Source of the DNA: Candidatus Omnitrophota bacterium
GTDB taxonomy: Bacteria > Omnitrophota > Gorgyraeia > Gygaellales > Profunditerraquicolaceae
Direction of reading: 5' to 3'
NCBI GenBank assembly: GCA_026387335.1
Contig: JAPLLX010000005.1
Span: 1 to 59,531 of the forward strand
Length of the DNA: 59,531 nucleotides
In this document: positions 1 through 59,531 of the stretch, one piece after another
Layout: the number at the start of each line of letters is the position of its first letter
Position numbering within the stretch: position 1 is the stretch's first letter
Position numbers and translations under genes: made by a program
Notes under the pieces: generated by a model
Seen by the model: only the letters and a program-made list of their open reading frames with translations
What the model was told of the DNA's origin: nothing
The model's database searches: none

Positions 1-381
1 CAGGCTGAATTTTCCCGGTCCCAGCAGAATCAGGGCCACACAAATAGAGGCAATAATAAAAACGTACTCAAACCCTCCATTGGACAAAAAGAACCCTTTA
101 GCGATATGCACTTTAATTGCCGCGACCACTATTAAAATCAACAGTAACAAAGCAGCGCCTCTGGTAAATAAACCCGTAACCACGCAAATCCCGCCGATAA
201 GCTCAGTATAAGCGGCAATATAGGCCCAGATAACGGAATTGCTAAAACCTAAACCTGAAAGCATCTCTGAAAAACCTTTAACTCCCGGACCGCCAAATAA
301 CCCGATTGTTTTCTGCAAACCGTGAGCCGCGAACATCACACCTAAGCCTACCCTCAATACTAAAATCGCCCAATCCACCAT
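1..381 (-). CDS. DoxX family membrane protein (C-terminus runs off the window edge)
   Basis: Absent from the ORF track because it is truncated. Reverse-strand ATG at 379-381 is preceded by AAGGAGG. My translation, MVDWAILVLRVGLGVMFAAHGLQK...YTELIGGICVVTGLFTRGAALLL, is typical of DoxX multi-TM proteins. Confidence 0.7.
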   Translation of the reverse strand, partial: MVDWAILVLRVGLGVMFAAHGLQKTIGLFGGPGVKGFSEMLSGLGFSNSVIWAYIAAYTELIGGICVVTGLFTRGAALLLLILIVVAAIKVHIAKGFFLSNGGFEYVFIIASICVALILLGPGKFSL

Positions 382-405
382 TTTACGCCTCCTTGCCTAC
401 CCATT

Positions 406-1533
406 TTAGCCGATTTTTATTAAGTCCTTTACAATACCCGATTTGTTTTTGAGCCCGTAAGAACGGTAAATGCACATAAAATAATGCAAGAGCAACGGTA
501 AAAATCCTTTCATATTAATTCCTAATATTATACCGCAGGCTCTATTATTCGCCATAGGTATAATATATCCGAAATCTAAAGGTTTAAATTTAGCCAGCCT
601 CTTTCCTTCTAGGCTTCTTATGATATTCTTGGCAGCGTAAGTTCCCTCCATTATAGCAAATTGCACCGCCATCCTTAAGAAGTTATTTTTGTCAGAGTAA
701 TAAGCGGTGTCGCCTGCCGCAAAACAAGAAGCATTAACGCGCAGATATTCATCGGTATTGATCCTGCCCTGGGGATTTTTCTCTACTTTTAAATCCCGGA
801 TAAAATCAGCAGTCCTTACGCCCGCGGCCCAGATCAACATTGAATTTTCAAAAACTTCTCCGCCAGATAACCGGATTCTATTTTCTTCGACTCTTTCAAT
901 ACTGGAATTAAGCAACACCTCTATATTTAATCTCTTAAGATTATCCGCGACATAATCCTTCATCCACTGCGGCAGAGGCCCTAAAATAGAAGGCGCGCGT
1001 TCAATAATCACAATCTTCTTATCTATTTTTCTTTTCTTTAAAAAAACTCTTAAATTCGTAGCTACCTCTATTCCTGTATAGCCTGCGCCCGCAATTAAAT
1101 AGGAAGCATAGCTTTTTTCCTCCAGGGCCCTACGTACAAGAAGAGCGTCCGAAGCGTCATCCAGCTTAAAAGCCCGCTCCCTTATTTCATTATTATTGTA
1201 AAAATTAGTCTCTGTGCCGCTAGAGATAAGCAAAAAATCGTAGCCTAAGGTTAAAGCTGAAGCCGTAACCTGCTTCTTCAGTAAATCCACCGCGCTAACC
1301 CTGTCTTGGATAAAATTAAAATCCATTTTGGCGCTTAAAACAGCCAAATCCAAAAGCAAATTTTCAGGGCTTACATTCCTGCCCAAGCAATCCGGGAGCA
1401 TAGGCAAAAAACTTACCCTTTGCTTATCGTTAATAAGCGTAACCTCCAGGTCCAACCTCTTCTGATGGCTACGTAGCCCGAAAAGCGCGGATACCCCGGC
1501 AAATCCTCCCCCGATAATCACAATTCTTTTCAT
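406..1533 (-). CDS. Type II NADH dehydrogenase-like FAD-dependent pyridine nucleotide-disulfide oxidoreductase
   Basis: Two Rossmann dinucleotide motifs (IVIIGGGFAGV near the N-terminus, IAGAGYTGIE mid-protein) and a C-terminal AAGD motif. The 375-aa length fits the NDH-2 family. Confidence 0.8.
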   Translation of the reverse strand: MKRIVIIGGGFAGVSALFGLRSHQKRLDLEVTLINDKQRVSFLPMLPDCLGRNVSPENLLLDLAVLSAKMDFNFIQDRVSAVDLLKKQVTASALTLGYDFLLISSGTETNFYNNNEIRERAFKLDDASDALLVRRALEEKSYASYLIAGAGYTGIEVATNLRVFLKKRKIDKKIVIIERAPSILGPLPQWMKDYVADNLKRLNIEVLLNSSIERVEENRIRLSGGEVFENSMLIWAAGVRTADFIRDLKVEKNPQGRINTDEYLRVNASCFAAGDTAYYSDKNNFLRMAVQFAIMEGTYAAKNIIRSLEGKRLAKFKPLDFGYIIPMANNRACGIILGINMKGFLPLLLHYFMCIYRSYGLKNKSGIVKDLIKIG

Positions 1534-2417
1534 AATAACCCCAGGATTAAGATAATACTTGCCAGCATCTGCATATTAATAGTCAATCTTGATGAACGTA
1601 TTAATTTAATTTTGTCAGAATAATCACTTCTTAAAATATTGCCGGCCTTTAGCGCTAAAATGATTAATAGGAAAGAAAGAGTGTAAATTCCGCTAAGATA
1701 CCGCAAAGATACACAAAAAAATATTGCTAAAAGCCCCAAAGCTACTAAAACGTAATAAAAGATAAACGCTCTCTTTACCCCGCATAAACTCACTAAGTTA
1801 TGTTTCCCGGAATTTTTGTCTCCCTGAAAGTCCGGAACCTCGTTGGCAAAAAGGATTGCGGCGGTAAAAAACCCAAAGGGTAAAGACATAAGAAAACTTT
1901 TTAAGTCAGGGAATATCCCTGTCTGGATAAAATATCCTCCCATTACCAATGCCGGACCAAAAAGCAGGAAGATAAAAAATTCCCCCAGGTAATTATACGA
2001 AAACTTTAAAGGGCCGGCTGTGTATTGCCAGCTTAAAACGATAATCAGAAGGTAGATTAAAAGAACAAAACCGCTTTTTAAGATAGCGCTAAGCAGTATA
2101 ACGCAAATGAAGGCCAGGCCGGCGCAGAATAACGCTACCCCTAGATAAAACTTTTCCGGCAGGAGATTATCCTGGATAAGCTTTGAGCCTCCGAAAAAAC
2201 CGTAAAAATTCCTATCCTGCCAATCAGCGCCGCTCTGGGAATCAAAATAATCATTAATAAGATTAGCGCTTAGATGCGTAAAGATTACCGCGAAAAAACC
2301 GCCAGCAAAACCCGCAAGATTAAAATTCTGCCTGGATATCAAAGAGCCAAAAATAAACGGCAGGATACTAGCAGTAATAAAAGGCAATCTTAACGCCCGG
2401 ATAATGTTTTTTAGCAT
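1530..2417 (-). CDS. UbiA-family prenyltransferase, MenA-like (1,4-dihydroxy-2-naphthoate polyprenyltransferase-like)
   Basis: Polytopic membrane protein with the Asp-rich NDYFDSQSGAD motif of the UbiA/MenA superfamily. Overlaps the downstream NDH-2 gene by 4 nt. Confidence 0.7.
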   Translation of the reverse strand: MLKNIIRALRLPFITASILPFIFGSLISRQNFNLAGFAGGFFAVIFTHLSANLINDYFDSQSGADWQDRNFYGFFGGSKLIQDNLLPEKFYLGVALFCAGLAFICVILLSAILKSGFVLLIYLLIIVLSWQYTAGPLKFSYNYLGEFFIFLLFGPALVMGGYFIQTGIFPDLKSFLMSLPFGFFTAAILFANEVPDFQGDKNSGKHNLVSLCGVKRAFIFYYVLVALGLLAIFFCVSLRYLSGIYTLSFLLIILALKAGNILRSDYSDKIKLIRSSRLTINMQMLASIILILGLL

Positions 2418-2459
2418 TTTTTGTTTGCTTTAGCCTAAACCATATGTTAACATAACTTT

Positions 2460-3500
2460 ATGTTTTTGAAAATAAAAAACCGGATCGAGCAGGAGTTATC
2501 CGCCTATATCCGCAGTATGGATAAAACCTACTCCTTAAGCAAACTATCCCCCCTCTTATTTAACAGCATAAAGGAATTTATATCGCGCGACGGTAAAAGA
2601 ATAAGACCTATTCTATTTTGTATAGGCTACCTGGGGTTTTCCGGAAAAGCTGCTCCGGGGCTCTACAGAAGCGCTCTGTCTTTAGAGCTCCTGCATGACT
2701 TTATGCTTGTCCATGACGATATAATTGACAGGTCTGATATGCGCCGGGGCAAGCCTTCAATGCACGCAAGGCTAAACAAATATTTTAAAAATACAACCGG
2801 GATTAAATTTAACGGCCAGGACCTGGCCATTGTCATTGGAGATGTAATGTACGCACTGGCCCTAGATGCCTTCCTGGCTGTAAAAGAAAAACCTGAACGC
2901 AAGGACCTGGCTCTAAAAAAACTGATCTCGGCGGCCCTCTACACCGGAAGCGGCGAATTTATAGAATTACTTTTGGGAGAGAAACCAATAGAAAAAATAA
3001 CCAAGAATGATATTTATAAGATATATGATTATAAAACCGCCAACTACACCTTTGCTTCTCCCCTGACTATGGGGGCGCTCCTGGCGGGGGCCAAGAAAGA
3101 CCAGATAAAGAAACTTTTTGATTATGGCATGTTCCTGGGTAGAGCCTTCCAGATCAAAGACGATATTATCGGGACATTCGGCGATAAATCCGAAATAGGA
3201 AAATCCAATCTTACGGATATTGGCGGCGCAAAGAGAACGCTTCTTATCTGGTATGCCTATAATCACTGCGCCAACATTGAGAGGTTGGCGATAAAAAAGG
3301 TTTTTTCCGCTAAAATGGTGGCGAAAAAAGAATTACTTAGGATCCGCCGGATATTATCTGATTCCGGCAGTTTAAATTATGCCAGGAAAGAGATAAAAAC
3401 GCTGCTTAACCAGGCCAATCGGGCTATAAAATCATTAAAGATGGTTAGGAAGAGCCGCGCGGCCCTGATTAACTTTTCGCAAGAAATACTTACCGTCTAA
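2460..3500 (+). CDS. Polyprenyl diphosphate synthase (trans-isoprenyl diphosphate synthase family)
   Basis: First Asp-rich motif LVHDDIIDRSDMRRG and second Asp-rich motif FQIKDDIIG. Product chain length cannot be inferred from the sequence. Confidence 0.85.
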   Translation: MFLKIKNRIEQELSAYIRSMDKTYSLSKLSPLLFNSIKEFISRDGKRIRPILFCIGYLGFSGKAAPGLYRSALSLELLHDFMLVHDDIIDRSDMRRGKPSMHARLNKYFKNTTGIKFNGQDLAIVIGDVMYALALDAFLAVKEKPERKDLALKKLISAALYTGSGEFIELLLGEKPIEKITKNDIYKIYDYKTANYTFASPLTMGALLAGAKKDQIKKLFDYGMFLGRAFQIKDDIIGTFGDKSEIGKSNLTDIGGAKRTLLIWYAYNHCANIERLAIKKVFSAKMVAKKELLRIRRILSDSGSLNYARKEIKTLLNQANRAIKSLKMVRKSRAALINFSQEILTV

Positions 3501-4342
3501 TGTCTATGCGCATAAATGTAGCTAAATCAGCGGGGTTTTGTCTCGGGGTGAAACGGGCGCTGGATATTGCCTTTAAAACCGCCGCCAGCGGTAAAAAAGT
3601 TTATATGCTCGGAGATATCGTGCACAACGAAAATGTGGTCCGGGAGATAGAGAAATCCGGGATTAAAAAAATCAGCAAACTAAAAAATACAAAATCCGGC
3701 ATTCTCCTGATCCGGGCCCATGGCGCTTCCTACGGCACATTTATCCAGGCAGCCAAATTAGGATTTACTATCATCGATGCCACCTGCCCTATGGTTAAAG
3801 AAATACATAGTATAGTCAAAGACATGCAAAACAAAGGCTATAAGATTATAGTTATAGGCGATAAAAACCACGAGGAAGTTCTGGGCATATCCGGGCAGCT
3901 GAGAGAAAAGGCTTTAGTTATAGACGGCTTAAACGGTATCCCTTTAGCAAAAATAAAGAAAATCCAGAAAGCCTGTGTTGTCCCGCAATCAACTCAAAAC
4001 GTAAAAAAGGTATTGGAGATTGTGGATGTGCTTAAAGCGCATATACCGGAATTAAAGTTTTTTAACACGATTTGTAAACCGACAAGGGCCAAGCAGGAAG
4101 AAATAATGCATATGCCTTTAGAGAATGACGTAATAATAGTTATCGGCTCTAAAAACAGCGCTAATACTAAAAGGCTTTATGAAATATCCCGCTCATTGAA
4201 CAAAAAAACCTGGTGGGTAAATTCAAAAGATGAAATAAAGCCCGGCTGGTTTAAAGACGTCAAGCGCCTGGGAATAACCGCAGGGGCATCCACTCCCGAA
4301 TACACCATTAACAATATAGTCAGGTATATTAAGAGCCTTTAA
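3500..4342 (+). CDS. ispH: 4-hydroxy-3-methylbut-2-enyl diphosphate reductase
   Basis: Three conserved Cys contexts of IspH/LytB (AGFCLGVKRA, ATCPMVKE, NTICKPT) and a C-terminal GITAGASTPE. The start overlaps the upstream stop codon. Confidence 0.9.
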   Translation: MSMRINVAKSAGFCLGVKRALDIAFKTAASGKKVYMLGDIVHNENVVREIEKSGIKKISKLKNTKSGILLIRAHGASYGTFIQAAKLGFTIIDATCPMVKEIHSIVKDMQNKGYKIIVIGDKNHEEVLGISGQLREKALVIDGLNGIPLAKIKKIQKACVVPQSTQNVKKVLEIVDVLKAHIPELKFFNTICKPTRAKQEEIMHMPLENDVIIVIGSKNSANTKRLYEISRSLNKKTWWVNSKDEIKPGWFKDVKRLGITAGASTPEYTINNIVRYIKSL

Positions 4343-4703
4343 TAATCTTCTCTGCTTCCCGCCAATCATCTGTTGAACTATTAGAAGGCTTGCCTTTTCT
4401 TTCCCAAATCTTCTTAGCCAATTCTTTTATCTTTGCCTCTGAGGCGATCCTGTTTTCTTCAGCCAGACGATTATACAACCAGGCTACGGCAAAACCCAAA
4501 ACCGAAGCATAAACAAAACCCCAGACCGCTCCGATTATACTGCCCATAATTGTAGGCGTATAACCGACATAAATCGTGGTCATCATCTTACCCCAGGAAC
4601 TTCCCCAGAAATACATCATATCCAGCAAGCCCAATAAGAAAGTGATGCCTCCCCAGACAAGGCCTAAGGCCATACCAAATGCCTTTATATCCAATCTAGC
4701 CAT
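4329..4703 (-). CDS. Small membrane protein with a C-terminal DUF2934-like tail
   Basis: Three predicted TM helices followed by a charged tail, KGKPSNSSTDDWREAEKII, that resembles DUF2934. AGGAGGAGG lies upstream of the ATG. Confidence 0.5.
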   Translation of the reverse strand: MARLDIKAFGMALGLVWGGITFLLGLLDMMYFWGSSWGKMMTTIYVGYTPTIMGSIIGAVWGFVYASVLGFAVAWLYNRLAEENRIASEAKIKELAKKIWERKGKPSNSSTDDWREAEKIIKGS

Positions 4704-4791
4704 ATCCCCCTCCTCCTTTTTCTTACGTCTTATATTTTATCACCCGAAATAAGGAAGTCAACTACTCTAAAAAAACAATGCAGCCGGACTT

Positions 4792-5739
4792 TTATTTTAG
4801 CTTTTCCGCAACCTCATAAAGTATCCCGCCGGCTATCTCGGGCTTAGGAAGAAAGTATTTTCTCGCGGATATAACTACCTGGATATTATTATCCGGCTTC
4901 TGAATAACCTTGAAGGTAATATCTGCTGAATCTACGGATGCGCTAATGTTACCGGCGGGTTTATCTTCCTTAATAACCTGGCCTTTTTGTTTCAAGAGAG
5001 CCAACCCTGCTTCATACGCCCTGTCAAAAGATACCGAGAAATCCTGCTCGGCGCTATCATTCCCGGCGAAAGTAAAAGCCAAACCCACGGGTAAAAAAGC
5101 GGTTCCGCTTAACATAGCTACGCTATATATTTTCGCTCCCTTTATCCCGGCTGCCTTCATAGGTTCCGCCAGTATAAACGCTCCCAACACCTGAGCGCTG
5201 GTTATGTTCTTGTAACTCCTATGTATATTTATCTCATACACTTTAACAACCGGTTCTTTCCCCGGACCATAATCCCGGGAAACAATCTTACCCATATCCA
5301 GCTTAAGCAGGTCAATCTGAAAAGGCATTTGCTTAGGAGGCTGGCCCTCCTGCTTCTTCTCTTGCTTCACTACCTTAAATGAATCTACGTTAAGCTTGCC
5401 ATCCTTGTTCTTTTCTAATCCCAGCTCTTTTAATTCGATTTCAATACTGGGAAAATGTAATTCTTTCTTAAGTAAAGCTTTAAGGTCATAAACAACGCCT
5501 ATCTTTGGTAAATCTACCAGGATGCCTCTGGAAAAACCCTTAGGGTTATACACTTTAAAACCGGTTATCTTAACGGATTGATTAAAAACCCCTAAAGAAA
5601 AACCATCCATATGGACCGGGGCTCCCGTAACCTGGCTTATTGTAATAGTCAACGCGGTTTTAATAATCTGGTCCCTGAGAACACCCAAAGCCAAAATGAC
5701 GATTATAATTATCGCTATCCAAATTAAAATCTTTTTCAT
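4792..5739 (-). CDS. Membrane-anchored protein, AsmA/DUF748-like N-terminal region
   Basis: N-terminal TM anchor followed by a pattern (ITGFKVYNPKGF...LPKIGVVYDLKALLKKELHFPSIEIE...KNKDGKLNV) that resembles AsmA-like proteins. The assignment is tentative. Confidence 0.45.
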   Translation of the reverse strand: MKKILIWIAIIIIVILALGVLRDQIIKTALTITISQVTGAPVHMDGFSLGVFNQSVKITGFKVYNPKGFSRGILVDLPKIGVVYDLKALLKKELHFPSIEIELKELGLEKNKDGKLNVDSFKVVKQEKKQEGQPPKQMPFQIDLLKLDMGKIVSRDYGPGKEPVVKVYEINIHRSYKNITSAQVLGAFILAEPMKAAGIKGAKIYSVAMLSGTAFLPVGLAFTFAGNDSAEQDFSVSFDRAYEAGLALLKQKGQVIKEDKPAGNISASVDSADITFKVIQKPDNNIQVVISARKYFLPKPEIAGGILYEVAEKLK

Positions 5740-5773
5740 GGCTCTTCCTCCTAGCTTGTATTATACTATAAAT

Positions 5774-7237
5774 ATGCAGAAAAAAATACAAATAGGCTTG
5801 TTAATATTCTGCCTGATCAGCCTGATATATTTTCTTTCGGCAAAAGGGAATATTGAAATATCCGATACTTATTTCTCCATCCAAACCGCAAAAGCAATTG
5901 TTTCAGACCATTCCCTGTCAGCGCAAGGTTGTCGCGGGGGATACTGTTATAAATCAAAACTGGACGGAAAATATTATTCTAAATTCGGCTTAGGGCTGGC
6001 CTTCATCTTTACCCCTTATGTCCTGCTAGCCAAAACTATTGCCGCTTTTACCGGCCTGCCGGAAGATCAACTCATTGATTTTCTCATATCTTTTTACAAT
6101 ATATTTTTCGGCGCCGGCGCCTGCGTAATAATGTTCTGCCTGATCCGGCTTTTCGGGAATTCTAACCGGACATCCCTGGTAATGGCCCTATTATTGGGGC
6201 TGGGAACTTTCTGCTGGCGTTACAGCGCCTGGGATTTCTCCGAAACAGCGCAAATGTTTTTTCTCCTCCTGGCTATTTATCTTCTGCTTAAAAATAACCT
6301 TAAGGATGCGGGTTTAGGGGCATTCTCTTTTTCCTGCCTGCTTTTATTAAAAGCCCAATACATGATCTACCTGCCTCTTTTTCTTTTATATATCTTGATG
6401 CAAAACAGGCGCGATACAAAATTACTTCTTAAGCGCGCGGGTATATTTATTTTTATCAGCCTTTTGGGCTTTGGCTTTATTCTTTTCCTGAATTATATAA
6501 GATTCGGTGAATTTTTGGAATTCGGATACGGTAAGGAAACAGGTCATTTTTATTTTTCGGGGATCAAAGAACACGCGGTGAGGCTGCTCTACTGGCTGGA
6601 TAAGGGAGTATTCATTTATAATCCCTTATTTATTCTGGGGATCCTGGGTTATTTTAAATTTTTTAAAGCCTTCCGGAAAGAAGCGCTCTTCTTCCTCTCT
6701 ATTATCAGCCTTAATTTCATTTTAACTTGCATGTGGCATGGTTGGCACGGAGCAAGCTCCTGGGGGCCTAGATACTTAGTGCCGGTAGCTGCGCTTTGGC
6801 TTATACCCTGCTACGTTTTCTTTTACAAAAAGGGCGCGGTTAAAGTAATATTAATAGCGCTTATTTTCTTATCCGTTTCTATTCAGGGCTTAAGTATCCT
6901 GCAGGGGAATCTTGAGTATCTTACGATTTGTAACGCTAACGAACAGGAAGGAATGCGTAAAGGTATGCCGGCCCAGATTGTCGGGTCGCTTATAGTATTA
7001 AAACATAAATTGGTTAAAAAAGATAGCTTATACAGCCTTTCTGAATTCGGGATAAATTCAGACTCAAAAGTAGATACTTCTGTCTTTCCTTGTTATAAGG
7101 GGTTTGATCTGTGGTATCTAAACGCAGGCCGGCTTCTTAATAAACCGGTACTAAAATTTACGCCTATATTATTTGCGCCTTTAATAATCATCTGTTTTAT
7201 TCGTCTATTAAAAATTACCCGGACGCCGACTACTTAG
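5774..7237 (+). CDS. Polytopic membrane protein, GT-C (ArnT/PMT-like) glycosyltransferase-like
   Basis: More than 10 predicted TM helices. I moved the start to the ATG at 5774 (MQKKIQIGLL), because the track start at 5696 lies antisense inside the neighbouring gene. Confidence 0.5.
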   Translation: MQKKIQIGLLIFCLISLIYFLSAKGNIEISDTYFSIQTAKAIVSDHSLSAQGCRGGYCYKSKLDGKYYSKFGLGLAFIFTPYVLLAKTIAAFTGLPEDQLIDFLISFYNIFFGAGACVIMFCLIRLFGNSNRTSLVMALLLGLGTFCWRYSAWDFSETAQMFFLLLAIYLLLKNNLKDAGLGAFSFSCLLLLKAQYMIYLPLFLLYILMQNRRDTKLLLKRAGIFIFISLLGFGFILFLNYIRFGEFLEFGYGKETGHFYFSGIKEHAVRLLYWLDKGVFIYNPLFILGILGYFKFFKAFRKEALFFLSIISLNFILTCMWHGWHGASSWGPRYLVPVAALWLIPCYVFFYKKGAVKVILIALIFLSVSIQGLSILQGNLEYLTICNANEQEGMRKGMPAQIVGSLIVLKHKLVKKDSLYSLSEFGINSDSKVDTSVFPCYKGFDLWYLNAGRLLNKPVLKFTPILFAPLIIICFIRLLKITRTPTT

Positions 7238-7886
7238 CCCCGGAATCTATCAGCAGCTGGACTGTATCTATATGGCCCTTGGACTTACTTGCTGACAAAG
7301 CTGAACAGCCATAGGTATCTGTTACATTCACATCCGCGCCCTTATCTATCAGAAATTTAACAGTCTCGGTATGCCCAAATTCCGCTGCTCTCCATAAAGG
7401 CGTCACCTTATGTATATCTTTATAATTTATATCCGCGCCCTTATCTACCAGGATTTTTACGATTTCAGTGTAACCGAAAGCCGCTGCCCGCATTAGAGGC
7501 GTCCAGCTTTGCGCATCTTTTACATTCATATCCGCGCCCTTATCTACCAGGATCTTTACGATTTCAGTATAACCCTTATTCACAGCCTGCAATAAGGGCG
7601 TTGATTTATGTGAATCCGCTATATTCACATTCGCGCCATTATCTACCAGGATTTTTACGATTTCAGGGTCGCCCTTAAATACCGCCCGAAATAAAGGAGA
7701 CCAGCTATCCAGGCCCTCAACAACATTAACATCCGCGCCTTTAGATACTAATTCATTTACTTTTTGAATATCATTACTTGTAATCGCGTGGTTTAGCTCA
7801 CTATTAACGCTTGCCGGACAGAACACGGGAGTCAATATTACATTCAAAGTTAAAGCTAAAATCATCAATATTAATCTACGCATCAT
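7230..7886 (-). CDS. Secreted ankyrin-repeat protein
   Basis: Signal-peptide-like N-terminus, then about five 33-aa ANK repeats (TPLxxAxxxGxTEIVKILVDKGADxN). Confidence 0.85.
   Translation of the reverse strand: MMRRLILMILALTLNVILTPVFCPASVNSELNHAITSNDIQKVNELVSKGADVNVVEGLDSWSPLFRAVFKGDPEIVKILVDNGANVNIADSHKSTPLLQAVNKGYTEIVKILVDKGADMNVKDAQSWTPLMRAAAFGYTEIVKILVDKGADINYKDIHKVTPLWRAAEFGHTETVKFLIDKGADVNVTDTYGCSALSASKSKGHIDTVQLLIDSGAK
7332..7727 (-). repeat. Tandem 99-bp DNA repeats encoding the ANK units
   Basis: The motif atccgcgccc ttatcta recurs at 7332, 7431 and 7530, with a diverged copy at 7629, an exact 99-nt period. Copies at 7431 and 7530 are nearly identical over about 45 nt. Confidence 0.8.
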
Positions 7887-7894
7887 TAATCCCC

Positions 7895-8911
7895 TTAAAG
7901 CAGGTCCATAGCTCTATTCTCGTGCTCATAAGTAATTCTGGATATATCCTTAATGATATCCTTTAAGGAATTAAAATCCCGGCCTTCGGTCATTATACAA
8001 ATCAGATACGGAGACTTAGGATGGTAAACTATGCCGCAGTCATGCAGCTGCACCGCTTCCAACGAATAATTCTTGCTCTCGTACCTTCTCTCCCCGAATT
8101 TGTGAGCAACGGGTATATTCTCCGGGACTCCCGCGACAATCCCGTCGCCAAAATCTGTCTCGGTAAGTAACTTCATAGCTTTTTGGGAGTAATCCGGATT
8201 TAAATAAGTAGCGTTATAAAGAACACGGAAAAACGTAGCAAAAATTCTAGCCGAGACAGGATATTCTTTCAATTGTTCGGGATCCGGGGCAGAAATTTGC
8301 AGAGCCAAATACATATTAGAGATAAATTTCGCATCTATATTATCCGAAAGAAGGGTAGTGGAAACATTATCGGAATAAGCGATCATATAACGTAATAACT
8401 CATCTATTGTGTATGTTTTACCTAACTGCGCGCCATTTTCCGGGACTATATTCTGGGGAATTCCGTTAATTTCTATCTCGTATTTTATCTCTCTATTCAG
8501 AACCGAAGGGTCTTGCTCTGCCAATTTTAAATACCCGATCAAAAGCGGGACCTTCAGGAGGCTGGCGGCGGTAAAATTCCTGTCTGCATCAATCCCGATC
8601 CAAGTACCCTTGTTTAAATCCCTAAGATATACCGAAATGTTCGCTGCGTAACCTTTATTTTTACATTTGTTGACGTAGTCTATGATGCTATATTTTATCG
8701 ACTCAAGCTTAGTATCTCCCCCCTCAGCATTATCAACTGAAATTAAGGGATTAACTAGATGAGTATTATCTGGAAATAAACGCTTTAAATTATAATAGGT
8801 AGGTTGATTTTCTTTATGGAGGCTTAACTTGTTAAAGAATAGGCCAACGGCTATTCCAACCAATAGGGATATGGTTATAAGCGTAATCCTGTTTTTTAGA
8901 ATACGCGTCAA
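7895..8911 (-). CDS. Class A beta-lactamase-like serine hydrolase, membrane-anchored
   Basis: N-terminal TM helix. SxxK (AASLLK), SDN (YSDNVS) and a KxG-like (HKFGE) motif occur in the expected order. Confidence 0.6.
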   Translation of the reverse strand: MTRILKNRITLITISLLVGIAVGLFFNKLSLHKENQPTYYNLKRLFPDNTHLVNPLISVDNAEGGDTKLESIKYSIIDYVNKCKNKGYAANISVYLRDLNKGTWIGIDADRNFTAASLLKVPLLIGYLKLAEQDPSVLNREIKYEIEINGIPQNIVPENGAQLGKTYTIDELLRYMIAYSDNVSTTLLSDNIDAKFISNMYLALQISAPDPEQLKEYPVSARIFATFFRVLYNATYLNPDYSQKAMKLLTETDFGDGIVAGVPENIPVAHKFGERRYESKNYSLEAVQLHDCGIVYHPKSPYLICIMTEGRDFNSLKDIIKDISRITYEHENRAMDLL

Positions 8912-9051
8912 TATTATTCTAAAATGCGCATAACGGGAAGCCGGAAGCTTAATCGCTCACCCTCTTTCTGGCTAAACTACGCTCATTATAATTATTTTAC
9001 CTCAAAATAGACCCCTGGCAAGATAATTTCCGGCCAATATTCGTAACTGGC

Positions 9052-9387
9052 TTATGACGGAGGAGGTGGAGAAATCTTTTCATCTTCTGCTTCCTGCTTC
9101 TTCCTGTCACTTATCTTTTGTCTTAATTCCTTTTCTCTAGAGTCTCTCTCTTCTCTAACCTTACCGGCATTCGCTTCCTGTTCTGCCCGCAGCCCTCTTT
9201 CTTCTTGATTCTTAGATGCCCTTTCTTCTGTTCTGAACCTTTCTCTTTCTTCTAATCTGAGATTTTCTCTCTGCCGCTTTTCTTCTGATAGGCAGTTGAT
9301 ACGGTTTTTCTCGGCTATTTTCCGGTTATACCATATAATAAACCCTATAATTATTATTACGGTTATTATGATAAATGTTAAAGACAT
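9052..9387 (-). CDS. Single-pass membrane protein with a highly charged Glu/Arg/Lys-rich tail
   Basis: Start moved to the ATG at 9385-9387 (MSLTFIIITV...), which follows AAGGAGGTA. The longer track ORF overlaps the upstream EamA gene. Confidence 0.5.
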   Translation of the reverse strand: MSLTFIIITVIIIIGFIIWYNRKIAEKNRINCLSEEKRQRENLRLEERERFRTEERASKNQEERGLRAEQEANAGKVREERDSREKELRQKISDRKKQEAEDEKISPPPPS

Positions 9388-9413
9388 AAATACCTCCTTA
9401 TCTAAACTACCCG

Positions 9414-9836
9414 TTATTTGAAAACGAGAACTAACGCCCCCGCAAGAATTAGAAAAGTTCCTATCCATTGAAATATATTTAACCGTTCGCCCAGGAATAG
9501 AATTGCTAAAATTACGGCAAAAAATAAGCTTAATTTATCGATTGGAGAAACGAGGGAAGCAGGCCCGGTCTTTAGGGCACGATAATAACAAAGCCACGAA
9601 AGCCCTGTTGCAATACCGGAAAGAACAAGAAATATCAAGCTCTTCCGGTTAAGTAAAAATGGATTTTCCCACTCCCTGCGGACACCTACTAATATGCCCA
9701 AAAACACAATAATTACGATAGTCCTAATAAGCGTTGCCAGGTTAGATGATATATTTTTAACGCCTACCTTGGCTAATACTGCGGTTAATCCGGCAAAAAA
9801 CGCTGACCCTATGGCGAACAATTTCCAATCCAACAT
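9414..9836 (-). CDS. EamA-family (DMT superfamily) small transporter
   Basis: 140 aa with about 4-5 TM helices, ending in a single EamA-domain pattern (FLGERLNIFQWIGTFLILAGALVLV). Confidence 0.75.
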   Translation of the reverse strand: MLDWKLFAIGSAFFAGLTAVLAKVGVKNISSNLATLIRTIVIIVFLGILVGVRREWENPFLLNRKSLIFLVLSGIATGLSWLCYYRALKTGPASLVSPIDKLSLFFAVILAILFLGERLNIFQWIGTFLILAGALVLVFK

Positions 9837-9876
9837 ATTCTCTATCCTCTCGGCTTATATTTTATACCAAATAAAA

Positions 9877-9909
9877 ACCCTCTGCAATATATTCTATCAC
9901 AGAGGGTTA
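9877..9909 (-). terminator. Rho-independent-type terminator hairpin (minus strand)
   Basis: A 9-bp stem AACCCTCTG/CAGAGGGTT. On the minus strand it is followed by TTTTATTTGG. It lies downstream of the minus-strand island genes. Confidence 0.4.
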
Positions 9910-10126
9910 GGAAATCAAACTCCCCGATACGCTCTCTCAACGAACTACTTTCAGCGATGAGTTTACCTTTGAGATTCTCCGAACAGCACACGGTCAAAAG
10001 CGTCTGCTTTTGAAACCACTTTATTATGCCCCAGAAGAACTCCGGAAGGACATAAAAGACCGTATTCCGACTGTTTACCTCAAGAGGTTGTTTCCTTTAT
10101 CTTAACTATTTCAACAACCTAACTCA

Positions 10127-10495
10127 TCAAGTTGGAACTTGAAATTCCTTTTCTTCCAACCGTTCTCTAATTGATGGTACTATTTTATATGTTGGGTCGT
10201 GGCGCCCAAATGTAAGAAAAATCACGGAATTATCAGGTATTGTGCCACACTGTAAACAGTTATTTGTCTCTTGATGCTGCAATCGCCTACATTCCTCACA
10301 AACAACATAAATAATGATAAAATTATCCGCGAATGGGAGGCTTCTCAAGCCATTAAGATTACCTTTTAGGGGTTCACCCAACTCAATGGGGCTTTTGATA
10401 ATATAATCTTTCTTTTTCTTAAATCTTTCTTTTAAGTGCGGATAAGTCTCGAGGCAGGTTTTGATATGCGGGTGATACCGTGCGATATAAACCAC
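10127..10495 (-). CDS. RelE/ParE-superfamily toxin-like protein with an inserted CxxC...CxxC element
   Basis: GEPLKGNLNGLRSLPFADNFIIIY ... VIFLTFGRHDPTY follows the RelE/ParE pattern. A roughly 20-aa insert, CEECRRLQHQETNNCLQCG, sits between the strands. Confidence 0.5.
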   Translation of the reverse strand: MVYIARYHPHIKTCLETYPHLKERFKKKKDYIIKSPIELGEPLKGNLNGLRSLPFADNFIIIYVVCEECRRLQHQETNNCLQCGTIPDNSVIFLTFGRHDPTYKIVPSIRERLEEKEFQVPT

Positions 10496-10497
10496 AA

Positions 10498-10707
10498 TTA
10501 CTCTCCAAAAATATCCTTATCGTTCAATAATTTTACGTCGTTCAAGGTTGTTCTTGCAAATATAATACCTTCTAATAGCTCTGGCGATAAATTTATTGCT
10601 TCGGTAAGGTCGATTTTATATTCGTTAAAATGATATTTTCCAAATTGGTCGTTGCATTGCGCCCAAGTGTTAAATCCTAAATTCTGTGCTCCTAATATCA
10701 TCTCCAT
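10498..10707 (-). CDS. Putative cognate antitoxin (no recognisable family)
   Basis: A 69-aa ORF that ends 2 nt before the toxin-like gene starts, which is the typical type II TA arrangement. Confidence 0.35.
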   Translation of the reverse strand: MEMILGAQNLGFNTWAQCNDQFGKYHFNEYKIDLTEAINLSPELLEGIIFARTTLNDVKLLNDKDIFGE

Positions 10708-10722
10708 ACTCCGACCTCCTTA

Positions 10723-11406
10723 TTATAAAGAATTATATTGCTCTAAAAATGCGCTTATGTTTTCTCTTAAAAACTTATAAGTCTTGTCTACCTCTTCCTT
10801 AACTTTATTCACATAGTCGCCTTGTAGTTGTAAAGGAACGAGGAAACGCGCCTGATTCTCCAAGAATATCCTACCAGTATCTTGTAACAAAGATTCCACG
10901 CGTATATTATATTCATTCTGTTCAGTTTGTATCGCAGGAATAAAAAATCTCATACCAATTCCAAGAATTGGTCTGCCAAAAGGCTTCAGTTTCGCCTCAT
11001 CTAACGCACAAACCCTATTTCCCAAAAAAATCCTTGAATCCTTTTCTTTTAATGGAGAGGCTGTAAAACGTATTGTATATTGACGATAGAAAAAAAGCGG
11101 TATATTCAGTATGGTAACAGCTTTTTTTATGTCATCGCTTGCGATTTTCCAGAAACTGTCTAATGTAGCTGATGTAAATTCATTAAGTATAATAATTTTG
11201 TCTCTTGCTATGACTAACTTTTTCACTTCTTGGCTATTTCTGTCTATATGTGATAGCTCTGTTACGTTATCAGCTGGTCTGGTATAGTTAGCATAAGTAT
11301 CTTTGAGTTCCGTAAACAGTTTCTGGGTATTGTCAACAGAGTGGTTCATAGGAGGATTTAAAAATTCAAGAATAAAGGATTGGGGGGTAATTGATGATGT
11401 ATTCAT
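10723..11406 (-). CDS. Hypothetical protein
   Basis: Long ORF (227 aa) with no competing frame. No family recognised. Confidence 0.5.
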   Translation of the reverse strand: MNTSSITPQSFILEFLNPPMNHSVDNTQKLFTELKDTYANYTRPADNVTELSHIDRNSQEVKKLVIARDKIIILNEFTSATLDSFWKIASDDIKKAVTILNIPLFFYRQYTIRFTASPLKEKDSRIFLGNRVCALDEAKLKPFGRPILGIGMRFFIPAIQTEQNEYNIRVESLLQDTGRIFLENQARFLVPLQLQGDYVNKVKEEVDKTYKFLRENISAFLEQYNSL

Positions 11407-11546
11407 TTTTAACCTCGCATTTTCTTATTATTAACAACGCGTTGCTTCTATAATGTTATGGTTTGCGATAATTACAGCTTAATTCGCTTATTTGTAATTA
11501 TAGCACATTTTTTATCCATTACAATCCAGAAATCTTGTCGCGACCT

Positions 11547-11855
11547 CTATACCAACAGTGGCGGAAGTCCCACGCCTTGCTCTTGCGCTTTCTGTCTAAT
11601 ATCAAGCAGATGCTTTTTATCAACTGCTTTCTGATATTGTCTCTTATAATATAGCCCTCCCGTAGATAAATTCAGCCTTAATCCGCTTTCGAGGTTTATG
11701 GCGTGCGGTTTTGACGGAAAATCATCTGGGTCAGTTTTATGAATACGCCAAACGCAACCATCGTTTTTGATAGTGCGCTCGTTGAGAGACCTCATACATC
11801 TATCGGGAATAGGGGAATACCCTAAATCTATTTCTACGATATTTTCATCAGTCAT
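11547..11855 (-). CDS. Hypothetical protein
   Basis: 102-aa ORF with GGCAGGGAAAA upstream. No family recognised. Confidence 0.4.
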   Translation of the reverse strand: MTDENIVEIDLGYSPIPDRCMRSLNERTIKNDGCVWRIHKTDPDDFPSKPHAINLESGLRLNLSTGGLYYKRQYQKAVDKKHLLDIRQKAQEQGVGLPPLLV

Positions 11856-11867
11856 ATTTTCCCTGCC

Positions 11868-12167
11868 TTAATCGCGAATAATTGTTAGCGTGAAGGAATG
11901 AATTTTTCCGATAGGTTCCCTATAATAGAAATCTTCTTTCCTTCTCTTTCCCTTCAGGATATCTATTTCTGAAATAGAAGAAGCAATGGTGCACGATGTA
12001 ACGGACTTATCTTCTAACATCCTTTGAAAAACTTCACCCAACCACTCACGCACGTTTTGAAATAACCTTGCTTTGTATTGTATAAGCCTTACAACTCCTT
12101 CGGCTATGATGTCGACTATTTTGCCGAACCTTTCCTTTGTGCTATATTCTAAATTCAGCGTCTTCAT
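11868..12167 (-). CDS. Hypothetical protein
   Basis: 99-aa ORF that overlaps the end of the upstream gene by 26 nt. Confidence 0.35.
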   Translation of the reverse strand: MKTLNLEYSTKERFGKIVDIIAEGVVRLIQYKARLFQNVREWLGEVFQRMLEDKSVTSCTIASSISEIDILKGKRRKEDFYYREPIGKIHSFTLTIIRD

Positions 12168-13017
12168 TATAATTTCCTCCTAATCCTTGCCCGTGCTTTA
12201 ATATCATCCTGACCCGCATATCATTTGCGAGCCTGCTAAAAATACGTTTCCTTTGCTCCAAATCGCCGACCTCAAATTTGACTATCTCAATGAGGCTGAT
12301 TATCGTTTCGCGCGCTTCCTTAACCTTAACATCAATATCAACCCCTTCAGCCAGAAGCAACTTCGTAGTATCAGCGGAGGTTAAACCAAATTTATCGTAT
12401 ATATTTAACAATTGCTGCGCTTCGCATCGAAGCTGAATAAGAATGTCGCATTGAATATCAATAATCGCACACGTTTCTCGCGATGCTTCCTTTAAGGCTT
12501 CTGTTTTTATGCGCGCATTCGGATTCTTTTGTAGCCTAATATAAGTTCTCTCTAAAATCGCCCCCAATATCTGCAATGACCTGTTCAGATAATCGTATTT
12601 ATGCCAGAGGAGTCGTATTCTGGTATCAACCTGCGCCGTCAAATCAACCAATAACCCAAGAGCCAACTTATTTAATCTTATGTCCTGTTTGATGCCTTGC
12701 AATAGCTCCTGTTTATAGCTACTCAAGTCCTTATGGACTTGGGATTTTGAAATACCGAGCTTTTCTGCTATCTCGCGGATACTATCTCGCTTGGCAAAGT
12801 ATAAAGTGATTTCTTCTTTAATTCTTACTACGCGCCTTTTAGCGATGCCATTTAAGTGCGTATTAAAATCATCCTCGGTCATAGAAACCTCAACCGGCAT
12901 ATTTATTTCAGGAGAAAAATTGGTATCTATGAAAACTTCGGGGAGGAAATTAACATCAATATGAAGACCTTCTTCGTCTTTATAGCTTGTTTGAATCGTT
13001 TTGTCCACTTTGTCCAC
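12142..13017 (-). CDS. Helix-turn-helix DNA-binding protein (sigma-70 region 4 / terminase-small-subunit-like HTH)
   Basis: HTH segment IREIAEKLGISKSQVHKDLS. The rest is predicted helical. No catalytic motif recognised. Confidence 0.5.
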   Translation of the reverse strand: MDKVDKTIQTSYKDEEGLHIDVNFLPEVFIDTNFSPEINMPVEVSMTEDDFNTHLNGIAKRRVVRIKEEITLYFAKRDSIREIAEKLGISKSQVHKDLSSYKQELLQGIKQDIRLNKLALGLLVDLTAQVDTRIRLLWHKYDYLNRSLQILGAILERTYIRLQKNPNARIKTEALKEASRETCAIIDIQCDILIQLRCEAQQLLNIYDKFGLTSADTTKLLLAEGVDIDVKVKEARETIISLIEIVKFEVGDLEQRKRIFSRLANDMRVRMILKHGQGLGGNYNEDAEFRI

Positions 13018-13105
13018 CCCCCGAACGACGCTTTTTACCTTAATTTTGCGCCTTTTTTATGCTTAAAACGGCGACCTTACGACGCTTTTTATGTATAATG
13101 CGTCG

Positions 13106-13675
13106 TTACACTGACAACAATTCTGAAGCCTGCTGCATCTGTTCTTTATTGACGTGAGTATAAATTTGCGTTGTAGATATATCTGAATGCCCAAGAAACG
13201 TCTGAACCAATCGAAGATTGTTGGTCTTGTTAAGCAGTTTTGTGGCTACTGTGTGCCTTAAGCAATGGGGCGAATAATGCCCTTCAATGCCTGCTTCTTT
13301 GACCCATTTATCAAAATCGCGTTCGATTGCCCGCCTGCTAATACGATTTCCCTTCCTACTAATAAAAAGAGGCGCATCCGGAGCCAAGCTTTCACTACGC
13401 CTTGCTTTCCAGCGTAAGAAAGTCTCGATATGGTCTCTGATTGATTTGTTAAGTGGAATCTCTCGAATTTTTGAGCCTTTCCCAATTATTTCAAGCGCGC
13501 TTTTTCCTTGAACATCGCCAACGTTAAGACCCGCTAATTCTTTTAAGCGCAATGCAGTATTAAGTGCAAGATTAAACATTGTATTGGAGCGTTCGGCATC
13601 CTTCCTCAAGCGAAGGGTCTTTTTAAAAATCACTTCTTGGTCAGACGTAAGGTACTTAAAGCCTTGCCTATGCAT
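13106..13675 (-). CDS. Tyrosine recombinase/integrase, catalytic domain only
   Basis: Catalytic residues in order: ALNTALRLKEL (Arg), HCLRHTVAT (HxxR), LGHSDISTTQIYTHV (His...Tyr). At 189 aa it lacks an N-terminal core-binding domain. Confidence 0.8.
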   Translation of the reverse strand: MHRQGFKYLTSDQEVIFKKTLRLRKDAERSNTMFNLALNTALRLKELAGLNVGDVQGKSALEIIGKGSKIREIPLNKSIRDHIETFLRWKARRSESLAPDAPLFISRKGNRISRRAIERDFDKWVKEAGIEGHYSPHCLRHTVATKLLNKTNNLRLVQTFLGHSDISTTQIYTHVNKEQMQQASELLSV

Positions 13676-14261
13676 TTTTTAATGCCTTCTTTATGAACCT
13701 CGATAATTCTTTTTGCTCCTGAAGCTGTTCCAGTTCATCAAGTTTTCTTCTGAATTCAGCTAACGCCTCTCTGGTTATATTCTCTAATTTACTTGCATCT
13801 TTCTTAAATTCAGTCTTAACCTTCTGTATTTTGGTCGCTATATCCGGCTGTTTATCATTAGATTTGATATTAAAAGCGGGATGATTACCTGCCTTCAAAC
13901 TTGATGCGATAAAGCTGGAAACCTGCTTTTCTACATTGAGCTGCATCTCGATTTGCTTTTTAAGTGAATGTGTTTCGGCAAAGACCCTTTGCGTATCTTC
14001 TTTAAGCTTTTCCTTAATCTCCGCGAACGTGGCTCCTTTATCCTTTTCTTTGAGAATCCGTTGCAGATGCCTTACGGCGCATTCTAAATAAAGAGCGATT
14101 ATTCCTTTTCCTTTGCTTGTTTTTATTGGAGGAGGGATAAGATGTAAAGTATCGCGGAGGTAAGCGAACATCTTTTTGCTTAATTTCCCTCCGAGTGCTT
14201 CGAGAAATTCGGAGATAGTGTAGGGTTTTGTTTTGAGATTAGCAAGGATTCTATTTAGCAT
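13668..14261 (-). CDS. MerR-like HTH / coiled-coil protein overlapping the recombinase start
   Basis: N-terminal YTISEFLEALGGKLSKKMFAYLRDTLHLIPPP...GIIALY resembles a MerR-type HTH. The C-terminal half is coiled-coil-like. The gene junction is the 8-nt overlap ATGCATAG. Confidence 0.5.
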   Translation of the reverse strand: MLNRILANLKTKPYTISEFLEALGGKLSKKMFAYLRDTLHLIPPPIKTSKGKGIIALYLECAVRHLQRILKEKDKGATFAEIKEKLKEDTQRVFAETHSLKKQIEMQLNVEKQVSSFIASSLKAGNHPAFNIKSNDKQPDIATKIQKVKTEFKKDASKLENITREALAEFRRKLDELEQLQEQKELSRFIKKALKNA

Positions 14262-14353
14262 TTGCCCATAGTATAAACTATGGATAATAAAATGTCAAGT
14301 AAATATTTGGCTTAATTGGGTTGCGGAAAGAACAGTTAATTTTGTGGCAATAT

Positions 14354-14782
14354 CTATGTTTTGAAAAATTTCTTATCACGGACTACGATTCTCTTTTGAC
14401 AAGTCGGACAATTTACTCCGCCCTCTTTTGAAATCAAACTGATTACTTTAGTATTACAGTAAGGACAATCACCTTCAATGCTCGCCGACCCAAAAAATGG
14501 AGACAAAAAAAGCGCTAATATCCCTGTAAGAATAACAATAATACCAATTGGCGCCAATATTCCTGTTAAACATAAAATCACTCCTATAGTAAAAGAGAAA
14601 CTACAGTAAGCTATCCCAGTACCAAAAGCTAAAGCCATTCCCTTCCCTTTGATGTCTTTGGTATCCGTGGATTTTTTATTTATCTCTGCTTCGTTCTTTT
14701 CTTGCTTAATAAATTCCCCACAATGTTTACATTTAATAGCTTCAGGTTGTATTTCTTCGGCACAATATGGACATTTTTTCAT
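14354..14782 (-). CDS. Zinc-ribbon membrane protein
   Basis: N-terminal CPYC...CKHC ribbon, two TM helices, and a C-terminal CPYC...CPTC ribbon. Confidence 0.6.
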   Translation of the reverse strand: MKKCPYCAEEIQPEAIKCKHCGEFIKQEKNEAEINKKSTDTKDIKGKGMALAFGTGIAYCSFSFTIGVILCLTGILAPIGIIVILTGILALFLSPFFGSASIEGDCPYCNTKVISLISKEGGVNCPTCQKRIVVRDKKFFKT

Positions 14783-14800
14783 AACGCGCTCCTTTTATGT

Positions 14801-15628
14801 CTATATTTTATAAGTAGCTTTTACCACAAATGCTATTTCATCAATAAAACGACCCTGTAGGTCAATAGAGAGTGCTTTTATCGGAGTTACAGCACAACCA
14901 ACAAATATTCCAACTGTAGTATTAGCATAGTTAGTGCTGTCTATACTAGATTCTCTGAAATCAGAATATTTAACACCAAGATAAGGCATAAAATACTTGA
15001 ATCTCTTGGCTGCACCAAGAGCAACCTGCCATTCCTGCCAATCAACCAGAAATTTTGGCACTGCAGAAGAACCACCACCATAATAATAATAACCACCTTC
15101 ATAAGGAGAAGGCGAAGACGACTGAAAATTACTATTGTAGTCAATATTGTTTACTGCTCTATATTTCCCATCAGCAAAAAATTTAATACCGTAATTCTTC
15201 CATTCATAAATTGGCACACTTAATCCTACACCCCAAGTAAGCTTATCTTTCGGTTTGACACTATAATCTTCCTCGCTTTCATATCCTAAATTCTGCGCTT
15301 TTCCGAAAATCCCATAAATATCAAATTTGTTAATAATTGTTAGAATTATCTTGCTGGTATAAAATTGACCTTTTACCTTTGCAGTGCCACCACCCCAGTA
15401 ATCTGCTAAATCTAACTTTCTTGAACTTAAAAAGTCTGCTTCGGCAGCTATTGATAATCCTATGCCTAATTTTTTATCATTAAAGATATTCCCTTCCAGA
15501 CCCTGAATTTCTGTAGGCACATCCACAGGGGCAGCATAAAGAAATCCAACTATAAAGCACCCACTCATCAATGTTAGTATAACGATTAGATAGATTGGTT
15601 TTTTAATATCAGTACCCTCCTTTAGCAC
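14801..15628 (-). CDS. Outer-membrane beta-barrel protein (porin/OmpA-TM-like); start uncertain
   Basis: Signal peptide with LMSGC. Alternating aromatic/Gly beta-strand pattern with a Gly/Tyr-rich loop. The track start is GTG, and a strong AAGGAGG lies inside the first codons, so the true start may be a few codons downstream. Confidence 0.6.
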   Translation of the reverse strand: MLKEGTDIKKPIYLIVILTLMSGCFIVGFLYAAPVDVPTEIQGLEGNIFNDKKLGIGLSIAAEADFLSSRKLDLADYWGGGTAKVKGQFYTSKIILTIINKFDIYGIFGKAQNLGYESEEDYSVKPKDKLTWGVGLSVPIYEWKNYGIKFFADGKYRAVNNIDYNSNFQSSSPSPYEGGYYYYGGGSSAVPKFLVDWQEWQVALGAAKRFKYFMPYLGVKYSDFRESSIDSTNYANTTVGIFVGCAVTPIKALSIDLQGRFIDEIAFVVKATYKI

Positions 15629-15680
15629 CTAATCGCCTGCCCCTAAAAACAAAAGGGGCAAGCATTTTTAATTCTCCCGC

Positions 15681-15762
15681 CCAACTTGCAAGTAAAAGCG
15701 AAAGACCGCTCGCCCCGAAGCGCTATGCGCTTGGGACACAGTCTTTTCCTCTTGCAAGTTGG
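15681..15762. repeat. 82-bp imperfect palindrome in the divergent intergenic region
   Basis: Perfect 12-bp outer arms CCAACTTGCAAG (15681-15692) and CTTGCAAGTTGG (15751-15762). Further partial inner complementarity: GAAAGAC/GTCTTTTC and CCGAAGCGC/GCGCTTGGG. Confidence 0.7.
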
Positions 15763-15985
15763 TTTATAAATCAGGAAAATCTATGTTCCTATATAAAATT
15801 TATTATTTATGCTATATTGAAAACCCTCCTTCTTAATTTTACTCTTCATTTAATTGCTTTTCGGTTAAGATACCCCATTAAATCTTTTTTCTCAAATCTT
15901 CGCCTCCTATACGCCTCCTATGCAGTGTTGTCTTTGATTATACTTTGCTATATAATGAAAGTCAAATAAATCAAGGAGGCTAACT

Positions 15986-17647
15986 ATGTTTCTTTCTGAT
16001 ACAAATGCAAAGAAAAATATGATTTGCGCTATTTATACGCGACTATCTCACCAAGAAAAAAGCGAGATTTCTGAACACGATTCCATCGAGGGACAGAAAA
16101 AATTCTGTGAAAAATATATTGAGTTTCAGAAGGAAAATGGCTGGAAAATCTATCCCGAAGAATATGATGACCGGAACCAGTCGGGCGGGAATCTAAAGCG
16201 CCCCGCCCTAAAGAGACTCCTATCTGATGCAAGACAAGGGAAATTTAATATAATTATAGTAAAAAACATTGACAGACTAACCAGAAGCCTCAAAGATTTC
16301 TATGAACTTTGGCAAATTTTTGAAGAAAACGGGATTGAGCTGGCATCTGCAAAACAAGATTTTAACACAACAACTTCCACCGGAAGACTTCATCTCGATA
16401 TAGTTTTAAGATTCGCTCAATTTGAACGAGAATTAGCCAGCGAAAGAACTAAAGACAGTATGAGAATCAGGGCTGAAGGAGGGCTATTTCACGGCGGTCA
16501 TATTCCTTTGGGTTATGGGTTGCATCCCACTGAAAAGGGCAACCTAAAAATCATTCAGAAAGAAGCGATGTTAGTCAGATATATCTTTAATAAATATATT
16601 GAACTGCGGTCTGCAAACCAACTGGCTAAACACCTCAACAAAAAGGGATATTACACTAAAGAATGGCTAACAAAAGAAGAGAAGAAAAAAGGCGGGAATA
16701 AATTCACTGAAGGCATAGTGCTAAATCTGCTAAAGAATTCTGTTTATATAGCCAAAACGGAGGTTGAAAAGGGCAAGAACGAAAAGGAACTGCATCAGGC
16801 TAAATGGAAACCCATAATAAGTGAGAATATATTTAGTAGAGTTCAACGGATAATAAAAAACAATGCTCAAACAAAAGGCTCAATAAGTGAAAATAAATAT
16901 AACTTGCTGCTAACCGGATTGATATGGTGCGACAACTGCAAATCGCAAATGACCGCTAATTATTCTTTAAAGAAAAGGGTGCCTTATCTTTATTATAAAT
17001 GCACTAAAGTTGACCATTCGGATAAAAATGCCTGTCGAATTAGAAGCACCCCCGCCAGAGAATTAGAGAACCTTGTTATAAATAGAATCAAATTCATATC
17101 TACGCACAAGAATTTAATCGAGGCTTTTGTTAAGACTGCGATGAATAAATCAAAAAATAGGTTACCGATTCTTCGCGAAGAAAAAACAGAAATTATGAGC
17201 AGACTTGCTAAAAATATAAATCTGGCAGAGCCTTTAATGGAATCTCTGCAACAAAAACCCTTCTCTCTTATCAAAGATAAGCTGGGAAAACTCGACGAAG
17301 AAAAAGTCCTTTTGGACAACAGGCTCCAAGAACTTAATAACGAAATTGATAGAGAAAAACTAAAAGTGCTTAATCCAGACCTAATCACCCAGAACCTAAA
17401 ACTGTTTAGGGATATTTTCGACCAACTCCCCTTTGAAAAGCAAAGAGACCTTTTACATCTTCTCATCAAGGAAATCATCTATCACGAAGACCCTGAAAAG
17501 ATTAAAATCACTCTTTACGACGTCCCCGAAATAAAAATGCCACCCGTAAAACCCAAAAATGGCGGTTCAGGTGGCATTTCCTCTCGGTTTGATAAGAGGA
17601 TGTATTGGCTCCCCCTCGAGGACTCGAACCTCGGACAAAGAGATTAA
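15986..17647 (+). CDS. Large serine recombinase (resolvase/invertase N-terminal domain, recombinase domain and zinc ribbon)
   Basis: N-terminal ICAIYTRLSHQE (catalytic Ser context), YDDRNQSGGNLKRPALKRLL, IIIVKNIDRLTRS, and a zinc-ribbon CDNCKS...YYKCTK. AAGGAGG lies upstream. The last 42 nt run antisense through tRNA-Asn. Confidence 0.85.
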   Translation: MFLSDTNAKKNMICAIYTRLSHQEKSEISEHDSIEGQKKFCEKYIEFQKENGWKIYPEEYDDRNQSGGNLKRPALKRLLSDARQGKFNIIIVKNIDRLTRSLKDFYELWQIFEENGIELASAKQDFNTTTSTGRLHLDIVLRFAQFERELASERTKDSMRIRAEGGLFHGGHIPLGYGLHPTEKGNLKIIQKEAMLVRYIFNKYIELRSANQLAKHLNKKGYYTKEWLTKEEKKKGGNKFTEGIVLNLLKNSVYIAKTEVEKGKNEKELHQAKWKPIISENIFSRVQRIIKNNAQTKGSISENKYNLLLTGLIWCDNCKSQMTANYSLKKRVPYLYYKCTKVDHSDKNACRIRSTPARELENLVINRIKFISTHKNLIEAFVKTAMNKSKNRLPILREEKTEIMSRLAKNINLAEPLMESLQQKPFSLIKDKLGKLDEEKVLLDNRLQELNNEIDREKLKVLNPDLITQNLKLFRDIFDQLPFEKQRDLLHLLIKEIIYHEDPEKIKITLYDVPEIKMPPVKPKNGGSGGISSRFDKRMYWLPLEDSNLGQRD

Positions 17648-17681
17648 CAGTCTCCTGCTCTACCAACTGAGCTAAGGGGGA
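17606..17681 (-). tRNA. tRNA-Asn (anticodon GTT), CCA encoded
   Basis: Hand-folded cloverleaf: acceptor TCCCCCT/AGGGGGA, D arm GCTC..GAGC, anticodon loop CTGTTAA, T arm CGAGG-TTCGAGT-CCTCG, discriminator G followed by CCA. Confidence 0.9.
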
Positions 17682-17702
17682 ATAGTGGAAAGTATTTTAA
17701 CA

Positions 17703-19634
17703 CTAAATAATCTGGCCTTCAAGCCCTTTTATCTGGGTATTAATTTCGGAAATTTCTTTTTTAATCTCCTTAAGCCGGCGGCCATAATCGCGGGCTGCAT
17801 CGTCATCCCGCTGGTATATTTTGGGATCAGACAATGCGCGGGCCTTGGCATAACTTTCCAGCTCAAGCTTCTCTTTATTTTTCTCCAGCTTGATTATGTT
17901 TTCTCTTATGGCGGCATTATGAGCCTTGCGCTTCTTCTCTTCTTCTTTTTTACGCTTCTCTTCTTCTTTAACCCTTAACTTCTCTTGCTCAAGTCTTTGT
18001 TTTTGGGGGTCAACTTTTTGCTTACGCGCCTCAATGGTTACCTCAGCCTGGTCTTTTTTCTCAAAATAATAATCAAATGACCCGGGAAATTTTCTGATCC
18101 GGCCTTCCTTAACCTCATAAACAACGTTAGCGACCGAACGCACAAAATAAATATCGTGGCTTATAAATACCAGCGTTCCGGCATAGTCCGTAAGTGCCCG
18201 CACCAATGCCTCAACCGCGTCCACATCTAAATGCGTAGTCGGCTCATCCAAAAGCAGGAGATTCGGCGGATCAATCAGAAGTTTAGCCAGGATCAAACGG
18301 CTCTTTTCCCCACCGGAGAGAACTTTTACCTTTTTGTCCGCGTCATCTCCGGTAAATAAAAACGCTCCCAGCACTGTCCTAATAGTCTCCTCCGACATAA
18401 ACCCGGGCGCGGCAGTATAAGCTTCCTGTAAAACCGTATTCTCAACATTCAATACGTCGGTGCGGGTTTGAGAAAAATATCCTATATCTACATTGTGCCC
18501 GATAAGACGCTCTCCACTATCAATATTAATCACGCCTGCCAAAATTTTTAATAACGTGGATTTTCCCGCTCCGTTCTCTCCCGCCAGGACCGCTTTCTCA
18601 CCTTGGGTAATCTCAAAATCTAAATCTTGATATACCTTTATATCCGCGTAGTTTTTAGAGACTTTACCTAATGCAATAATTTTGTATCCGCTCCTTCTGG
18701 TCGCCGGAAACTTAAAATTCCCTATACTTTGGCGCGGGTCTTCCGGTAAAACAACAGCTTCCTTTTCTAAGCGCTCCAGAGCAGTGCGTTTTGCCCTTAC
18801 TGCCGCAGCCTTGTTCGGCTGGGCGTGAAAACGCGCGACAAACTTTTCCAACTGCTCTCTTTTCTTCTCCTGCTCTTTGAACTGTTTCTCAAGATGCGTG
18901 CGCCTCTCTCTTTTAATCTGCTCGTAATGCTCATAATTCCCTTCAACCTTAGCGATGGAGCCGTTTTCCAGAATTAGAGTGTAGTTGGTAACATCCGTCA
19001 GGAATGCCCGGTCGTGGGAAATCATAATGAATGTCCCGCGGAAAGTAGCTAAATAATCTTTAAGCCACAACGCGGCATTCAAATCCAGGTAATTGGTAGG
19101 TTCATCCAGAAGCAAGAGATCGTAATGATAGGTCAAGAGTTTAGCCAATAAACTACGCATCTGCCAGCCGCCGCTCATTTGATTTATGGGACGCGAGAAA
19201 TCTTTCTCTTTAAAACCCAACCCCATAAGGATTTTCTCAGCCTTATGCTCAAGCTCAAAGAAACCTAAAGTCTCTAAATCATGTAAAACATCCCCGTAGC
19301 GCTTAGAACCGGCCAAGTCAGTATTTTCCAACTCTTCTTTTTCGCGCGCCAAGCGCATAATCCGTTCATCGCCTTCAGTCAATTCCGCAAGCACGCTACG
19401 CTCGGACTTAAAACTGGCCTCCTGAGGAAGATATCCTATATGCGTATTCTTGTTTACTCTGATCTCGCCCGACGACGATTCTACTTCCCCTAAGATAAGC
19501 GCGAAAAGCGTAGTTTTGCCGGCGCCATTAGGCCCGATAAGCCCGATCTTCTCCCCTTTATTTATATTCAGAGAGATATTCTCAAACAGAATCTTGCGGC
19601 CGTAGTTTTTGGATAAGTTATTTATGGCAATCAT
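17703..19634 (-). CDS. ABC-F family ATPase (translation-factor-type, two ABC domains, C-terminal coiled coil)
   Basis: Two Walker A motifs (GPNGAGKTT, GENGAGKST), two LSGG signatures, no TM domain, and a Lys/Glu-rich C-terminal extension. Confidence 0.85.
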   Translation of the reverse strand: MIAINNLSKNYGRKILFENISLNINKGEKIGLIGPNGAGKTTLFALILGEVESSSGEIRVNKNTHIGYLPQEASFKSERSVLAELTEGDERIMRLAREKEELENTDLAGSKRYGDVLHDLETLGFFELEHKAEKILMGLGFKEKDFSRPINQMSGGWQMRSLLAKLLTYHYDLLLLDEPTNYLDLNAALWLKDYLATFRGTFIMISHDRAFLTDVTNYTLILENGSIAKVEGNYEHYEQIKRERRTHLEKQFKEQEKKREQLEKFVARFHAQPNKAAAVRAKRTALERLEKEAVVLPEDPRQSIGNFKFPATRRSGYKIIALGKVSKNYADIKVYQDLDFEITQGEKAVLAGENGAGKSTLLKILAGVINIDSGERLIGHNVDIGYFSQTRTDVLNVENTVLQEAYTAAPGFMSEETIRTVLGAFLFTGDDADKKVKVLSGGEKSRLILAKLLIDPPNLLLLDEPTTHLDVDAVEALVRALTDYAGTLVFISHDIYFVRSVANVVYEVKEGRIRKFPGSFDYYFEKKDQAEVTIEARKQKVDPQKQRLEQEKLRVKEEEKRKKEEEKKRKAHNAAIRENIIKLEKNKEKLELESYAKARALSDPKIYQRDDDAARDYGRRLKEIKKEISEINTQIKGLEGQII

Positions 19635-19637
19635 AGG

Positions 19638-20237
19638 TTAAATTGAGCGACGGGACTCTAAGGACTTAGATAGGGTGTTGGAATCCGCGTATTCCAGGTT
19701 TGAGCCGACAGGCAGGCCCAGACCAATGCGGCTTAATTTTACGCCCAGAGGCTTAATCAGCTTAGTAAGGTAAAGCGCGGTAGTCTCGCCTTCAGTATCG
19801 GCGTCTGTAGCAATGATAACTTCTTTAATATTATTCTGTCTTATCCGATCCATCAGGGTATCTATCTTTAAATCGCTGGGGCCTCGGCCTTCCAGCGGGG
19901 ATATAGAGCCCAATAAAACATGATAAACTCCGCTAAAACTCCCGGATTTTTCTATGGCCGTGACATCGGTAGGTTTCTCAACAATACAAATAACATCTTT
20001 ATGGCGCCGGTCATCCTTGCATATACTGCAAAATTCTTCTTCGCTTAAGTTATGGCATAAACTGCAAAAACGCACACTCTCTTTTACCTTACTTATTGCT
20101 TCAGCCAAAGTTTTTACCTCGTCCTTAGAAGAAGCAAGTATCCGGCTGACAATGCGTTCGGCGCTGCGCCTGCCGATCCCGGGAAGCTTAATCAAGCTTT
20201 CAATTAATTTTTCTATCGATTCAGTATAGTTTGCCAT
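19638..20237 (-). CDS. recR: Recombination protein RecR
   Basis: N-terminal HhH (LPGIGRRSAERI), a C4 zinc finger (CSLCHNLSEEEFCSIC) and a Toprim region (ICIVEKPTDV...ATDADTEGE). Confidence 0.9.
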   Translation of the reverse strand: MANYTESIEKLIESLIKLPGIGRRSAERIVSRILASSKDEVKTLAEAISKVKESVRFCSLCHNLSEEEFCSICKDDRRHKDVICIVEKPTDVTAIEKSGSFSGVYHVLLGSISPLEGRGPSDLKIDTLMDRIRQNNIKEVIIATDADTEGETTALYLTKLIKPLGVKLSRIGLGLPVGSNLEYADSNTLSKSLESRRSI

Positions 20238-21790
20238 TAAGCCTCTTTAATCAACCGGCCATGGAATGTATCCAGGATAGATTGGACAAAATGCCCGCCA
20301 GCTTCAGGCGATGCCGGCTTGGCCTCGGTGGAAAGTATGAAACTCACTCTTAAATGGGTATGCAAAGTCTCAAACAGGCTCTTCTCAATAATTTCTTTAT
20401 TCTCTTTTCGCTCAAGGGATTCCTTATGCAGAGAATGGCTTTTGGGAAAAGAAATTGTCAGCAAATTCCCCTTTAGACGCAGCGGCTCACCTTCTCTTAA
20501 ATACGTAGAGACAGACATCTTCACCCCGCTTAAGGCTTCAATAATATCCTGCCATACGCCTTTAATATTATCTAAAGTAACATTGATTACCTCTTCCGGC
20601 GGCTCGGATTTTAGTTCTTCTTTTGGCGTTTCCCTCACCAATGTCTTTTCTTTTAAAGGAGCGGCTTGTAGGAAAGGCTGTTTTATTTCGGTATTAACCG
20701 GGGATTTCTTGTTAGCCAGCCGGATCAAATTTACCTCTAAAGTAATACGCAGGGAATCTAGCCTTCTGGCCATCTCCAGCGTATTGGCCAAAATATTAAA
20801 GGCGCTGAATATCTCTTCTAAACTTAGACTTTGGCTTTGTTTAAGCAGCCTGTCGCAAATATCCTGCGGCAGGTCAATTAATTTAGCATCCCCTTTGGTG
20901 ACTTTAGCCACCATAAGGTTACGAAAATGCTCAATAAGATTATTTAAGAATACACTGATATCCTTACCTTCTTCGACCAGGTTATTAAATAAGTTTAAAA
21001 CCGCTTGGGGGTCTTTGGCAATTATCTTATCGGTTATCTCAAATAAAGCGTCCTGTTCAACCAAGCCTAATACCGAAATTACGTCTTTTAGGCAAACTTT
21101 ACCTTTGGAGAAGGAAACCAACTGATCAAGAATGGATTCGGCGTCGCGTAATGATCCATCGCTGGACTTGGCTATAGCAAACAAAACTTCCTTATCCACG
21201 CTTATCTTTTCTGTTTTAACAATATTCTCAAGCTGAGAAATTATCTCGATGACCGAAATCCTGCGAAAATCCAGGCGTTGGCAGCGCGAGAGGACTGTTG
21301 AAGGGATCTTATCCGGATGGGTAGTCGCGAAAATAAACTTAACAAAATCCGGCGGCTCTTCCAGAGTCTTTAGAAGCGCGTTGAATGCCGCAGTAGAGAG
21401 CATATGCACTTCATCAATTATATATACCTTAAACTTTCCTGAGGTAGGAGAGAACTTTACATTTTCGCGCAACGAACGCACGTCTTCTACGCCGGTATTG
21501 GACGCTCCGTCTATCTCAATGACATCCAGGGAACGACTCTGCGCTATATCCAGGCAGGAACCGCATTTACCGCAGGGTTCTAATGTCGGCCCGGATTTAC
21601 AATTAAGCGCTTTAGCTAAAATTCTTGCGGTGGAAGTCTTACCTATCCCGCGGGGTCCGGCAAATAAATAGGCGTGGGCAAGCCGGCTCTTTTGGAGCGC
21701 GCTCTTTAAGGTAGTAACAACATTTTTTTGGCCGACAATCTCATCAAAATTATTCGGCCGCCATTTTAAAGCAAAAACAGTATATGCCAT
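20237..21790 (-). CDS. dnaX: DNA polymerase III subunit gamma/tau
   Basis: AAA+ clamp-loader motifs (HAYLFAGPRGIGKTS, a zinc module CGKCGSC, DEVHMLS, SRCQRLDF). The stop codon overlaps the recR start. Confidence 0.9.
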   Translation of the reverse strand: MAYTVFALKWRPNNFDEIVGQKNVVTTLKSALQKSRLAHAYLFAGPRGIGKTSTARILAKALNCKSGPTLEPCGKCGSCLDIAQSRSLDVIEIDGASNTGVEDVRSLRENVKFSPTSGKFKVYIIDEVHMLSTAAFNALLKTLEEPPDFVKFIFATTHPDKIPSTVLSRCQRLDFRRISVIEIISQLENIVKTEKISVDKEVLFAIAKSSDGSLRDAESILDQLVSFSKGKVCLKDVISVLGLVEQDALFEITDKIIAKDPQAVLNLFNNLVEEGKDISVFLNNLIEHFRNLMVAKVTKGDAKLIDLPQDICDRLLKQSQSLSLEEIFSAFNILANTLEMARRLDSLRITLEVNLIRLANKKSPVNTEIKQPFLQAAPLKEKTLVRETPKEELKSEPPEEVINVTLDNIKGVWQDIIEALSGVKMSVSTYLREGEPLRLKGNLLTISFPKSHSLHKESLERKENKEIIEKSLFETLHTHLRVSFILSTEAKPASPEAGGHFVQSILDTFHGRLIKEA

Positions 21791-21804
21791 TGAATAAAAA
21801 TCCC

Positions 21805-22038
21805 TTATTTCTTATCTATCTTAATCTGCTGTACCTTGACACCCTTATCAGTCAGATAGTCAAAAGCCCGGTCTATCTCTTCCTTTTCTCCTTCCACCTG
21901 GAGTATCGACCATCCGGCGTCCATAGAAAAAGAGGCTTCAATGATATTTAAGTTAATATTAAAGTTCTTACAGAGATAGCAGATTATGGATTCATCCTGC
22001 AGCGTACCCGGAAAGGTGAGGCCTATTGACATCTTCAT
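21805..22038 (-). CDS. NIL-domain (ferredoxin-fold) small protein
   Basis: 77 aa. The pattern ...DESIICYLCKNFNINLNIIEASF...GWSILQVEGEKEEIDRAFDYL resembles the NIL domain of MetN-type proteins. Confidence 0.5.
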   Translation of the reverse strand: MKMSIGLTFPGTLQDESIICYLCKNFNINLNIIEASFSMDAGWSILQVEGEKEEIDRAFDYLTDKGVKVQQIKIDKK

Positions 22039-22079
22039 GATTCATACTCCTTGGTTGATATGCGCTTTGGTGACAACAT

Positions 22080-22165
22080 GCACTCCGCTCGCTAAACCGC
22101 TTGTTGCGGTTTTTAACGCTCACTTGAGTGCCGATTGATTTTTCCTTAACGGAAAAATCAATCGG
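22080..22165 (-). repeat. Conserved tRNA-Ser trailer element (copy after Ser-GCT)
   Basis: Perfect 15-bp hairpin 22131-22165 whose first 3 nt are the tRNA 3' end, then the shared CACTCAAG box, then a GCACTC...GAGTGC stem that encloses an extra AAACCGC/GCGGTTT hairpin. Confidence 0.6.
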
Positions 22166-22251
22166 AGAGACTGGGATTCGAACCCAGGGTCCCAGTTTCC
22201 CAGGACAACTCATTAGCAGTGAGTTGCTTTCGGCCGCTCAGCCATCTCTCC
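22163..22251 (-). tRNA. tRNA-Ser (anticodon GCT), long variable arm, no encoded CCA
   Basis: Acceptor GGAGAGA/TCTCTCC, anticodon arm ACTCA-CTGCTAA-TGAGT, long variable arm, T arm CTGGG-TTCGAAT-CCCAG. Confidence 0.9.
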
Positions 22252-22259
22252 CTGATCTA

Positions 22260-22721
22260 TTATATCTTAGCGCGTTTTTTTCTGAAAAAATCTACCAGTA
22301 AACCGCCGCAAGCCTCCTGCAGAATGCCGCCTTTTACTTTTATCCGGTGGTTTAACTTCTTGTGGCTGGCAATATTGGTTACTGAACCACAGGCCCCGGT
22401 TTTCGGGTCTTTAGCGCCAAAATATATGTTTTTTATCCGCGCCAGCACCGACGCTCCGGCGCACATACTACACGGTTCAATTGTAACATAGAGGGAAGCC
22501 TGGTTCAACCACTTTGTATTAAGGAAATTTGCCGCGGATGTAAGGGCGATCATTTCGGCGTGGGCAGTCGGGTCTTTTAACCGCTCGATCTGATTATGGC
22601 CACGGGCAATGATCTTACCGGCGTTGACAATAACCGCGCCTACGGGGACTTCATCTTCATCCAAGGCCTTCTCTGCTTCTTTGAGGGCCTCCTGCATATA
22701 CAAAATATCTTTTTTGAGCAT
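22260..22721 (-). CDS. tadA: tRNA-specific adenosine deaminase
   Basis: Deaminase zinc motifs HAEMIAL and PCSMCAGA. Start moved to the ATG at 22719-22721 (MLKKDILYMQEAL), because the longer track ORF overlaps the tRNA-Arg gene. Confidence 0.85.
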   Translation of the reverse strand: MLKKDILYMQEALKEAEKALDEDEVPVGAVIVNAGKIIARGHNQIERLKDPTAHAEMIALTSAANFLNTKWLNQASLYVTIEPCSMCAGASVLARIKNIYFGAKDPKTGACGSVTNIASHKKLNHRIKVKGGILQEACGGLLVDFFRKKRAKI

Positions 22722-22727
22722 AATTAA

Positions 22728-22801
22728 TGCGCCCAGCTGGGGTCGAACCAGCAACAACCAGCTCCGTAGGCTGGTGCTCTATCCAGTTGAGCTATGGGCG
22801 C
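22728..22801 (-). tRNA. tRNA-Arg (anticodon ACG)
   Basis: Acceptor GCGCCCA/TGGGCGC, anticodon arm CCAGC-CTACGGA-GCTGG, T arm GCTGG-TTCGACC-CCAGC, discriminator A. Confidence 0.9.
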
Positions 22802-22863
22802 AAAATCTTCAATTTGGAAGTTAATGATACCAGATTTTTTATATTCTGTAAAGGAAGAGTTCC

Positions 22864-24897
22864 TTAACCTTCCCTGCCTGAAGCTGACTTAAGTTCCTTG
22901 AGAATCTCAGGATGGATATCTGCGCCTAAACTCCTTAACTTATAGACATCTTCCCAGCTTTTGGCGTATTGCTGCGTCAAAAAATAGGCGATTGCCCGAT
23001 TATTGTAGGCTCCTCGATGCTGCGGATCTAGCTGGATAACCCTGGTGTAATTATAAATAGCCTGGTTAAGTTCGCCTTTGTCTTTCCAGAGATTACCCAG
23101 GACAAAATATACGGCAGCATATTTAGGGCTAAGGTTAACGGCTTTAGTGTAATCAGCGATAGCCCGGTCTAAATCTTGGTTACTTTGATAGGCGCTACCC
23201 CGGTTAAAATAAATATCCGCATCGTGAGGATCAATCCGCAGCGCCTGAGTATAATCTGCAATAGCTTGTTCGTATTTACCTTGTTGGGCGTAAATATTCC
23301 CTCTATCGTTATAAACCTTCAGATTATTGGGCTCTATCTTTAAGGCGCTATTAAAATCCGCAATAGCTTTTTCAGTATCGCCCAAGCTATTCCAGGCGCT
23401 GGCCCTGCCGCCATAGGCAGCAGCATGAAAATGATCTAATTGTATGGCCTTATCAAAGTCGGCGATAGCCTGGTCATATTTTTTTATCCCCCGATAGGCA
23501 TTACCGCGGTTATAGTAAGTCTCCGCGACAGCAGAATCAATACTTAAGGCTTTATTGTAGTCGGCGATAGCCTGGTCATACTTCTCTTCTGCCTGATAAG
23601 CGAACCCGCGATTATGGTACGGCCTTTCTTTATTGGGAGATTTTAGGACAGTATCATTCCAGAGGGTAAATTCATTTTTCCAGAGAGCATTCCTATTGTA
23701 GGCCTTGACTGAATAAACCAGAACCAACAGAGAAAAGAATAAAATAATGAATTTAACCGGCTTACCGCAGAAACAATAAAATAATCCGCTGGACACAAAA
23801 AGGCTAAAACCTACCATAGGTAAATAAAGCCTGTGCTCAAAGATGACATCTTTAATCGGGATAAGACTGGATTCCGGTAAGAGCGTAAGGAAAAACCAGA
23901 AAATTCCGAATGCAAGTAAGCGGTAACGCGCACGTAGCCGGAAAGCAAAAATCAAAATTAAAACTAATAAAACAAGGCTGGCCAATACGGGAAATTCCAT
24001 TAAACTCTTGGCAACGGGATAATCATAGTCTAAGTTTTGATTAACGGGTATAAAAAGAAGCCTCAGATACGTTGCCAATACATGGAATTGGGTAAAGAGG
24101 TATTGCAGGGGAGATATTTTTACGGTTGCGGCTTCGATGACCCGGCGCATCTGGATAAAATCCACGGATTTAGTCAACCACATGGTCAAAGGAATTACGG
24201 CGAGGGTGGCAAAAAACGGCATGAGCTTCTTCCAAGGCATCCCCTTCTCTTCTTTCAAAAAATAACTCTCATAGAGAAGAATCATAAAGGGTAAGGTAAT
24301 CGCCATCTCTTTGCTAAACATAGCCAGGAGCGCAACTAATAATGCCGCGGAATAACAGAATCTCTCCTGGATAGGTTTTTCTTGCGCTTGCTGTAACAGC
24401 CTGGCCTTAATATAAAGACACAAGGAAAGCAGATAAAACATAGTCGCCAGGGAAACCGCCCGCTGGATGATGTAAGTTACGCCTTGGGTCTGCAGCGGAT
24501 GAGCAACAAAAATCAAGGCCGCAAAAACAGCAATCAGGTCAGCCTTCTGGCTGATTTTTTCTTTTTTAAGGCCGGGGGCCGAAAAAGTCAAAAGCAGCAG
24601 CCACCAGACTAGGAGCGTAGAACACAGATGAATAATCAGGTTGACCAGATGATAACCGAAGAGACGCAGGCCATGAAAATGAAAATTAAGCGCTATGGAA
24701 AAATAGGTAATAAAGCGCATCGGCCAGAAATCCCAGATGCCTTTGAGGTTATGGATATTTCTTATAGAAGGATTTTCCGTGATGGATTTAGTGTCGTCAA
24801 AATGAAAGGAACTTGAGAAGGTGTTGGAATAAATTGCGCTTCCCAACAAAATTAATATCGCAATAATTAATAAATTATTCCTGAGGGATTTTTGCAT
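22864..24897 (-). CDS. Polytopic membrane protein with a C-terminal TPR array (PMT/GT-C-like N-terminal half)
   Basis: About 10 TM helices over roughly the first 400 aa, followed by 7 or more 34-aa TPR units with a recurrent (Y/L)(D/E)(Q/R/K)AIAD(Y/F) motif. Confidence 0.7.
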   Translation of the reverse strand: MQKSLRNNLLIIAILILLGSAIYSNTFSSSFHFDDTKSITENPSIRNIHNLKGIWDFWPMRFITYFSIALNFHFHGLRLFGYHLVNLIIHLCSTLLVWWLLLLTFSAPGLKKEKISQKADLIAVFAALIFVAHPLQTQGVTYIIQRAVSLATMFYLLSLCLYIKARLLQQAQEKPIQERFCYSAALLVALLAMFSKEMAITLPFMILLYESYFLKEEKGMPWKKLMPFFATLAVIPLTMWLTKSVDFIQMRRVIEAATVKISPLQYLFTQFHVLATYLRLLFIPVNQNLDYDYPVAKSLMEFPVLASLVLLVLILIFAFRLRARYRLLAFGIFWFFLTLLPESSLIPIKDVIFEHRLYLPMVGFSLFVSSGLFYCFCGKPVKFIILFFSLLVLVYSVKAYNRNALWKNEFTLWNDTVLKSPNKERPYHNRGFAYQAEEKYDQAIADYNKALSIDSAVAETYYNRGNAYRGIKKYDQAIADFDKAIQLDHFHAAAYGGRASAWNSLGDTEKAIADFNSALKIEPNNLKVYNDRGNIYAQQGKYEQAIADYTQALRIDPHDADIYFNRGSAYQSNQDLDRAIADYTKAVNLSPKYAAVYFVLGNLWKDKGELNQAIYNYTRVIQLDPQHRGAYNNRAIAYFLTQQYAKSWEDVYKLRSLGADIHPEILKELKSASGREG

Positions 24898-24909
24898 TAT
24901 GGGAGGTTC

Positions 24910-26250
24910 TTATTTCAGCAAATCCTGCCGCTTGGCGCCCAGGGCTTCAATCGTCGCCGGAGCGTTATCCGAATATCTACGGCAAAAATCAGTCACATCC
25001 TTCATGCTCTTTATACCCTGCTTAAGGAGTAGTTTGATGACATTAGCCCGGACCCTGATCTCTTCCATGATCGCGACTGTAGTCTTACCGCTTACGTGCG
25101 CCAGCCTGTCGCGGTATTCGCTGCTTACCGACGACTTACGGAATGTGTCCGAACCCAGATCATAAGTCCACAGCGAAGATAAAAGAATGGTTTTATCCGT
25201 CATACCGGCAGTCTCTACAAGTTCTCCGACCACGCGGGAAATCTTCCCGTCCATACCGTAACGGCGCATGATGATAAACACATCCACTAAATTTACCAGT
25301 ACCTCAGGAGAATTCATCGGTTCATTCTCAAGGCGGATAATTGTTTCGCGGGCAGTCGAGGCATGCAAGGTGCCCATGCAATATTTACCGATATTCATAG
25401 CGGTCATCAGGTCCTGCGCCTCCTGGCCCCTCACTTCACCGACGATAATCCTGTCCGGCCGCATGCGCAGGGAATTCTTTACCAGGTCCGCCAAGCTAGT
25501 GGTCTCATCACTCTCTAGGCGCGAGCAGTTCTCTTCAAGATCGGTATTTAATTCCAGGGTATCTTCAATAACGATGATCCTATCGTTGCGGGGGATAAAA
25601 CTAAAAAGCGCGTTGAGAAGGGTTGATTTTCCTGTTCCCGGGCCACCGGAGATGATGATGTTTGCCGGCTTAACCCTTAAGCCTTCAACATATAGCCAGA
25701 GTTGAGCGGCAATATCCGGGGTAAGCGTGTTATTCTCAATCAGCTCGATTATGCTTAAGGGCCTTTCTTTGGCGCGGGTAATGGTCACCTGCGGCCCGAA
25801 AGGAGAATAGACTATATTCGCCCTTCCTTTTATCTCCACCAGCTCAACATTGTTTATTTTATTGATGGTCTTTCTTCCGGAAAAAATAATCAATTTTTTT
25901 ATGAATAAATCCAGTTCTTCGCGGCTCTCAAACCTTTTGTCTGTTTTAACCAGGCCGGATTTTGTCTTATGCACATAAATCGGGGAGAGATGATTGATCA
26001 TGATATCTTCCACGTCGGGGTCATTCAGTAATTCATCGATCATGCGGTAAGAAAGGAATTCGTTAAATAAAGCTTCCAGATCCAGATTTTGTAATTTGCT
26101 GACCAGGCTCTGGCCATTCGCGGAATTATATACCTCTAAAAAAGTCTGGAATATGATCTCGCGCTTGCGCTCTATGTCCTGAAGCAAAAATATCTTTCCG
26201 CCTAATCTCTCCAGGATCTCGTTTTCTATCGCGATTCTTTCTTTTTCCAT
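24910..26250 (-). CDS. Type II/IV secretion-family ATPase (CpaF/VirB11/FlaI-like)
   Basis: Walker A ISGGPGTGKSTLLNAL, the Asp box and Walker B IIVIEDTLEL, LRMRPDRIIVGEVRG, and a His box GTLHAST. Confidence 0.8.
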   Translation of the reverse strand: MEKERIAIENEILERLGGKIFLLQDIERKREIIFQTFLEVYNSANGQSLVSKLQNLDLEALFNEFLSYRMIDELLNDPDVEDIMINHLSPIYVHKTKSGLVKTDKRFESREELDLFIKKLIIFSGRKTINKINNVELVEIKGRANIVYSPFGPQVTITRAKERPLSIIELIENNTLTPDIAAQLWLYVEGLRVKPANIIISGGPGTGKSTLLNALFSFIPRNDRIIVIEDTLELNTDLEENCSRLESDETTSLADLVKNSLRMRPDRIIVGEVRGQEAQDLMTAMNIGKYCMGTLHASTARETIIRLENEPMNSPEVLVNLVDVFIIMRRYGMDGKISRVVGELVETAGMTDKTILLSSLWTYDLGSDTFRKSSVSSEYRDRLAHVSGKTTVAIMEEIRVRANVIKLLLKQGIKSMKDVTDFCRRYSDNAPATIEALGAKRQDLLK

Positions 26251-26330
26251 GCGTGCTCCTCTCTTAAAAAAACTAAGTCCGCTTAACCTCGTCGCTAAAG
26301 TATATTATAATATAACCTACATATTGTCAA

Positions 26331-26858
26331 TTACCTTCTGAATGCGCTCCCTCTTTTAGCTTCCGTAGCCTTCTTCTGAATCTTAGATTCAGCGGCGTTT
26401 TTTCTCCAAGGTTTAGGTTTCTCCTTAAGGCCCTCTTTGTTCTTCGCTATAAAGCTAAGCGCGCGCCGCCCTGTTTTATACCTACCTCGCCTCTTAAAAT
26501 CCGGAATAAAGGCGGGTGCGGGCGCCTTACGCTCTTTATCTTCCCGGCTAGATTGCGCGCTTTTCTCAAGCTTAAGCCGCATTTTTTTCTTATATTCTCT
26601 TAAACGGTCAGATTCTGATTTTGGCCGCGCGGGACTCACATTAAGCAAACGACCCATAAATTCCTTGTTATTTAAAGCCAGAATCGCGGCGAGCGCCTCC
26701 TGCTCATCAGGCATATCCACAAAACCAAATCCCCTGGATTTAACTCCATTCTTCTCCTTAACAATAACCGCGGAAGAAACTTTCCCAAACCCTGCAAAAG
26801 CCTGCTGCATATCTGTCTCGGTGGCGTCAAAAGATAAATTCCCAACAAAGATGTTCAT
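26331..26858 (-). CDS. RRM-type RNA-binding protein with a basic C-terminal tail
   Basis: RNP2 IFVGNL and RNP1 SRGFGFVDM motifs, followed by an Arg/Lys-rich tail. Confidence 0.85.
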   Translation of the reverse strand: MNIFVGNLSFDATETDMQQAFAGFGKVSSAVIVKEKNGVKSRGFGFVDMPDEQEALAAILALNNKEFMGRLLNVSPARPKSESDRLREYKKKMRLKLEKSAQSSREDKERKAPAPAFIPDFKRRGRYKTGRRALSFIAKNKEGLKEKPKPWRKNAAESKIQKKATEAKRGSAFRR

Positions 26859-27256
26859 GGTTTCTCCGGTTTCTGTTCCATCTTATAAAGCGCGTTTTCA
26901 ATATATTTCTTGGCAGTCTTGTTATCAGGCTCAACTAAAAGCGCCCTATTAAACTCCCAAAGCGCTTCCTCGTATTCACCGGATTTATAAGCGGCAATTC
27001 CGGTGTCGCAGATATAATCAGCTACCACGGAGCTACCTAAAGGAGCATTCTCAATATCCCGCGCCTCTTTTTCTTTGTACTCCTGCCTAAGCTCTGCCCA
27101 TTTAAGAAAAGCTATTTCTTTTTCTGACTTGAGGAAGGCTTTTTTCTCCGCGATTTTTTGCTCTTGCTCCTGTTTATCAGCGCAAAATAACGGACTAAGG
27201 TTAAAAAAAGAACCCAAATTCAAGACTAAGAAAAACAGGAATATCTTTTTACACAT
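26855..27256 (-). CDS. Secreted small protein with one TPR-like unit
   Basis: Signal peptide, a charged coil, then GEYEEALWEFNRALLVEPDN. Confidence 0.5.
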   Translation of the reverse strand: MCKKIFLFFLVLNLGSFFNLSPLFCADKQEQEQKIAEKKAFLKSEKEIAFLKWAELRQEYKEKEARDIENAPLGSSVVADYICDTGIAAYKSGEYEEALWEFNRALLVEPDNKTAKKYIENALYKMEQKPEKP

Positions 27257-27262
27257 ATGTTA

Positions 27263-27850
27263 TTATTGCTTACGAGCAGGCTTTAATATCATCTCCAGAG
27301 CTTCTCCTTCTTTACCGCTGAGTAATTCACGTAATACTTCATTAGCGGCCTTAAGCCTCTCTTCCTCTTTCGGGTTACCTTTAGCCAGCTCAATATATTT
27401 CCTGAATAAAGAAATAGCCTTTTTGTTTTCCTTTAGCCGGCAATGGTAATAAGCCATCCAATAATAAGGGGGCGCGAAATCGGGTTTGGTTTCCTGCGCT
27501 TTTACCAAATAACTGTAACCTCCTGGATTATCTATGTTCAACAAGCCTAAACAATACCAGGATAAATAAAGCTTGGGGTCTAATTTGACTGCTTTAGTCA
27601 GAAAGTTTTGCGCTTGGGCTAAATCTTTTTGGCTGAAATAATCCAGGCCCATCATTTGGAATAACTTAGCGTCATCTTTTGGCGTACTTTTGAAATTATA
27701 AACAGTAGGGGCTTCGTGGGGTTTATCGGGGGCAACTTTATACTTTTTAGGAAGAAGGGCGCACCCGCTCAATAGCGATATTATTATGAATAAGTAAATA
27801 ATATTTTTCTTCTTAATGATTTTTCTTCTTATGCGGCCTTTAAATATCAT
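27263..27850 (-). CDS. TPR-repeat lipoprotein
   Basis: Lipobox LLSGC after a hydrophobic N-terminus. TPR-like units (AQAQNFLTKAVKLDPK..., AISLFRKYIELAKG). Confidence 0.6.
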   Translation of the reverse strand: MIFKGRIRRKIIKKKNIIYLFIIISLLSGCALLPKKYKVAPDKPHEAPTVYNFKSTPKDDAKLFQMMGLDYFSQKDLAQAQNFLTKAVKLDPKLYLSWYCLGLLNIDNPGGYSYLVKAQETKPDFAPPYYWMAYYHCRLKENKKAISLFRKYIELAKGNPKEEERLKAANEVLRELLSGKEGEALEMILKPARKQ

Positions 27851-28891
27851 CTACCTTTTAAACCTCTCCTCAAGCTCTTTTACTTTCTTCTCCAGCTCTT
27901 CCATTTTCAATTCCCTATCCACGGCAAATTTGCTGAATCGCTCCAAATCCTGCATCCTCTCCTTTAGTTCCTCTTCGATCTGCCTACGCTGGCTGATTTC
28001 TCTTTGTAAATCCTCATTGGCTTTGGAAAGTTCGGCGGTGCGCACCTTCACCCGCAACTCTAATTCCGCATAAGATTCTTTTAACGCTTCTTCCAACTTC
28101 TTACGCTCAGTGATATCGCGTCCCTCGGGGATCATAAAAATAACCTTACCGGATTCGTCTTTCACCGGCTTAAGGGAAAAATCAATGTAATGGAGGCTTC
28201 CGTCTTTTGCGATATGCGTGGCTTCAAAACGCACAAATTCTCCTGCCGCTACCTGCCGTATAGAGTCGCGCAGCTTTTGCTGTAACTCCTTAGAATGTGT
28301 CCACCACGGTGTTTCCCAAAAAGGCTTATTTAGGATTTTCGAAACTTCTATTCCGGTAAATTCTAGTGCTGCCTTATTTGCTTCTATTAGAATACCTTCA
28401 GTATTCACTAGGCCGATGAATTGAAAAGTTTGGTCAAAAACAGCGCGGACTATAAGTTGGCTATCCCGCAAAGATAATTCTATTTTTCTTCGTTCGGTAA
28501 TATCTTCAATAGCCAAAAGGATCAGCTGCGGCCTAACAGCTTCTCTGGGGATCCATTCGGCGTTAAGAAACATTACCCGCTTTCCGATTCCAATAAAATC
28601 ATGTTCCACTTGAAAATCAGTGACGGCTTTATGTTGAGGAAGGATTTTATTCAAGAGCTTACGCAGACCCGGAATATCCCATTGATGTTCTCCTAGATCA
28701 TAAATAAACCGATTTATAGTTTCTTCGGGTTTGGTTTTGAAAGTGTCATAGAAAGACTTACTGGCGCTAACTACCTTTAATTCCGGATCCAAAACTATTA
28801 ATGGTTCGCGTACAGTAGCAATAATGCTTCCGGCATATTCAAGCCTATCCTGAATAATTAAATCTTCTTGCTCTTTCCCGTGGCTTTTCAT
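27851..28891 (-). CDS. Tandem PAS-domain protein with a C-terminal coiled coil and no recognisable output domain
   Basis: Two PAS-like modules (...VLDPELKVVSASKSFYDTF..., ...TEGILIEANKAALEFTG...DGSLHYIDFSLKPVKDESGKVIFMIPEGRDITERK) followed by a heptad-rich tail. Confidence 0.7.
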   Translation of the reverse strand: MKSHGKEQEDLIIQDRLEYAGSIIATVREPLIVLDPELKVVSASKSFYDTFKTKPEETINRFIYDLGEHQWDIPGLRKLLNKILPQHKAVTDFQVEHDFIGIGKRVMFLNAEWIPREAVRPQLILLAIEDITERRKIELSLRDSQLIVRAVFDQTFQFIGLVNTEGILIEANKAALEFTGIEVSKILNKPFWETPWWTHSKELQQKLRDSIRQVAAGEFVRFEATHIAKDGSLHYIDFSLKPVKDESGKVIFMIPEGRDITERKKLEEALKESYAELELRVKVRTAELSKANEDLQREISQRRQIEEELKERMQDLERFSKFAVDRELKMEELEKKVKELEERFKR

Positions 28892-28959
28892 TTTTGACCC
28901 TTTTCCCCCTCCAAATAAACCAAGACTTTAGCTGCAAATCAAAAAAAGCGGAAAATAAT

Positions 28960-29044
28960 CGGAGAGGGAGGGATTTGAACCCTCGAACCCTTGCGGATTA
29001 CGTGTTCTCCAGACACGCGCGCTCGACCACTACGCGACCTCTCC
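28960..29044 (-). tRNA. tRNA-Ser (anticodon GGA)
   Basis: Acceptor GGAGAGG/CCTCTCC, anticodon loop CTGGAGA, long variable arm, T arm with TTCAAAT loop. Confidence 0.85.
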
Positions 29045-29055
29045 AAAATTTAATA

Positions 29056-29098
29056 CTTGAGTGCCGTAAACTTTTCCCTTGTCGGGAAAAGTTTACGG
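29056..29098 (-). repeat. Conserved tRNA-Ser trailer element (copy after Ser-CGA)
   Basis: Perfect 15-bp hairpin 29064-29098 (CCGTAAACTTTTCCC / GGGAAAAGTTTACGG, loop TTGTC on the plus strand), followed on the minus strand by CACTCAAG. Confidence 0.6.
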
Positions 29099-29182
29099 AG
29101 AGTGGAGGATTTGAACCTCCGGTCGCCTTACGACGACAACGGTTTTCGAGACCGCCGCATTCGACCACTCTGCCAACTCTCC
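29096..29182 (-). tRNA. tRNA-Ser (anticodon CGA)
   Basis: Acceptor GGAGAGT/ACTCTCC, anticodon loop CTCGAAA, long variable arm, T arm GGAGG-TTCAAAT-CCTCC. Confidence 0.9.
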
Positions 29183-29202
29183 AACAATTTATTAGACAAC
29201 CT

Positions 29203-29257
29203 GCACTCCGCTCGCTTGAGTGCCGTAAAATTTTCCCTTGTCGGGAAAATTTTACGG
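29203..29257 (-). repeat. Conserved tRNA-Ser trailer element (copy after Ser-TGA)
   Basis: Perfect 15-bp hairpin 29223-29257. It differs from the Ser-CGA copy by one compensated base pair. It is followed by CACTCAAG and a second stem, GCACTC-AAGCGAGCG-GAGTGC. Confidence 0.6.
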
Positions 29258-29341
29258 AGGAGGAAGGATTCGAACCCTCGGAGACCTTACGGCCTCAACG
29301 GTTTTCAAGACCGCCGCATTCGACCGCTCTGCCACTCCTCC
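29255..29341 (-). tRNA. tRNA-Ser (anticodon TGA)
   Basis: Acceptor GGAGGAG/CTCCTCC, anticodon loop CTTGAAA, long variable arm, T arm GAGGG-TTCGAAT-CCTTC. Confidence 0.9.
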
Positions 29342-29347
29342 ATTAGA

Positions 29348-30070
29348 CTAAACTACAAAAAGCTGGGAAAGAATAGCCTGAAAAATAGAGCCGGCTATGG
29401 AATACGCGCTATGGGAGAAATTAACGAAAGAAAACTCCTTAAACATAAAATTCAGGAAGAGCGAGATTAACCCGAGGTTAACAATATACATAAAAGAAAA
29501 ACCGAAGATATAATTGCTTTTTAATAAGTCGCCTTTTTTGGAACGAATGGATCTAGCCGCGAAGACCAGATGCAGCGCGGTACTTAGGCCGAATAAAAAC
29601 ATCGTGTACTCTGTGAACCATTTATCCCGTATGAAAATGGATAAGAAGAGGTAAAGAATGAATATGACGATTGTGTAAATCGGCAATAAATAAGGAGCGA
29701 CTTTAACTAAAGGCTGGAAAAAGCTGAAAATAATCTCCAGCAGCTTATGCCCTTTCTCATAGACAACCGCCGGCTCCCAAACAAATAAATAGACCAAAAG
29801 AAATGTCACCGCTCCCGCCCATAAAGACTCCTGCAGTGGGACATCAATATAAGTAACCTGGTTTAAGAAAGATACAGTGGTAGAATAAACAAAGGGTAAC
29901 AAACACAGGCCAAAAATAAGTTTAAGGATATCAAAGATTTTGTTCGCCAGCCACGCCGTTTTTTTATTTGACCCGCCAGCCTCCTGCCTCCCCCTGGGTT
30001 TCCACTCTCCCTTAGATTCAGGCTTAAGTTTAGCCTCGACCCACTTATTAGGAAATTCTTTCTTTTCCAT
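29348..30070 (-). CDS. Polytopic membrane protein, unknown function
   Basis: 240 aa with a charged N-terminus and 6 or more TM helices. Overlaps the serS 3' end by 23 nt. Confidence 0.5.
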   Translation of the reverse strand: MEKKEFPNKWVEAKLKPESKGEWKPRGRQEAGGSNKKTAWLANKIFDILKLIFGLCLLPFVYSTTVSFLNQVTYIDVPLQESLWAGAVTFLLVYLFVWEPAVVYEKGHKLLEIIFSFFQPLVKVAPYLLPIYTIVIFILYLFLSIFIRDKWFTEYTMFLFGLSTALHLVFAARSIRSKKGDLLKSNYIFGFSFMYIVNLGLISLFLNFMFKEFSFVNFSHSAYSIAGSIFQAILSQLFVV

Positions 30071-31316
30071 CTAGATACCCCCTTAGGACTTTAGGTATTA
30101 CTATTGAGCCGTCTTCCTGCTGATAGTTTTCCAGGATAGCTACAACTGTGCGCGCAAGCGCAACCCCCGAACCATTCAAAGTATGCACAAAATCTACTTT
30201 CTTATTTTCTTTTCTTCTGAACCTTATATTCGCCCGGCGGGCCTGAAAAGATTCAAAATTGCTACAACTGGAAACTTCCAGCCATTTATCTAAACCCGGA
30301 GCGTATGCTTCTAAATCATAACATTTAGCAGCGGAAAAACTCAAGTCCTGCGTCGCCAGCATAAGCACCCGGTAAGGAATCTCTAAAAGCTGTAAAACCT
30401 CTTCGGCATCCTTAACCAGCCTTTCCAATTCAGCGTAAGAATCTTCAGGCTGAACAAACTTGACCAGCTCTACTTTATCAAATTGATGGACACGGATCAG
30501 GCCGCGCGTATCTTTCCCGTAAGTACCTGCCTCCCTCCTGAAACAGGCGGTGTAAGCGGTATAATAAACCGGTAATTTATCTTCATCCAGTATCTCATCG
30601 CGAAATATATTAGTTACCGGAACCTCAGCAGTCGGAATAAGGAATAAATCATCGTCTTTGAGTTTATACATATCCTCTTCCAGCTTCGGCAATTGGCCTG
30701 TCCCCAGCATGGAAGCCCTGTTGACGAGGAACGGAGGAAAAACTTCGGTGTAACCGTGCTTGTTGGTGTGCAAATCCAGCATAAAATTAATCAGCGCGCG
30801 TTCTAATTTCGCGCCCCAGCCTTTATAAAGTATAAAGTTTGAGCCGGTAATCTTGGTCGCGCGGTTAAAATCAATAATATCCATATTTTGGGCAAGGTCA
30901 ATATGGCTCTGCGGCTTAAAATCAAATTTACGCTGCTCTCCCCAAGTACGCACAACTTTATTTTTTGTCGCCTCACCCACCGGGATAGACGTATGCGGAA
31001 TATTAGGAACGGTCAATATAACCTTATCTATTTGAACATCCATTTCCTTTATCTGCGCCTCAAGCTGGGCGATTTCGCCGGAAACAGCCTTCATGGAATT
31101 AATCTTTTCTTGGGCGTCTTTTTTTTCTTTTAGCAATACGCTGATTTCGTCATTCGCCTTATTGCGCTTAGCCCTTAAGTCTTCCAGCTTACTTAGAATA
31201 TCCCTGCGCTCGCTATCCAGCTTAATAAAGGCGTCTAAATCCAGCTTAAGATTGCGATTTCTTAACGCTTGCTTTACTAATTCCGTATTTTGCCTTATAA
31301 ACTTAATATCCAGCAT
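30048..31316 (-). CDS. serS: Seryl-tRNA synthetase
   Basis: N-terminal coiled-coil arm (MLDIKFIRQN...) and a class II core (FRREAGTYGKDTRGLIRVHQFDKVE, GSGVALARTVVAILENYQ). Confidence 0.95.
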   Translation of the reverse strand: MLDIKFIRQNTELVKQALRNRNLKLDLDAFIKLDSERRDILSKLEDLRAKRNKANDEISVLLKEKKDAQEKINSMKAVSGEIAQLEAQIKEMDVQIDKVILTVPNIPHTSIPVGEATKNKVVRTWGEQRKFDFKPQSHIDLAQNMDIIDFNRATKITGSNFILYKGWGAKLERALINFMLDLHTNKHGYTEVFPPFLVNRASMLGTGQLPKLEEDMYKLKDDDLFLIPTAEVPVTNIFRDEILDEDKLPVYYTAYTACFRREAGTYGKDTRGLIRVHQFDKVELVKFVQPEDSYAELERLVKDAEEVLQLLEIPYRVLMLATQDLSFSAAKCYDLEAYAPGLDKWLEVSSCSNFESFQARRANIRFRRKENKKVDFVHTLNGSGVALARTVVAILENYQQEDGSIVIPKVLRGYLDGKERIS

Positions 31317-31318
31317 TT

Positions 31319-32767
31319 TTACCCCTTAATCACTCCCAGCGGTCGCATCCTGCAGACGCGCTTGGCCAGGCCCGTATTATGCACTACGCTAACCACATCA
31401 TTAACATTTTTATAGGCTTGAGGCGCTTCTTCCACAATCGTGCCTCTTCCTGAAGCTTTGACTATTATACCTTGAGATTCCAATTCTTTCAATAAAGTAT
31501 CTAGATTAATAGAGCGGGCGGCGGCAGTGCGCGATTTAAGCCGGCCCGCTCCATGACAACAAGAAAAGAAAGTTTCTTTTGCCCCATCTTGACCGACCAA
31601 TAGATAGGAGTTCCTTCCCATATCGCCCGGGATGATTACGGGTTGACCCAATTTTTTATACCTTTCAGGAAGCTCCGGATGCCCCGCAGGTAAAGAACGG
31701 GTTGCGCCTTTTCTATGCACGCATAAAGTTTTTTCTTGGCCATCCACAATATGCTTTTCGATTTTCGCGATATTATGCGCCACGTCATAAATTAAAAACA
31801 TCCCCAGTTTCTGCCAGGCAAGATTAAATATTTTTTCAAAGGTAAGCCGGGTCAAATGCATCAGGCACTGCCGGTTGGCCCAGGCGTAATTAGCCGCGCA
31901 TTTCATTGCTCCCAGATAGGCTTTTCCCTCGTCAGATTTAAGCGGAGCGCTGGCGAGCTGGCGGTCAGGAACATTGATATTGTATTTTTGCAGGCAGGAC
32001 ATCATACTGCGCGTATAATCTTCGCAGACCTGATACCCAAACCCGCGCGAGCCGGAATGAATCATAATAGTAACCTGGCCTAAATCAAGATTAAGCGCAT
32101 CGCAGGCATTCCGGTCATAGAGTTGGTCAATTACCTGAACCTCCAGAAAATGATTCCCGCTGCCCAGCGTCCCTGACTGGGCTTTACCCCTTTCGTAAGC
32201 GCGCTCAGAAACAGCCTCAGGATCTGCCCCCGGCATCGCGCCGTTTTCTTCGGTGCAATCCAGGTCATCCTGAGTGCCGTAACCTTTTTCCACCGCCCAT
32301 TGCGCGCCCTTAATCAAAATTTCCTGCTCTTCTTTGGCGCTCACCCGGATATCGCCTTTAGAGCCCACACCCGAAGGAATATCCGAAAATAAAGCGTAGG
32401 TCAAATCCTTTAATTTATCTTTTACATCTTCATATTGTAAATTTGTTTTGAGCATCCGCACGCCGCAGTTGATGTCAAACCCGACACCTCCCGGTGATAT
32501 TACTCCCCCATTTTCAGGATCAGTCGCCGCCACTCCTCCTATCGGAAAACCGTAACCCCAATGGATATCCGGCATAGCCAATGAAGCATTAACAATTCCC
32601 GGCAGGAAAGCGACATTCGCCACCTGTTCCAAGGCTTTATCCTGACGGATATCCTTTAATAATTTCTCGTCGCAATAAATAATCCCGGGAACGCGCATCC
32701 CGGGTTTATAAGCTTTCGGTATCCTCCAGCGGAAATCATCAATCTTTTCTAAATTAATATCAGACAT
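31319..32767 (-). CDS. rtcB: RNA-splicing ligase RtcB
   Basis: RtcB signatures GGVGFDINCGVR, GSGNHFLE, IHSGSRGFG, CCHGAGR. Confidence 0.95.
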   Translation of the reverse strand: MSDINLEKIDDFRWRIPKAYKPGMRVPGIIYCDEKLLKDIRQDKALEQVANVAFLPGIVNASLAMPDIHWGYGFPIGGVAATDPENGGVISPGGVGFDINCGVRMLKTNLQYEDVKDKLKDLTYALFSDIPSGVGSKGDIRVSAKEEQEILIKGAQWAVEKGYGTQDDLDCTEENGAMPGADPEAVSERAYERGKAQSGTLGSGNHFLEVQVIDQLYDRNACDALNLDLGQVTIMIHSGSRGFGYQVCEDYTRSMMSCLQKYNINVPDRQLASAPLKSDEGKAYLGAMKCAANYAWANRQCLMHLTRLTFEKIFNLAWQKLGMFLIYDVAHNIAKIEKHIVDGQEKTLCVHRKGATRSLPAGHPELPERYKKLGQPVIIPGDMGRNSYLLVGQDGAKETFFSCCHGAGRLKSRTAAARSINLDTLLKELESQGIIVKASGRGTIVEEAPQAYKNVNDVVSVVHNTGLAKRVCRMRPLGVIKG

Positions 32768-33182
32768 CCAGAATAACCTCGGCTAACCAACCGTAATCAT
32801 TTTGCTTAATTTTAAGTTCATGAAAAGTGGCGGCTTTAATCTCGGTATTTACCTTATAATTAGCTATGTCGCTTCCTACTACGAGCGCCTCAAGAGAATT
32901 TCCGGCTAATTTATTAATTTTAATACCGTGGAATATAAGGCCTTTAGCCGAAGATAAAGATAACAATTCGTTGAGCCAGTTAATAAATAACTCCTCCAAA
33001 TTATCCGCTTTTTGTTTGATAATTATGCTGGTGTGAATTTTGTTCCTAGTGAATTGCTTATGCGTGGAAATTGCAAATACGGCGAGTCCGGCGTTCCTGA
33101 ATAAATCTTTTAAGTCTTTTCCTTTTACCCGGATGCCGATATCCGCGGTATGCTCAAAAACTTCGTAAGGTTTGTCTTTCAC
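32760..33182 (-). CDS. Archease (RtcB activator)
   Basis: N-terminal YEVFEHTADIGIRVKG, a C-terminal KAATFHELKI, and a 140-aa length. Overlaps the rtcB start by 8 nt. Confidence 0.85.
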   Translation of the reverse strand: MKDKPYEVFEHTADIGIRVKGKDLKDLFRNAGLAVFAISTHKQFTRNKIHTSIIIKQKADNLEELFINWLNELLSLSSAKGLIFHGIKINKLAGNSLEALVVGSDIANYKVNTEIKAATFHELKIKQNDYGWLAEVILDV

Positions 33183-33245
33183 GCAGTTTTTAGTGTGCGA
33201 TGTGAACTGTTAACTGCTGGGAAGAAATATTGGTTTTAAATTTAA

Positions 33246-33318
33246 TGGGCCATGCAGGAGTCGAACCTGCGGCCTTGACATTAAGAGTGTCCTGCTCCGC
33301 CAATTGAGCTAATGGCCC
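33246..33318 (-). tRNA. tRNA-Lys (anticodon CTT), no encoded CCA
   Basis: Acceptor GGGCCAT/ATGGCCC, D arm GCTC..GAGC, anticodon loop CTCTTAA, T arm GCAGG-TTCGACT-CCTGC, discriminator A. Confidence 0.9.
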
Positions 33319-33733
33319 ATTACTAATAGTTACTCCTTCAATCCAACCAAGTATCTTATATAAAAGATTCTTATCGCAGACTTCAACTTTTATTGTCCCA
33401 TTATACAGGATATTTTTACGATAGCCAGTACCTTCTTTTTTAACATAGCTCTTGCCAAATCGCGAAACGGGCAGGCCTATTACATTCGACCAAAACTCTT
33501 TGCAGCCTGCCCCTATAATTTCCTTCCTTCAATAGTGTCTGCAGCCTATCCTTCTGTATCTCTGTTAACTCAATATCTTTACACCAGTCGCTTACTGTGC
33601 TTTTTGCAATTTTAAACGGCGCTATCTGCCTTAGTTCTTTATAACTCAAGCTCTGTTTTCTTAAATCTCTGACTAATTCTTTCTTCTCCCAGTTCTTCAT
33701 AGCTTGGGATCTCCACGCCTGCCTAATGAACAA
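33319..33733 (-). pseudogene. HTH-domain gene that appears frameshifted, with the downstream frame reading into tRNA-Lys
   Basis: The track ORF 33440-33733 encodes an HTH (SYKELRQIAPFKIAKSTVSDWCKD). A second frame continues RKEIIGAGCKEFWSNVIGLPVSRFGKSYVKKEGTGYRKNILYNGTIKVEVCDKNLLYKILGWIEG and has no stop before entering the tRNA. Confidence 0.3.
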
Positions 33734-33878
33734 ACAGATATGCTTTAAGCTAATAGCCTGAATTACTACTCACTTTTGAATTTGAGATATTTTAACTTAA
33801 AATGGGGTGCTTTGCAAGGCGGAATTTATTTATCTTTAGCTCAATTTGGGGTAAAAAATATACCCGTCACTTTTATTA

Positions 33879-34622
33879 CTATTTCTTTCTTGCCTGAATG
33901 ATTAAATGCCTGCCAAAAAGTAGCTCATTTGACAATAAGATTCTGTTTATCCTCCGGTAATCTACGCCGCCTTTTTTCATTGCCCGTCTTTCCTTCTGCC
34001 AGGACTGAAACTTAAGTAACGGTAATAATACAAAACTGAGAAATTTCAGCGATGGCTTCATCAAATCCGTATAAACACTTTCCGCAGAAAGCCCATTCTT
34101 AAATAAAAGATACTCTAATTCTTGATACCGCCAAACAACAATGTGCATATTTTGTAACCCGCTCGGGAATATTTTGCAGTAATCTAAAATTGGCTCGCGA
34201 AAAAAATCAAAGCCACCCTCGAATAAAAACCTAATCCGTGAACCCAGATTTAAAATATTTGGCGTAGATATAATTAAGGCGCCTCCCGGCTTTAATAGTC
34301 TGCTAATCTGCCCAATAACAAAATCTGGATTATATAAATGCTCTATAACTTCCAAAAATAGAATGTAATCAAAGCTGTTTTCTGGAAATGGCAGGGATCT
34401 TTCCAGATTACTTGCCTCAAATTTTATTAGATTACGGTATTTAAACCTCTCTATATCCATATCAGAAGCAACCACCTCAAACCCCGAATCTTTTAACCTT
34501 TTCGCGCAATTACCATCTCCACAGCCTAGATCCAACACCTTGCCTTTTGGAAGATTAGTAAATAACGCGGTAACCGCCTCAAGAAGATAGTTTTGTTTAT
34601 TTTCCCCCATATTCCCTTCCAT
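33879..34622 (-). CDS. Class I SAM-dependent methyltransferase (small-molecule/Methyltransf_11-like)
   Basis: Motif I VLDLGCGDG, an acidic motif II (VVASDMD), and motif-III-like LKPGGALIIST. No DPPY/NPPY-type DNA-methylase motif seen. Confidence 0.75.
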   Translation of the reverse strand: MEGNMGENKQNYLLEAVTALFTNLPKGKVLDLGCGDGNCAKRLKDSGFEVVASDMDIERFKYRNLIKFEASNLERSLPFPENSFDYILFLEVIEHLYNPDFVIGQISRLLKPGGALIISTPNILNLGSRIRFLFEGGFDFFREPILDYCKIFPSGLQNMHIVVWRYQELEYLLFKNGLSAESVYTDLMKPSLKFLSFVLLPLLKFQSWQKERRAMKKGGVDYRRINRILLSNELLFGRHLIIQARKK

Positions 34623-34695
34623 GTAACTGTGGTTGATTATACACCATCATATATGGGGGTGTCAAATATTAAAATATCGTGTAAGATTATAAAGT

Positions 34696-34911
34696 ATGAA
34701 TACTTTGGCTGGAATACAGTTGGGTAAAAGAATTAAAGAGTGGCGTAGGAAACGTGGGATTACGCAGGAACAACTAGCTGAGCTTATAGATACGAGCTAC
34801 AAATATATTCAAAGAATAGAAGGAAAAAATCCTCCAGATATACGATTAACTACTATCATAAGACTTGCCAAAGCGTTGAAGGTAAAGCCTGCCGAATTGT
34901 TGAAATTTTAA
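34696..34911 (+). CDS. XRE-family helix-turn-helix transcriptional regulator
   Basis: 71 aa, with LGKRIKEWRRKRGITQEQLAELIDTSYKYIQRIEG, the canonical Cro/C1-type HTH. Confidence 0.85.
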   Translation: MNTLAGIQLGKRIKEWRRKRGITQEQLAELIDTSYKYIQRIEGKNPPDIRLTTIIRLAKALKVKPAELLKF

Positions 34912-34948
34912 CTTAAGTCTTCTAATTTGTTCTTATGCCGATACTATT

Positions 34949-37900
34949 CTAACTTTCGTATTGAGGCAAGATTGGAGAAATGGGAATAGACTGAGCATTA
35001 CTACGACTCTCTTTATAATTCGTCAGCACATCACAGATACTACTTAGCTTGTTTTTATCACCTTCTATAAATTTAAGCAAAACTTTTTCCTCTAAATTCT
35101 CAATATCATTCATAGTACATATATTATTACTTAGGAGACGTAAATAATCGCCTCTTGTGAGCTTTTTGCCTAATCTCATTGCAATTTCGAGAATTTTTCC
35201 TGATACTCCTAATTCAAGACGAACTAAAAATCGAGACACTCTTTGATTCAAATCACTGCCAGGATATAAAATTTCTACAACCCTTGCAACTACGGGCAAA
35301 ATATCACAAGTTCTAGAAACGACGCTTCTGATTGGTCCTGCAGCACCGTCAAATTTTCCACCAAATTGCGTCAAAATATCCTCCATATCTATAAGGGGCT
35401 TATCCGTAATCCATAAAAGACAAGCCACAGCTTTTTTCGCTCTTAATGTTGACTGGCTTTCTTCTTTAATTGAATACCTTAATGAAGAGAGAACGCATTC
35501 TGGAACACCTTGATTTCGGATTTCACTCATCCAAGTTTGTGGTTCTTTTTGAGTACTCTTTTTATTAATTGGAAAATGTATATCATTAAGCTCAACAGAA
35601 ATTTGAGTAACGGCAATCAAAGTAGGATCGTTGATACTCTCTGGGTCAACGCTCTTAAATGTCCTAACGAAACGAATAATACTTTCTACCTCTACACCAG
35701 CTTCGCCTGACAATCTGCCTAATTGAGTAAGATGATATAATCCATTCTGATCAATTTTAATAAGATCATTTGCAACCAACCCATCCAAAGCACTTTTAAG
35801 AATTGCTTCATCCCAAACCCATCGTTGATCTATTTGTTTCCGTTGAAATACACCAAAGCTCTGTTCTAAGAATTCTATTATTTCTTGCGCTGGAAGACCT
35901 TGGCCTGATCGTTCTGCAGCTGTAAGAACACGCACTATAAGTGAACGTGGATCAGTATTTGAAGCTAGAAACTTTGAATTTAAATCTTCTGGTGAACCCA
36001 ATACATAATTTCTCCATACTTGATATTCCTCATTCCCATCTTGAGCTATCACATAAGAAGTACCTTTTTTAGTAAATCCAAGCCTACCTGCCCTACCAAT
36101 GATATTTTTGTATTCAGCAATAGAATAGGGCTTATTACCTGGATGCATCAAACCAGCGATAACCACTGCTTCGGCAGGTGTATTAACGCCCATCGCTAAG
36201 GTCGTAGTGGCGGAAATCACTTTCAATGCAGTAGGCGAAGCTCTAAATTGTTCTTCAATAAGCAACCTCTCTTCTGTATCCAAATCAGAAATATGGAAAG
36301 CTGTGCCTCCTGCTAGTGCATCTCTTAATCGTTGAGAAGAAAGAGAGGGATCTCCGTTAGGCAGCATATCTAATACTGATTGAGCCGGAGCTAGACCCAG
36401 CGTTTCAGCAAGATATAGGGCACAACCTCTAGCTTCTCCTCTTGTTTCCCTAAAAACAATCACACTCTTACCTTCGCTAACTAATTTCCTAACTAATGGA
36501 ATTATTAAATCTTGGCTTGATCCTTTACGGAATTCAGGGACTATGTGTCTTGTTATCACCGCTTCTTTACCATCTTCAGCAGATATAAATCTGAAACTAC
36601 CGTCTAACCTAAGCACTCCTTCATCTAGGGGGATTGGTCTTTCTGTTCTCTTAAGTAATCTAGCATTAAGCCAGCGTTCAAGACCATTTGTATCACCAAT
36701 AACAGCTGATAGGGCAATAAGCTGTGGTTCAATACCTTGTCTACGACGCATCTTTAAAAGCGTAAGAATGAACTCGAGATTTACTCCTCTAGATTCGTCT
36801 GCTATCATTTGAACTTCATCTATAACCACCGTTCCTACTTGTTCAAGAATATGTGGATTACCGAGAACTAAAGCTGAGAATTTTTCATATGTCATTAGAC
36901 AGATGTCATACTGTCCACGCATCAAAGGCAAGATATCGTCGCTTGTACTATCGCCAGTAGCTCTAATAGTTTTTATTCCAAAATCTTGGTATGCTAATGT
37001 AAAATGTCTGAATTTATCATTTACCAGAGCTTTTAAAGGAAAAAGAAATATTGCTCTCTTTCGCTCTAAAACATTCTTTAAGGCAGCAAGTTCACCTATC
37101 ATTGTTTTTCCTGAAGAAGTCGGCGCTGAAACAACTATATGTTCTCCATCAAGCAGATTAAACTCATTTATGGCATCTACCTGTAATTGATTAAGCGAAG
37201 GTATTAAACCAGCCCATACTTTTAACAACTCTTGTGGGAAACCGTAAACTGTCAAACTTTTAACATCAGTAGTAACTTTATGTTTTGTACGTTCGGGAAA
37301 AAGAGATTGATATAACGCCCCCGGTTTAAAAACTGGCCATGTTAAATCCCCATTGATAGTGCCGCGTAACGTTGGATGTTGCGGCTTCCCTAACTTTGAA
37401 GCATCGTCTATTACACGTTGCGTTACATATTCAAGAAGCCGATAAACTCCAATTTTTCCTGCTTTAGTAACTTCTTCAACGCCTTGTATTGCAGAAAGCA
37501 AGTGATATGTTAAGAGCCCGTGACCATATTTTTGATTTTCCCAAGCCTTCTCTGTTGCAAGAGACGCGGTAATAATCAACCTTCCTTCTCCCGATAACTG
37601 CTTGAGGAGCTCTTCTGTTGATCTTAGTTCTCTAGCGCTCATATCTACTTGAAGTGCCTTAGCACCCATACCACCAGAAAAACAACAATCCAAAATAAAA
37701 ATTAAACGGTTCGTACGAATACGAAATAACCATTCCGATAAAACATCTAACGGAATACAGGTTTCAGTTAAATTGCTCCTATCGGCATCATATGTAACTA
37801 GTTCGTGGGTTTCTGTGCCATGTCCAGAAAATGCAATCACAACAACATCATCATCGCTACATCCAGATAATTTATTAAATTCTAGTTCAATAGCTGCACG

Positions 37901-38056
37901 ACTAGCATCTTTATCTATAAGCAGTTTCGTGTTGTTTCCCAGGTTATCAGTAAAGAGACCATACAGAGCCTTGGCATCACACTTAGCACAATTTAGCCAA
38001 TTAATTGTAGGTGAAGCATATCTGTCTATACCGATAAAAAGTCCGTAGAATTTCAT
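34949..38056 (-). CDS. Fusion protein: N-terminal caspase-like peptidase C14 domain plus Ski2/Hel308-like SF2 (DExH) helicase with a winged-helix/ratchet-like C-terminal region
   Basis: Caspase part (about aa 1-240): GLFIGIDRY, AFSGHG (His79), ILDCCFSGG (Cys125), YGHGLLTYHLLSAIQG. Helicase part: Q-motif-like LNQLQVDAI, Walker A SAPTSSGKT (about aa 311-318), DEVQ (413-416), SAV, TTTLAMGVNTPA, GRAGR. The C-terminal roughly 330 aa are helical. Confidence 0.85.
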   Translation of the reverse strand: MKFYGLFIGIDRYASPTINWLNCAKCDAKALYGLFTDNLGNNTKLLIDKDASRAAIELEFNKLSGCSDDDVVVIAFSGHGTETHELVTYDADRSNLTETCIPLDVLSEWLFRIRTNRLIFILDCCFSGGMGAKALQVDMSARELRSTEELLKQLSGEGRLIITASLATEKAWENQKYGHGLLTYHLLSAIQGVEEVTKAGKIGVYRLLEYVTQRVIDDASKLGKPQHPTLRGTINGDLTWPVFKPGALYQSLFPERTKHKVTTDVKSLTVYGFPQELLKVWAGLIPSLNQLQVDAINEFNLLDGEHIVVSAPTSSGKTMIGELAALKNVLERKRAIFLFPLKALVNDKFRHFTLAYQDFGIKTIRATGDSTSDDILPLMRGQYDICLMTYEKFSALVLGNPHILEQVGTVVIDEVQMIADESRGVNLEFILTLLKMRRRQGIEPQLIALSAVIGDTNGLERWLNARLLKRTERPIPLDEGVLRLDGSFRFISAEDGKEAVITRHIVPEFRKGSSQDLIIPLVRKLVSEGKSVIVFRETRGEARGCALYLAETLGLAPAQSVLDMLPNGDPSLSSQRLRDALAGGTAFHISDLDTEERLLIEEQFRASPTALKVISATTTLAMGVNTPAEAVVIAGLMHPGNKPYSIAEYKNIIGRAGRLGFTKKGTSYVIAQDGNEEYQVWRNYVLGSPEDLNSKFLASNTDPRSLIVRVLTAAERSGQGLPAQEIIEFLEQSFGVFQRKQIDQRWVWDEAILKSALDGLVANDLIKIDQNGLYHLTQLGRLSGEAGVEVESIIRFVRTFKSVDPESINDPTLIAVTQISVELNDIHFPINKKSTQKEPQTWMSEIRNQGVPECVLSSLRYSIKEESQSTLRAKKAVACLLWITDKPLIDMEDILTQFGGKFDGAAGPIRSVVSRTCDILPVVARVVEILYPGSDLNQRVSRFLVRLELGVSGKILEIAMRLGKKLTRGDYLRLLSNNICTMNDIENLEEKVLLKFIEGDKNKLSSICDVLTNYKESRSNAQSIPISPILPQYES

Positions 38057-38134
38057 TTTTCTTAGTGTTTATGTATGAATTTTACCTCAGGTATCTGTCT
38101 GTAGCAAAGATTCCTCATAGTTCTCCTCAATCTT

Positions 38135-39016
38135 TTAAATAAATACGCCTTTATCATCAAAAGGTGTATAAACTCCCCCTGTAAAATTACCATAATTCAA
38201 ACCAAATTTAATTTCGATGCCTAAAAGAACATAGGCAATCGCTAGAGTGGTTCGGGGATCAAGTGTTATCCCATTTTTCTCAGTATGCGATGCTCCGCTA
38301 ACTTCTATTATCTCCACTTTGCTTTTATAAAAATCTGGATCTAACCCTTCTTTATTGTATTTTGCGCTTCTCATGACCGCCAAATCTATTGTTCCTGCAA
38401 AGCAATACAATTTCTTAACCCTATTTAGAAGTTTTTCTCTTGTTCCTATCTCATTTATATACTTGATTGGGAATTGGTCAGGATCTAAGTTTACACATTG
38501 CATCATATGATGCAGTTCACCTTTTTTGAGTTTAGGAAGAAGATCTGCTAACTCTCTACCTTCATGAGGAGTAGCAACAGTGATTAGACTATTAACTTTT
38601 AAAAGTGGGCTGACATCATCAATTACGGCTGCAACTGCGTCTAAACCACCCATGCTGTGTCCAACTAAATCAAAATCTTGACTTTCCTCTATTTTACTCA
38701 AAATTTTGTTTTTAAGAATGACCCCAAAATCGAGGAAACTCTTGCATCTTTTAGATTCATCATCGCTAAAAGTTACGTATTCCACTAAATCGCAATTCTT
38801 GAATATTCCTGAAAACCACTCTTTTATAGAAATACCGAATTTCTTATTACTAACTGTCCACCATGTATTATCCTCATCAGTCCAACCAGGAACAAAAAAA
38901 ACTGGCCTCTTAAGAGTTAATTTTTGCAGTGAGAATTGACTCAGCTTACTTAGTGCATTCTCTTTCTGTTTCTTCCTCTCCTCTATCATATCTTGGACTA
39001 CACCAGTAGTAGGCAT
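38135..39016 (-). CDS. Alpha/beta-hydrolase, lipase/esterase-like (PGAP1/DUF676-like)
   Basis: PVFFVPGW oxyanion-region pattern, nucleophile elbow GHSMGG (Ser121), and a downstream TVATPHEG motif. AAAGGAGGAATATT lies before the ATG. Confidence 0.7.
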   Translation of the reverse strand: MPTTGVVQDMIEERKKQKENALSKLSQFSLQKLTLKRPVFFVPGWTDEDNTWWTVSNKKFGISIKEWFSGIFKNCDLVEYVTFSDDESKRCKSFLDFGVILKNKILSKIEESQDFDLVGHSMGGLDAVAAVIDDVSPLLKVNSLITVATPHEGRELADLLPKLKKGELHHMMQCVNLDPDQFPIKYINEIGTREKLLNRVKKLYCFAGTIDLAVMRSAKYNKEGLDPDFYKSKVEIIEVSGASHTEKNGITLDPRTTLAIAYVLLGIEIKFGLNYGNFTGGVYTPFDDKGVFI

Positions 39017-39039
39017 AATATTCCTCCTTTTTTACATAC

Positions 39040-39071
39040 AAAAAACCCTCGCCTTTTGAGCGAAGGTTTTA
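39040..39071 (-). terminator. Rho-independent terminator after the 215-aa gene
   Basis: On the minus strand, stem ACCUUCGC/GCGAGGGU (with one G-U pair) is followed by UUUUUUG. A-run and T-run flank both sides, so it could act in both directions. Confidence 0.55.
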
Positions 39072-39144
39072 ATTATTTTAAAGTGGCGGATTTACCCCTT
39101 CAAACTGCACCACTTGTTAAATTTATCAAATTCATTCTAAAAAT

Positions 39145-39792
39145 TTACGTAAAAGTTGCTCCTTCGTCTCCTAAGCATACTTGATGACTCATATCCCATA
39201 ATAAATATCTAATAGCAAAATAATTATACGAGGATGGCCCCTCAATGACTAAGTTACCGATATTCTTTTTAAATAGATCTTTCGACCTATTATTCGCATC
39301 CCCTGTTGTATGGCCTTTTAATAAAGCAATTGGAATATGATTTGAGGGTTCTAAAAATAATTCTGCAGTTTTATCTTCAAGTGGTCTTCTTATATTTGTT
39401 GAGTTAGAAGCTACTATAAACTCTTCTTTATATCCTAGATAAGCAAGAGCACCTTGTGTTATGCAATTTTGTCCCAACTTCTTTGCAGAATTACAAGAAC
39501 GAGCATAAATAATCTTACCTTTTATGGCTTTGTTATCATCCTCCTTTAAAATAACTTCATTATCATGGCCATGAACAGAAATATCACTACCGTGCCCATT
39601 TAAGATAACTAACTTCGCACCCGTTTTTTCCAAAATCCCGATAACTCTGTTCCTATTCGCCTTTTCACGGTGGAGGTCTATAACTTTTACATTCTTCTTT
39701 TGTGCTATATCTATTATTTGCTCACTCCATTTAGAAAGATAATGAGTTGCTTCATCGTGTTCTGGTCTTGTAATGAGTAACACTCCTACCAT
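39145..39792 (-). CDS. Small protein with a caspase/CHAT-like His-Cys pattern (tentative)
   Basis: A beta-strand followed by GHG (LVILNGHGSD, His67), a second hydrophobic strand ending in Cys (KIIYARSCNS, Cys100), then GALAYLGY. This is the order seen in caspase-hemoglobinase-fold proteases. The call rests on pattern only. Confidence 0.4.
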   Translation of the reverse strand: MVGVLLITRPEHDEATHYLSKWSEQIIDIAQKKNVKVIDLHREKANRNRVIGILEKTGAKLVILNGHGSDISVHGHDNEVILKEDDNKAIKGKIIYARSCNSAKKLGQNCITQGALAYLGYKEEFIVASNSTNIRRPLEDKTAELFLEPSNHIPIALLKGHTTGDANNRSKDLFKKNIGNLVIEGPSSYNYFAIRYLLWDMSHQVCLGDEGATFT

Positions 39793-39797
39793 ATAGC

Positions 39798-40049
39798 TTA
39801 ATTTTGGTTTAGCTGTTCTAGTAAAACACCTTCTTTTAAAGCTCTCAAGAAAGACAGCTCTATGTCAACAATTTTCTGACCGACTTCGTCTCCTTGTTTT
39901 ACGCATTCAATAAGCTGCTCTCTGGTAAATTCGCCTACTGAACCGATATGAATTCTTACATGAGAAGGAAGAACATCAAGTCGCTCAATAACAAGATCTT
40001 TTAGCTCTTCTGAGATTTCTTTTTTTTGTTGCCCTGCTTCTTCTGTCAT
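39798..40049 (-). CDS. Small acidic hypothetical protein (83 aa)
   Basis: ORF abutting the upstream 69-aa ORF (the stop of one is adjacent to the start of the other) and ending 5 nt before the 215-aa gene starts. Confidence 0.5.
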   Translation of the reverse strand: MTEEAGQQKKEISEELKDLVIERLDVLPSHVRIHIGSVGEFTREQLIECVKQGDEVGQKIVDIELSFLRALKEGVLLEQLNQN

Positions 40050-40259
40050 TTAAATTATGCCTAATCCTTTTAATTTTTCCAGAATTTGTTCGCACCTTGC
40101 TGTATTGTTTTTTACCTCAAAATAAACAACTTCCCATGTAATAGGTTGTTTTTTCCCTTCTTCTTCTAAAACAAGTACAATTTCTTTACGCGTGTTTAGC
40201 GGAAGATTCGCATAAGCTTTTAGAAACTGCTCTCTATTATTATTTTCTGGATTACACAT
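40050..40259 (-). CDS. Small hypothetical protein (69 aa), weakly similar to the 83-aa neighbour
   Basis: First gene of the minus-strand cluster. Shares a loose L-P ... R..I ... T.E ... VK pattern with the next ORF. Confidence 0.45.
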   Translation of the reverse strand: MCNPENNNREQFLKAYANLPLNTRKEIVLVLEEEGKKQPITWEVVYFEVKNNTARCEQILEKLKGLGII

Positions 40260-40696
40260 AAATTAATAGAAATAAAACAAAGGTAGGTACCTATATCCTA
40301 AAAATCTGCCTATATACATAAAGGTAAGATTAAATTTCCTCAGTGATATCCGTAATTAACCCAATTGAATTACCCTTAGGTTAATTATACTAGATAATAA
40401 GGCAATGTCAAATAAATTGTGAGCTAGGAGTTAATCAGTTAAGAATGCGTTATTTTAATAAAACAGAACTATTCCCTAAATATTGCCCTTTTCTAGTACT
40501 AGAATTATTTTAGTAGCGAAACTTGAGCTACCTCTCTTTGTATCTCTGAACCCTGTAAATGTCCAAAAAGTGTCCATTTGATATTAAAAATCATTAAAAT
40601 TACTTAAAATACTTTAAAACAAAAAATTCTTTAACTTATTGAAGGAGTTCATAGTTACAATAAAATCAACGGCTTACAGGAATTATTCCGGACGGT

Positions 40697-40734
40697 TTAA
40701 GAGTGTCCTGCTCTGCCAATTGAGCTAATGGCCC
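40697..40734 (-). repeat. Orphan 5' half of tRNA-Lys(CTT) (acceptor 5' strand through the anticodon loop)
   Basis: 37/38 identity to 33281-33318. Similarity stops exactly after the anticodon loop. There is no 3' half next to it. Confidence 0.85.
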
Positions 40735-40754
40735 GCATTTAAATTTGATTTTCT

Positions 40755-40783
40755 ATTTTAACCCAAAATGGCTAGTTTGGCAA
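40755..40783 (-). promoter_or_regulatory. Sigma-70-like promoter in front of the orphan tRNA-Lys half
   Basis: Minus strand: TTGCCA (40783-40778), a 17-nt spacer, TAAAAT (40760-40755), then 20 nt to the first tRNA nucleotide. Confidence 0.5.
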
Positions 40784-40815
40784 GAAACGTTTTAAAGAAC
40801 CGGCCTTTAATGGCC

Positions 40816-42204
40816 TTATTCAAGCGTAATCACCCGAAAAGCTGTGCAACCTGAAGGCAAATAAGCCTTAGACGACTCAAACGCGAATAAGATACTCTCG
40901 GGGTTGCCTAACACGCTAAGTGGTATTTTAAGAATTACCGACTCGGGATTAAATTCCAGAAACGCTCCTTCAGGATGAATATACTTATCTGTAGTGCCGT
41001 TAAATATGCTCAGTTTATTATATCTGGCAAACACAAGGATATTCGGCATCTCGGCAAAAAGAGTATCTTTTCTACACCCAAAAATACCGAAAAAGTAAGA
41101 TAATCTCTGTTTATACTCTTTTGGTTTTTTGATTTTAACCCAGAGGACATTATCTACAATTGCGTAACCGATCCATTGCATGTCCGAAGTAAAAACAACC
41201 TCTTTACTCTGCTTGCCGGATGACCCGGAAGTATATTGCTTCTTTAAATTAATATAAGGAAATTCTCCGAACAGCTCATTCTGGCGCACAAAGGCCGTAA
41301 GGTAAAAACCACTAATGCGGAACTGGGTATCATAGGCACGCATGGCTTTATACTTCTTGTTTATTTCTTCTTCTGTCAGTTTAAGTTGGCGCCAATTAAC
41401 CAACCCCAAGGTATCGCCAAAGAATTTTGAGGGAGGTTCTATCTCAAGAGATGGATGATAATGCCGGGGAAGCGGCCAGCCAGGAACATGGATGAGGTAC
41501 GGATAAATCTTTGGCGCGGGCATCCTTTGGCCTAAGTCAGACAAAGCAGTCATCAGGTATAAATAATTCGCCCAATGGTCGCCGTTAACATCAGAAGGAG
41601 AGGTAACAAATACCTTAGTCGGCTTATAACCAAAAATGATTTGTTTTAAGTCTGTTATAATATTATCCGCGGTAAATTCTTTTTGATAACCCACGCTTTC
41701 TTCATAAGGGACAGTTGAATGCCCGCTAAAAGAGCTCCTGTACGGCCTTTCGTGATCCCAATTAGCGATAAACATCTGGTCTGTCCCGTGGTCAGGATAA
41801 CCTAGAAAGATAAGGTCGCTCTCTTGTATCCCCAGTATCTTCATTGCATTTATTGCTTCATGCACGCGCTGATGCCCCAGCGTGATAAAATCCTTCTTCC
41901 TTAAGGAAAGCAGTCTAAACGGAAAAAATAATTTGTTATAGAATACTATGGAAAATATATTATTATCCCCGCAGGTCAAATACGCCACTTTTACCTGCGC
42001 ACCGGCCTTAAGGGCGCGCTGCATCATGCCTCCGCAGCCTAAGTCTTCATCATCAGGATGAGGAGCAAGGACCAGAACGCGGTCTTCTTTTGAAAATGGT
42101 TCAAGCTCGGGAAATTCTTGGGGTTGGGCAGCGGCTATTGGCTGCGTAACGAAAAAACATACCGTTAAAACGAACAATGCCCGGTATAATAATTTTAAGA
42201 ACAT
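40816..42204 (-). CDS. PIG-L/LmbE-family deacetylase with a C-terminal extension, secreted or membrane-anchored
   Basis: Signal/anchor sequence, then VLVLAPHPDDEDLGCGG, which is the PIG-L zinc-binding motif. Confidence 0.7.
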   Translation of the reverse strand: MFLKLLYRALFVLTVCFFVTQPIAAAQPQEFPELEPFSKEDRVLVLAPHPDDEDLGCGGMMQRALKAGAQVKVAYLTCGDNNIFSIVFYNKLFFPFRLLSLRKKDFITLGHQRVHEAINAMKILGIQESDLIFLGYPDHGTDQMFIANWDHERPYRSSFSGHSTVPYEESVGYQKEFTADNIITDLKQIIFGYKPTKVFVTSPSDVNGDHWANYLYLMTALSDLGQRMPAPKIYPYLIHVPGWPLPRHYHPSLEIEPPSKFFGDTLGLVNWRQLKLTEEEINKKYKAMRAYDTQFRISGFYLTAFVRQNELFGEFPYINLKKQYTSGSSGKQSKEVVFTSDMQWIGYAIVDNVLWVKIKKPKEYKQRLSYFFGIFGCRKDTLFAEMPNILVFARYNKLSIFNGTTDKYIHPEGAFLEFNPESVILKIPLSVLGNPESILFAFESSKAYLPSGCTAFRVITLE

Positions 42205-42253
42205 ATTATTCTATCCCCTTCTCCTATCCTTATTTCTTAAAAAGACCAATTGG

Positions 42254-42403
42254 CTATGACCATAAATACCATAGGGTCTTTATTTCCGTTGTAGTTGGCC
42301 AGGCCAATCTGCAGGCCATTACTGGTTTTGTCCCCTTGGCAAAGGCCAAATTTGTTGCACAACAAAAAAAGATCAGTAATAAACCTAAAGTTTTTTTATC
42401 CAT
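42254..42403 (-). CDS. Possible small secreted peptide (49 aa)
   Basis: Below the track's size cutoff. ATG at 42401-42403 follows GGAAAGGAAG. Translation MDKKTLGLLLIFFCCATNLAFAKGTKPVMACRLAWPTTTEIKTLWYLWS has a signal-peptide-like start. Confidence 0.25.
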   Translation of the reverse strand: MDKKTLGLLLIFFCCATNLAFAKGTKPVMACRLAWPTTTEIKTLWYLWS

Positions 42404-42430
42404 CCGGCTTCCTTTCCGAATACCTCTTTA

Positions 42431-43255
42431 TTACTTTTCCCACAATTCCGGGTTTTTCTCAAGCATCTTTAGAAAAGTATCTACCACTTGCGGAGAATGC
42501 TGCGTGCCGCGGGATTTCTTTAATTCCGAGATTATTGTCTCTCTATCCAGCGCTTCGCGGTAGGCCCTCCTGGAATTCATAGCGTCAAAGGCGTCGGCAA
42601 CGGATATAATCATAGCCTCAAAACTGATCTCCTTGGCCTTTAAGCCCTTTGGATAACCTTTCCCGTCATAGCGCTCGTGATGCTGCACAATTACTTCTTT
42701 CTCCGTAGCTAAAAATTTTAACGGCTCTAAAATAGCGGCCGCGTTTTCCGGATGCTTCTTAATCATCTCAAATTCTTCATCCGTTAATTTTTCTTTCTTA
42801 TTCAGTATGGCGTCACTTAAGCCGATTTTACCTATATCGTGCAATATGCCTGCCCGATTGACGATATTCTTCTTATCGTCGGTTAAACTTAATTCTTTGG
42901 CGATAGCCAGGGCGATCTTGGTCACTCTCTCCGAATGGCCGCGGGTGTAGAGGTCTTTTGCTTCCTCGGTCTTGATTAACGCGCCGATGGTATCAATTTC
43001 AGCGCTCTTTAGATGTTCCTGGGTAAGGCGCAGGTCTTTATTCATACTGACCAGCTTATGAAAATCAAACATCTCCTGGAGCCATAAGTAAAAGAGGATG
43101 GCCAGGATAATAAACAGGAAAAACTTATCGGGTATGATCTCGCTGGAGGGAAAATATTGCAGCAATAACAGGCGCAACATGGTGAGGCAGGAAAGCAGGA
43201 TTACTACAGTTATTTTAAAACCGTGGCTGGCGCTGCGGTATTTCTCTTTGCTCAT
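42431..43255 (-). CDS. Membrane-anchored HD-GYP-type phosphodiesterase domain protein
   Basis: Two N-terminal TM helices, HD motifs (GHSERV, LHDIGK) and HHERYDGKGYP. Confidence 0.8.
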   Translation of the reverse strand: MSKEKYRSASHGFKITVVILLSCLTMLRLLLLQYFPSSEIIPDKFFLFIILAILFYLWLQEMFDFHKLVSMNKDLRLTQEHLKSAEIDTIGALIKTEEAKDLYTRGHSERVTKIALAIAKELSLTDDKKNIVNRAGILHDIGKIGLSDAILNKKEKLTDEEFEMIKKHPENAAAILEPLKFLATEKEVIVQHHERYDGKGYPKGLKAKEISFEAMIISVADAFDAMNSRRAYREALDRETIISELKKSRGTQHSPQVVDTFLKMLEKNPELWEK

Positions 43256-43278
43256 TTTAGAATAGCCCTAATGGATGT

Positions 43279-44289
43279 TTACTTCTTTTTGGATTTACCG
43301 TCTTTAACCGTAAAGTATGATCTATCGCGGCTGAGGTTATTGATGAAAAACTCTGAAAGAATAAAAATCTGATTTTGAGGCATTATTCTGACATAATAAG
43401 CTTTCTTATCTTTTAGAAAAGAGCCTACTTCTATTTGGATAGCTTCGGGCTTATTATCTTTAGGGAAGCTAAGCTTTAATACTTTTAGAGGGCGCTCAAG
43501 GCCGTAACTTTTAAGGTTCGGGTCCAGGATATCTTGCGCGTAAAAACCCGCCACGTTCTGCAGATATTCATTTACCCTGGCCAAATCCGGTAGAGACTTT
43601 TTATTGGCCGGGTCAAAATTCCAGACGTTGGCTACAGACTTAGTTAAAGCTAACGCGCGCTTCTTACCGACCATTAATTCTATTCTGTTTACGGAATTAA
43701 CATCAAAGGGAAAAACCCGGTAATCGGCAAAATAGTTTCCGTCGGATTTTGCCATTTTATCAAAAAGTCCGATGGCGGGTAGAATATTCCGGTTGACCAG
43801 TATGATCTTATCCGCATCAAAGACTCGGATAAAGTTCTGGTTGTCATTCGGGCTCTTAAAACTGACTACCAGATGCGCCAAAGGCTTATTATCTGCGCCG
43901 GACAAGATCAGATGAGCGGCTTGATTATCCTGAATCTGGAAATCTGCGAATACACTTTTGGAATCACCTCTTAACTCTCCTTTTAAGTCTTTTAAGCTAT
44001 TGAAAAGGTTATCCACCGCTTCATTTCTGGCTTTTAAACCGAGTTTACTCTCTAAAACCCATTGCCCGTCATTTTGCCTAGAGAGGATTACCTTATTTTG
44101 CGCATCATCACCTTTGTAAATTATAATTTTAGACGCGAAAATATTCATACTGCTGTTGACTAAAGCAATTTCCGGTTCTTCCATCTGCCCTACAACGTTA
44201 TGTTTCTTCTGAAAGGAATTTTTGATTACGACCAGAACCAGCAGAACGAAAACAATACCGGTCAATATAAGAAGTTTTCTAAGCTTCAT
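43279..44289 (-). CDS. DUF4340-like protein associated with the GldG-type ABC transporter
   Basis: N-terminal anchor and no catalytic motif. Sits downstream of a GldG-like gene, which is the usual context for DUF4340. Confidence 0.5.
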   Translation of the reverse strand: MKLRKLLILTGIVFVLLVLVVIKNSFQKKHNVVGQMEEPEIALVNSSMNIFASKIIIYKGDDAQNKVILSRQNDGQWVLESKLGLKARNEAVDNLFNSLKDLKGELRGDSKSVFADFQIQDNQAAHLILSGADNKPLAHLVVSFKSPNDNQNFIRVFDADKIILVNRNILPAIGLFDKMAKSDGNYFADYRVFPFDVNSVNRIELMVGKKRALALTKSVANVWNFDPANKKSLPDLARVNEYLQNVAGFYAQDILDPNLKSYGLERPLKVLKLSFPKDNKPEAIQIEVGSFLKDKKAYYVRIMPQNQIFILSEFFINNLSRDRSYFTVKDGKSKKK

Positions 44290-46690
44290 TATTGCCTCTC
44301 GTCGATAAATAAGCTTGCTTCTCTTTCCTGCGCAGCAGGAGCCTGATGTAGGCGTAGACTGCCCAAAGAAGGGGAATACTTACTAAGGCGATAAACCTAT
44401 ACCAAGCTATCTGAGAATCTGTCAACTTTTTGATATTACGGCTTAAAATAGACTTAGAGCGTATTTGGATAAGGTCATCCCCTAAAGCAAAGCTGTCTAC
44501 AATATTGGCGAATAAGCTTAAATTTCCCGGGCTGTTAACGATCAACTGGTCGCTAAACATTTTAGCGCAGCCGATAACGACAAGTTTACCCGGTTGGGGA
44601 TTATTCAAGGCCTCAGTTTTATCTTCTCCGGCCGGCTCTATAGCCTTGTTGAACTGGCCCTGCAGAATCACCCCTAAGGGGAACCTTCCGGCAGAACCTG
44701 TTTTAGGATATACTAGGGACGAACCTTTTAAAGGACCGCCTTCAAAAGGCATCTGCCAGCTCTTAGGGCTGGAGGTGAATAAAAGTGTTTTCTTAAAGTC
44801 AGCCTGCTTGATAACCGGGTCAGAGAGGTCTAAAGACGACCCCCAGAGGTAAAATAAAGCGCTTAGCCTGTTCATTACCGCGGCTTTATTATCAAATAAC
44901 TGCTGCCGCACGAATATCTGATTAGGTAATTTAACCGGTATAGCCAGGGCAAATGGGCCTACATTCTGGTCGCTAGAGACGCTTATGACCTGATTATCCT
45001 CGTCCATCAGCATCTTATCGTTTATACTCACCCCCCATTTCTGGATAAGTCTATTGATATCCAGGTTTAATTTTATAGGCGTGGCATCCAGGCCTTGCGT
45101 TGGGATCATCTGGAATGAATAATCAAAACCCTGCGCGGCAATCAAGGCCGAACCCCCCTGATATAAAAATTTATTTATTTCGTAAAGCTGCCTGTCGTTT
45201 AAGGCCCCGGGGTTAATAACTAAAAGCGTAACAGTCCCTTCCGGAATAGCGCTCTCTTTAGTCAAAGCAGTACGCTCAAGGTTATAGCCGTTATTTACAA
45301 TTAATGAGGATAATGATTGATATTCATCCCTGCCCTGCGCTGATAAAGGAGAAAATAGGGCGATCTTCGGCCTTTTCTCCAAGGTCAATTTTACAATCCT
45401 GGAAAGAAGCATATATTCTAGATCCGGAATACTCTGCGGAAGCACGCGCGGCAGGATCTCTTCGTTTTTATCCAGGTAATTTATGCTGATGGCTGAATAG
45501 ACCAGCCTGACGCCAAGAGCATCCTTATCTATGCTTTCCACTTGAAAAGGAACAATACCTTTTGCCTGAAGAGATTTTTCCAGCGAATTAGCGGTAGCCG
45601 GCGCGCCCGGAACATTCTGCTGCTGGTTTGCTTCGATAAGCTTGGCCGCCTCTATATAAACAACTTTAAAATTTAATTTGTTTTTAGAAGCGATGCGTAA
45701 TTCATCCAGCTTGCCGGTGATCACCTGCTCCAGGGTTTTAATGGCTGTGGGCATCTTCTCAACCGGAGTAATGTAAACCTTTATCTGAACAGGCGCCTTA
45801 AGATTAGAAAGGATTCTTCTGGAAGCGTCGGAAACAGTATAAATTTTATTCTCGGTAATATCAAACCTTCCCAGCGATAGATCCTTGATCAGCCAGTTAA
45901 ACAAAATCGCTCCCACTAAACACACAGCCACAGCCGACCCAAAAACAAACTTTGCCCGCGGCCTTAACCTGCCCTCAAAAGAGAGACCGTTAAGCAGAAG
46001 GAAAATAAAACTCATCACTATAAAATATAACAGGTCTTTAATATCGATTATGCCCCGGTTAAAACTCGCCCCATGGCCTGAGGCGCCGATATAATTCTTC
46101 ATGAAGCTGCCTAAACCGGGAATCCAGCCGTCAAAAAAAGTAGCCAGAAAATCCATTCCTAATAACAGAATAAAAAAACAGGATAAAGTAGTCAGCACAA
46201 AGGCGATAATCTGTTCCTTGGTCAGGCCGGAAATGAATATGCCGATGGACATAAATAAAGCGCCCAGCATCAAAGCTCCGGTATAAGAAGCAATAATCCT
46301 GCCGGCGTCGGGTGAGCCGCAAATGAATAAAACTAACGGGACGCTGAAAGTGCTGGCTAGCGAGATAATATAGAAGACTAGGGCCGCTAAGAATTTCCCT
46401 AAAACCAGTTCCGCCGGCTGCATCGGGAAAGTCAACAATAGTTCAAAGGTGTTTTCCTTCCGGTCTTCCGCCCACAGGCGCATAGTAATGACCGGGATAA
46501 AAAGCAATAAGACATACGGCAGCGCCCAAAAAAACGGATCCATATCCGCGCGGCCGACCAAAAAGAACTGGGTCATAAATAAACCGTTATTAATCGCTAT
46601 AAAAGCGATCAAATAGACATAGGCGACGGCAGAGTTGAAATAACCTCCGAGTTCGCGTTTTAAGACTGTAACGATATTTTTTATATTCAT
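44279..46690 (-). CDS. ABC-2 permease fused to a GldG-like auxiliary domain
   Basis: N-terminal roughly 240 aa with 6 TM helices (ABC-2 type), a large periplasmic region, and a C-terminal TM anchor, as in GldF-GldG fusions. Confidence 0.65.
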   Translation of the reverse strand: MNIKNIVTVLKRELGGYFNSAVAYVYLIAFIAINNGLFMTQFFLVGRADMDPFFWALPYVLLLFIPVITMRLWAEDRKENTFELLLTFPMQPAELVLGKFLAALVFYIISLASTFSVPLVLFICGSPDAGRIIASYTGALMLGALFMSIGIFISGLTKEQIIAFVLTTLSCFFILLLGMDFLATFFDGWIPGLGSFMKNYIGASGHGASFNRGIIDIKDLLYFIVMSFIFLLLNGLSFEGRLRPRAKFVFGSAVAVCLVGAILFNWLIKDLSLGRFDITENKIYTVSDASRRILSNLKAPVQIKVYITPVEKMPTAIKTLEQVITGKLDELRIASKNKLNFKVVYIEAAKLIEANQQQNVPGAPATANSLEKSLQAKGIVPFQVESIDKDALGVRLVYSAISINYLDKNEEILPRVLPQSIPDLEYMLLSRIVKLTLEKRPKIALFSPLSAQGRDEYQSLSSLIVNNGYNLERTALTKESAIPEGTVTLLVINPGALNDRQLYEINKFLYQGGSALIAAQGFDYSFQMIPTQGLDATPIKLNLDINRLIQKWGVSINDKMLMDEDNQVISVSSDQNVGPFALAIPVKLPNQIFVRQQLFDNKAAVMNRLSALFYLWGSSLDLSDPVIKQADFKKTLLFTSSPKSWQMPFEGGPLKGSSLVYPKTGSAGRFPLGVILQGQFNKAIEPAGEDKTEALNNPQPGKLVVIGCAKMFSDQLIVNSPGNLSLFANIVDSFALGDDLIQIRSKSILSRNIKKLTDSQIAWYRFIALVSIPLLWAVYAYIRLLLRRKEKQAYLSTRGNNEA

Positions 46691-47625
46691 TTTTCTGTTC
46701 TCTTAAAAAGGCCCAAGAAAACCTCCTCTAAGGAAGGCTCCTTAACCGACACTTCAGCCAAAACCCAGCCCTTCTCTTTAGCCAGGGTATTAACTGACTT
46801 TAGCGCTTCATTCACGGAAAGGATTGAGCATAAAAATCTGGGCGCGGAATTTAGATTACCTATATAGTTAACTCCCTTTATAGTGGAAAGCGCGTTAAGC
46901 GCTTTTTCCACATCTTCTTTCTGGGCCTCTAATGAGACGAATAAAGACGGCACACCTGTATTTTCTTTCTTGAGCTCCGGAATCAATCCGTTGGCGATGA
47001 TTTTACCGCGGTCTATGATTACCAGACGCTCGGCTACACTTGAGGCTTCCTGTAAGATATGCGTTGAAAATATGATCGTCTTCTCGGCGGCTAAATCCTT
47101 GATCAGCTTACGCATCAGAATAATCTGCATCGGGTCAAGCCCGCTGGTCGGCTCATCCAGAATAACCACTTTAGGGTCATGGATCAATGCCTGGGCTAGG
47201 CCTACTCTTTGCCTGAATCCTAAAGAAAGCTCGTTGACCATATGCTTCCAGACATCCCCTATTTTTGTGGCTTCCACTACCCAGTCAATTCTTTCTTTCA
47301 ATTTTCTACCGCCTAAACCGCGGCTGGTGCCCACAAAATCAATGAATTCATCCACTCGCATATCCATATAAAGCGGAGGAGTCTCAGGAAGATAACCAAT
47401 AATCTTTCTTACGCTTAAGGGATCCTGGGTTATATCAATTCCGTTAATCCTGGCGGTTCCTTTGGTGGGGTAAAAAAAGGTGGTGAGGACGCGCATCAGG
47501 GTGGTCTTGCCTGCGCCGTTAGGCCCGAGCAAACCCACGATCTCCCGCTCTTTGGCCTCAAAAGATACAGCGTCAAGAGCAAGAACCGGACCGTAACTCA
47601 TTGAGAGGTTAGTCACTTCGATCAT
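46687..47625 (-). CDS. ABC transporter ATP-binding protein (GldA-like)
   Basis: Walker A GPNGAGKTT, signature LSLGFRQR, Walker B VILDEPTSGLD, and an H-loop STHIL. Confidence 0.9.
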   Translation of the reverse strand: MIEVTNLSMSYGPVLALDAVSFEAKEREIVGLLGPNGAGKTTLMRVLTTFFYPTKGTARINGIDITQDPLSVRKIIGYLPETPPLYMDMRVDEFIDFVGTSRGLGGRKLKERIDWVVEATKIGDVWKHMVNELSLGFRQRVGLAQALIHDPKVVILDEPTSGLDPMQIILMRKLIKDLAAEKTIIFSTHILQEASSVAERLVIIDRGKIIANGLIPELKKENTGVPSLFVSLEAQKEDVEKALNALSTIKGVNYIGNLNSAPRFLCSILSVNEALKSVNTLAKEKGWVLAEVSVKEPSLEEVFLGLFKRTEK

Positions 47626-47692
47626 ATTTTAATTACCTTGCAATAAGCAAATCTCTTTAATTTGTATTAGTATATAATTTTTAAAAATTTTG

Positions 47693-48112
47693 TCAAGCCC
47701 CTTTGGCAGCATCGGGAGGGAATTTGTTGCGTTTTAAGAAATCCCTTATAGCAGCCTTGTCTACTTCTAGTATCTTGTCAAAACGTATGCCTATCCTATG
47801 AGATATATCCTTAATGGCGGTATTAGAGACTGTTTCTCCGATTAAGTCCATACGCCTTATGCGTTCTTCGCCGGTTAAGTGCAAATCTATAATATTAAAT
47901 TTAATATGCAGCTGTGTGCCGACAGGAATATTGTGCTTGGTGATTATCGCCACGCCTAAGTCGCTTAAATTCACCATTAACGCGTCTTTTTCATCAGCTA
48001 AACCGAAGCTAACGCTTAAGGCATAAGGCTTTTCTACATTATAAATAAGGGTAAACGCGGCATCAATACGTTCAGACTTCCTGCGTTCCGGCCTTTCTCT
48101 CCCGTCTTCCAC
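47693..48112 (-). CDS. PilZ-domain protein
   Basis: RRKSER (RxxxR) near the N-terminus and NLSDLG (DxSxxG-like) about 30 aa later. Confidence 0.65.
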   Translation of the reverse strand: MEDGRERPERRKSERIDAAFTLIYNVEKPYALSVSFGLADEKDALMVNLSDLGVAIITKHNIPVGTQLHIKFNIIDLHLTGEERIRRMDLIGETVSNTAIKDISHRIGIRFDKILEVDKAAIRDFLKRNKFPPDAAKGA

Positions 48113-48144
48113 AGTCCCTCCATATTTAAAGGAGACTAAAATTA

Positions 48145-48218
48145 TGCGCCCGGGGGGATTTGAACTCCCAACGCCTAGCTCCGAAGGCTAGCGCTCTATC
48201 CAGTTGAGCTACAGGCGC
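48145..48218 (-). tRNA. tRNA-Arg (anticodon TCG)
   Basis: Acceptor GCGCCTG/CGGGCGC (one G-T pair), anticodon arm CTAGC-CTTCGGA-GCTAG, T loop TTCAAAT (one A-C mismatch in the T stem), discriminator A. Confidence 0.8.
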
Positions 48219-48269
48219 GCTATAGCATTACGCCATGTGGTCAACTCTCTCTGCCTGACCACAGGCGCG

Positions 48270-48989
48270 CTAAAAAATCTCCACATTTTCCCCTAATATT
48301 TCTTTAATCTTCTTCAGTTTACTCTTGGCTACGGCCAGGACGCCGGCTTCGGCAGTAGTGCGCACAGGAGAATTCAACTGCACCTTATCCGGATTTATGC
48401 TGGCAATAATTTTCTTTAACTTACGGATATGCCGGATATCGTCGTTAACTCCCTTTACCAGCATCACCTCCAGCCAGATCTTACCGCGGAATTCCCTTCT
48501 TAAAGCGATCAAACCGTTAATGATATCTTCTATATTTATACCTACCTGCGGCCGGTCAATTTTAACGAACAGCTCTTGAGTCACCGCGTCTAAAGAAGGA
48601 ACGATTAAATCCGCTCCCGCTATCTGCCGGCGCACTTCTTTATCCGACAAGAACGCAGCATTAGTAAAGACTGCGACCTTAAGGTTGGTGAGCTTCTTTA
48701 TCTCTAGAATCAGTTCCCCGAATTTATTATTTAAGGTGGGTTCCCCTGAACCGGAGAGAGTAATATATTCTAAACTTTGGGTTATATCTTTTTTACTCCC
48801 CAGCCAAAACTTTAATTCATCAACGATAGCGCTTACTTTTATGTATTCCCTGCGCTCAGTAGTCTTGTTATTGGTCTTACCCAGTTGGCAATAAATACAA
48901 TCAAAATTGCAGGTCTTGTAGGAGGTCAGGCTTATACCCAGAGAATATCCGATTCTACGCGATTTTACCGGGCCGTATAAATATTTCAT
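48270..48989 (-). CDS. Radical SAM protein (COG0731-like)
   Basis: YGPVKSRRIGYSLGISL...CNFDCIYCQ, i.e. a CxxxCxxC cluster in the context typical of this small radical SAM group. Confidence 0.75.
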   Translation of the reverse strand: MKYLYGPVKSRRIGYSLGISLTSYKTCNFDCIYCQLGKTNNKTTERREYIKVSAIVDELKFWLGSKKDITQSLEYITLSGSGEPTLNNKFGELILEIKKLTNLKVAVFTNAAFLSDKEVRRQIAGADLIVPSLDAVTQELFVKIDRPQVGINIEDIINGLIALRREFRGKIWLEVMLVKGVNDDIRHIRKLKKIIASINPDKVQLNSPVRTTAEAGVLAVAKSKLKKIKEILGENVEIF

Positions 48990-49061
48990 ATCTTCTTAAA
49001 AATTTAGGCGTCCCGCTGAAAACGCGGGGCGCCTAAAAGTCCTTGATTCATTTTAAGCAGT

Positions 49062-49337
49062 CTATTTGACTTCCATAACGCAGTTGCTGGTACCAAAGGC
49101 ATTTGGCACGCAGGCCGTGCAACGCGGATCATTGATCCAAGCTCCGTCAACCCAGAATTTATACTCATGCCTGCCGGGTTTAAGATTGGCCTTGACCAGC
49201 CAATTACCTTTAGAGTCACTCTTGGCGCTGGATTTTTTAATATCCCATTTATTAAAGCTGCCGGCCAGAGTTACTTTCTTAGCTTTTGGAGCATAAAGCT
49301 TAAATTCCACTGTTTTTGACCCCATTGATCTTACCAT
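49062..49337 (-). CDS. Glycogen-binding (CBM48/AMPK-beta-like) domain protein
   Basis: VEFKLYAPKAKKVTLAGSFNKWD...GNWLVKANLKPGRHEYKFWVDGAWINDP. Confidence 0.75.
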   Translation of the reverse strand: MVRSMGSKTVEFKLYAPKAKKVTLAGSFNKWDIKKSSAKSDSKGNWLVKANLKPGRHEYKFWVDGAWINDPRCTACVPNAFGTSNCVMEVK

Positions 49338-49413
49338 ATTCCCCTCCTCCTGTTATACCTTACTTATACACCTAACCCAATAAGTGTCAAGAAAAAGTTG
49401 CATTAACGCAATA

Positions 49414-50217
49414 TCAAACGCCGACTATTGAAATGCCTTTCCTATCTGCCAGCTTAATAGCAGCATCCCGGTCGATAAAAAGTGTCTTATCTGCTTCTAC
49501 GGCAAGGCATTTGGCGCCTGCTTTTATCAGGCTTTGAATGGTCTTTAGCCCGATTACCGGTATATCAAAACGCATATCCTGCTTGGGCTTAGCTACCTTG
49601 ATTACGGTTATCCCGCCCCGGGCAATTTTACCCGCCCGCTTAATCAGATTATCCGTCCCCTCCAAAGCTTCCACCGCTACAATGGCCTTCTCTTTCACGG
49701 CTACCGTCTGACCTATATCCAGAGCGCTAACTTGTTTAGCCAGTTCAAAACCAAAATTAATATCCTCCCAAACTAACGGATCAGGCTGACGCCGGGTAAG
49801 CAAGCCTTTCTTAACTAATAAATCCTGAATAAAGATGGAGGAATCCAGTAATTCTAAACCGGCGGCTGTCAGTTTATCCGCGATCGCTCCAAATATCGTA
49901 TCCGCTTTTTTATTTCTAATGCTTAAAAGCATCTGCTGTATATCTTCGCTTTTTTTCACCTCTTGGCTAAACAGCCTGGCCGGGCTGACCTGGCCGGCCA
50001 TGACCACCTTATTTAACCCTTCAGAGCGGAATATTTCAAACATCCGGTTAAACTCAGATAATTTAAGCCAATAGGTTTTATCCGCTAATTTTTTTATTCT
50101 TGGGCAGGTGTCACCCTTGATGGCAACAGCCACGACAGAATACCCCTTAAGCCTGGCAGCTTCGCAAAACAAAAGAGGAAATTTTCTGTTTCCGGCGATT
50201 AAACCTATTTTTTGCAT
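49414..50217 (-). CDS. lpxI: UDP-2,3-diacylglucosamine pyrophosphatase LpxI (DUF1009)
   Basis: MQKIGLIAGNRKFP N-terminus and a C-terminal FDIPVIGLKTIQSLIKAGAKCLAVEADKTLFIDR. Start moved to 50217, because the longer track ORF overlaps lpxA. Confidence 0.8.
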   Translation of the reverse strand: MQKIGLIAGNRKFPLLFCEAARLKGYSVVAVAIKGDTCPRIKKLADKTYWLKLSEFNRMFEIFRSEGLNKVVMAGQVSPARLFSQEVKKSEDIQQMLLSIRNKKADTIFGAIADKLTAAGLELLDSSIFIQDLLVKKGLLTRRQPDPLVWEDINFGFELAKQVSALDIGQTVAVKEKAIVAVEALEGTDNLIKRAGKIARGGITVIKVAKPKQDMRFDIPVIGLKTIQSLIKAGAKCLAVEADKTLFIDRDAAIKLADRKGISIVGV

Positions 50218-50218
50218 T

Positions 50219-51001
50219 TTATTTCCTGCAGGAACGCGCGATTCCGCGCTCTGTCTTCTTGATGAACTCAACGAGGTAACTGACTTCGGTGGTTAACTCA
50301 ACTTCCTGGATTAATTTTTCCAGGCCATGTTTTATGGAAAGCCCTGAACTAAAAAGTATCCTGAAAGAATCATCCAGCTTGCCGATTGAACTCTTGGAAA
50401 CTTTATGCCGCCTAAGGCCGATAAGGTTTAAACCGAATACAGCCGCCGGATGCCCGTCACAGGTGGAATACGGAGGGATATCCTGGACCACTTTAGAGCA
50501 ACCGCCGATAATAGAAAGCTTCCCGACCCTGACAAACTGATGAATCGCGACTAACCCCCCGATAACCGCCTGGTCTTCAATAGTCACATGGCCGGCCAAA
50601 GTAGAGCCGTTGGCCAGGACACAATCGCTCCCTACCCGGCAGTCATGCGCGATATGCGAATAAGCCATTATCAGATTGCCGCTTCCGACAATAGTCTTAC
50701 CGCCTTCTTCTGTGCCCGGATTAAGCGTGCAATATTCGCGGATAATATTATTATCTCCGATTTCTAAATATACCTTTTCTCCCTTATATTTTAGATCTTG
50801 CGGCCGCGAACCGACAACGGCGCCGGTGAATAATTCGCAATTACTGCCGATAGTGGTATTTCCTTCAACCACGGCGTGATTGCCTACTTTTGTCCCTGAG
50901 CCGATAACCGCGCCATCTCCGATCACGGCGTAAGGAGCGACAATTACATCGTCGGCTAATTTTGCTTTTTTAGAAACTATCGCTGTGCTATGTATCTGCA
51001 T
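50219..51001 (-). CDS. lpxA: Acyl-ACP--UDP-N-acetylglucosamine O-acyltransferase
   Basis: Left-handed beta-helix hexapeptide repeats, a conserved HIAHDC segment, a C-terminal helical domain, and the lpx operon context. Confidence 0.9.
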   Translation of the reverse strand: MQIHSTAIVSKKAKLADDVIVAPYAVIGDGAVIGSGTKVGNHAVVEGNTTIGSNCELFTGAVVGSRPQDLKYKGEKVYLEIGDNNIIREYCTLNPGTEEGGKTIVGSGNLIMAYSHIAHDCRVGSDCVLANGSTLAGHVTIEDQAVIGGLVAIHQFVRVGKLSIIGGCSKVVQDIPPYSTCDGHPAAVFGLNLIGLRRHKVSKSSIGKLDDSFRILFSSGLSIKHGLEKLIQEVELTTEVSYLVEFIKKTERGIARSCRK

Positions 51002-51003
51002 GT

Positions 51004-52299
51004 TTAATCCTTAATTAAAGCGCAGACAAAATCCGCTTCGGCCACTACTTTACCGTCGACTAACGCCCTTCCCCGCACTTGGCCGGTCTTAGACTTTACC
51101 TTTATCGCTTCCACCTCCAGGACCAACTGGTCTCCGGGAACTACCGGCTTACGGAATTTTACATTATCAATAGATAAAAAGAAAGCGAGTTTTCCCCGGT
51201 TCTCTTCAGCGGCAAGCATCATTACTCCGCCGACCTGGGCCATGGCTTCAACAATGATCACCCCGGGCATAACGGGTCTACCGGGAAAATGCCCTTTAAA
51301 AAAATAATCGTTTATGGTCACGTTTTTAATCCCAGTGGCGGATTTTCCATATTCAATCTTGGTTATCCTATCCACGAAAAGAAACGGCTCCCGGTGCGGA
51401 ATTATTTTCATAATATCCGTGACTTCTAAAACACCCTTTTGTGTATACATAGAATCCCTCTTCCTTTGTTCAGCTATTTTTTTGACGAGTTTCAGGTTTA
51501 AAGAATGCCCGCTCTTTAGGGCGATAATATGCGCCTTTAGCGGGCAACCGGTAAAATATAAATCTCCTATCAGGTCCAAAACCTTATGCCTCACCGCTTC
51601 ATTGGGAAAACGGGTCTTATTCTTGATCACCCGGCCGTCTTTGTCCAGCACAAGCGTATTCTCATAATTCGCTCCCAGGCCCAAACCCTGGCGCTTTAAT
51701 TCAGCTACTTCGCTTTCTAAACAGAAGGTCCGGGCAGGCGCGATCTCATTCTTAAATACTTCGGGATTCAAGGTCATCTCTATAAATTCTGTCTTGGGCA
51801 ACAATAGCTTATAATCCAGGGTGTAAGAAATTTTAAATTCCGCAGCCGGCAAGGCCATAATGGAAGCGCCGGCCTCTTCTATCCGGATAGGCTCTTTAAT
51901 AGAAAAATAATCCCGCTCTTTCTCCTGTTCCTTGATGCCTGCCTGATCCAGCAGCTCTATATACTTAAGGCTGCTGCCGTCTAACCCCGGCAATTCATTG
52001 CTATCCAGCTCAACCCACAAGTTATCTACGCCTAAACCCGAGAGCGCCGCCATAAGATGTTCGACTGTCTGGATCTGGACAGTATCATTTCCGACGGAAG
52101 TCCGCCGAGGCGTACTTTGAGCGGAGAGCATATTTTCTACGCAGGCCTTAATTTTAGGAAAACCCGCGATGTCTTTACGGATAAAAACAATCCCGGTATC
52201 CGCTTCAGCCGGCTTTAAGGTGACATTTGATTTATTGCCGGTATGCAGGCCTATCCCGCTAAAACTGATTTCCCTTAAAATTGTTTTTTGTTTATCCAT
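51004..52299 (-). CDS. lpxC/fabZ: Bifunctional UDP-3-O-acyl-GlcNAc deacetylase / 3-hydroxyacyl-ACP dehydratase
   Basis: N-terminal LpxC (GIGLHTG, TVEHLMAAL, HKVLDLIGDL) fused to a FabZ hot-dog domain (LPHREPFLFVD, GHFPGRPVMPGV). Confidence 0.9.
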   Translation of the reverse strand: MDKQKTILREISFSGIGLHTGNKSNVTLKPAEADTGIVFIRKDIAGFPKIKACVENMLSAQSTPRRTSVGNDTVQIQTVEHLMAALSGLGVDNLWVELDSNELPGLDGSSLKYIELLDQAGIKEQEKERDYFSIKEPIRIEEAGASIMALPAAEFKISYTLDYKLLLPKTEFIEMTLNPEVFKNEIAPARTFCLESEVAELKRQGLGLGANYENTLVLDKDGRVIKNKTRFPNEAVRHKVLDLIGDLYFTGCPLKAHIIALKSGHSLNLKLVKKIAEQRKRDSMYTQKGVLEVTDIMKIIPHREPFLFVDRITKIEYGKSATGIKNVTINDYFFKGHFPGRPVMPGVIIVEAMAQVGGVMMLAAEENRGKLAFFLSIDNVKFRKPVVPGDQLVLEVEAIKVKSKTGQVRGRALVDGKVVAEADFVCALIKD

Positions 52300-53343
52300 T
52301 TATTTCTTATCTTTCAATTTAGTTTCGAAATCCTCGATCTTCTTCTTTAGCTCTTTTAGCAAATCAAACATCTTGGGAAGATTATGCACGTAGGCATGCG
52401 CTTTCTGATTTTCCAGAAACGGCCGGGCCGGATAACCTGAAAACATGGCACCAGCCGGAATAGATTTACTTACCCCTGATTGAGCCGTGACTATCGCTCC
52501 GTCTCCTACGGTAATATGGCCGACTAAACCGGCCTGACCTGCCAGAACCACGTTATTGCCGATTACCGTGCTGCCGGATATCCCGACTTGGGCTACGATA
52601 AGACAATTTTCTCCAATGACTACGTTATGGGCGATCTGGACCAGGTTATCTATCTTTGTTCCGCGGCCGATAACTGTTTTGTCAAAACGCGCTCGGTCTA
52701 TAGTAACATTAGCTCCGATCTCCACATCATCGCCGATCTCGACAGAGCCAACCTGCGGTATCTTATGATGTATGCCATCAACCGTGACAAAACCAAACCC
52801 ATCTGAACCTACGACTGTTCCGCTGTGAATGGTTACGCGGTTACCTATAATAACGCGTTCGCGCACGGAAACATTAGCATAAATCAACACCGAGCTGCCT
52901 ATTTTGCTTCCGTTACCGATAAAACAACCGGGGTAGATCACCGCATTATCGCCGATTTGCGCGCCGTCTTCCACAACAGTATAAGGGCCTATATTTACGT
53001 TTTTGCCTAGCCTTGCGCTCTTGGCTAATATGACGCTGGAGTGTATACCCTTAGGGTGTGTTAAATCTTCAGGAGCCATAAAAGAAATTACTTTAGCAAA
53101 AGCTAATGATGGGTTGGCCACGCGGATTACGCTTTTCGAGGCAGGGACCTGAGTATCCTTAGAGACTATAATTGCTGAAGCAACTGTAGACTTTAGCAGA
53201 GGAACGTATTTGGGATTAGAGAGAAAAGTAATATCTCCCGAGGCCGCTTCTTTTATTCCGGAAATTCCGGTAATTACGATATTAGCGTCCCCCGCAATTT
53301 CGCCCTCTATAGCTTGAGCAATTTCTTTTAGGGTTTTACGCAT
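52300..53343 (-). CDS. lpxD: UDP-3-O-acylglucosamine N-acyltransferase
   Basis: N-terminal uridine-binding domain, a long hexapeptide-repeat beta-helix, and the operon context. Confidence 0.9.
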   Translation of the reverse strand: MRKTLKEIAQAIEGEIAGDANIVITGISGIKEAASGDITFLSNPKYVPLLKSTVASAIIVSKDTQVPASKSVIRVANPSLAFAKVISFMAPEDLTHPKGIHSSVILAKSARLGKNVNIGPYTVVEDGAQIGDNAVIYPGCFIGNGSKIGSSVLIYANVSVRERVIIGNRVTIHSGTVVGSDGFGFVTVDGIHHKIPQVGSVEIGDDVEIGANVTIDRARFDKTVIGRGTKIDNLVQIAHNVVIGENCLIVAQVGISGSTVIGNNVVLAGQAGLVGHITVGDGAIVTAQSGVSKSIPAGAMFSGYPARPFLENQKAHAYVHNLPKMFDLLKELKKKIEDFETKLKDKK

Positions 53344-53355
53344 TATCAGTTTATT

Positions 53356-53859
53356 CTATTTTTTTTGATTCAGGAGCCCTATAACTTTATCCGTGATATC
53401 CATGGACTTAGTCTGATAAACCAATACCCGGTCATTAAAGACTAAGGTGTAGCCTTCTTTTTCCGCGTAGGACTTCACTGTTGTTTCTATGTCTTTGAGG
53501 ATATCCTTCATTTTATCTTCCTGCTCTTTGCGCAGGTCGGTTTCTTTCTGGGTAATAAAATCCTTTATCGCCTTAGCCTTATTCTCTAATTCGCTTTTCT
53601 TGGCATCTTTTTCTTTATCGCTTAAGAGGTTAAATTTATCCTTAAGGGAATTTAACTCTCCCAGCTTCTTATCTCTTTCGGTAGTATACTTGTTCTCTTT
53701 ATCGGTCAGATCTTTATCAAATTCCTTGGTTTTAGAATATTCGCTGAAAGCCCGGGCTAAGTTAATATAAGCTAACTTCACATCCGCGGCTTGCGCTACG
53801 GTGCTTAAGATAAAAGAACCTAACAACACTGAACATAAAATCACTAAAAACTTTTTCAT
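53356..53859 (-). CDS. skp: OmpH/Skp-family periplasmic chaperone
   Basis: Signal peptide plus a coiled-coil-rich 167-aa protein located between bamA and lpxD. Confidence 0.85.
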   Translation of the reverse strand: MKKFLVILCSVLLGSFILSTVAQAADVKLAYINLARAFSEYSKTKEFDKDLTDKENKYTTERDKKLGELNSLKDKFNLLSDKEKDAKKSELENKAKAIKDFITQKETDLRKEQEDKMKDILKDIETTVKSYAEKEGYTLVFNDRVLVYQTKSMDITDKVIGLLNQKK

Positions 53860-53883
53860 CTTCCTTCCTCCTCCGTTTTATTA

Positions 53884-53926
53884 GGGACAGCGACCATTTT
53901 TTAATTGAAAAAATGGTCGCTGTCCC
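53884..53926 (-). terminator. Perfect 19-bp hairpin between bamA and skp
   Basis: GGGACAGCGACCATTTTTT-AATTG-AAAAAATGGTCGCTGTCCC. It may act as a terminator or attenuator. There is no strong U-tract outside the stem. Confidence 0.45.
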
Positions 53927-53938
53927 TATTTAATATAA

Positions 53939-56320
53939 TTAGAATGTATTGCTTACGCTAAAGTGGAATCGGCCGTCGCCCTTGGTATCTTTACCGGAAG
54001 CCTTATCCATAGGTATACCGTAATCTAACATTATCGGGCCGATGGGAGTTTTAACGCGGAACCCTAAGCCAAAACTGGATTTAAACCCTCCGGAATTAAT
54101 CCCGCCAGTATCTTTGGATGAACCTATATCGCCTAATTTTTCCCAGACGTTTCCTACATCATAAAATGCCGCGACTTTTAAGAAACCGAATAACGGATAA
54201 ACATATTCCACGTTGCCGATCAACATGGACGCGCCGCCCAGAGGATTAGAAGAAGAATCAACCGGACCAACAGACCTTTCTTCATAACCCCTTATGGTAT
54301 AGGCGCCTCCGGCAAAAAACCTTTCATAAATAGGTATGTGGTCGGAATCTCCGTAAGGCGAAGCCAGGCCAACTCTTCCCCTGACTTCCAGTGACGCGTT
54401 ATGCGGCATCGGAAAATAATGGCTTGCCCGGCTAGAGAACTTCCAATAGTCCTTATCCCCTGATAATGGCCCGCCGGCCAACTCCATAGAACTGCTAAGA
54501 TAGTTTCCTTTGCGGGGCTCAAAAACACTATCCCGGTTATCAAAAGTAATACTGGGGGTTAAACTGCTTATGGTATTTGTGCCTCTTTCCTGCTCCAGTT
54601 CAGAATTGGTATCGTCTATATTGGAAATCTTAACATTATCCAGCCTGTAAATTAAATCCCCTCTTAAGTATTCGGATAATTCCTTACCTAAGCGCAAATC
54701 TCCTCCGGTAATATCTTCATCATAACCATAACCTAAATCCGTATCTCTCTTATGCGTGCGCCTATAGGCGTCAAAACCAAAAGATACCGGATAATCAAAG
54801 AGCCAGGGCTCGGTATAACTTAATTCAAATCCCGTGCTGACTGAGCCTATGGAAGCGCGCAGTTTCAGATTCTGCCCGCCGCCGGTAAAATAAGGCCAAT
54901 TCTTCCAGTCAAAATTCTTTTGCTCTATCTCTATAAAACCGACAAACTGATCAACCGTGCTATAACCGCCACCGAAACTAAATGCCCCTGTTTTAGATTC
55001 TTTGACGTCCACCACCAGGTCTTTTTGCTCAGGGACCTGCGTATCTTCGGTATCATAACTGACGTCTTCAAAAAACCCGAGGTTCTGTAATCTCTCTTTG
55101 CTGCGCCTTAATTTTTCTCCGTCAAACCTGTCTCCGGGATGAATACGCAACTCCCTGCGGATAACCAAGTCCTTAGTTTTAATGTTCCCGCGGATTTTTA
55201 TCTTATCTACATAAGTTATCTGGTTCTCGGTAATGTTATAAAGTATATCCACGCGGTGGGTCTCGGTATTTAAAGAGGTGGTATTCTCTATGCGCGCTGA
55301 GATATAACCCTGGTCAAAATAAAGCCCCTGTACGCTAGCCACATCCTGTTTCATCGCCTCATCGCTAAAAACGCTTCCCGGTACGCAATCCTTAAGCCTT
55401 TTTAAGATCTCTTTTTCGGCGATATCTTTATTCCCCTGCACCAGGACATTACCGACTAAATATTTGCTCCCTTCGGTTATCCTGATATAAACATACAATA
55501 AATAAGGCTTCTTGGCGTCAGGCTTGACTTCGTAATTAACCGCGACGTCAATAAAACCGTTTTTGTTATAGAACGCCTTTACCCGTTGAATATCCTCTTT
55601 TAACACATCATCCTTAAGGATGCCGGCGTTAAAAAGCCAACCTCTCTTGGTCTTCAGCAGTTTTAAAATCCTGTCCCGGCTAAATTCCTTATTGCCTTCG
55701 GTAATAATATCCTTTATATGGACCCTTCCGCCTTCCGTTACATTAAAATTCAACTTGACTTTATTGGTTTGCGGGTCTGTTTCCAGTTTATAATCAATAA
55801 CCGCGGTATTAAACCCTAACTTTTCGTACATCTTTTTTAATACGCCTACGTCTTCAGAGAGGGTCGGATAATCCAGATACTGGCCCTCTTTGGATTTTAA
55901 CTGCAGCTTCAGCTTCTCATCTTTCATAGTGATACGGTTGATCCCGGAAAAGCTGATTTTTTCAATTATGGGCCGCTCGGTTACACTGATGATAACCTTG
56001 ACCCCGTTTAAATAACTTTCGGCGTCTATTTTTATATCGCTGAAGAAATTCAAAAGATAGAGCCTTTTTAAGTCATCGCTTACCACATTCTCCTGATAAG
56101 GGCTGCCTATGCGGGTCTTCATCTTGGAAGCAATAGTATTGGTGCTTATGGCTTTATTGCCTTTGATCTCAATGGCGGTGACTAACTTAGAGGGTTGTTC
56201 TTTGGCTGCCTGGGTTTGAGAGGATTCTGCCTGAGGCGCGGGCGGATCAAGCGCGAATAGAAGGCTATAAAAACTAAACACAAAAAATGCCGCTAAAGTT
56301 ATAAATAATCTTTTACGCAT
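53939..56320 (-). CDS. bamA: Outer membrane protein assembly factor BamA
   Basis: Signal peptide, five POTRA-like modules, a C-terminal 16-strand barrel region ending ...FHFSVSNTF, and the conserved operon. Confidence 0.9.
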   Translation of the reverse strand: MRKRLFITLAAFFVFSFYSLLFALDPPAPQAESSQTQAAKEQPSKLVTAIEIKGNKAISTNTIASKMKTRIGSPYQENVVSDDLKRLYLLNFFSDIKIDAESYLNGVKVIISVTERPIIEKISFSGINRITMKDEKLKLQLKSKEGQYLDYPTLSEDVGVLKKMYEKLGFNTAVIDYKLETDPQTNKVKLNFNVTEGGRVHIKDIITEGNKEFSRDRILKLLKTKRGWLFNAGILKDDVLKEDIQRVKAFYNKNGFIDVAVNYEVKPDAKKPYLLYVYIRITEGSKYLVGNVLVQGNKDIAEKEILKRLKDCVPGSVFSDEAMKQDVASVQGLYFDQGYISARIENTTSLNTETHRVDILYNITENQITYVDKIKIRGNIKTKDLVIRRELRIHPGDRFDGEKLRRSKERLQNLGFFEDVSYDTEDTQVPEQKDLVVDVKESKTGAFSFGGGYSTVDQFVGFIEIEQKNFDWKNWPYFTGGGQNLKLRASIGSVSTGFELSYTEPWLFDYPVSFGFDAYRRTHKRDTDLGYGYDEDITGGDLRLGKELSEYLRGDLIYRLDNVKISNIDDTNSELEQERGTNTISSLTPSITFDNRDSVFEPRKGNYLSSSMELAGGPLSGDKDYWKFSSRASHYFPMPHNASLEVRGRVGLASPYGDSDHIPIYERFFAGGAYTIRGYEERSVGPVDSSSNPLGGASMLIGNVEYVYPLFGFLKVAAFYDVGNVWEKLGDIGSSKDTGGINSGGFKSSFGLGFRVKTPIGPIMLDYGIPMDKASGKDTKGDGRFHFSVSNTF

Positions 56321-56361
56321 TGGGTGTTATTATATAAGAATTATCGATTGAAAGCAACCAA

Positions 56362-57699
56362 TTATTCAATTCTGGCGATATTTTCAAAACGGGTATATTC
56401 CTTGATAAAAGCAAGCTTAAAAGATCCCACCGGGCCGTTTCTTTGCTTAGCGATGATCACTTCGGCTATACCCTGATTTTCAGAGGTCTGGGTATAATAT
56501 TCTTCTCTCAATAACAGCACGACTACATCCGCGTCCTGCTCAATAGCGCCGGATTCCCTTAAGTCCGAGAGCTGCGGCCGGTGGTCAGTGCGCGATTCTA
56601 CGGCGCGGGAGAGCTGGCTTATCGCGACTATCGGGATATGCAGTTCCCTGGCCAGGGCCTTAAGCGACCGGGAAATTTCGGATATCTCCTGCTGACGGCT
56701 TTCTATTCCGCTGGTTCCCCGCATCAACTGCATGTAATCAAGAATAATTAATTTTATATCCTGTTGAGCTTTAAGCCGGCGGGCCTTGGCCCGTAATTCC
56801 ATTACTGAAATAGCCGGGCTATCGTCTATAAAAATAGGCGCTTCCGATAGTTTTCCGGCCGCGGCAGTCAGGCGCGGCCAGTCAGAGGTAGCCAGATATC
56901 CTGTGCGCACTTTTTGCGCGTCAACTTTGGCGTGCGCGCAGAGCATCCTCTGGGCAAGTTGCTCTTTAGACATTTCCAGGCTAAAGATTGCCGTAGGTAT
57001 CTTCTCTACTATTCCGGCATGCTCAACCATACCCAAAGCCAGAGCGCTCTTGCCCATAGACGGCCTTCCGGCAATCACAATTAAATCGGAATTTTGCAGG
57101 CCGGCGGTCTTAATGTCAAAATCTATAAAACCTGTTGGTATTCCGGTAACATGCGCTTTTTTGCGGTACAAAACATCTATGGTTTCAATACTTTCCTTAA
57201 CAATCTCCTTAATATGAAGGTAGGAGCCCTGGGTTTTTCTTTCGCTTACTTCAAATATAAACCTCTCGGCGTTATCCACAACCTCGGCAACGTTGCCTTC
57301 GCTTTCATAACAAAGCGAAATTATTTTAGTAGAGTTATTTATCAACGTCCTTAAAATACTCTTTTCTTTGACTATTTGTACATAATGGCCGATATTAGCC
57401 GAAGTGGGGACAGAATTAGCTAAAGAGGTAAGATAGCTTACTCCGCCTATCGCATCCAGGCTGCCTTCTCTTTTTAGGGCATCGGTTAATGTAATCAGGT
57501 CAACCGCTTTATTGACGGCATAAAGGTCGGATATCGCCTGAAATATTTTCTGATGGGTATCTTTGTAGAAAAAGTTTTTATCCAGGATCTCAACGGCTGT
57601 GGCGATAGCTTCCTCATCCAGAAGCATTGAACCTAAAACCGCCATTTCAGCGTCTAAATTCTGCGGCGGGATCTTATCTAGCGGCGCAACGTTGGGCAT
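56362..57699 (-). CDS. dnaB: Replicative DNA helicase
   Basis: N-terminal PPQNLDAEMAVLGSML, Walker A GRPSMGKSA, Walker B LIILDYMQLM, ISQLSR, and KQRNGP. Confidence 0.95.
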   Translation of the reverse strand: MPNVAPLDKIPPQNLDAEMAVLGSMLLDEEAIATAVEILDKNFFYKDTHQKIFQAISDLYAVNKAVDLITLTDALKREGSLDAIGGVSYLTSLANSVPTSANIGHYVQIVKEKSILRTLINNSTKIISLCYESEGNVAEVVDNAERFIFEVSERKTQGSYLHIKEIVKESIETIDVLYRKKAHVTGIPTGFIDFDIKTAGLQNSDLIVIAGRPSMGKSALALGMVEHAGIVEKIPTAIFSLEMSKEQLAQRMLCAHAKVDAQKVRTGYLATSDWPRLTAAAGKLSEAPIFIDDSPAISVMELRAKARRLKAQQDIKLIILDYMQLMRGTSGIESRQQEISEISRSLKALARELHIPIVAISQLSRAVESRTDHRPQLSDLRESGAIEQDADVVVLLLREEYYTQTSENQGIAEVIIAKQRNGPVGSFKLAFIKEYTRFENIARIE

Positions 57700-57701
57700 A
57701 T

Positions 57702-58145
57702 TTATTTGTTAACAATCCAGGTTTTTAATATCGCCGAAATATCCGGATGCAGCTTGACGGGGATTTCATAAATCCCCAGGGCCTTTAGCGGTTCAGCCAG
57801 GATAATAAGGTTTTTATCCACCTCTAGGCCTTCATCTTTAAGGGCGTTAGAGATATCTAAAGCGGTTATGCTCCCGTATAAACTTTTTTCATCCTGAGCC
57901 ATAGCGGATATAGTTAAAGAGAGATTATCCAGGCGCTCTTTTAAGATTATCGCTTCCTGTTTTCTTTTTTCTGAGTCCTGGGCGATCTTCTGCTTTTCCT
58001 GCTCCAACCTCTTTAGGTTTCCGGGCGTAACTTCTACCGCTAACTTTTTAGGCAAAAGGAGATTACGGGCAAAGCCATCCTTCACCTTGACCACCGCTCC
58101 TGCCTTACCTATCTTATCTACATCCTTGGTTAATATTACTTCCAT
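57702..58145 (-). CDS. rplI: 50S ribosomal protein L9
   Basis: MEVILTKDVDKIGKAGAVVKVKDGFARNLLLP N-terminus and a 147-aa length. Confidence 0.9.
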   Translation of the reverse strand: MEVILTKDVDKIGKAGAVVKVKDGFARNLLLPKKLAVEVTPGNLKRLEQEKQKIAQDSEKRKQEAIILKERLDNLSLTISAMAQDEKSLYGSITALDISNALKDEGLEVDKNLIILAEPLKALGIYEIPVKLHPDISAILKTWIVNK

Positions 58146-58167
58146 GGCAAACCTCCTGCTGCAATAC

Positions 58168-58494
58168 CTAACGCGTATAAGGCATAAGTGAAATGAATCT
58201 GGCCTTGGTAATCGCCTCAGCGATAATCCTCTGATGCTTGGCGCAATTTCCGGAAAGACGGCTAGAGAGCATCTTACCTCTCTCGGTAATAAAGGCTTCT
58301 AATCTTTTGGTGTCTTTGTAGTCAACCGATTTCGCCTTATCCACACAGAGGCGGCAAAATCTTTTTCTTCCGATAGTATGTAACGAGCGTTTCTTATCCC
58401 CGAATTTACCCTTACCTTTGCCTTTGGCAAATGCTTTAGATTTAGTGCCGCCTACTTTTGTCTTAACTTTCATTTGCTTCGCCCTCGCTTTCAC
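58168..58494 (-). CDS. rpsR: 30S ribosomal protein S18 (basic N-terminal extension; start uncertain)
   Basis: Core segment KRFCRLCVDKAKSVDYKDTKRLEAFITERGKMLSSRLSGNCAKHQRIIAEAITKARFISLMPY. The ORF overlaps the ssb 3' end, so an internal ATG may be the real start. Confidence 0.8.
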   Translation of the reverse strand: MKARAKQMKVKTKVGGTKSKAFAKGKGKGKFGDKKRSLHTIGRKRFCRLCVDKAKSVDYKDTKRLEAFITERGKMLSSRLSGNCAKHQRIIAEAITKARFISLMPYTR

Positions 58495-58915
58495 CTAACC
58501 AGGCTGACTCGCTGGATTGTTCACTGGATATTTCTTCCATCGGCGGCTGCTCTACCGCTTGCGCCGGAGCCGGTGTTTTACCCGGGCCGCTTCCCATAAA
58601 CTGCACGCGCTCCGCCCTGACTTCAATAACGCTGCGTTTTGCTCCGGAATTATCTTCCCAGGAGCGCGACTGCAGCCTTCCTTCCACAAAAACGCTGCTT
58701 CCTTTATGTAAATATTGATTGCAGGTTTCCGCCTGCTTATTCCAGACTACCGCCGTAATAAAACAAACCTCTTCTTTTAATTCCTGATTTTTATCTTTGT
58801 ACCTGCGGTTAACCGCCATACGTAAATTCGCTACCGCCGCGCCTTGGGGAGTATAACGCAATTCCGGGTCCTTGGTCAGGTTGCCCATCAATAATACTTT
58901 ATTATAACTCGCCAT
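58463..58915 (-). CDS. ssb: Single-stranded DNA-binding protein
   Basis: OB-fold N-terminus NKVLLMGNLTKDPELRYTPQGAAVANLRMAVN and an acidic C-terminal tail. Confidence 0.9.
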   Translation of the reverse strand: MASYNKVLLMGNLTKDPELRYTPQGAAVANLRMAVNRRYKDKNQELKEEVCFITAVVWNKQAETCNQYLHKGSSVFVEGRLQSRSWEDNSGAKRSVIEVRAERVQFMGSGPGKTPAPAQAVEQPPMEEISSEQSSESAWLGESEGEANES

Positions 58916-58926
58916 ATGAATTCTCC

Positions 58927-59217
58927 TTAAATATCCATCCGGGTGAATAAAACCCTCAAAATACTTTCATTAAGCTTATAGGTGTTGCGGACTTCTTTAA
59001 TCGCCGAAGCCGGAGCACTAAAAGCTGCCAAATAATAAATCCCTTCCATGAATTTATTAATCGGAAAATATAATTTACGTCTTTCTGCCCAGACTCCCGA
59101 CTGTGTTATCTGGCCGCTATTCTTAATTATTGCGTCATCAATCTGCTTAAACAACGCTTTCTTATCTTCATCAGATAAATCAGGCTTAACAATTACCATC
59201 GCTTCATACTTATTCAT
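58927..59217 (-). CDS. rpsF: 30S ribosomal protein S6
   Basis: MNKYEAMVIVKPDLSDE..., the typical S6 N-terminus, plus the rpsF-ssb-rpsR-rplI gene order. Confidence 0.9.
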   Translation of the reverse strand: MNKYEAMVIVKPDLSDEDKKALFKQIDDAIIKNSGQITQSGVWAERRKLYFPINKFMEGIYYLAAFSAPASAIKEVRNTYKLNESILRVLFTRMDI

Positions 59218-59219
59218 CT

Positions 59220-59531
59220 TTACTCCTTCTGATTAAAAGTGTTCATCGTTTGTACAATACCCTTTTCTACCCAACTCATACAACAGCTAACCGCGTCTTC
59301 TTCTATCTGCTTAACAACTGCCTTTTCTTTACGTAAAAAACCCGCCAGGACATATTTCGCTGCATCTTGCGAATTTTTTGGCCGTCCGATTCCAATACGC
59401 AAACGGCAAAAATCCCGCGTCCCCAAGCGCTCAATGATCGACTCTAAACCACGCTGCCCGCCACTTGAGCCCTGCGGGCGAATCTTTATTTTACCTAGCT
59501 CTAAATCTAAATCATCACAAACTACTAAAAA
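59220..59531 (-). CDS. pth: Peptidyl-tRNA hydrolase (N-terminus lies beyond the window)
   Basis: My in-frame translation upstream of the track ORF gives FLVVCDDLDLELGKIKIRPQGSSGGQRGLESIIERLGTRDFCRLRIGIGRP, the Pth core. The track start at 59426 is an internal TTG. Confidence 0.85.
   Translation of the reverse strand, partial: FLVVCDDLDLELGKIKIRPQGSSGGQRGLESIIERLGTRDFCRLRIGIGRPKNSQDAAKYVLAGFLRKEKAVVKQIEEDAVSCCMSWVEKGIVQTMNTFNQKE

Follow-up and report, generated by a model that had tools for sequence, protein, structure and literature searches.

A tRNA-Lys(CTT) Island of Reversed Polarity in an Omnitrophota Genome, Read as a Decayed Member of a 5'-Distal Integrase Family

Introduction

In the Williams classification of 2002, the anticodon loop of tRNA genes is reportedly one of the sublocations used by tyrosine integrases, for islands as well as prophages. 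The CIMEs of the ICESt1/ICESt3 family are integrase-less derivatives bounded by att sites. Another kind of guest is the free-standing homing endonuclease gene, such as that for SegB of phage T4, which sits among clustered tRNA genes. In the literature, 5'-distal integration into tRNA genes is described as considerably rarer than 3'-distal integration (PMC6563490), which agrees with the initial annotation of the locus studied here, where duplication of the tRNA 3' end was called the usual case.

The window (59,531 nt of contig JAPLLX010000005.1, Candidatus Omnitrophota bacterium) carries a tRNA-Lys(CTT) gene whose 5' part, rather than its 3' part, occurs twice. We read this as an island inserted with the polarity that duplicates the front half of tRNA-Lys, which appears to have since decayed and lost its integrase. 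More specifically, 33182–40696 is probably a decayed member of a reverse-polarity (5'-distal) tyrosine-integrase island family at tRNA-Lys(CTT), later partly replaced (probability about 0.75).

Results

A 38-nt direct repeat at 33281–33318 and 40697–40734 (identity 37/38; within-window BLAST E about 1e-14) spans positions 1–38 of tRNA-Lys(CTT), from G1 through the last base of the anticodon loop (CTCTTAA), and similarity ceases on both sides. The initial annotation, which had described a repeat running from the acceptor 5' strand through the anticodon loop, was accurate on this point. The pair are the sole two copies in the 1.38-Mb genome. GC content is 0.335–0.40 between the repeats vs. 0.41–0.49 outside. 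The foreign block (limits 33182–40696, ~7.5 kb) takes in the intact tRNA-Lys and also the 62 nt of spacer that follow it, and reaches ~33182. Its features and those of the adjoining native flank are as follows.

33182–33244, minus strand: foreign spacer between tRNA-Lys and archease, standing where the empty site has ~18 nt (alignment)
33245–33319, minus strand: intact tRNA-Lys(CTT), foreign end to end (ARAGORN and sequence comparison)
33320–33700, minus strand: pseudogene of a ~220-aa protein family with an HTH and an alpha/beta domain, which has lost 281 nt internally and is frameshifted
33701–33760, minus strand: leader, an old degenerate tRNA-Lys 5' half (AGGCTATTAGCT...GGAGATCCCAAGCT) that stops 0–3 nt before the ATG (read from the sequence)
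33761–33847, minus strand: second, foreign tRNA-Lys-type promoter region, with promoter-like TTGCAA-17-TAAAAT at 33817–33789
33879–40259, minus strand except for the XRE-type HTH gene (plus): cargo genes
33879–34622, minus strand: SAM methyltransferase
34696–34911, plus strand: XRE-type HTH
34949–38056, minus strand: caspase-DEAD helicase fusion
38135–39016, minus strand: PGAP1-like alpha/beta hydrolase
Within 33879–40259, minus strand: further cargo ORFs of 69, 83 and 215 aa
40540–40696, minus strand: distal arm, a conserved block with a hairpin and T-run, short iterated repeats and TGGACAC-N5-GGACA (40560–40576)
40697–40734, minus strand: displaced native 5' half of tRNA-Lys(CTT), positions 1–38 (attL core)
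40735–40800, minus strand: native upstream flank and promoter-like site TTGCCA-17-TAAAAT (40783–40755) of tRNA-Lys, now parted from the functional gene

The two copies of the repeat differ in ancestry. The distal half is native, as had been proposed: it directly adjoins the native flank with its promoter, and it agrees with the genus consensus throughout (38/38 to the tRNA-Lys of six same-genus genomes and of the metagenome contig L139, described below). The flank at 40735–40800 is contiguous with the PIG-L deacetylase gene, 97.8% identical to L139 4813–6437 and homologous to the tRNA-Lys upstream spacer in four genomes (G019, G003, G005 and G020). The intact tRNA-Lys differs from the tRNA of the empty site and of the genus at 1 + 4 positions, but has 73/74 identity to the tRNA of G160:C91, whose spacer also resembles that at 33182–33244 when compared by eye. 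The earlier view that the intact gene uses an island-supplied 5' half thus holds insofar as that half is foreign, but the entire tRNA is foreign and not its 5' half alone. Likewise, a junction at the anticodon loop is borne out by the displaced half, which ends at CTCTTAA, but not at the intact gene, where the foreign block runs on to ~33182. The right boundary weighs against the integrase reading: the tRNA there is foreign throughout, neither the native 3' half nor the native spacer is left, and at least one further event must be assumed. The tRNA-proximal junction is no clean att site, and its history allows more than one reconstruction.

The sequences upstream of the intact tRNA are also related to those of other genomes. 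The region 33761–33847 is 82–84% identical to the tRNA-Lys upstream region of G002 and G007, and 78% to that of G001. Its consensus promoter-like site (33817–33789) lies upstream of leader, pseudogene and intact tRNA-Lys alike, and may be the promoter that the element supplies for the tRNA. The leader was compared with its counterparts in G160, G052, G042, G001 and G157. The pseudogene matches G160:C140 at 97.3% (222 nt) and 88.6% (210 nt) identity, and its second frame continues into the tRNA. The proximal end is 97% identical to G160, a member of another genus, vs. 77% for adjacent core genes.

The uninterrupted order of PIG-L deacetylase, tRNA-Lys and archease genes, predicted by the initial annotation, is present with an intact tRNA-Lys and zero island sequence in L139 (Ga0247842_10000011). 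Its flanks are 95–98% identical to the window (98.4% over 46145–42427, 97.8% over 42321–40697 and 95.3% over 33181–29254). The island interior is missing from the 12 relatives compared, which keep the order tRNA-Arg(TCG), tRNA-Lys, archease with a gap of 62 nt to 8.3 kb that holds no island genes (tRNA-Arg to tRNA-Lys gaps extend from 62 nt up to 14.8 kb). That nothing was inserted, the interior being core synteny or the 38-mer a dispersed repeat (the two outcomes named beforehand as refutations), is virtually precluded by the empty site in a near-identical genome, the missing interior in relatives and the mere two genomic copies. Neither a circle nor an empty-site joint was seen in the Logan assembled contigs of runs X1, X2, X3 and X7, where contigs break at the shared 38-mer, and the junction of strain B was not found in JGI metagenomes.

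A further possibility is that the integration took place outside this lineage and that a related strain donated the complete block, through homologous recombination in flanking core genes on the PIG-L and archease sides. The right flank is a mosaic with respect to L139 (91–99% per 200 nt; left flank, 98–100%), the tRNA and spacer are foreign, and runs X2, X3 and X7 contain two strains with a common frame and apparently different cargo. Nevertheless, whole import would merely shift the origin to another strain and leave the att-type left junction unexplained, and no donor of matching arrangement was found. We regard this route as possible but rather doubtful.

Neither the eight ORFs that the repeats enclose nor the rest of 33182–40696 yielded a recombinase domain, in line with the initial annotation. 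The caspase-helicase has homologues of 36–74% identity (most 47–74%), as a stand-alone gene across many phyla. The genome's only recombinases are two Xer-like proteins and one of 189 aa; no cognate integrase for the island was found elsewhere in the genome, and none was observed in this species.

An integrase that would explain the junction is carried by sister islands that occupy this site in other genomes. Among 234 genomes of the order, 12 have displaced tRNA-Lys 5' halves (38-nt halves in G000, G002, G098, G110, G156, G169, G206, G032, G039, G067, G115 and G160), and all of these halves end at CTCTTAA. A tyrosine integrase is present in four of the 12, directly 5' of the restored tRNA in three. 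Integrase ORFs of 357–367 aa, which carry PF00589 and Int_N domains and have mutual identities of 57–74%, stop 4–23 nt ahead of the intact tRNA in G156 and G169, and sequence inspection of G160:C91 located an integrase C-terminus (KSLEMTLRYSHLSPDHK) directly 5' of the tRNA. In G098 the integrase precedes a second displaced half, and the elements are therefore in tandem.

The window island and its sisters also have in common a distal arm of ~140 nt that includes TGGACAC-N5-GGACA(C). Alignment A2 comprised the distal ends of G110, G206, G156 (integrase-bearing), G032 and G039, with weaker agreement in G169 and G098. The TGGACAC repeats are putative arm sites. TGGACAC-N5-GGACA occurs once in the window, and no proximal arm motif was found in the window island, so that the shared att arm is the distal one only.

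Could the block have been captured independently of an integrase? Circular or fragmentary DNA with a tRNA-Lys 5' half might enter by RecA-dependent (Campbell-type) or homology-facilitated illegitimate recombination. The window island has no integrase, 38 nt is close to the minimum for RecA-dependent recombination, and the integrase-less mini-islands of G110 and G206 have repeats that reach 55–65 nt upstream of the tRNA. However, the repeat in integrase-bearing sister islands is only 38–40 nt, and the CTCTTAA breakpoint is the same in 12 genomes, beside a conserved arm. Integrase-independent capture is accordingly very improbable.

Two recombinases of the neighbouring tRNA-Asn island were considered for action in trans. 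The 189-aa tyrosine recombinase (13106–13675) was rejected as it is only 26–31% identical to the catalytic domain of the family integrases and is without their N-terminal domains; the large serine recombinase (15986–17647) was rejected as it would not yield a 38-nt repeat.

The frameshifted HTH gene beside the tRNA, which had been put forward as a candidate recombinase remnant, turned out to be a decayed copy of a separate tRNA-associated family. This family is large and uncharacterised (7,632 cluster representatives), and its members nearly always sit right against a tRNA gene on its 5' side or run into it. Of 51 copies, 41 are no more than 75 nt 5' of a tRNA on the same strand, and subfamilies follow tRNA identity. 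Upstream of Lys-type copies there is a degenerate tRNA-Lys 5' half ending at the anticodon loop, and upstream of the G010 copy a 27-nt tRNA-Val 5' fragment. The gene is polymorphic for presence or absence inside the genus. Family proteins combine an N-terminal transposase/resolvase-like HTH with an unassigned alpha/beta domain and have ten invariant residues (Y, E, G, K, S, C, W, F, G and W), as well as an invariant '..LYWAEG.K' helix end that is LAGLIDADG-like in appearance. Profile searches of Pfam, NCBIfam, PHROGs and PDB recognised only the N-terminal HTH and no nuclease or recombinase family. An AlphaFold model (pLDDT 86) had no Foldseek match at E<=0.001 in PDB or BFVD, with best TM-scores of 0.2–0.3.

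Three other assignments were discarded. A LAGLIDADG enzyme is not supported, as these searches gave neither a family match nor the LAGLIDADG fold (alpha-beta-beta-alpha-beta-beta-alpha). Comparison of the pseudogene with the 291-aa HTH protein of the tRNA-Asn island found no similarity. The 9 nt 'GGGCGGTTG' that precede the tRNA-Val copy in G007 are no tRNA relic; they belong to the preceding gene, as its end.

One possibility is that the HTH-family gene is itself the mobilising enzyme, homing-endonuclease-like or a novel recombinase, and that it cuts the tRNA-Lys anticodon loop, whereupon repair from a donor allele copies the gene, a replacement tRNA and variable upstream DNA (the cargo) and leaves the native 5' half behind. 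Its position at tRNA 5' ends, the match of subfamilies to tRNA identity, the tRNA-Lys and tRNA-Val fragments before its copies and the polymorphism within the genus are all in keeping with this, and co-conversion during repair would account for the foreign 3' half and spacer. Three observations make it unlikely. The DNA adjoining the displaced half is the conserved end of an element, common to integrase-bearing islands without the HTH gene, and therefore not random donor DNA; G002, G110, G206, G156 and G169 show the duplication without the HTH gene; and the searches turned up neither a nuclease nor a recombinase, by fold or by family. One-ended homing followed by illegitimate joining of random donor DNA was rejected, as the adjoining sequence is conserved in at least six islands, including integrase-bearing ones. 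We more readily entertain, though only tentatively, that the HTH family may represent a selfish element of a new kind, with the anticodon loop of tRNA genes as its point of invasion. It would bring a replacement 5' part, use the displaced promoter and 5' half as its leader, and end its frame inside the restored tRNA.

Discussion

The reading that we favour, a decayed 5'-distal integrase island, would involve at least two steps. Family islands would enter tRNA-Lys(CTT) at its anticodon loop, in reversed polarity, through the action of a tyrosine integrase; since the element brings the tRNA 5' part, the native 5' half and promoter would end up at the far end. We infer that the junction at 40696/40697 was made by such an integrase. 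Later, the tRNA-proximal part, including the integrase and the native tRNA 3' half and spacer, may have been lost by replacement with a foreign tRNA-Lys locus (promoter, degenerate 5'-half leader, HTH-family gene, complete tRNA-Lys and spacer), probably through recombination anchored in archease. Aberrant excision of the lambda-dgal kind followed by integration in trans was rejected as the sole route, as it predicts a native 3' half, which the empty site contradicts. It might have been a component only; the precursor arrangement of G160 and the extended repeats of G110 and G206 favour it in that role.

The initial annotation left it between an island fixed in place and one mobilised in trans. 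With no integrase, no proximal arm and no cognate integrase in the genome, the window island is most likely immobile and fixed in place, going by its sequence. Mobilisation in trans seems doubtful, since its proximal side has been swapped for a foreign tRNA locus.

Here, the empty site together with the intact sister elements documents a 5'-distal island family in a small-genome order about which little is known. Family islands stack at one hotspot, between tRNA-Arg and tRNA-Lys, and bring defence-type cargo. The window would also be an example of island decay into an integrase-less fixture, with an essential tRNA gene swapped for a foreign copy. The most novel lead is the HTH family physically tied to tRNA gene 5' ends, an association that makes its function open to experiment. 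Like free-standing homing endonuclease genes of the SegB type in phage T4, the HTH-family gene is small, selfish-looking, patchy and lodged by tRNA genes; unlike them, it overlaps the tRNA 5' end and has a displaced 5' half upstream, and no nuclease family or fold was detected.

Among known systems, the window island is similar to other tRNA anticodon-loop islands in that the crossover is the 7-nt anticodon loop with its symmetric stem and the repeat is made of tRNA. As in those islands, the integrase stands beside the restored tRNA in intact family members, and the window island has low GC, carries accessory or defence-type cargo and is missing from close relatives. It differs from the usual tRNA island in duplicating the 5' part (positions 1–38) and not the 3' part, so that the element must also bring a promoter, and in its missing integrase and proximal arm. 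In common with CIMEs, there are att-type ends without a recombination module, integrase-bearing sisters at the same site and tandem accretion (G098 and G160), but the window island keeps the distal arm only, and its proximal side is a foreign tRNA locus. The 5'-distal polarity of integrase islands is already known, and rare. In the known cases, as here, it is the 5' segment that occurs twice, and the native promoter has been displaced; what sets the present family apart is a host from an uncultivated small-genome bacterial order, tRNA-Lys(CTT) as the target, and a site that has been reused in 12 of 234 genomes.

Insertion at tRNA-Lys and its empty site

Positions 1-38 of the intact tRNA-Lys(CTT), from G1 to the last anticodon-loop base (CTCTTAA), occur a second time in the window with one mismatch, and likeness extends beyond neither copy on either side. 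The two copies (37/38) form the sole such pair in the 1.38-Mb genome, confirming the tRNA-Lys repeat that the initial annotation had described as stopping at the anticodon loop. The GC content is 0.335-0.40 between the copies versus 0.41-0.49 outside. No recombinase domain was found in any ORF between them, and the earlier claim that the island lacks a recombinase is thereby borne out.

Features of the tRNA-Lys island (window positions)
33245-33319, minus strand: intact tRNA-Lys(CTT), ARAGORN
33281-33318: tRNA-Lys positions 1-38 within the intact gene
33320-33700, minus strand: HTH pseudogene, with a 97-aa HTH ORF fragment adjoining tRNA-Lys
33760-33701: degenerate tRNA-Lys 5' half, reaching the ATG
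33817-33789: second promoter-like site
34949-38056: caspase-DEAD-helicase fusion, 1035 aa
40560-40576: TGGACAC-N5-GGACA, the only copy in the window
40697-40734: displaced tRNA-Lys 5' half (distal, PIG-L side)
Other ORFs between the repeats: three short uncharacterised ORFs, a PGAP1-like hydrolase, an XRE-type HTH and a SAM methyltransferase

The order tRNA-Arg(TCG), tRNA-Lys(CTT), archease is conserved in 12 relatives, and none of the island genes lies in their Arg-Lys gaps. Scanning for exact matches to the distal flank together with the 5' half and the start of the 3' half returned one metagenome contig, Ga0247842_10000011 (L139), which carries PIG-L, a complete tRNA-Lys and archease without any island sequence. 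It matches the window at 46145-42427 (98.4%), 42321-40697 (97.8%) and 33181-29254 (95.3%). The predicted uninterrupted site therefore exists, and the window block is an insertion.

The distal 5' half runs on unbroken into native flank, and L139 and six same-genus genomes have the identical sequence (38/38) in their tRNA-Lys. The 30-70 nt upstream of it are homologous to the pre-tRNA-Lys spacer in four genomes (G019, G003, G005 and G020), and a promoter-like site (TTGCCA-17-TAAAAT) lies upstream in the native flank. The intact tRNA departs from the native one by a single D-loop change in the 5' half (G for A) and at four positions in the 3' half, including one compensated T-stem pair; its spacer to archease is 62 nt long, compared with about 18 nt in L139, and it is 73/74 identical to the tRNA of G160, a genome of a different genus. 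The distal half is thus native and the intact tRNA with its spacer foreign, which sets the foreign block at 33182-40696. The native tRNA-Lys 3' half and spacer, about 45 nt in all, were lost. In the main, these data support the initial reading of an island that duplicates the tRNA 5' half.

The whole gap between tRNA-Arg and tRNA-Lys (33320-48144) is an accretion hotspot: it measures 14.8 kb in the window, 62-64 nt in G019 and G020, and 120 nt to 8.3 kb in the other relatives. Its contents vary by genome and include SPFH proteins and oxidoreductase genes, an ABC/DUF4340 cluster also present in G001 and an HD gene also present in G007. About 1 kb (3720-4812) separates the HD-domain gene from PIG-L in L139, and only about 100 nt in the window (42321-42427). 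As to cargo, the fusion at 34949-38056 joins a caspase (C14) to a DEAD/Hel308-like helicase, with homologues 36-74% identical (most 47-74%) in Acidobacteriota, Elusimicrobiota, candidate-phyla-radiation (CPR) lineages, Bacteroidota, Actinomycetota and others. Since none of these homologues neighbours any other island gene, it is a stand-alone, horizontally mobile, defence-like gene.

Some sister islands carry an integrase

When the 234 genomes of the order were scanned for the 38-mer, 138 gave a match, and several of these gave two or more. Twelve genomes (G000, G002, G098, G110, G156, G169, G206, G032, G039, G067, G115 and G160) have a displaced half that stops precisely at CTCTTAA, with non-tRNA DNA beyond it. 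An ORF of 357-367 aa stops 4-23 nt ahead of the intact tRNA in G156 and G169, and the same gene precedes a second displaced half in G098, meaning that two elements stand in tandem there. The three proteins are mutually 57-74% identical, with PF00589 plus Int_N and the HxLRHT...LLGH...Y signature of a tyrosine integrase. On contig C91 of G160 an integrase C-terminus precedes intact tRNA-Lys, with archease after it. The repeat in integrase-bearing islands is only 38-40 nt.

Tandem build-up was seen on contig C8 of G098 (L115), where two displaced halves lie 18.8 kb apart and the intact tRNA is on a separate contig, and in G160 (L111/L121), which has an HTH-gene module, a displaced half and an integrase island in that order. 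Several genomes also have a hairpin upstream of tRNA-Lys, composed of the first 11 tRNA nt (GGGCCATTAGC), a short stem-loop and the complement GCTAATGG: L116 (G110, about 1615-1680 and 2806-2871, within a direct repeat some 100 nt long), L003 (11903-11969) and L127/L128 (G068).

Past the displaced half, 140-160 nt can be aligned among the window, G110, G206, G156, G032 and G039, and more weakly with G169 and G098. These arms share a conserved block (ACCGnCCAG...CGTAAC...TTGAnnTTnTTGTAAC), a hairpin followed by a T-run, short iterated repeats and an almost invariant TGGACAC-N5-GGACA(C). Such conservation suggests that the distal arm is a putative integrase-binding arm of attL. An extra TGG(A/G)CAC lies within the end of the integrase gene in G156 and G169, and none at the proximal, archease-side end of the window island. 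Judged on shared sequence features, the window island is a member of this integrase-bearing tRNA-Lys family.

A tRNA-adjoining HTH gene family

The HTH gene beside tRNA-Lys had been proposed as the remnant of an integrase, which it is not: it is a decayed member of a family of about 220 aa (window 33320-33760; loci L003, L052-L060, L070-L109, L140 and L142). Full-length homologues have 216-223 aa and no Pfam match, and the named ones are from Candidatus Omnitrophota MAGs. Of the 234 genomes, 88 contain the family, with 0-4 copies per genome, some of them bearing stop codons. Among 51 copies surveyed for position, 41 lie within 75 nt 5' of a same-strand tRNA (Val(TAC) 14, Lys(CTT) 9, Glu(CTC) 8, Pro(CGG) 7, Arg(TCT) 2, Leu(TAG) 1), six lie immediately 3' of tRNA-Arg(CCT), and four have no tRNA nearby (contig ends, or an element insertion in G160). 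Many frames enter the tRNA and stop inside it, so that cleavage by RNase P at tRNA +1 would leave them without a stop codon.

Upstream of the Lys-type copies lies a degenerate tRNA-Lys 5' half that stops at the loop, and upstream of the Val-type copy in G010 a 5' fragment (26/27). At tRNA-Val(TAC), G003 and G007 have the gene and G000, G001, G002 and G008 lack it, between conserved flanks. A library-wide profile search gave 7,632 cluster representatives; of three more members drawn from these, two overlap tRNA-Lys and tRNA-Gly and the third is at a contig end. An AlphaFold model (pLDDT 86) consists of an HTH, a long helix and an alpha/beta domain, with no Foldseek match in PDB or BFVD at E<=0.001 (best TM-scores 0.2-0.3). 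This large, uncharacterised family, an HTH joined to an alpha/beta domain of no assigned kind, has members that almost always abut or overlap a tRNA gene 5' end and is the lead worth following.

The missing integrase and a probable history of the island

The genome encodes only two Xer-like tyrosine recombinases and a third of 189 aa, catalytic domain only, which belongs to another island, at tRNA-Asn, 20 kb distant. That second low-GC island (10000-17681, beside tRNA-Asn(GTT)) carries the 189-aa gene at 13106-13675, found only in this genome among six of the genus, an upstream 197-aa ORF overlapping it by 8 nt, a 291-aa HTH protein, and a large serine recombinase (553 aa, 15986-17647, plus strand) whose last codons overlap the tRNA-Asn 3' part on the opposite strand.

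In the tRNA-Lys island, the position of the sister integrase gene is occupied by the second promoter-like site, the degenerate 5' half and the HTH pseudogene. Barring a 281-nt deletion, this module matches contig C140 of G160 at 97.3% over 222 nt and 88.6% over 210 nt. Adjacent core genes of the two genomes share only 77% identity, which marks the module as a recent foreign acquisition. G160 has this module on the left side of a displaced half, behind which comes an integrase island; both kinds of element thus meet at this site. The left junction is att-type and the right boundary is not, and at least two events are needed.

We favour a first step in which an integrase of the family would have inserted the island at tRNA-Lys. 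In a second, the integrase-proximal part, tRNA 3' half and spacer would have been swapped for a foreign promoter-leader-ORF-tRNA-spacer locus, with homology in archease as the anchor. The data fit equally well with the finished block having been imported from another strain, and the right flank is indeed a mosaic relative to L139 (91-99% per 200 nt), compared with 98-100% for the left.

Assembled Logan contigs, which break at the 38-mer, contained the island in runs from three studies, and no empty-site or circular joint was seen in them. In three runs (X2, X3 and X7) the summed depth over the island core is about half that over the flanks, and contigs depart from the window sequence at 33847 and rejoin it at 40559, suggesting that a second strain carries other cargo in the same frame. 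In this strain the promoter-leader-pseudogene module and the final 138 nt of the arm are kept, and the sequence between them diverges, with loose ends AATAGTAAAATACAACTATCCC... and ...GGATGAGCCGTATAATTAG. The pattern looks like cargo replacement within a fixed frame. The spacer of the empty allele is almost missing from these freshwater metagenomes, and other arm variants (ACCGTCCAGGGCAATACCCATAAC... and ACCGGCCCGAAGCATTTTCGTAAC...) continue from the same 5' half (L139 position 6437), so related islands are present in neighbouring organisms of those communities.

The window copy is an integrase-less relic of its island family, which adds a recurrent bacterial case to the known but rare 5'-distal polarity of tRNA integration.

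Follow-up and report, generated by a model that had tools for sequence, protein, structure and literature searches.

A segment of about 7.4 kb (approximately positions 33320-40696) in a 59,531-nucleotide stretch of Candidatus Omnitrophota DNA, the whole of which was analysed and is referred to here as the window, is very probably an accessory island assembled as a mosaic from at least three units that function independently, and not one five-gene system. Two of these units are uncharacterised, a protein in which a caspase domain is joined to a Hel308-type helicase and a cassette of three genes that includes a minimal caspase-fold protease. The fusion is most likely, judging from its sequence and that of its relatives, a single-protein defence candidate that would sense DNA and fire a protease. 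The joint proposal, that the fusion is an unnamed but widespread single-protein immune sensor-effector and that the three-gene cassette is a new minimal caspase-fold proteolytic switch, is put forward tentatively. If it is true, a helicase of the Hel308 type, a class described as absent from bacteria (PMC12278908), would read aberrant or invader DNA and fire the caspase fused to it, and genome surveillance of the Hel308/PolQ type and death proteolysis by caspases, hallmarks of eukaryotes and archaea, would be wired into one bacterial polypeptide.

The five co-oriented minus-strand genes of the preliminary description, including those for the 69- and 83-residue proteins, were recovered as open reading frames at the positions given in Table 1. 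Its placement of these genes on a tRNA-Lys island holds, with one correction. The GC content between 33 and 41 kb is 0.335-0.39, compared with 0.42-0.46 in the flanks, and the island is bounded by an intact tRNA gene and by a 38-nt direct repeat derived from it (37/38 identical in a pairwise alignment; 97%, E = 2e-14 with blastn-short), so that it shows two marks of tRNA-integrated islands, a deviant composition and direct repeats from a tRNA at its two ends. The other marks, an integrase and a duplicated 3' part of the tRNA, are missing: the tRNA gene has its 5' end toward the island and its 3' end facing away, it is the 5' half that is duplicated, and ORF and Pfam searches of the island genes found neither an integrase nor a recombinase domain. 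Because of the missing integrase and the unusual 5'-half repeat, an origin of the island by site-specific integration is something that we infer.

The island carries further cargo outside the five genes. The 97-residue ORF has no family match in Pfam, PADLOC, NCBIfam or PHROGs, the methyltransferase gene has at 34665-34636 a promoter that fits the sigma-70 consensus perfectly (promoter scan), and the gene for the HTH protein is divergent from that of the methyltransferase and convergent with that of the fusion. Using tblastn and blastn, an HTH homologue was seen near a hydrolase homologue in one locus (L050), and a 52-nt remnant of the HTH gene adjoins archease in another (L037).

Table 1. Features of the island and its boundaries, in window coordinates
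Feature	Position	Strand	Basis or remark
tRNA-Lys(CTT), intact	33245..33319	-	ARAGORN and repeat analysis; one island boundary
97-aa ORF, cargo outside the five genes	33440..33733	-	ORF call
Class I SAM-dependent methyltransferase	33879..34622	-	Pfam Methyltransf_23 1.8e-20; PADLOC mad2 3.7e-13
XRE-family HTH protein, 71 aa	34696..34911	+	Pfam HTH_3 7e-13
Caspase-Hel308 fusion, 1035 aa, stand-alone unit	34949..38056	-	ORF, profile, alignment and model evidence
Hel308/Hjm-type SF2 DNA helicase module of the fusion, complete, aa 285-1015	35012..37204	-	Profiles and structures
N-terminal Peptidase_C14 caspase domain of the fusion, ~aa 1-245	37322..38056	-	Pfam 3.9e-13
Alpha/beta hydrolase, 293 aa, PGAP1/DUF676/palmitoyl-thioesterase-like, solitary unit	38135..39016	-	Pfam, alignment, contexts
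Terminator-like hairpin, 12-bp stem, closes the trio operon	39042..39070	-	Hairpin scan
Predicted clan-CD (caspase-fold) cysteine protease, minimal, 215 aa, third trio gene	39145..39792	-	Alignment, model, Foldseek
83-aa protein, second trio gene	39798..40049	-	ORF, co-occurrence
69-aa protein, first trio gene	40050..40259	-	ORF, co-occurrence
Perfect sigma-70 consensus TTGACA-16-TATAAT upstream of the trio	40384..40411	-	Promoter scan
Direct repeat of tRNA-Lys positions 2-39, ends at the anticodon loop	40697..40734	-	Second island boundary

The 69-83-215 gene cassette

The genes for the 69-, 83- and 215-residue proteins are complete and in the same order in all 69 loci that have enough upstream sequence, and all three are well conserved and strictly co-inherited. 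The hairpin terminator proposed earlier was found again on the minus strand, and a stretch between genes of another locus (L036) matches the 56 nt around it (39060-39114) with 89% identity. Of the two transcription units suggested from this hairpin, the trio is strongly supported, whereas the hydrolase and the fusion do not constitute a conserved pair. Neither of the latter two occurs at any of 88 trio loci (80 loci together with L039-L046), nor does the trio have any other conserved neighbour.

The two small proteins match no known family in Pfam, PADLOC, NCBIfam or PHROGs. In the 215-residue protein (p215), a caspase-like His/Cys pattern had been noticed, and the homologues agree with it: His67 (NGHG) and Cys100 (RSC) are invariant in all 43 of them. 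The AlphaFold model, a single domain with a pLDDT of 97, is clan-CD-like and places His67 after strand 59-65 and Cys100 after strand 94-98, as in enzymes of that clan. The top Foldseek matches are SAVED-CHAT (8tl0), gingipain R (1cvr), legumain (4awb), caspase-4 (7wr0) and Craspase CHAT (7y84), with a Foldseek probability of 1.00 to 8tl0, 1cvr and 7y84, at 10-14% identity and TM values of 0.55-0.65. The family is absent from Pfam, where a faint match to Peptidase_C25 in 2 of the 43 members is the only hit. On the strength of the model, p215 is confidently predicted to be a clan-CD protease of the CHAT/gingipain/caspase fold.

We envisage the trio as an obligate three-gene cassette that would be expressed from its own strong promoter and end at its own terminator. 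With low confidence, p215 might process the two small proteins with which it is co-translated or be held in check by them, the trio then being a toxin/antitoxin- or Abi-type switch gated by proteolysis. A possible, if somewhat doubtful, alternative is that Omnitrophota-like bacteria use the trio for housekeeping maturation, with the protease processing two small structural or regulatory proteins. The strict co-inheritance and good conservation of the genes are consistent with such a system, as are the frequent core-gene neighbours (rpoD, dnaG, dnaE, obg), the restriction of the named members so far to Omnitrophota, and the absence of the trio from viral contigs. It accords less well with a location that differs between genomes (L039 has the trio beside a serine recombinase and tRNA-Asn, L045 beside HicAB, and here it occupies a tRNA-Lys island) and with accessory neighbours such as an N6_N4 methyltransferase, a PD-(D/E)XK protein, a reverse transcriptase and a KAP NTPase. 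Since the neighbours are a mixture of core and accessory genes, a role of the trio outside defence is as likely as a role in it.

The caspase-Hel308 fusion and its genomic contexts

The 1035-residue protein had been described as a caspase-helicase fusion, and Pfam bears this out: residues 6-233 match Peptidase_C14 (PF00656) with 50.1 bits against a cutoff of 21.4, and DEAD and Helicase_C are also matched. The dyad H79/C125 is invariant in 35 sequences, and profile and dyad together place the domain in family C14. The loop at residues 138-143, modelled with low confidence, bears a near-invariant R142. Weak matches to the NCBIfam model caspase_w_EACC1 (1.3e-21) and to the PADLOC 'caspase' model (7e-14) both stay under the family cutoffs (77 against 140 bits). 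The helicase module has invariant motifs in Walker A (GKT316-318), motif II (DEVQ413-416) and motif VI (GRAGR654-658). NCBIfam Hel308 profiles match it at 3e-82 and are covered from position 21 to 707 of 739, and the best matches in a sequence search of the PDB are 2zj2, 2va8, 9b15 and 2p6r (Hjm 2zj2 3e-54, against 1e-21 for HamB). When the model of the fusion is laid over complete structures of Hel308, the TM values are 0.81-0.86 over about 750 columns (Foldseek). The SF2 motifs and the RecA1-RecA2-WH-ratchet-HhH architecture by which Hel308 is recognised are therefore present in the fusion. The residues proposed for mutagenesis, H79, C125 and K317 here and S121 in the hydrolase, are all invariant in the alignments.

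The family is large, with members in more than 10 phyla, and constant in length, the best 120 matches all being about 1030-1040 aa long. Among the best 150 representatives after clustering at 50%, 39 are of about 1000-1060 aa and align with both caspase and linker, starting at residue 1, with identity falling to about 31%. Mean column identity across phyla is 66-71%, unusually high for a defence gene. The distribution is patchy, with about 60% identity between members from CPR, Myxococcota, Bacteroidota and Actinomycetota, which implies horizontal transfer.

The fusion is inherited on its own. Homologues of the hydrolase, p215 and the 83- and 69-residue proteins were found at none of 35 genome loci, 3 close-relative loci and 1 viral locus of the fusion; the HTH protein, the methyltransferase and the 97-residue ORF are likewise absent from the 35 loci, which span many phyla (tblastn). 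All-against-all clustering of the neighbour genes, which in the related loci were called only crudely as ORFs, revealed no conserved partner. Even in relatives with 89%, 86% and 84% identity the flanks differ and only the fusion gene itself is held in common, the upstream gene being a different ORF of 111 or 183 aa. DNA homology with these relatives begins 3-15 nt upstream of the start codon and ends about 50-150 nt before the stop codon, so homology of the flanks is confined to short pieces. In L037 the fusion lies beside archease-RtcB-SerRS as in the window, yet the cargo consists of PIN_12 and GGDEF genes.

Elsewhere, the neighbours include restriction-modification (R-M) genes, HamA+HamB, a type III Res protein with endonuclease, HEPN-NTase, AbiU2, Mrr, DUF559, nSTAND, an E1-E2 enzyme, GajA (Gabija), integrases and resolvases; those immediately adjoining the fusion are mostly complete, known defence genes and not orphan effectors. 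The preliminary description had held that its module would be contradicted by homologues of the fusion that lack these neighbours and reside mainly in housekeeping contexts. The homologues do lack them, and by this standard the one-module claim fails; the contexts are defence or mobile islands. As these contexts are not of the housekeeping kind, a stand-alone defence role of the fusion stays plausible.

The DNA trigger, the activation of the protease and its substrates are parts of this role that we infer. The helicase, acting as a 3'-5' DNA helicase, would load on DNA in an aberrant form (for example 3' tails, forks, and intermediates of phage replication or recombination), and its ATP-dependent engagement or oligomerisation would activate the fused caspase, possibly when the protein cuts itself in the disordered loop that comes after the catalytic Cys (about residues 138-146). 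The activated caspase would then cleave host or invader proteins and stop the infection in a manner resembling abortive infection. The logic of a helicase sensor coupled to degradative effectors, invoked earlier for the whole gene set, makes sense for the fusion protein by itself and not for the five genes.

It is less likely, though worth consideration, that the fusion, instead of being an immune protein, is a Hel308/PolQ-type helicase for DNA repair or replication restart and that its caspase serves regulation or damage-induced death. The helicase is closer to Hel308/Hjm and the PolQ helicase domain than to HamB, and the closest phage family is labelled a Holliday-junction branch-migration helicase in PHROGs; the very high conservation and constant length of the fusion could also reflect a conserved cellular role. 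Against repair stand the patchy, horizontally transferred distribution, the residence in variable islands rich in integrases and R-M genes and without synteny, here one of low GC, and scores under every NCBIfam Hel308 equivalog cutoff (276.9 against 887 bits; 226.8 against 1200).

The hydrolase and its neighbours

The GHSMGG motif for which the third enzyme had been called a lipase-like hydrolase lies in a PGAP1-like alpha/beta fold that scores above the Pfam cutoff, and the triad Ser121/Asp211/His244 is invariant across 33 homologues. The protein is accordingly predicted to be a catalytically competent Ser/Asp/His enzyme of the lipase/thioesterase type, one that appears to move among variable islands, where the partner of its homologues changes from locus to locus; about nine such loci were compared, and none has the fusion or the trio.

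The gap between hydrolase and fusion genes in the window is 78 nt, with no terminator and only a weak promoter-like site, so that the two are probably co-transcribed here. It is very improbable that they form a local two-gene system, with the hydrolase as pro-effector or substrate of the adjacent fusion and variable effectors placed beside a conserved sensor-protease. Besides the short gap, this arrangement would recall the separate, typically upstream pro-effector gene of the trypsin-HamA systems, in which a pro-nuclease is cleaved by trypsin-HamA (PMC12799240). Varied effector-like genes (Lactamase_B, Exo_endo_phos, Peptidase_C1) follow hydrolase homologues, and an unannotated gene of 385-390 aa lies directly downstream of some fusions (L003, L019, L032). 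The pairing is, however, not seen elsewhere, even with fusions of 84-89% identity, and the immediate neighbours of the fusion are of another kind, as described above. In the loci compared the pair is not conserved, and the hydrolase-fusion operon appears to be a local juxtaposition.

The claim that all five genes are one undescribed defence system, with a helicase sensor and with proteases and a lipase as effectors, has the least to recommend it: the genes share one orientation and lie close together on a single low-GC island, the active sites of all the enzymes are intact and PADLOC, in line with the preliminary description, names no system (partial matches to the helicase core and nothing for the other four genes), but they co-occur at 0 of 39 fusion loci, 0 of 88 trio loci and none of the approximately nine hydrolase loci, a terminator parts the trio from the rest, and close relatives keep the fusion and swap the flanks.

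Comparison with known systems

Several described systems were considered and set aside. CBASS with a patatin effector does not fit, the hydrolase being of the PGAP1/DUF676 type, with no SMODS gene in the island and no PADLOC match. The PADLOC PDC-M23 model reaches only 116 bits, over residues 292-466 and a second stretch, with no PDC-M23A among the neighbours. Nuclease-protease pairs (trypsin-HamA or Avs with an MBL nuclease; Canu) would include a Lactamase_B/MBL protein, and none was matched among the island genes.

With CHAT and other clan-CD proteases p215 shares the caspase-hemoglobinase fold, with the His after one strand and the Cys after the next. It differs from SAVED-CHAT and Craspase TPR-CHAT in being only 215 aa long, without SAVED, TPR or pro-domain, in always being paired with two small proteins, and in having no CBASS or type III CRISPR neighbours.

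A census from 2012 counted 12 bacterial metacaspase sequences with helicase domains (PMC3501461), which probably have the same architecture as the fusion or a related one; it is a tally of architectures and gives no family, Hel308 assignment, genomic context or function. What the fusion shares with the bacterial caspase immune proteases (Canu CanABC, gasdermin-associated, TIR-caspase and EACC1-associated) is a C14 domain whose His/Cys dyad is intact. Its sensor, in contrast, is the fused helicase, and neither Pfam nor PADLOC detected a partner of the gasdermin, MBL pro-nuclease, TIR or EACC1 kind.

Hachiman, including its trypsin-HamA/HamB/MBL variant (HamMAB), works by the logic proposed for the fusion, in which a DNA-sensing helicase resembling Hel308 is coupled with a degradative effector, and in the trypsin-HamA variant the helicase gates a fused protease (PMC12799240; bioRxiv 10.1101/2025.09.03.673762). 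In the fusion, a C14 caspase is joined directly to the helicase, and the trypsin domain and MBL pro-nuclease are absent. An assignment to Hachiman was rejected: Pfam finds no HamA (DUF1837, PF08878) in any island gene, whereas the same search detects it in L011 (1.2e-60), where a complete HamA+HamB pair adjoins the fusion as a separate system. The PADLOC HamB profiles cover the helicase core only (5e-34, at most 115 bits), and Hel308 profiles and structures match better.

The closest likeness of the helicase is to Hel308/Hjm and the PolQ helicase-like domain, Ski2-like SF2 enzymes, since residues 285-1015 of the fusion align end to end with the Hel308 profiles. Hel308 is without a caspase, and the fusion adds 285 residues of N-terminal caspase and linker. 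Unlike archaeal Hel308, the fusion is bacterial, horizontally scattered in defence islands, and has DEVQ as its motif II.

Boundaries and content of the tRNA-Lys island

ORF calling in the window recovers, all on the minus strand, the five genes listed in the preliminary description: a caspase-Hel308 fusion, a hydrolase and a trio of smaller genes encoding 69, 83 and 215 amino acids (p69, p83 and p215). Their placement on a tRNA-Lys island is also borne out, by the tRNA gene itself, by a GC content of 0.335–0.39 in the island region versus 0.42–0.46 in the flanks, and by a second, tRNA-derived boundary (see table). This boundary is a direct repeat located just upstream of the p69 promoter, with its last base exactly at the anticodon loop. 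Since tRNA-derived repeats bracket both ends, the island spans approximately 33320–40696 and, because the duplicated piece is the 5' half of the tRNA, it lies on the 5' side of tRNA-Lys. As a rule, integrative elements copy the 3' part of a tRNA; the polarity of the repeat at this island edge is unusual, with the 5' half copied. Classical integration at the tRNA 3' end is thus a misfit for both the side on which the island lies and the half that is repeated. No integrase was found among the island genes by ORF calling and Pfam searches. A phage origin is unsupported, as the trio and the hydrolase were absent from the viral contigs scanned and the fusion occurred once in 2.9 million (L051; L-numbers denote related loci from other genomes, with their own coordinates).

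All eight tRNA genes of the window are on the minus strand. Taken gene by gene, the closest named relatives belong to Omnitrophota and Elusimicrobiota. An HTH gene 55% identical to that of the island is found at L050 (7113-7328), near a hydrolase homologue, and a 52-nt remnant of the same gene is present in L037 (6632-6683), beside archease.

Features of the island and its surroundings in the window
Feature	Position	Strand	Remarks
tRNA-Ser x3 (GGA, CGA, TGA)	28959-29342	minus	clustered
tRNA-Lys(CTT)	33245-33319	minus	
97-aa ORF			island cargo outside the five genes
XRE-type HTH gene			island cargo outside the five genes; divergent from methyltransferase
SAM methyltransferase gene			island cargo outside the five genes; perfect sigma-70 promoter; PADLOC mad2 match, 3.7e-13
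HTH-methyltransferase divergent pair	33879-34911		surrounds the sigma-70 promoter
Perfect sigma-70 promoter of the pair	34665-34636		
Fusion gene	34949-38056	minus	1035 aa
Fusion residues 138-146	37618-37644		follow the catalytic Cys
Hydrolase gene	38135-39016	minus	293 aa
Hairpin	39070-39042		12 bp; between p215 and hydrolase genes, after third trio gene
56-nt intergenic piece	39060-39114		shared with L036
p215 gene	39145-39792	minus	
p83 gene	39798-40049	minus	
p69 gene	40050-40259	minus	
Trio promoter	40411-40384		TTGACA-16-TATAAT, perfect
Direct repeat	40697-40734		tRNA-Lys positions 2-39 (5' half); 37/38 identical, E = 2e-14

Association of the five genes in other genomes

The five genes had been proposed to form a single undescribed defence-like module. 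Co-occurrence, explored from the sides of the fusion, the 215-aa gene and the hydrolase, is found from none of them. In 35 fusion loci, tblastn yielded no match to the hydrolase, the trio proteins, the HTH protein, the methyltransferase or the 97-aa ORF; clustering of all neighbouring ORFs revealed no conserved partner of the fusion; and none of 88 trio loci contains the hydrolase or a true fusion homologue. Even the three closest relatives of the fusion (89%, 86% and 84% identity) are flanked differently, by HsdS and an HTH protein, by PIN_12 and a GGDEF/Cas10-palm protein, and by an MjaI-type restriction-modification system, respectively. DNA homology to the window begins 3–15 nt upstream of the fusion start codon and ends about 50–150 nt before its stop codon, so that flanking homology consists of short pieces only. 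As the neighbours are different or absent around homologues of the fusion, the trio and the hydrolase, the set is very probably three independent units lying side by side on one mosaic island. The inventory of genes and motifs stands, including the hairpin terminator, as does the defence-like logic in the case of the fusion; the five-gene system as proposed is no real entity. This outcome keeps a false system out of catalogues and illustrates how little adjacency on one island proves when co-occurrence is lacking.

In L037, the locus of the 86% relative, the fusion adjoins the same archease-RtcB-SerRS genes as in the window and has tRNA-Lys directly upstream; the two loci represent one chromosomal hotspot with different cargo. 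The fusion stop codon there overlaps the start of a PIN_12 gene, followed by a 172-aa ORF and a GGDEF/Cas10-palm-like protein (3462-6635), and this region may be another uncharacterised module at the archease-RtcB hotspot. The 56-nt intergenic piece of the window, which includes the terminator-like hairpin, is 89% identical to L036 2646-2701. In L036 the gene that comes after it, upstream of the fusion, is not a hydrolase but an unrelated one of 111 aa, and the piece may be a junction or regulatory element that loci of the hotspot have in common.

The trio and the hydrolase

The trio is an undescribed three-gene cassette, encoded in a compact operon of 1.1 kb in which the first two genes abut (p69 ends at 40050, p83 starts at 40049) and the last two are separated by 5 nt. 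The p215 family encompasses 680 members of about 214 aa, and homologues of p83 and p69 precede the p215 gene in the same order in all 69 metagenome loci whose upstream sequence extends for 520 nt or more; the full trio was also present in 8 of 8 loci from exact look-ups. No further conserved neighbour was found. The caspase-like His/Cys pattern noticed earlier in p215 is real, with His67 (NGHG) and Cys100 (RSC) invariant in 43 homologues and placed after strands 59–65 and 94–98, which is the canonical clan-CD layout. The p215 model (pLDDT 97) finds its best structural matches exclusively among clan-CD proteases, namely the SAVED-CHAT filament (8tl0, E = 4e-6) and gingipain R (1cvr, TM 0.65), together with legumain, caspase-4, C11 proteases and the Craspase TPR-CHAT. 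None of the trio proteins has a significant match in PADLOC, NCBIfam, Pfam or PHROGs, and the 43 p215 homologues scanned singly against Pfam gave faint Peptidase_C25 matches only. Relatives of p83 and p69 in any known family are undetectable, their profiles retrieving nothing under E = 0.4 from PDB sequences; that the two are paralogues was rejected (blank BLASTP, hhalign probability 2.6%).

Named members of the trio are only "hypothetical protein" entries of Candidatus Omnitrophota, and core and accessory genes are mixed among the neighbours. In addition to the tRNA-Lys island of the window, trios lie after dnaG-rpoD, between dnaE and a T2SS operon, beside a serine recombinase and tRNA-Asn, and next to HicAB. 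Our preferred reading, favoured with low confidence, is that the trio acts as a switch gated by proteolysis, the mini-protease either processing its two small partners or being restrained by them; about the same chance is given to a housekeeping maturation role in this lineage. Tied to two small proteins, p215 is the smallest caspase-fold protease that could be related here to solved structures, and the trio offers a tractable model for the control of clan-CD proteases. Upstream of one trio locus (L046 921-3863), the DnaG primase is 980 aa long versus 597 aa and has a weak LAGLIDADG_3 match, which suggests an intein or homing-endonuclease insertion.

The hydrolase carries the GHSMGG motif ascribed to it and passes the PGAP1 alpha/beta-hydrolase cutoff. 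With Ser121, Asp211 and His244 invariant in 33 homologues, it is predicted to be a competent Ser/Asp/His alpha/beta hydrolase of the PGAP1/DUF676/palmitoyl-thioesterase type. A search retrieved about 184 homologues; PADLOC, NCBIfam and PHROGs gave no match. The closer relatives (52–77% identity) reside in variable, defence-rich islands with different partners every time: AbiEii, a LexA-like protein, Lactamase_B and CBASS genes; TIR-STAND, AbiEii and AbiGi; Exo_endo_phos and DUF6119; or Peptidase_C1 and patatin. A homologue from Omnitrophota with 38% identity has HSP20 and Msr genes beside it. In L047 (5001-9031), where defence genes are densely packed on a contig resembling a conjugative element (TraH), a homologue with 67% identity has a 26-nt overlap with a Lactamase_B (MBL-fold) gene, with a patatin gene and then a SMODS CBASS pair downstream and AbiEii and LexA-like genes upstream. 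The 78 nt between the hydrolase and fusion genes of the window contain no terminator and just a weak promoter-like site, so the two genes are probably co-transcribed. Their pairing is not conserved, and it is very improbable that they constitute a local effector-substrate pair.

The caspase-Hel308 fusion and known systems

The domains described for the fusion are confirmed, Peptidase_C14 at residues 6–233 (50.1 bits, Pfam cutoff 21.4) being followed by DEAD and Helicase_C. Archaeal Hel308 profiles of NCBIfam span residues 285–1015 (profile positions 21–707 of 739, E = 3e-82), with scores far under the equivalog cutoffs. The best PDB sequence matches are to Hjm/Hel308 (2zj2, 3e-54; also 2va8, 9b15 and 2p6r), followed by ASCC3, the PolQ helicase domain and Brr2; HamB (8vx9) reaches merely 1e-21. 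An AlphaFold model (pLDDT 78.6) superimposes on whole Hel308 structures with target-normalised TM 0.81–0.86 over about 750 columns, and HamB is missing from its top 50 structural matches. By profile and model, the helicase part is predicted to be a complete Hel308-type enzyme.

The caspase residues H79 (FSGHG) and C125 (DCCFSGG) are invariant across 35 fusion sequences from many phyla, as are Walker A (G316-K317-T318), motif II (D413-E414-V-Q416) and motif VI (G654-R655-A-G657-R658) of the helicase; both enzymes are under selection. Just past the catalytic Cys, residues 138–143 form the loop with the lowest model confidence in the caspase domain; R142 and S146 are near-invariant. By analogy to the inter-subunit linkers of caspases and metacaspases, the loop is a candidate for autoprocessing, which would point to an Arg specificity as in metacaspases.

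Encoded by a 3.1-kb gene, the fusion has about 1,700 homologues (E < 1e-10) in more than 10 phyla, the best 120 of which are all 1030–1040 aa long with 58–89% identity. The 35 loci from the genome scan belong to Elusimicrobiota, several CPR phyla, Bacteroidota, Actinomycetota, Chloroflexota, Acidobacteriota, Clostridia, Rickettsiales and others. When the caspase and linker (residues 1–285) were searched against 1.8 billion representatives, 39 of the best 150 clusters (50% identity) were about 1000–1060 aa long and matched from residue 1 with 31–62% identity. These sequence searches show that the architecture is old and diverse, and that Hel308-architecture helicases are common in bacteria, as caspase fusions.

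The genomic context of the family is defence or mobile. Among 134 neighbours in 32 loci, the most frequent Pfam families are phage integrase, resolvase/recombinase, AAA_15/AAA_21 (Gabija GajA, OLD-like), ResIII, Eco57I and N6_Mtase; genes found immediately beside the fusion encode, among others, a type III Res-like helicase with an endonuclease, a HEPN-nucleotidyltransferase, an SF1 helicase with an nSTAND NTPase, a CBASS-type E1-E2 enzyme, a DUF559 restriction enzyme, AbiU2 and Mrr. In L011 (Chryseobacterium; 11237-14682) the next genes downstream of the fusion form a complete Hachiman pair, HamA (1.2e-60) with an approximately 850-aa helicase. In L009 (11117-15068) the fusion is followed by genes resembling that pair, one of 263 aa and the other encoding a helicase of 1052 aa; in both loci two Hel308-like helicase genes lie side by side. 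A family of 385–390 aa (60–82% identity) is encoded immediately downstream of the fusion in three loci of Clostridia and Acidobacteriota (L003 11198-12370, L019 11139-12296, L032 11421-12368). It has no Pfam or PADLOC match and is unrelated to the PIN_12 gene of L037; present in 3 of 39 loci, it was rejected as a general partner and may be an optional one.

In the mechanism proposed, the Hel308 module would probably recognise DNA with 3' tails or fork-like structures, as described for Hel308 and HamB (PMC12278908); the fused caspase would then be set free by DNA engagement, ATP turnover or oligomerisation and would cleave cellular or invader proteins. It is a serious possibility, somewhat short of probable, that the fusion truly is a single-gene defence protein and works in this way. 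The main rival reading, a repair or damage-response protein, is favoured by the very high conservation (mean column identity 66–71%) and by the proximity to genuine Hel308 and PolQ, whereas the scattered distribution and island contexts argue against it. The fusion is a clean, testable single-gene candidate.

The earlier view that no named system is involved agrees with PADLOC (2023 release), which assigns none, later naming being possible. In the full-text literature we found no description of a caspase joined to a Hel308/Ski2-like helicase in defence; the sole trace of the architecture found is a 2012 census that tallied, without interpretation, 12 bacterial metacaspases with helicase domains (PMC3501461). 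The closest experimentally supported precedent is the trypsin-HamA/HamB/MBL variant of Hachiman, in which the helicase senses 3'-overhang DNA and ATP hydrolysis frees a fused protease that activates a pro-nuclease (PMC12799240; bioRxiv 10.1101/2025.09.03.673762). Unlike that variant, the fusion lacks HamA, the trypsin domain and the MBL partner; its protease is a C14 caspase on the same chain as the helicase, and no substrate gene is conserved alongside it. For these reasons it resembles a helicase-gated protease, yet lies outside Hachiman. Its novelty is that of a single-chain helicase-coupled protease effector, with another kind of protease and a helicase closer to true Hel308. If the fusion defends cells, the statement that bacteria lack Hel308 needs qualifying, and the principle exemplified by trypsin-HamAB, that a helicase gates a protease, would extend to caspases in a one-protein format.

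Follow-up and report, generated by a model that had tools for sequence, protein, structure and literature searches.

A single gene of a Candidatus Omnitrophota bacterium encodes, in one polypeptide, an intact caspase-fold protease covalently attached to a complete Hel308-type helicase. It is located in a 59,531-nt stretch of contig JAPLLX010000005.1, called the window below. We lean towards regarding the fusion as a self-contained, horizontally mobile immune protein, sensor and effector in one. The gene and its parts are laid out as follows:

34949–38056, minus strand: whole gene of the caspase–Hel308 fusion, 1,035 aa (ATG 38054–38056, TAG 34949–34951; uninterrupted ORF)
37337–38056, minus strand: caspase (peptidase C14) domain, aa 1–240
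37976–37978, minus strand: codon of acidic Asp27
37820–37822, minus strand: codon of catalytic His79
37688–37690, minus strand: codon of acidic Asp123
37682–37684, minus strand: codon of catalytic Cys125
37202–37336, minus strand: linker and N-terminal lead-in of the helicase, aa 241–285
35987–37201, minus strand: SF2 motor (RecA1 and RecA2), aa 286–690, from Pfam DEAD and Helicase_C
34997–35986, minus strand: Hel308-type accessory domains, aa 691–1020, from NCBIfam, Foldseek and secondary structure
34952–34996, minus strand: disordered tail, aa 1021–1035

Reading 34949–38056 on the plus strand was ruled out, as the frame is riddled with stops. The motifs quoted in the first-pass annotation each occur once in the fusion protein, at the following residues: GIDRY (9–13), SGHG (77–80), ILDCCFSGG (121–129) and HGLLTYHLL (179–187) on the caspase side, followed by the SF2 series Q (Gln292), I (SAPTSSGKT, 310–318, with Lys317), II (DEVQ, 413–416), III (SAV, 450–452), V (TTTLAMGVNTPA, 617–628) and VI (GRAGR, 654–658). 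Their co-occurrence is far above chance, and the order of the SF2 motifs was confirmed by their location and by the Pfam matches to DEAD (aa 291–453, E = 1.6e-25) and Helicase_C (aa 588–660, E = 1.2e-7). Alignments of helicase-only relatives to the fusion start at about aa 260–270. Both halves are under purifying selection (dN/dS 0.05–0.13 overall, 0.07–0.10 for the caspase domain and 0.05–0.06 for the SF2 motor), and the AlphaFold2 model of the whole protein has a pLDDT of 85.4. The possibility that the architecture might turn out to be a named family did not materialize: it is unnamed, and every source annotates the protein just as “DEAD/DEAH box helicase”.

The region at aa 691–1020 comprises a winged helix, a helical ratchet domain and a helix-hairpin-helix-like domain 5. 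NCBIfam Hel308-type models align with aa 285–1015 (E = 3e-82, best score 277 bits), and in Foldseek the AlphaFold2 model matched archaeal Hel308/Hjm over all five domains (target-normalised TM 0.85–0.89, ~750 columns). Hel308/Hjm were the top sequence matches of the helicase in both the PDB and NCBIfam, the phmmer E-values against the PDB being 3e-54 for Hjm, 1e-36 for PolQ, ~1e-33 for Brr2, 1e-21 for both HamB and Ski2, and 4e-4 for Lhr. Of the Hel308/Ski2/Lhr resemblance proposed initially, the Hel308 part therefore stands: the helicase is a Ski2-like SF2 enzyme, specifically of the Hel308 type and neither an Lhr nor a Ski2. The five-domain architecture, the fold and the full set of SF2 motifs are shared with archaeal Hel308/Hjm, and also with the PolQ helicase-like domain and HelQ. 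Across 79 sequences (the query and 78 representatives), K317, D413, E414, R655 and R658 are all invariant, while residue 416 is either Gln or His.

The likeness to Hel308 has limits. The fusion helicase is just 22–24% identical to Hel308/Hjm, its best score (277 bits) falls far short of the NCBIfam Hel308 equivalog cutoffs of 887–1216 bits, and Pfam Helicase_dom4_arc, found in sister helicases, was undetected in the fusion protein. The fusion also differs in being bacterial, mobile and patchily distributed, with DEVQ as motif II, and we know of no Hel308 that carries a 240-aa N-terminal caspase domain. Judged by sequence, the helicase is a distinct bacterial clade rather than an orthologue of archaeal Hel308.

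In the Omnitrophota genome, the fusion gene is cargo of a low-GC insertion at a tRNA-Lys gene, with the following features:

33319–40696, no strand assigned: accessory island of 7.4 kb carrying the fusion gene (GC 0.363, versus 0.424 in the rest of the window)
33281–33318, minus strand: direct repeat copy 1, the 5′ half of an intact tRNA-Lys(CTT) (tRNA gene 33245–33319)
40697–40734, minus strand: direct repeat copy 2, an orphan tRNA-Lys 5′ half by the PIG-L gene
34696–34911, plus strand: XRE-type HTH regulator, 71 aa, island cargo convergent with the fusion gene
38135–39016, minus strand: alpha/beta hydrolase (PGAP1/DUF676-like), 293 aa, 78 nt upstream of the fusion gene and on the same strand

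The bounding repeat is 38 nt long, its copies being identical at 37 of 38 positions. A sister Omnitrophota genome lacks the island and has PIG-L, tRNA-Lys and archease side by side, and the same hotspot elsewhere holds an 86% homologue with different cargo (PIN_12, GGDEF/Cas10-palm). The ORFs identified in the island included no integrase, and no recognised defence system flanks the fusion gene in the window. The XRE-type regulator may possibly have a regulatory role. The 293-aa hydrolase was rejected as a conserved partner, since it adjoins the fusion gene only in this strain's contigs; the other window neighbours are a SAM methyltransferase and small unknown ORFs.

Beyond this genome, C14, DEAD and Helicase_C occur together in 118 of the 120 best clusters, whose members are uniformly ~1,030 aa long, and the caspase is retained in ~60 clusters at 50% identity. 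The family is patchy across more than 12 phyla, with 48–74% identity between phyla. The 35 genomic loci that we collected include Elusimicrobiota, CPR, Clostridia, Bacteroidota, Actinomycetota, Acidobacteriota, Chloroflexota, Alphaproteobacteria and others, with an additional locus in Myxococcota (Sorangium). Culturable hosts are Sphingobacterium, Chryseobacterium, Pedobacter, Nocardia, Sorangium, Ralstonia, Bradyrhizobium, Streptomyces rimosus and Acaryochloris. A 2012 census had reported helicase domains in 12 of 671 bacterial metacaspases (PMC3501461); in the literature we found no description of a caspase–Hel308 fusion beyond that census, and no report of phage protection.

The partner search, an all-vs-all clustering of the ORFs from the 35 loci, returned no neighbour common to more than 8 loci; the sole recurrent ones were tyrosine integrases (8 loci) and serine recombinases (6 loci). 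Three lineage-specific neighbours considered as partners, a ~390-aa protein (4 loci), a 201-aa protein (two alphaproteobacterial plasmids) and the window's own 293-aa hydrolase, gave empty scans; the PIN_12 protein beside the 86% homologue is unrelated to the ~390-aa protein, and the 201-aa protein is unrelated to the actinomycete Mrr nuclease described below. Defence genes do lie beside homologues in individual cases of the locus and plasmid survey: type III and MmeI-like restriction, Mokosh MkoC-like, HamB-like, HEPN-NTase, MjaI R-M, Mrr-type nuclease, KAP NTPase/TatD/TIR, AbiEii and NB-ARC+TIR. On two plasmids, TIR+TIR+caspase operons adjoin homologues, as operons separate from the fusion gene. 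Overall, islands and plasmids carry the gene from phylum to phylum, without an obligatory partner and in the company of defence genes. A defence role is inferred from this association.

Full-length copies occur on 17 plasmids, and among the carriers examined, those of Bosea, Rhodopseudomonas, Bradyrhizobium and Acaryochloris are conjugative. Counting any match at E ≤ 1e-20, the plasmid records number 63 (the 17 full-length carriers included), of which 40 were typed conjugative. By contrast, there was no full-length copy among 50,697 phage records and just one in 2.9 million viral contigs (IMG/VR), on which grounds a phage origin was rejected. The abundance of conjugative plasmids and the near absence from phage genomes would also suit a factor in competition between plasmids or islands, working by the same mechanism as an immune protein but directed against single-stranded DNA that enters by conjugation or transformation; loading on 3′ single-stranded tails is a property of Hel308-type enzymes. 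We consider this reading unlikely, though it is the strongest of the alternatives: many anti-phage systems are plasmid-borne too, and the present data fit anti-phage defence equally.

The fusion could instead be a DNA-repair enzyme, i.e., a Hel308-type fork or gap helicase whose own protease clears DNA–protein crosslinks or stalled complexes. Repair and fork restart are the classical roles of Hel308-family helicases, and the pairing of SPRTN with a helicase in eukaryotes follows a comparable logic. The closest helicases, Hel308/Hjm and PolQ, are indeed repair enzymes, crosslink removal would be a fitting task for a protease attached to a DNA translocase, and RadC-like genes are close by in two loci. 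All the same, the patchy and clearly horizontal spread, down to presence or absence between sister genomes, and the location on plasmids and integrase-bearing islands make a repair role improbable, and defence genes, not repair operons, are what lies next to it, with no conserved repair synteny found.

The first-pass annotation had assigned the N-terminus to the caspase C14 family, with His79 and Cys125 as the dyad, and this was borne out. Pfam Peptidase_C14 (PF00656) covers aa 6–233 (profile positions 5–227 of 233, E = 3.9e-13, 50.1 bits against a cutoff of 21.4). A model of aa 1–262 reached a pTM of 0.84, and its top 50 PDB matches were all caspase-fold (E down to 2.6e-10), including MALT1, GSU0716, metacaspase 4, caspases and legumain. 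The catalytic dyad sits at the canonical strand ends (SGH79G and DCC125FSG), and D27, H79 and C125 are invariant in all 61 representatives bearing the domain (D123 in 60). MALT1, metacaspases and Geobacter GSU0716 are the closest structural matches, but are only 15–18% identical to this domain, which has no death, Ig or p10-type appendages and is joined to a helicase. The NCBIfam model for EACC1-associated caspases (NF047832) scored 77.1 bits, below its cutoff of 140.

As in Arg/Lys-specific members of the caspase family, an Asp precedes the catalytic Cys by two positions, and another invariant Asp lies close to where helix 1 begins. We take Asp123 and Asp27 to be the S1-pocket positions of metacaspases and paracaspases (MALT1), by homology rather than by superposition. 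Because two conserved acidic residues fall where those enzymes place the S1 pocket, the caspase is predicted to cut, probably, after Arg or Lys.

Many caspase-family enzymes autoprocess, and the caspase might accordingly act solely in cis, cutting itself to free or activate the helicase or a fragment, or be a regulatory module that does not kill. The loop at aa 128–144, directly after the catalytic Cys, is predicted to be disordered (pLDDT < 50) and occupies the position of the caspase intersubunit linker, and its K133 and R142 are kept among close relatives. Across the wider family, however, the loop varies in length and sequence, with R142 gapped or absent in many clades, so that a conserved autoprocessing site was rejected as a family feature; no conserved basic residue is evident in the caspase–helicase linker either. 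Moreover, the precedents among bacterial caspase-like effectors act in trans, and we find a purely cis-acting caspase hard to credit.

In Type IV Thoeris and in Canu (CanABC), a caspase–nuclease system, caspase-fold proteases serve as immune effectors; the Type IV Thoeris effector is a promiscuous Arg-specific protease. Thoeris and Canu caspases are switched on by a TIR-made small molecule or by partner proteins, whereas the fusion has no linked TIR, CanB or CanC (in particular, the window contains no TIR partner gene like that in the Type IV Thoeris operon), and its fused helicase is the presumed activator.

A further point of comparison is Hachiman, in which the HamA nuclease is paired with HamB, again a DNA-state-sensing SF2 helicase coupled to a dangerous effector. 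Its protease variants (trypsin-HamAB/HamMAB) come closer, as protease activity is gated by DNA and ATP hydrolysis; trypsin-HamAB, where trypsin is fused to HamA, is a published DNA- and ATP-gated protease. Yet these systems comprise two to three genes rather than one polypeptide, the fusion uses a caspase attached to the helicase rather than to HamA, and it is accompanied neither by HamA nor by an MBL pro-nuclease substrate gene. HamA/DUF1837 had no match among the eight window neighbours, and no neighbour is conserved across the 35 loci. PADLOC HamB profiles match the helicase core only, at 115 bits at best against 277 for the Hel308 models; ranked by such scores rather than by a formal tree, the helicase appears nearer to Hel308 than to HamB, and the fusion is not a Hachiman. 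The early analogy with HamB thus fails as kinship. Consequently, although the HamB profile matches, the existence of protease-bearing variants and an Mrr-type PD-(D/E)xK nuclease gene 16–22 nt upstream in three actinomycete loci (a layout reminiscent of HamA–HamB) could suggest a divergent Hachiman with a caspase in place of the HamA nuclease, the lower HamB scores and PDB rank, the fit to all five Hel308 domains, the missing HamA gene and the fusion of trypsin to HamA in the published variants make this highly improbable.

Relatives of the same helicase carry other modules. In P0132 the helicase is 51% identical and an unrelated N-terminal domain replaces the caspase. Visual inspection suggests a tentative likeness of this domain to class III nucleotidyl cyclases, but Pfam, PDB and PADLOC searches with it gave no match. 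A sister clade without the caspase has a ~175-aa C-terminal domain with weak similarity to restriction endonucleases (borderline matches to HincII, E = 0.008, and to PADLOC REase_II, E = 0.009), P0209 carries both this kind of domain and the caspase, and further relatives bear GHKL or sigma54-AAA+ modules.

Helicase-gated proteases and bacterial caspase effectors were already known. For the fusion, the mobile-island and defence-gene context without a fixed partner, the swapping of add-on domains on one helicase chassis and the trypsin-HamAB precedent lead us to infer, as the first-pass annotation had suggested, nucleic-acid-triggered proteolysis. In the immune reading that we favour, the Hel308 module would load on structures that build up when phages or plasmids replicate or when DNA is damaged, such as 3′-tailed or forked DNA (by analogy with Hel308, PolQ and HamB). 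DNA binding and ATP turnover would then alter the conformation and/or the oligomeric state, releasing or dimerising the N-terminal caspase domains. The activated caspase would cleave host and/or phage proteins and bring the infection to a halt, perhaps by sacrificing the cell (abortive infection).

More tentatively, and with less confidence than in the immune role itself, bacterial Hel308-like helicases could make up a large class of one-protein nucleic-acid sensors that has gone unrecognised and is separate from Hachiman. Its outputs would be interchangeable (caspase, other N-terminal, REase-like C-terminal, GHKL or AAA+), and the caspase version would be DNA-switched and Arg/Lys-specific.

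Should the fusion be a repair enzyme after all, it would be a rare bacterial helicase-coupled protease working on DNA-bound proteins. If it is an immune protein, a single gene would provide the simplest known link from nucleic-acid sensing to caspase activation, needing no adaptor, second messenger or pro-enzyme partner. A Hel308-based sensor chassis would then join HamB, DruE, Lhr-like and other helicases of bacterial immunity, and the fusion would offer a tractable system for how a helicase gates a protease. As the family is common and present in culturable strains, the hypothesis is directly testable. An immune role would also widen the emerging view that proteases of the caspase family are ancient immune effectors. 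If the broader class is real, its caspase version would achieve in one bacterial protein what animals achieve by the route leading from a nucleic-acid sensor to a caspase.

The caspase-helicase is a single chain carrying two intact enzymes; it is maintained by selection, mobile, free of any obligatory partner and found among defence genes. Its open reading frame, proposed in the first-pass annotation at 34949-38056, proved to be real and lies on the minus strand (ATG at 38054-38056, TAG at 34949-34951), running for 1,035 codons without interruption. The plus-strand reading of the same interval was rejected, as it contains many in-frame stops. Each of the motifs that had been quoted for the protein occurs once, with the residue numbers originally assigned. 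The claimed N-terminal caspase domain matched Pfam Peptidase_C14 (aa 6-233, E 3.9e-13) at 50.1 bits, the gathering score being 21.4 bits, and the helicase matched DEAD (aa 291-453, E 1.6e-25) and Helicase_C (aa 588-660).

Structure prediction bore out the caspase assignment, too. When aa 1-262 were modelled alone (pTM 0.84), a caspase fold was returned, and the only PDB matches were caspase-fold proteins: MALT1 paracaspase, GSU0716 (a Geobacter caspase-like protein) and Arabidopsis metacaspase 4, and further caspases 3/6/7/8/9 and legumain. The AlphaFold2 model of the whole protein, built from 67 homologues, had a mean pLDDT of 85.4 and a pTM of 0.70. Its top structural matches in the PDB were the Hel308/Hjm entries 9b15, 2zj8, 2va8 and 2p6r (TM-scores 0.85-0.89 over ~750 aligned columns, with the full-length target used for normalisation), followed by the PolQ helicase-like domain and Brr2. 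Given this full-length match, all five Hel308 domains are present in the predicted fold, namely two RecA lobes, a winged helix, a helical ratchet domain and an HhH-like domain.

The first-pass annotation had described the helicase as resembling the Hel308/Ski2/Lhr types. Ranking of PDB chains by sequence placed Hjm on top (3e-54), ahead of other Hel308 proteins (1e-44 to 1e-47), ASCC3 (2e-38), PolQ (1e-36) and Brr2 (~1e-33); HamB (1e-21), Ski2 (1e-21), Mtr4 (~1e-19), YprA (4e-7) and Lhr (4e-4) came lower. The PADLOC profiles for HamB, PDC-M23B, SngC and BrxH matched the motor core only, with no score above 115 bits. This puts the helicase, a bacterial one, in the Hel308/PolQ branch; it is not an orthologue of HamB, Ski2 or Lhr. 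Archaeal Hel308-type NCBIfam models aligned with aa 285-1015, covering nearly all of their 700-740-residue profiles, at a score (277 bits) well under their equivalog cutoffs.

The protein database contained 1,727 relatives (E <= 1e-10). The best 120 of these were 58-100% identical to the query and mostly ~1,030 aa long (range 943-1,075); precomputed Pfam C14, DEAD and Helicase_C matches occurred together in 118 of these 120, whose names, where given, were only "DEAD/DEAH box helicase" or "superfamily II helicase". When 1.84 billion cluster representatives were scanned exhaustively with HMMER, 1,249 matched at E <= 1e-30, and among the listed representatives of at least 900 aa at least 60 carried the caspase domain, at identities down to ~31%. 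Within a set of 61 sequences (the query plus 60 caspase-bearing representatives), His79, Cys125, Asp27, Gly180 and Gln226 were invariant on the caspase side, as were Lys317, Asp413/Glu414 and Arg655/Arg658 on the helicase side. Residue 123 was Asp in 60 sequences and Glu in one, and residue 416 of motif II was either Gln or His. Pairwise comparisons with the 84-86% identical homologues yielded dN/dS values of 0.07-0.10 for the caspase domain, 0.05-0.06 for the motor and 0.11-0.13 for the C-terminal domains. Both enzymes are under maintenance.

The only long low-confidence stretch of the model, aa 128-144, lies right behind the catalytic Cys125, at the site of the intersubunit linker in caspases. 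Neither the length nor the sequence of this post-Cys125 loop is constant within the family, and for this reason K133 and R142, conserved-looking in close relatives only, were rejected as a family-wide processing site.

The domains attached to the helicase were not constant. In the representative P0132, whose helicase is 51% identical, the place of the caspase is taken by a 240-aa N-terminal domain unrelated to it, for which Pfam, PDB and PADLOC gave no match; its motifs GIDIKDFS, GGDGF, HTGP and GPGINMTARL recall, by eye, class III nucleotidyl cyclases. About 15 representative clusters (30-37% identity; among them P0217, P0223 and P0229) are without any N-terminal domain and possess instead a ~175-aa C-terminal extension with the conserved pattern E...QxxGExD...K...GRPxF, whose similarity to type II restriction endonucleases was borderline (HincII, E 0.008; PADLOC REase_II, E 0.009). 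Caspase and extension occur together in P0209, and the C-terminus is a GHKL ATPase in P0262 and a sigma54-type AAA+ module in P0263. An unchanging sensor with swappable outputs is a pattern typical of immune proteins.

With one genome scanned per species, 35 loci came to light, in Elusimicrobiota, several CPR phyla, Clostridia, Rickettsiales, Ignavibacteria, Chloroflexota, Sericytochromatia, Acidobacteriota, Bacteroidota (Chryseobacterium, Sphingobacterium, Pedobacter, Niastella), Actinomycetota (Amycolatopsis, Lentzea, Nocardia) and others; a Myxococcota locus (Sorangium) came from a separate protein look-up. Identity between phyla was 48-74%, and this pattern, together with the host distribution, fits horizontal transfer. 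Full-length copies were present on 17 plasmids, from hosts including Bosea (WP_284173131.1 in B. vestrisii), Rhodopseudomonas, Rhizobium, Chondrinema, Ralstonia (a megaplasmid), Bradyrhizobium, Hymenobacter, Streptomyces rimosus, Acaryochloris and Agrobacterium. None was found among 50,697 phage genomes, and the 2.9 million contigs of IMG/VR held one, adjoining a serine recombinase. Clustering of all neighbouring ORFs revealed no family-wide partner gene; the sole recurrent neighbours were tyrosine integrases (8 loci) and serine recombinases (6 loci). The 70% identical Elusimicrobiota homologue is closely followed, on its downstream side, by a group II intron-type reverse transcriptase with RVT_1 and GIIM domains (L001 4313-5599, L002 4202-5488).

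Mobility was also apparent in the window itself. By its SerRS, the contig belongs to Candidatus Omnitrophota, the named matches being 84-89% identical. In a sister genome, whose SerRS is 96% identical, the genes for PIG-L deacetylase, tRNA-Lys(CTT), archease, RtcB and SerRS are contiguous; in the window, 7.4 kb absent from that genome separate PIG-L from tRNA-Lys. The GC content of this island is 0.363, versus 0.424 in the rest of the window. Of the ORFs on the island, none was identified as an integrase. The island and its cargo, in order, are as follows.

33319-40696: the island
33281-33318 and 40697-40734: 38-nt direct repeat (37/38 identical) bracketing the island, corresponding to the 5' half of tRNA-Lys(CTT)
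First: small ORFs of 69, 83 and 215 aa, no assigned family
Second: PGAP1/DUF676-like hydrolase
Third: the caspase-helicase
Fourth: XRE regulator, convergent
Fifth: SAM methyltransferase
Sixth: 97-aa ORF

The orphan repeat copy represents the 5' half of the tRNA gene, not the usual 3' end. An 86% identical homologue from another metagenome (L042) shares the tRNA-Lys/archease site and has different cargo, so the site behaves as a variable hotspot. That cargo (L042 3462-6635) comprises a PIN_12 protein, its start overlapping the stop of the helicase, and a GGDEF protein of 417 aa that is weakly similar to the Cas10 palm; the pair may be another defence module. Alongside the 84% homologue is an MjaI-type restriction-modification pair.

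Immediately beside the island, 31319-33182 encodes an RtcB RNA ligase of 482 aa paired with archease. The best NCBIfam model for this RtcB was the 'intein-containing' variant, matched over the C-terminal ligase part only and well under cutoff. Three tRNA-Ser genes (region 28959-29342) directly adjoin the seryl-tRNA synthetase gene. In the corresponding region of the sister genome (L054 11973-13312), two tRNA-Ser genes are separated by an ORF of 335 aa that matches LAGLIDADG_3 faintly, absent from the window (alignment gap at 29054-29254) and hence a second insertion polymorphism.

The neighbourhoods of the homologues are consistent, by qualitative guilt by association, with a link to defence genes. 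In L007 the stop of a type III restriction enzyme gene overlaps the start of the homologue. Elsewhere the homologue adjoins a Mokosh MkoC-like helicase (L012, Sphingobacterium spiritivorum ATCC 33861), a HamB-like helicase preceded by a small gene (L014), an MmeI-like enzyme (L016) or a HEPN-nucleotidyltransferase with an Eco57I-type methylase (L009). Found near it are KAP NTPase, TatD and TIR genes in Ralstonia, AbiEii and a PD-(D/E)XK nuclease in S. rimosus, NB-ARC and TIR proteins in Acaryochloris, and Tn3, a PLD-family protein and Fic/VbhA in Hymenobacter. An Mrr-type PD-(D/E)xK nuclease gene stops 16-22 nt upstream of the homologue start in three actinomycete genera, which suggests a lineage-specific operon of nuclease and caspase-helicase, and TIR+TIR+caspase operons lie beside the homologue on the Bosea and Rhodopseudomonas plasmids.

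L027 7380-7979, L028 7400-7969, L029 7280-7978: Mrr-type nuclease genes
L046 11177-15891, L047 4167-6059: TIR+TIR+caspase operons similar to type IV Thoeris, each on a conjugative alphaproteobacterial plasmid
L005 6776-7987, L008 11198-12370, L024 11139-12296, L037 11195-12368: ~385-400-aa protein

Four distant loci (Sorangium, Clostridia, Pyrinomonadaceae and Acidobacteriota) have the last of these next to the gene; no family was detected for it, and its conserved stretches include WQPCLFGRIAAK, GDGRWWHDHRIPGGMAFS and YHTDYTLPSEYF. Each of the two alphaproteobacterial plasmids also encodes a 201-aa protein of no assigned family, with 70% identity between the two copies, that abuts the caspase-helicase start or overlaps it (L046 6388-6993, L047 6390-6995). 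A further caspase-domain protein, stand-alone and 494 aa long with the motifs SGHG and DACYSGG, is encoded ~290 nt downstream of the caspase-helicase in a Chryseobacterium MAG (L010 6033-7517).

As to mechanism, we lean towards a DNA-triggered model. From what is known of Hel308/PolQ and from work on Hachiman, the helicase would recognise 3'-tailed or forked DNA, or other replication or damage intermediates; DNA binding and ATP hydrolysis would then release or dimerise the caspase domains, and the active caspase would cleave after basic P1 residues, so that infection is arrested, possibly through abortive infection. Asp123 stands two residues ahead of the catalytic Cys and Asp27 where helix 1 begins, positions that presumably correspond to the S1 acidic residues of Arg/Lys-specific metacaspases and MALT1; on this basis, cleavage after basic P1 residues is likely. 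It would resemble that of the type IV Thoeris caspase-like effector, which is promiscuous and Arg-specific (PMC13434031). The nearest published precedent for the mechanism is trypsin-HamAB/HamMAB, where DNA and ATP hydrolysis by HamB turn on a fused trypsin-like protease, aided by oligomerisation (PMC12799240; bioRxiv 10.1101/2025.09.03.673762).

The same model could apply to a different enemy, incoming plasmid DNA instead of phage, which we regard as unlikely. Less probable still is a repair role, in which the helicase-borne protease would strip DNA-bound proteins: the Hel308 ancestry fits, but presence/absence polymorphism, plasmid carriage and the neighbourhoods are hard to reconcile with it. 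We are equally sceptical of a caspase acting purely in cis, given a protein without a conserved cleavage site. Membership of Hachiman is very improbable: the analogy with HamB drawn in the first-pass annotation stands for function, but membership fails on the missing HamA partner and on the affinity of the helicase.

Helicase sensors, caspase-type effectors and helicase-gated proteases are each already known singly. Our full-text literature search returned no description of the caspase-helicase fusion beyond a 2012 census, which counted helicase domains in 12 of 671 bacterial metacaspases (PMC3501461). What is new is the single-gene fusion of a caspase to a Hel308-type helicase, uncharacterised and unnamed, within a Hel308-like clade with swappable outputs. 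The caspase-helicase is no categorical surprise, but a good candidate for experiment.
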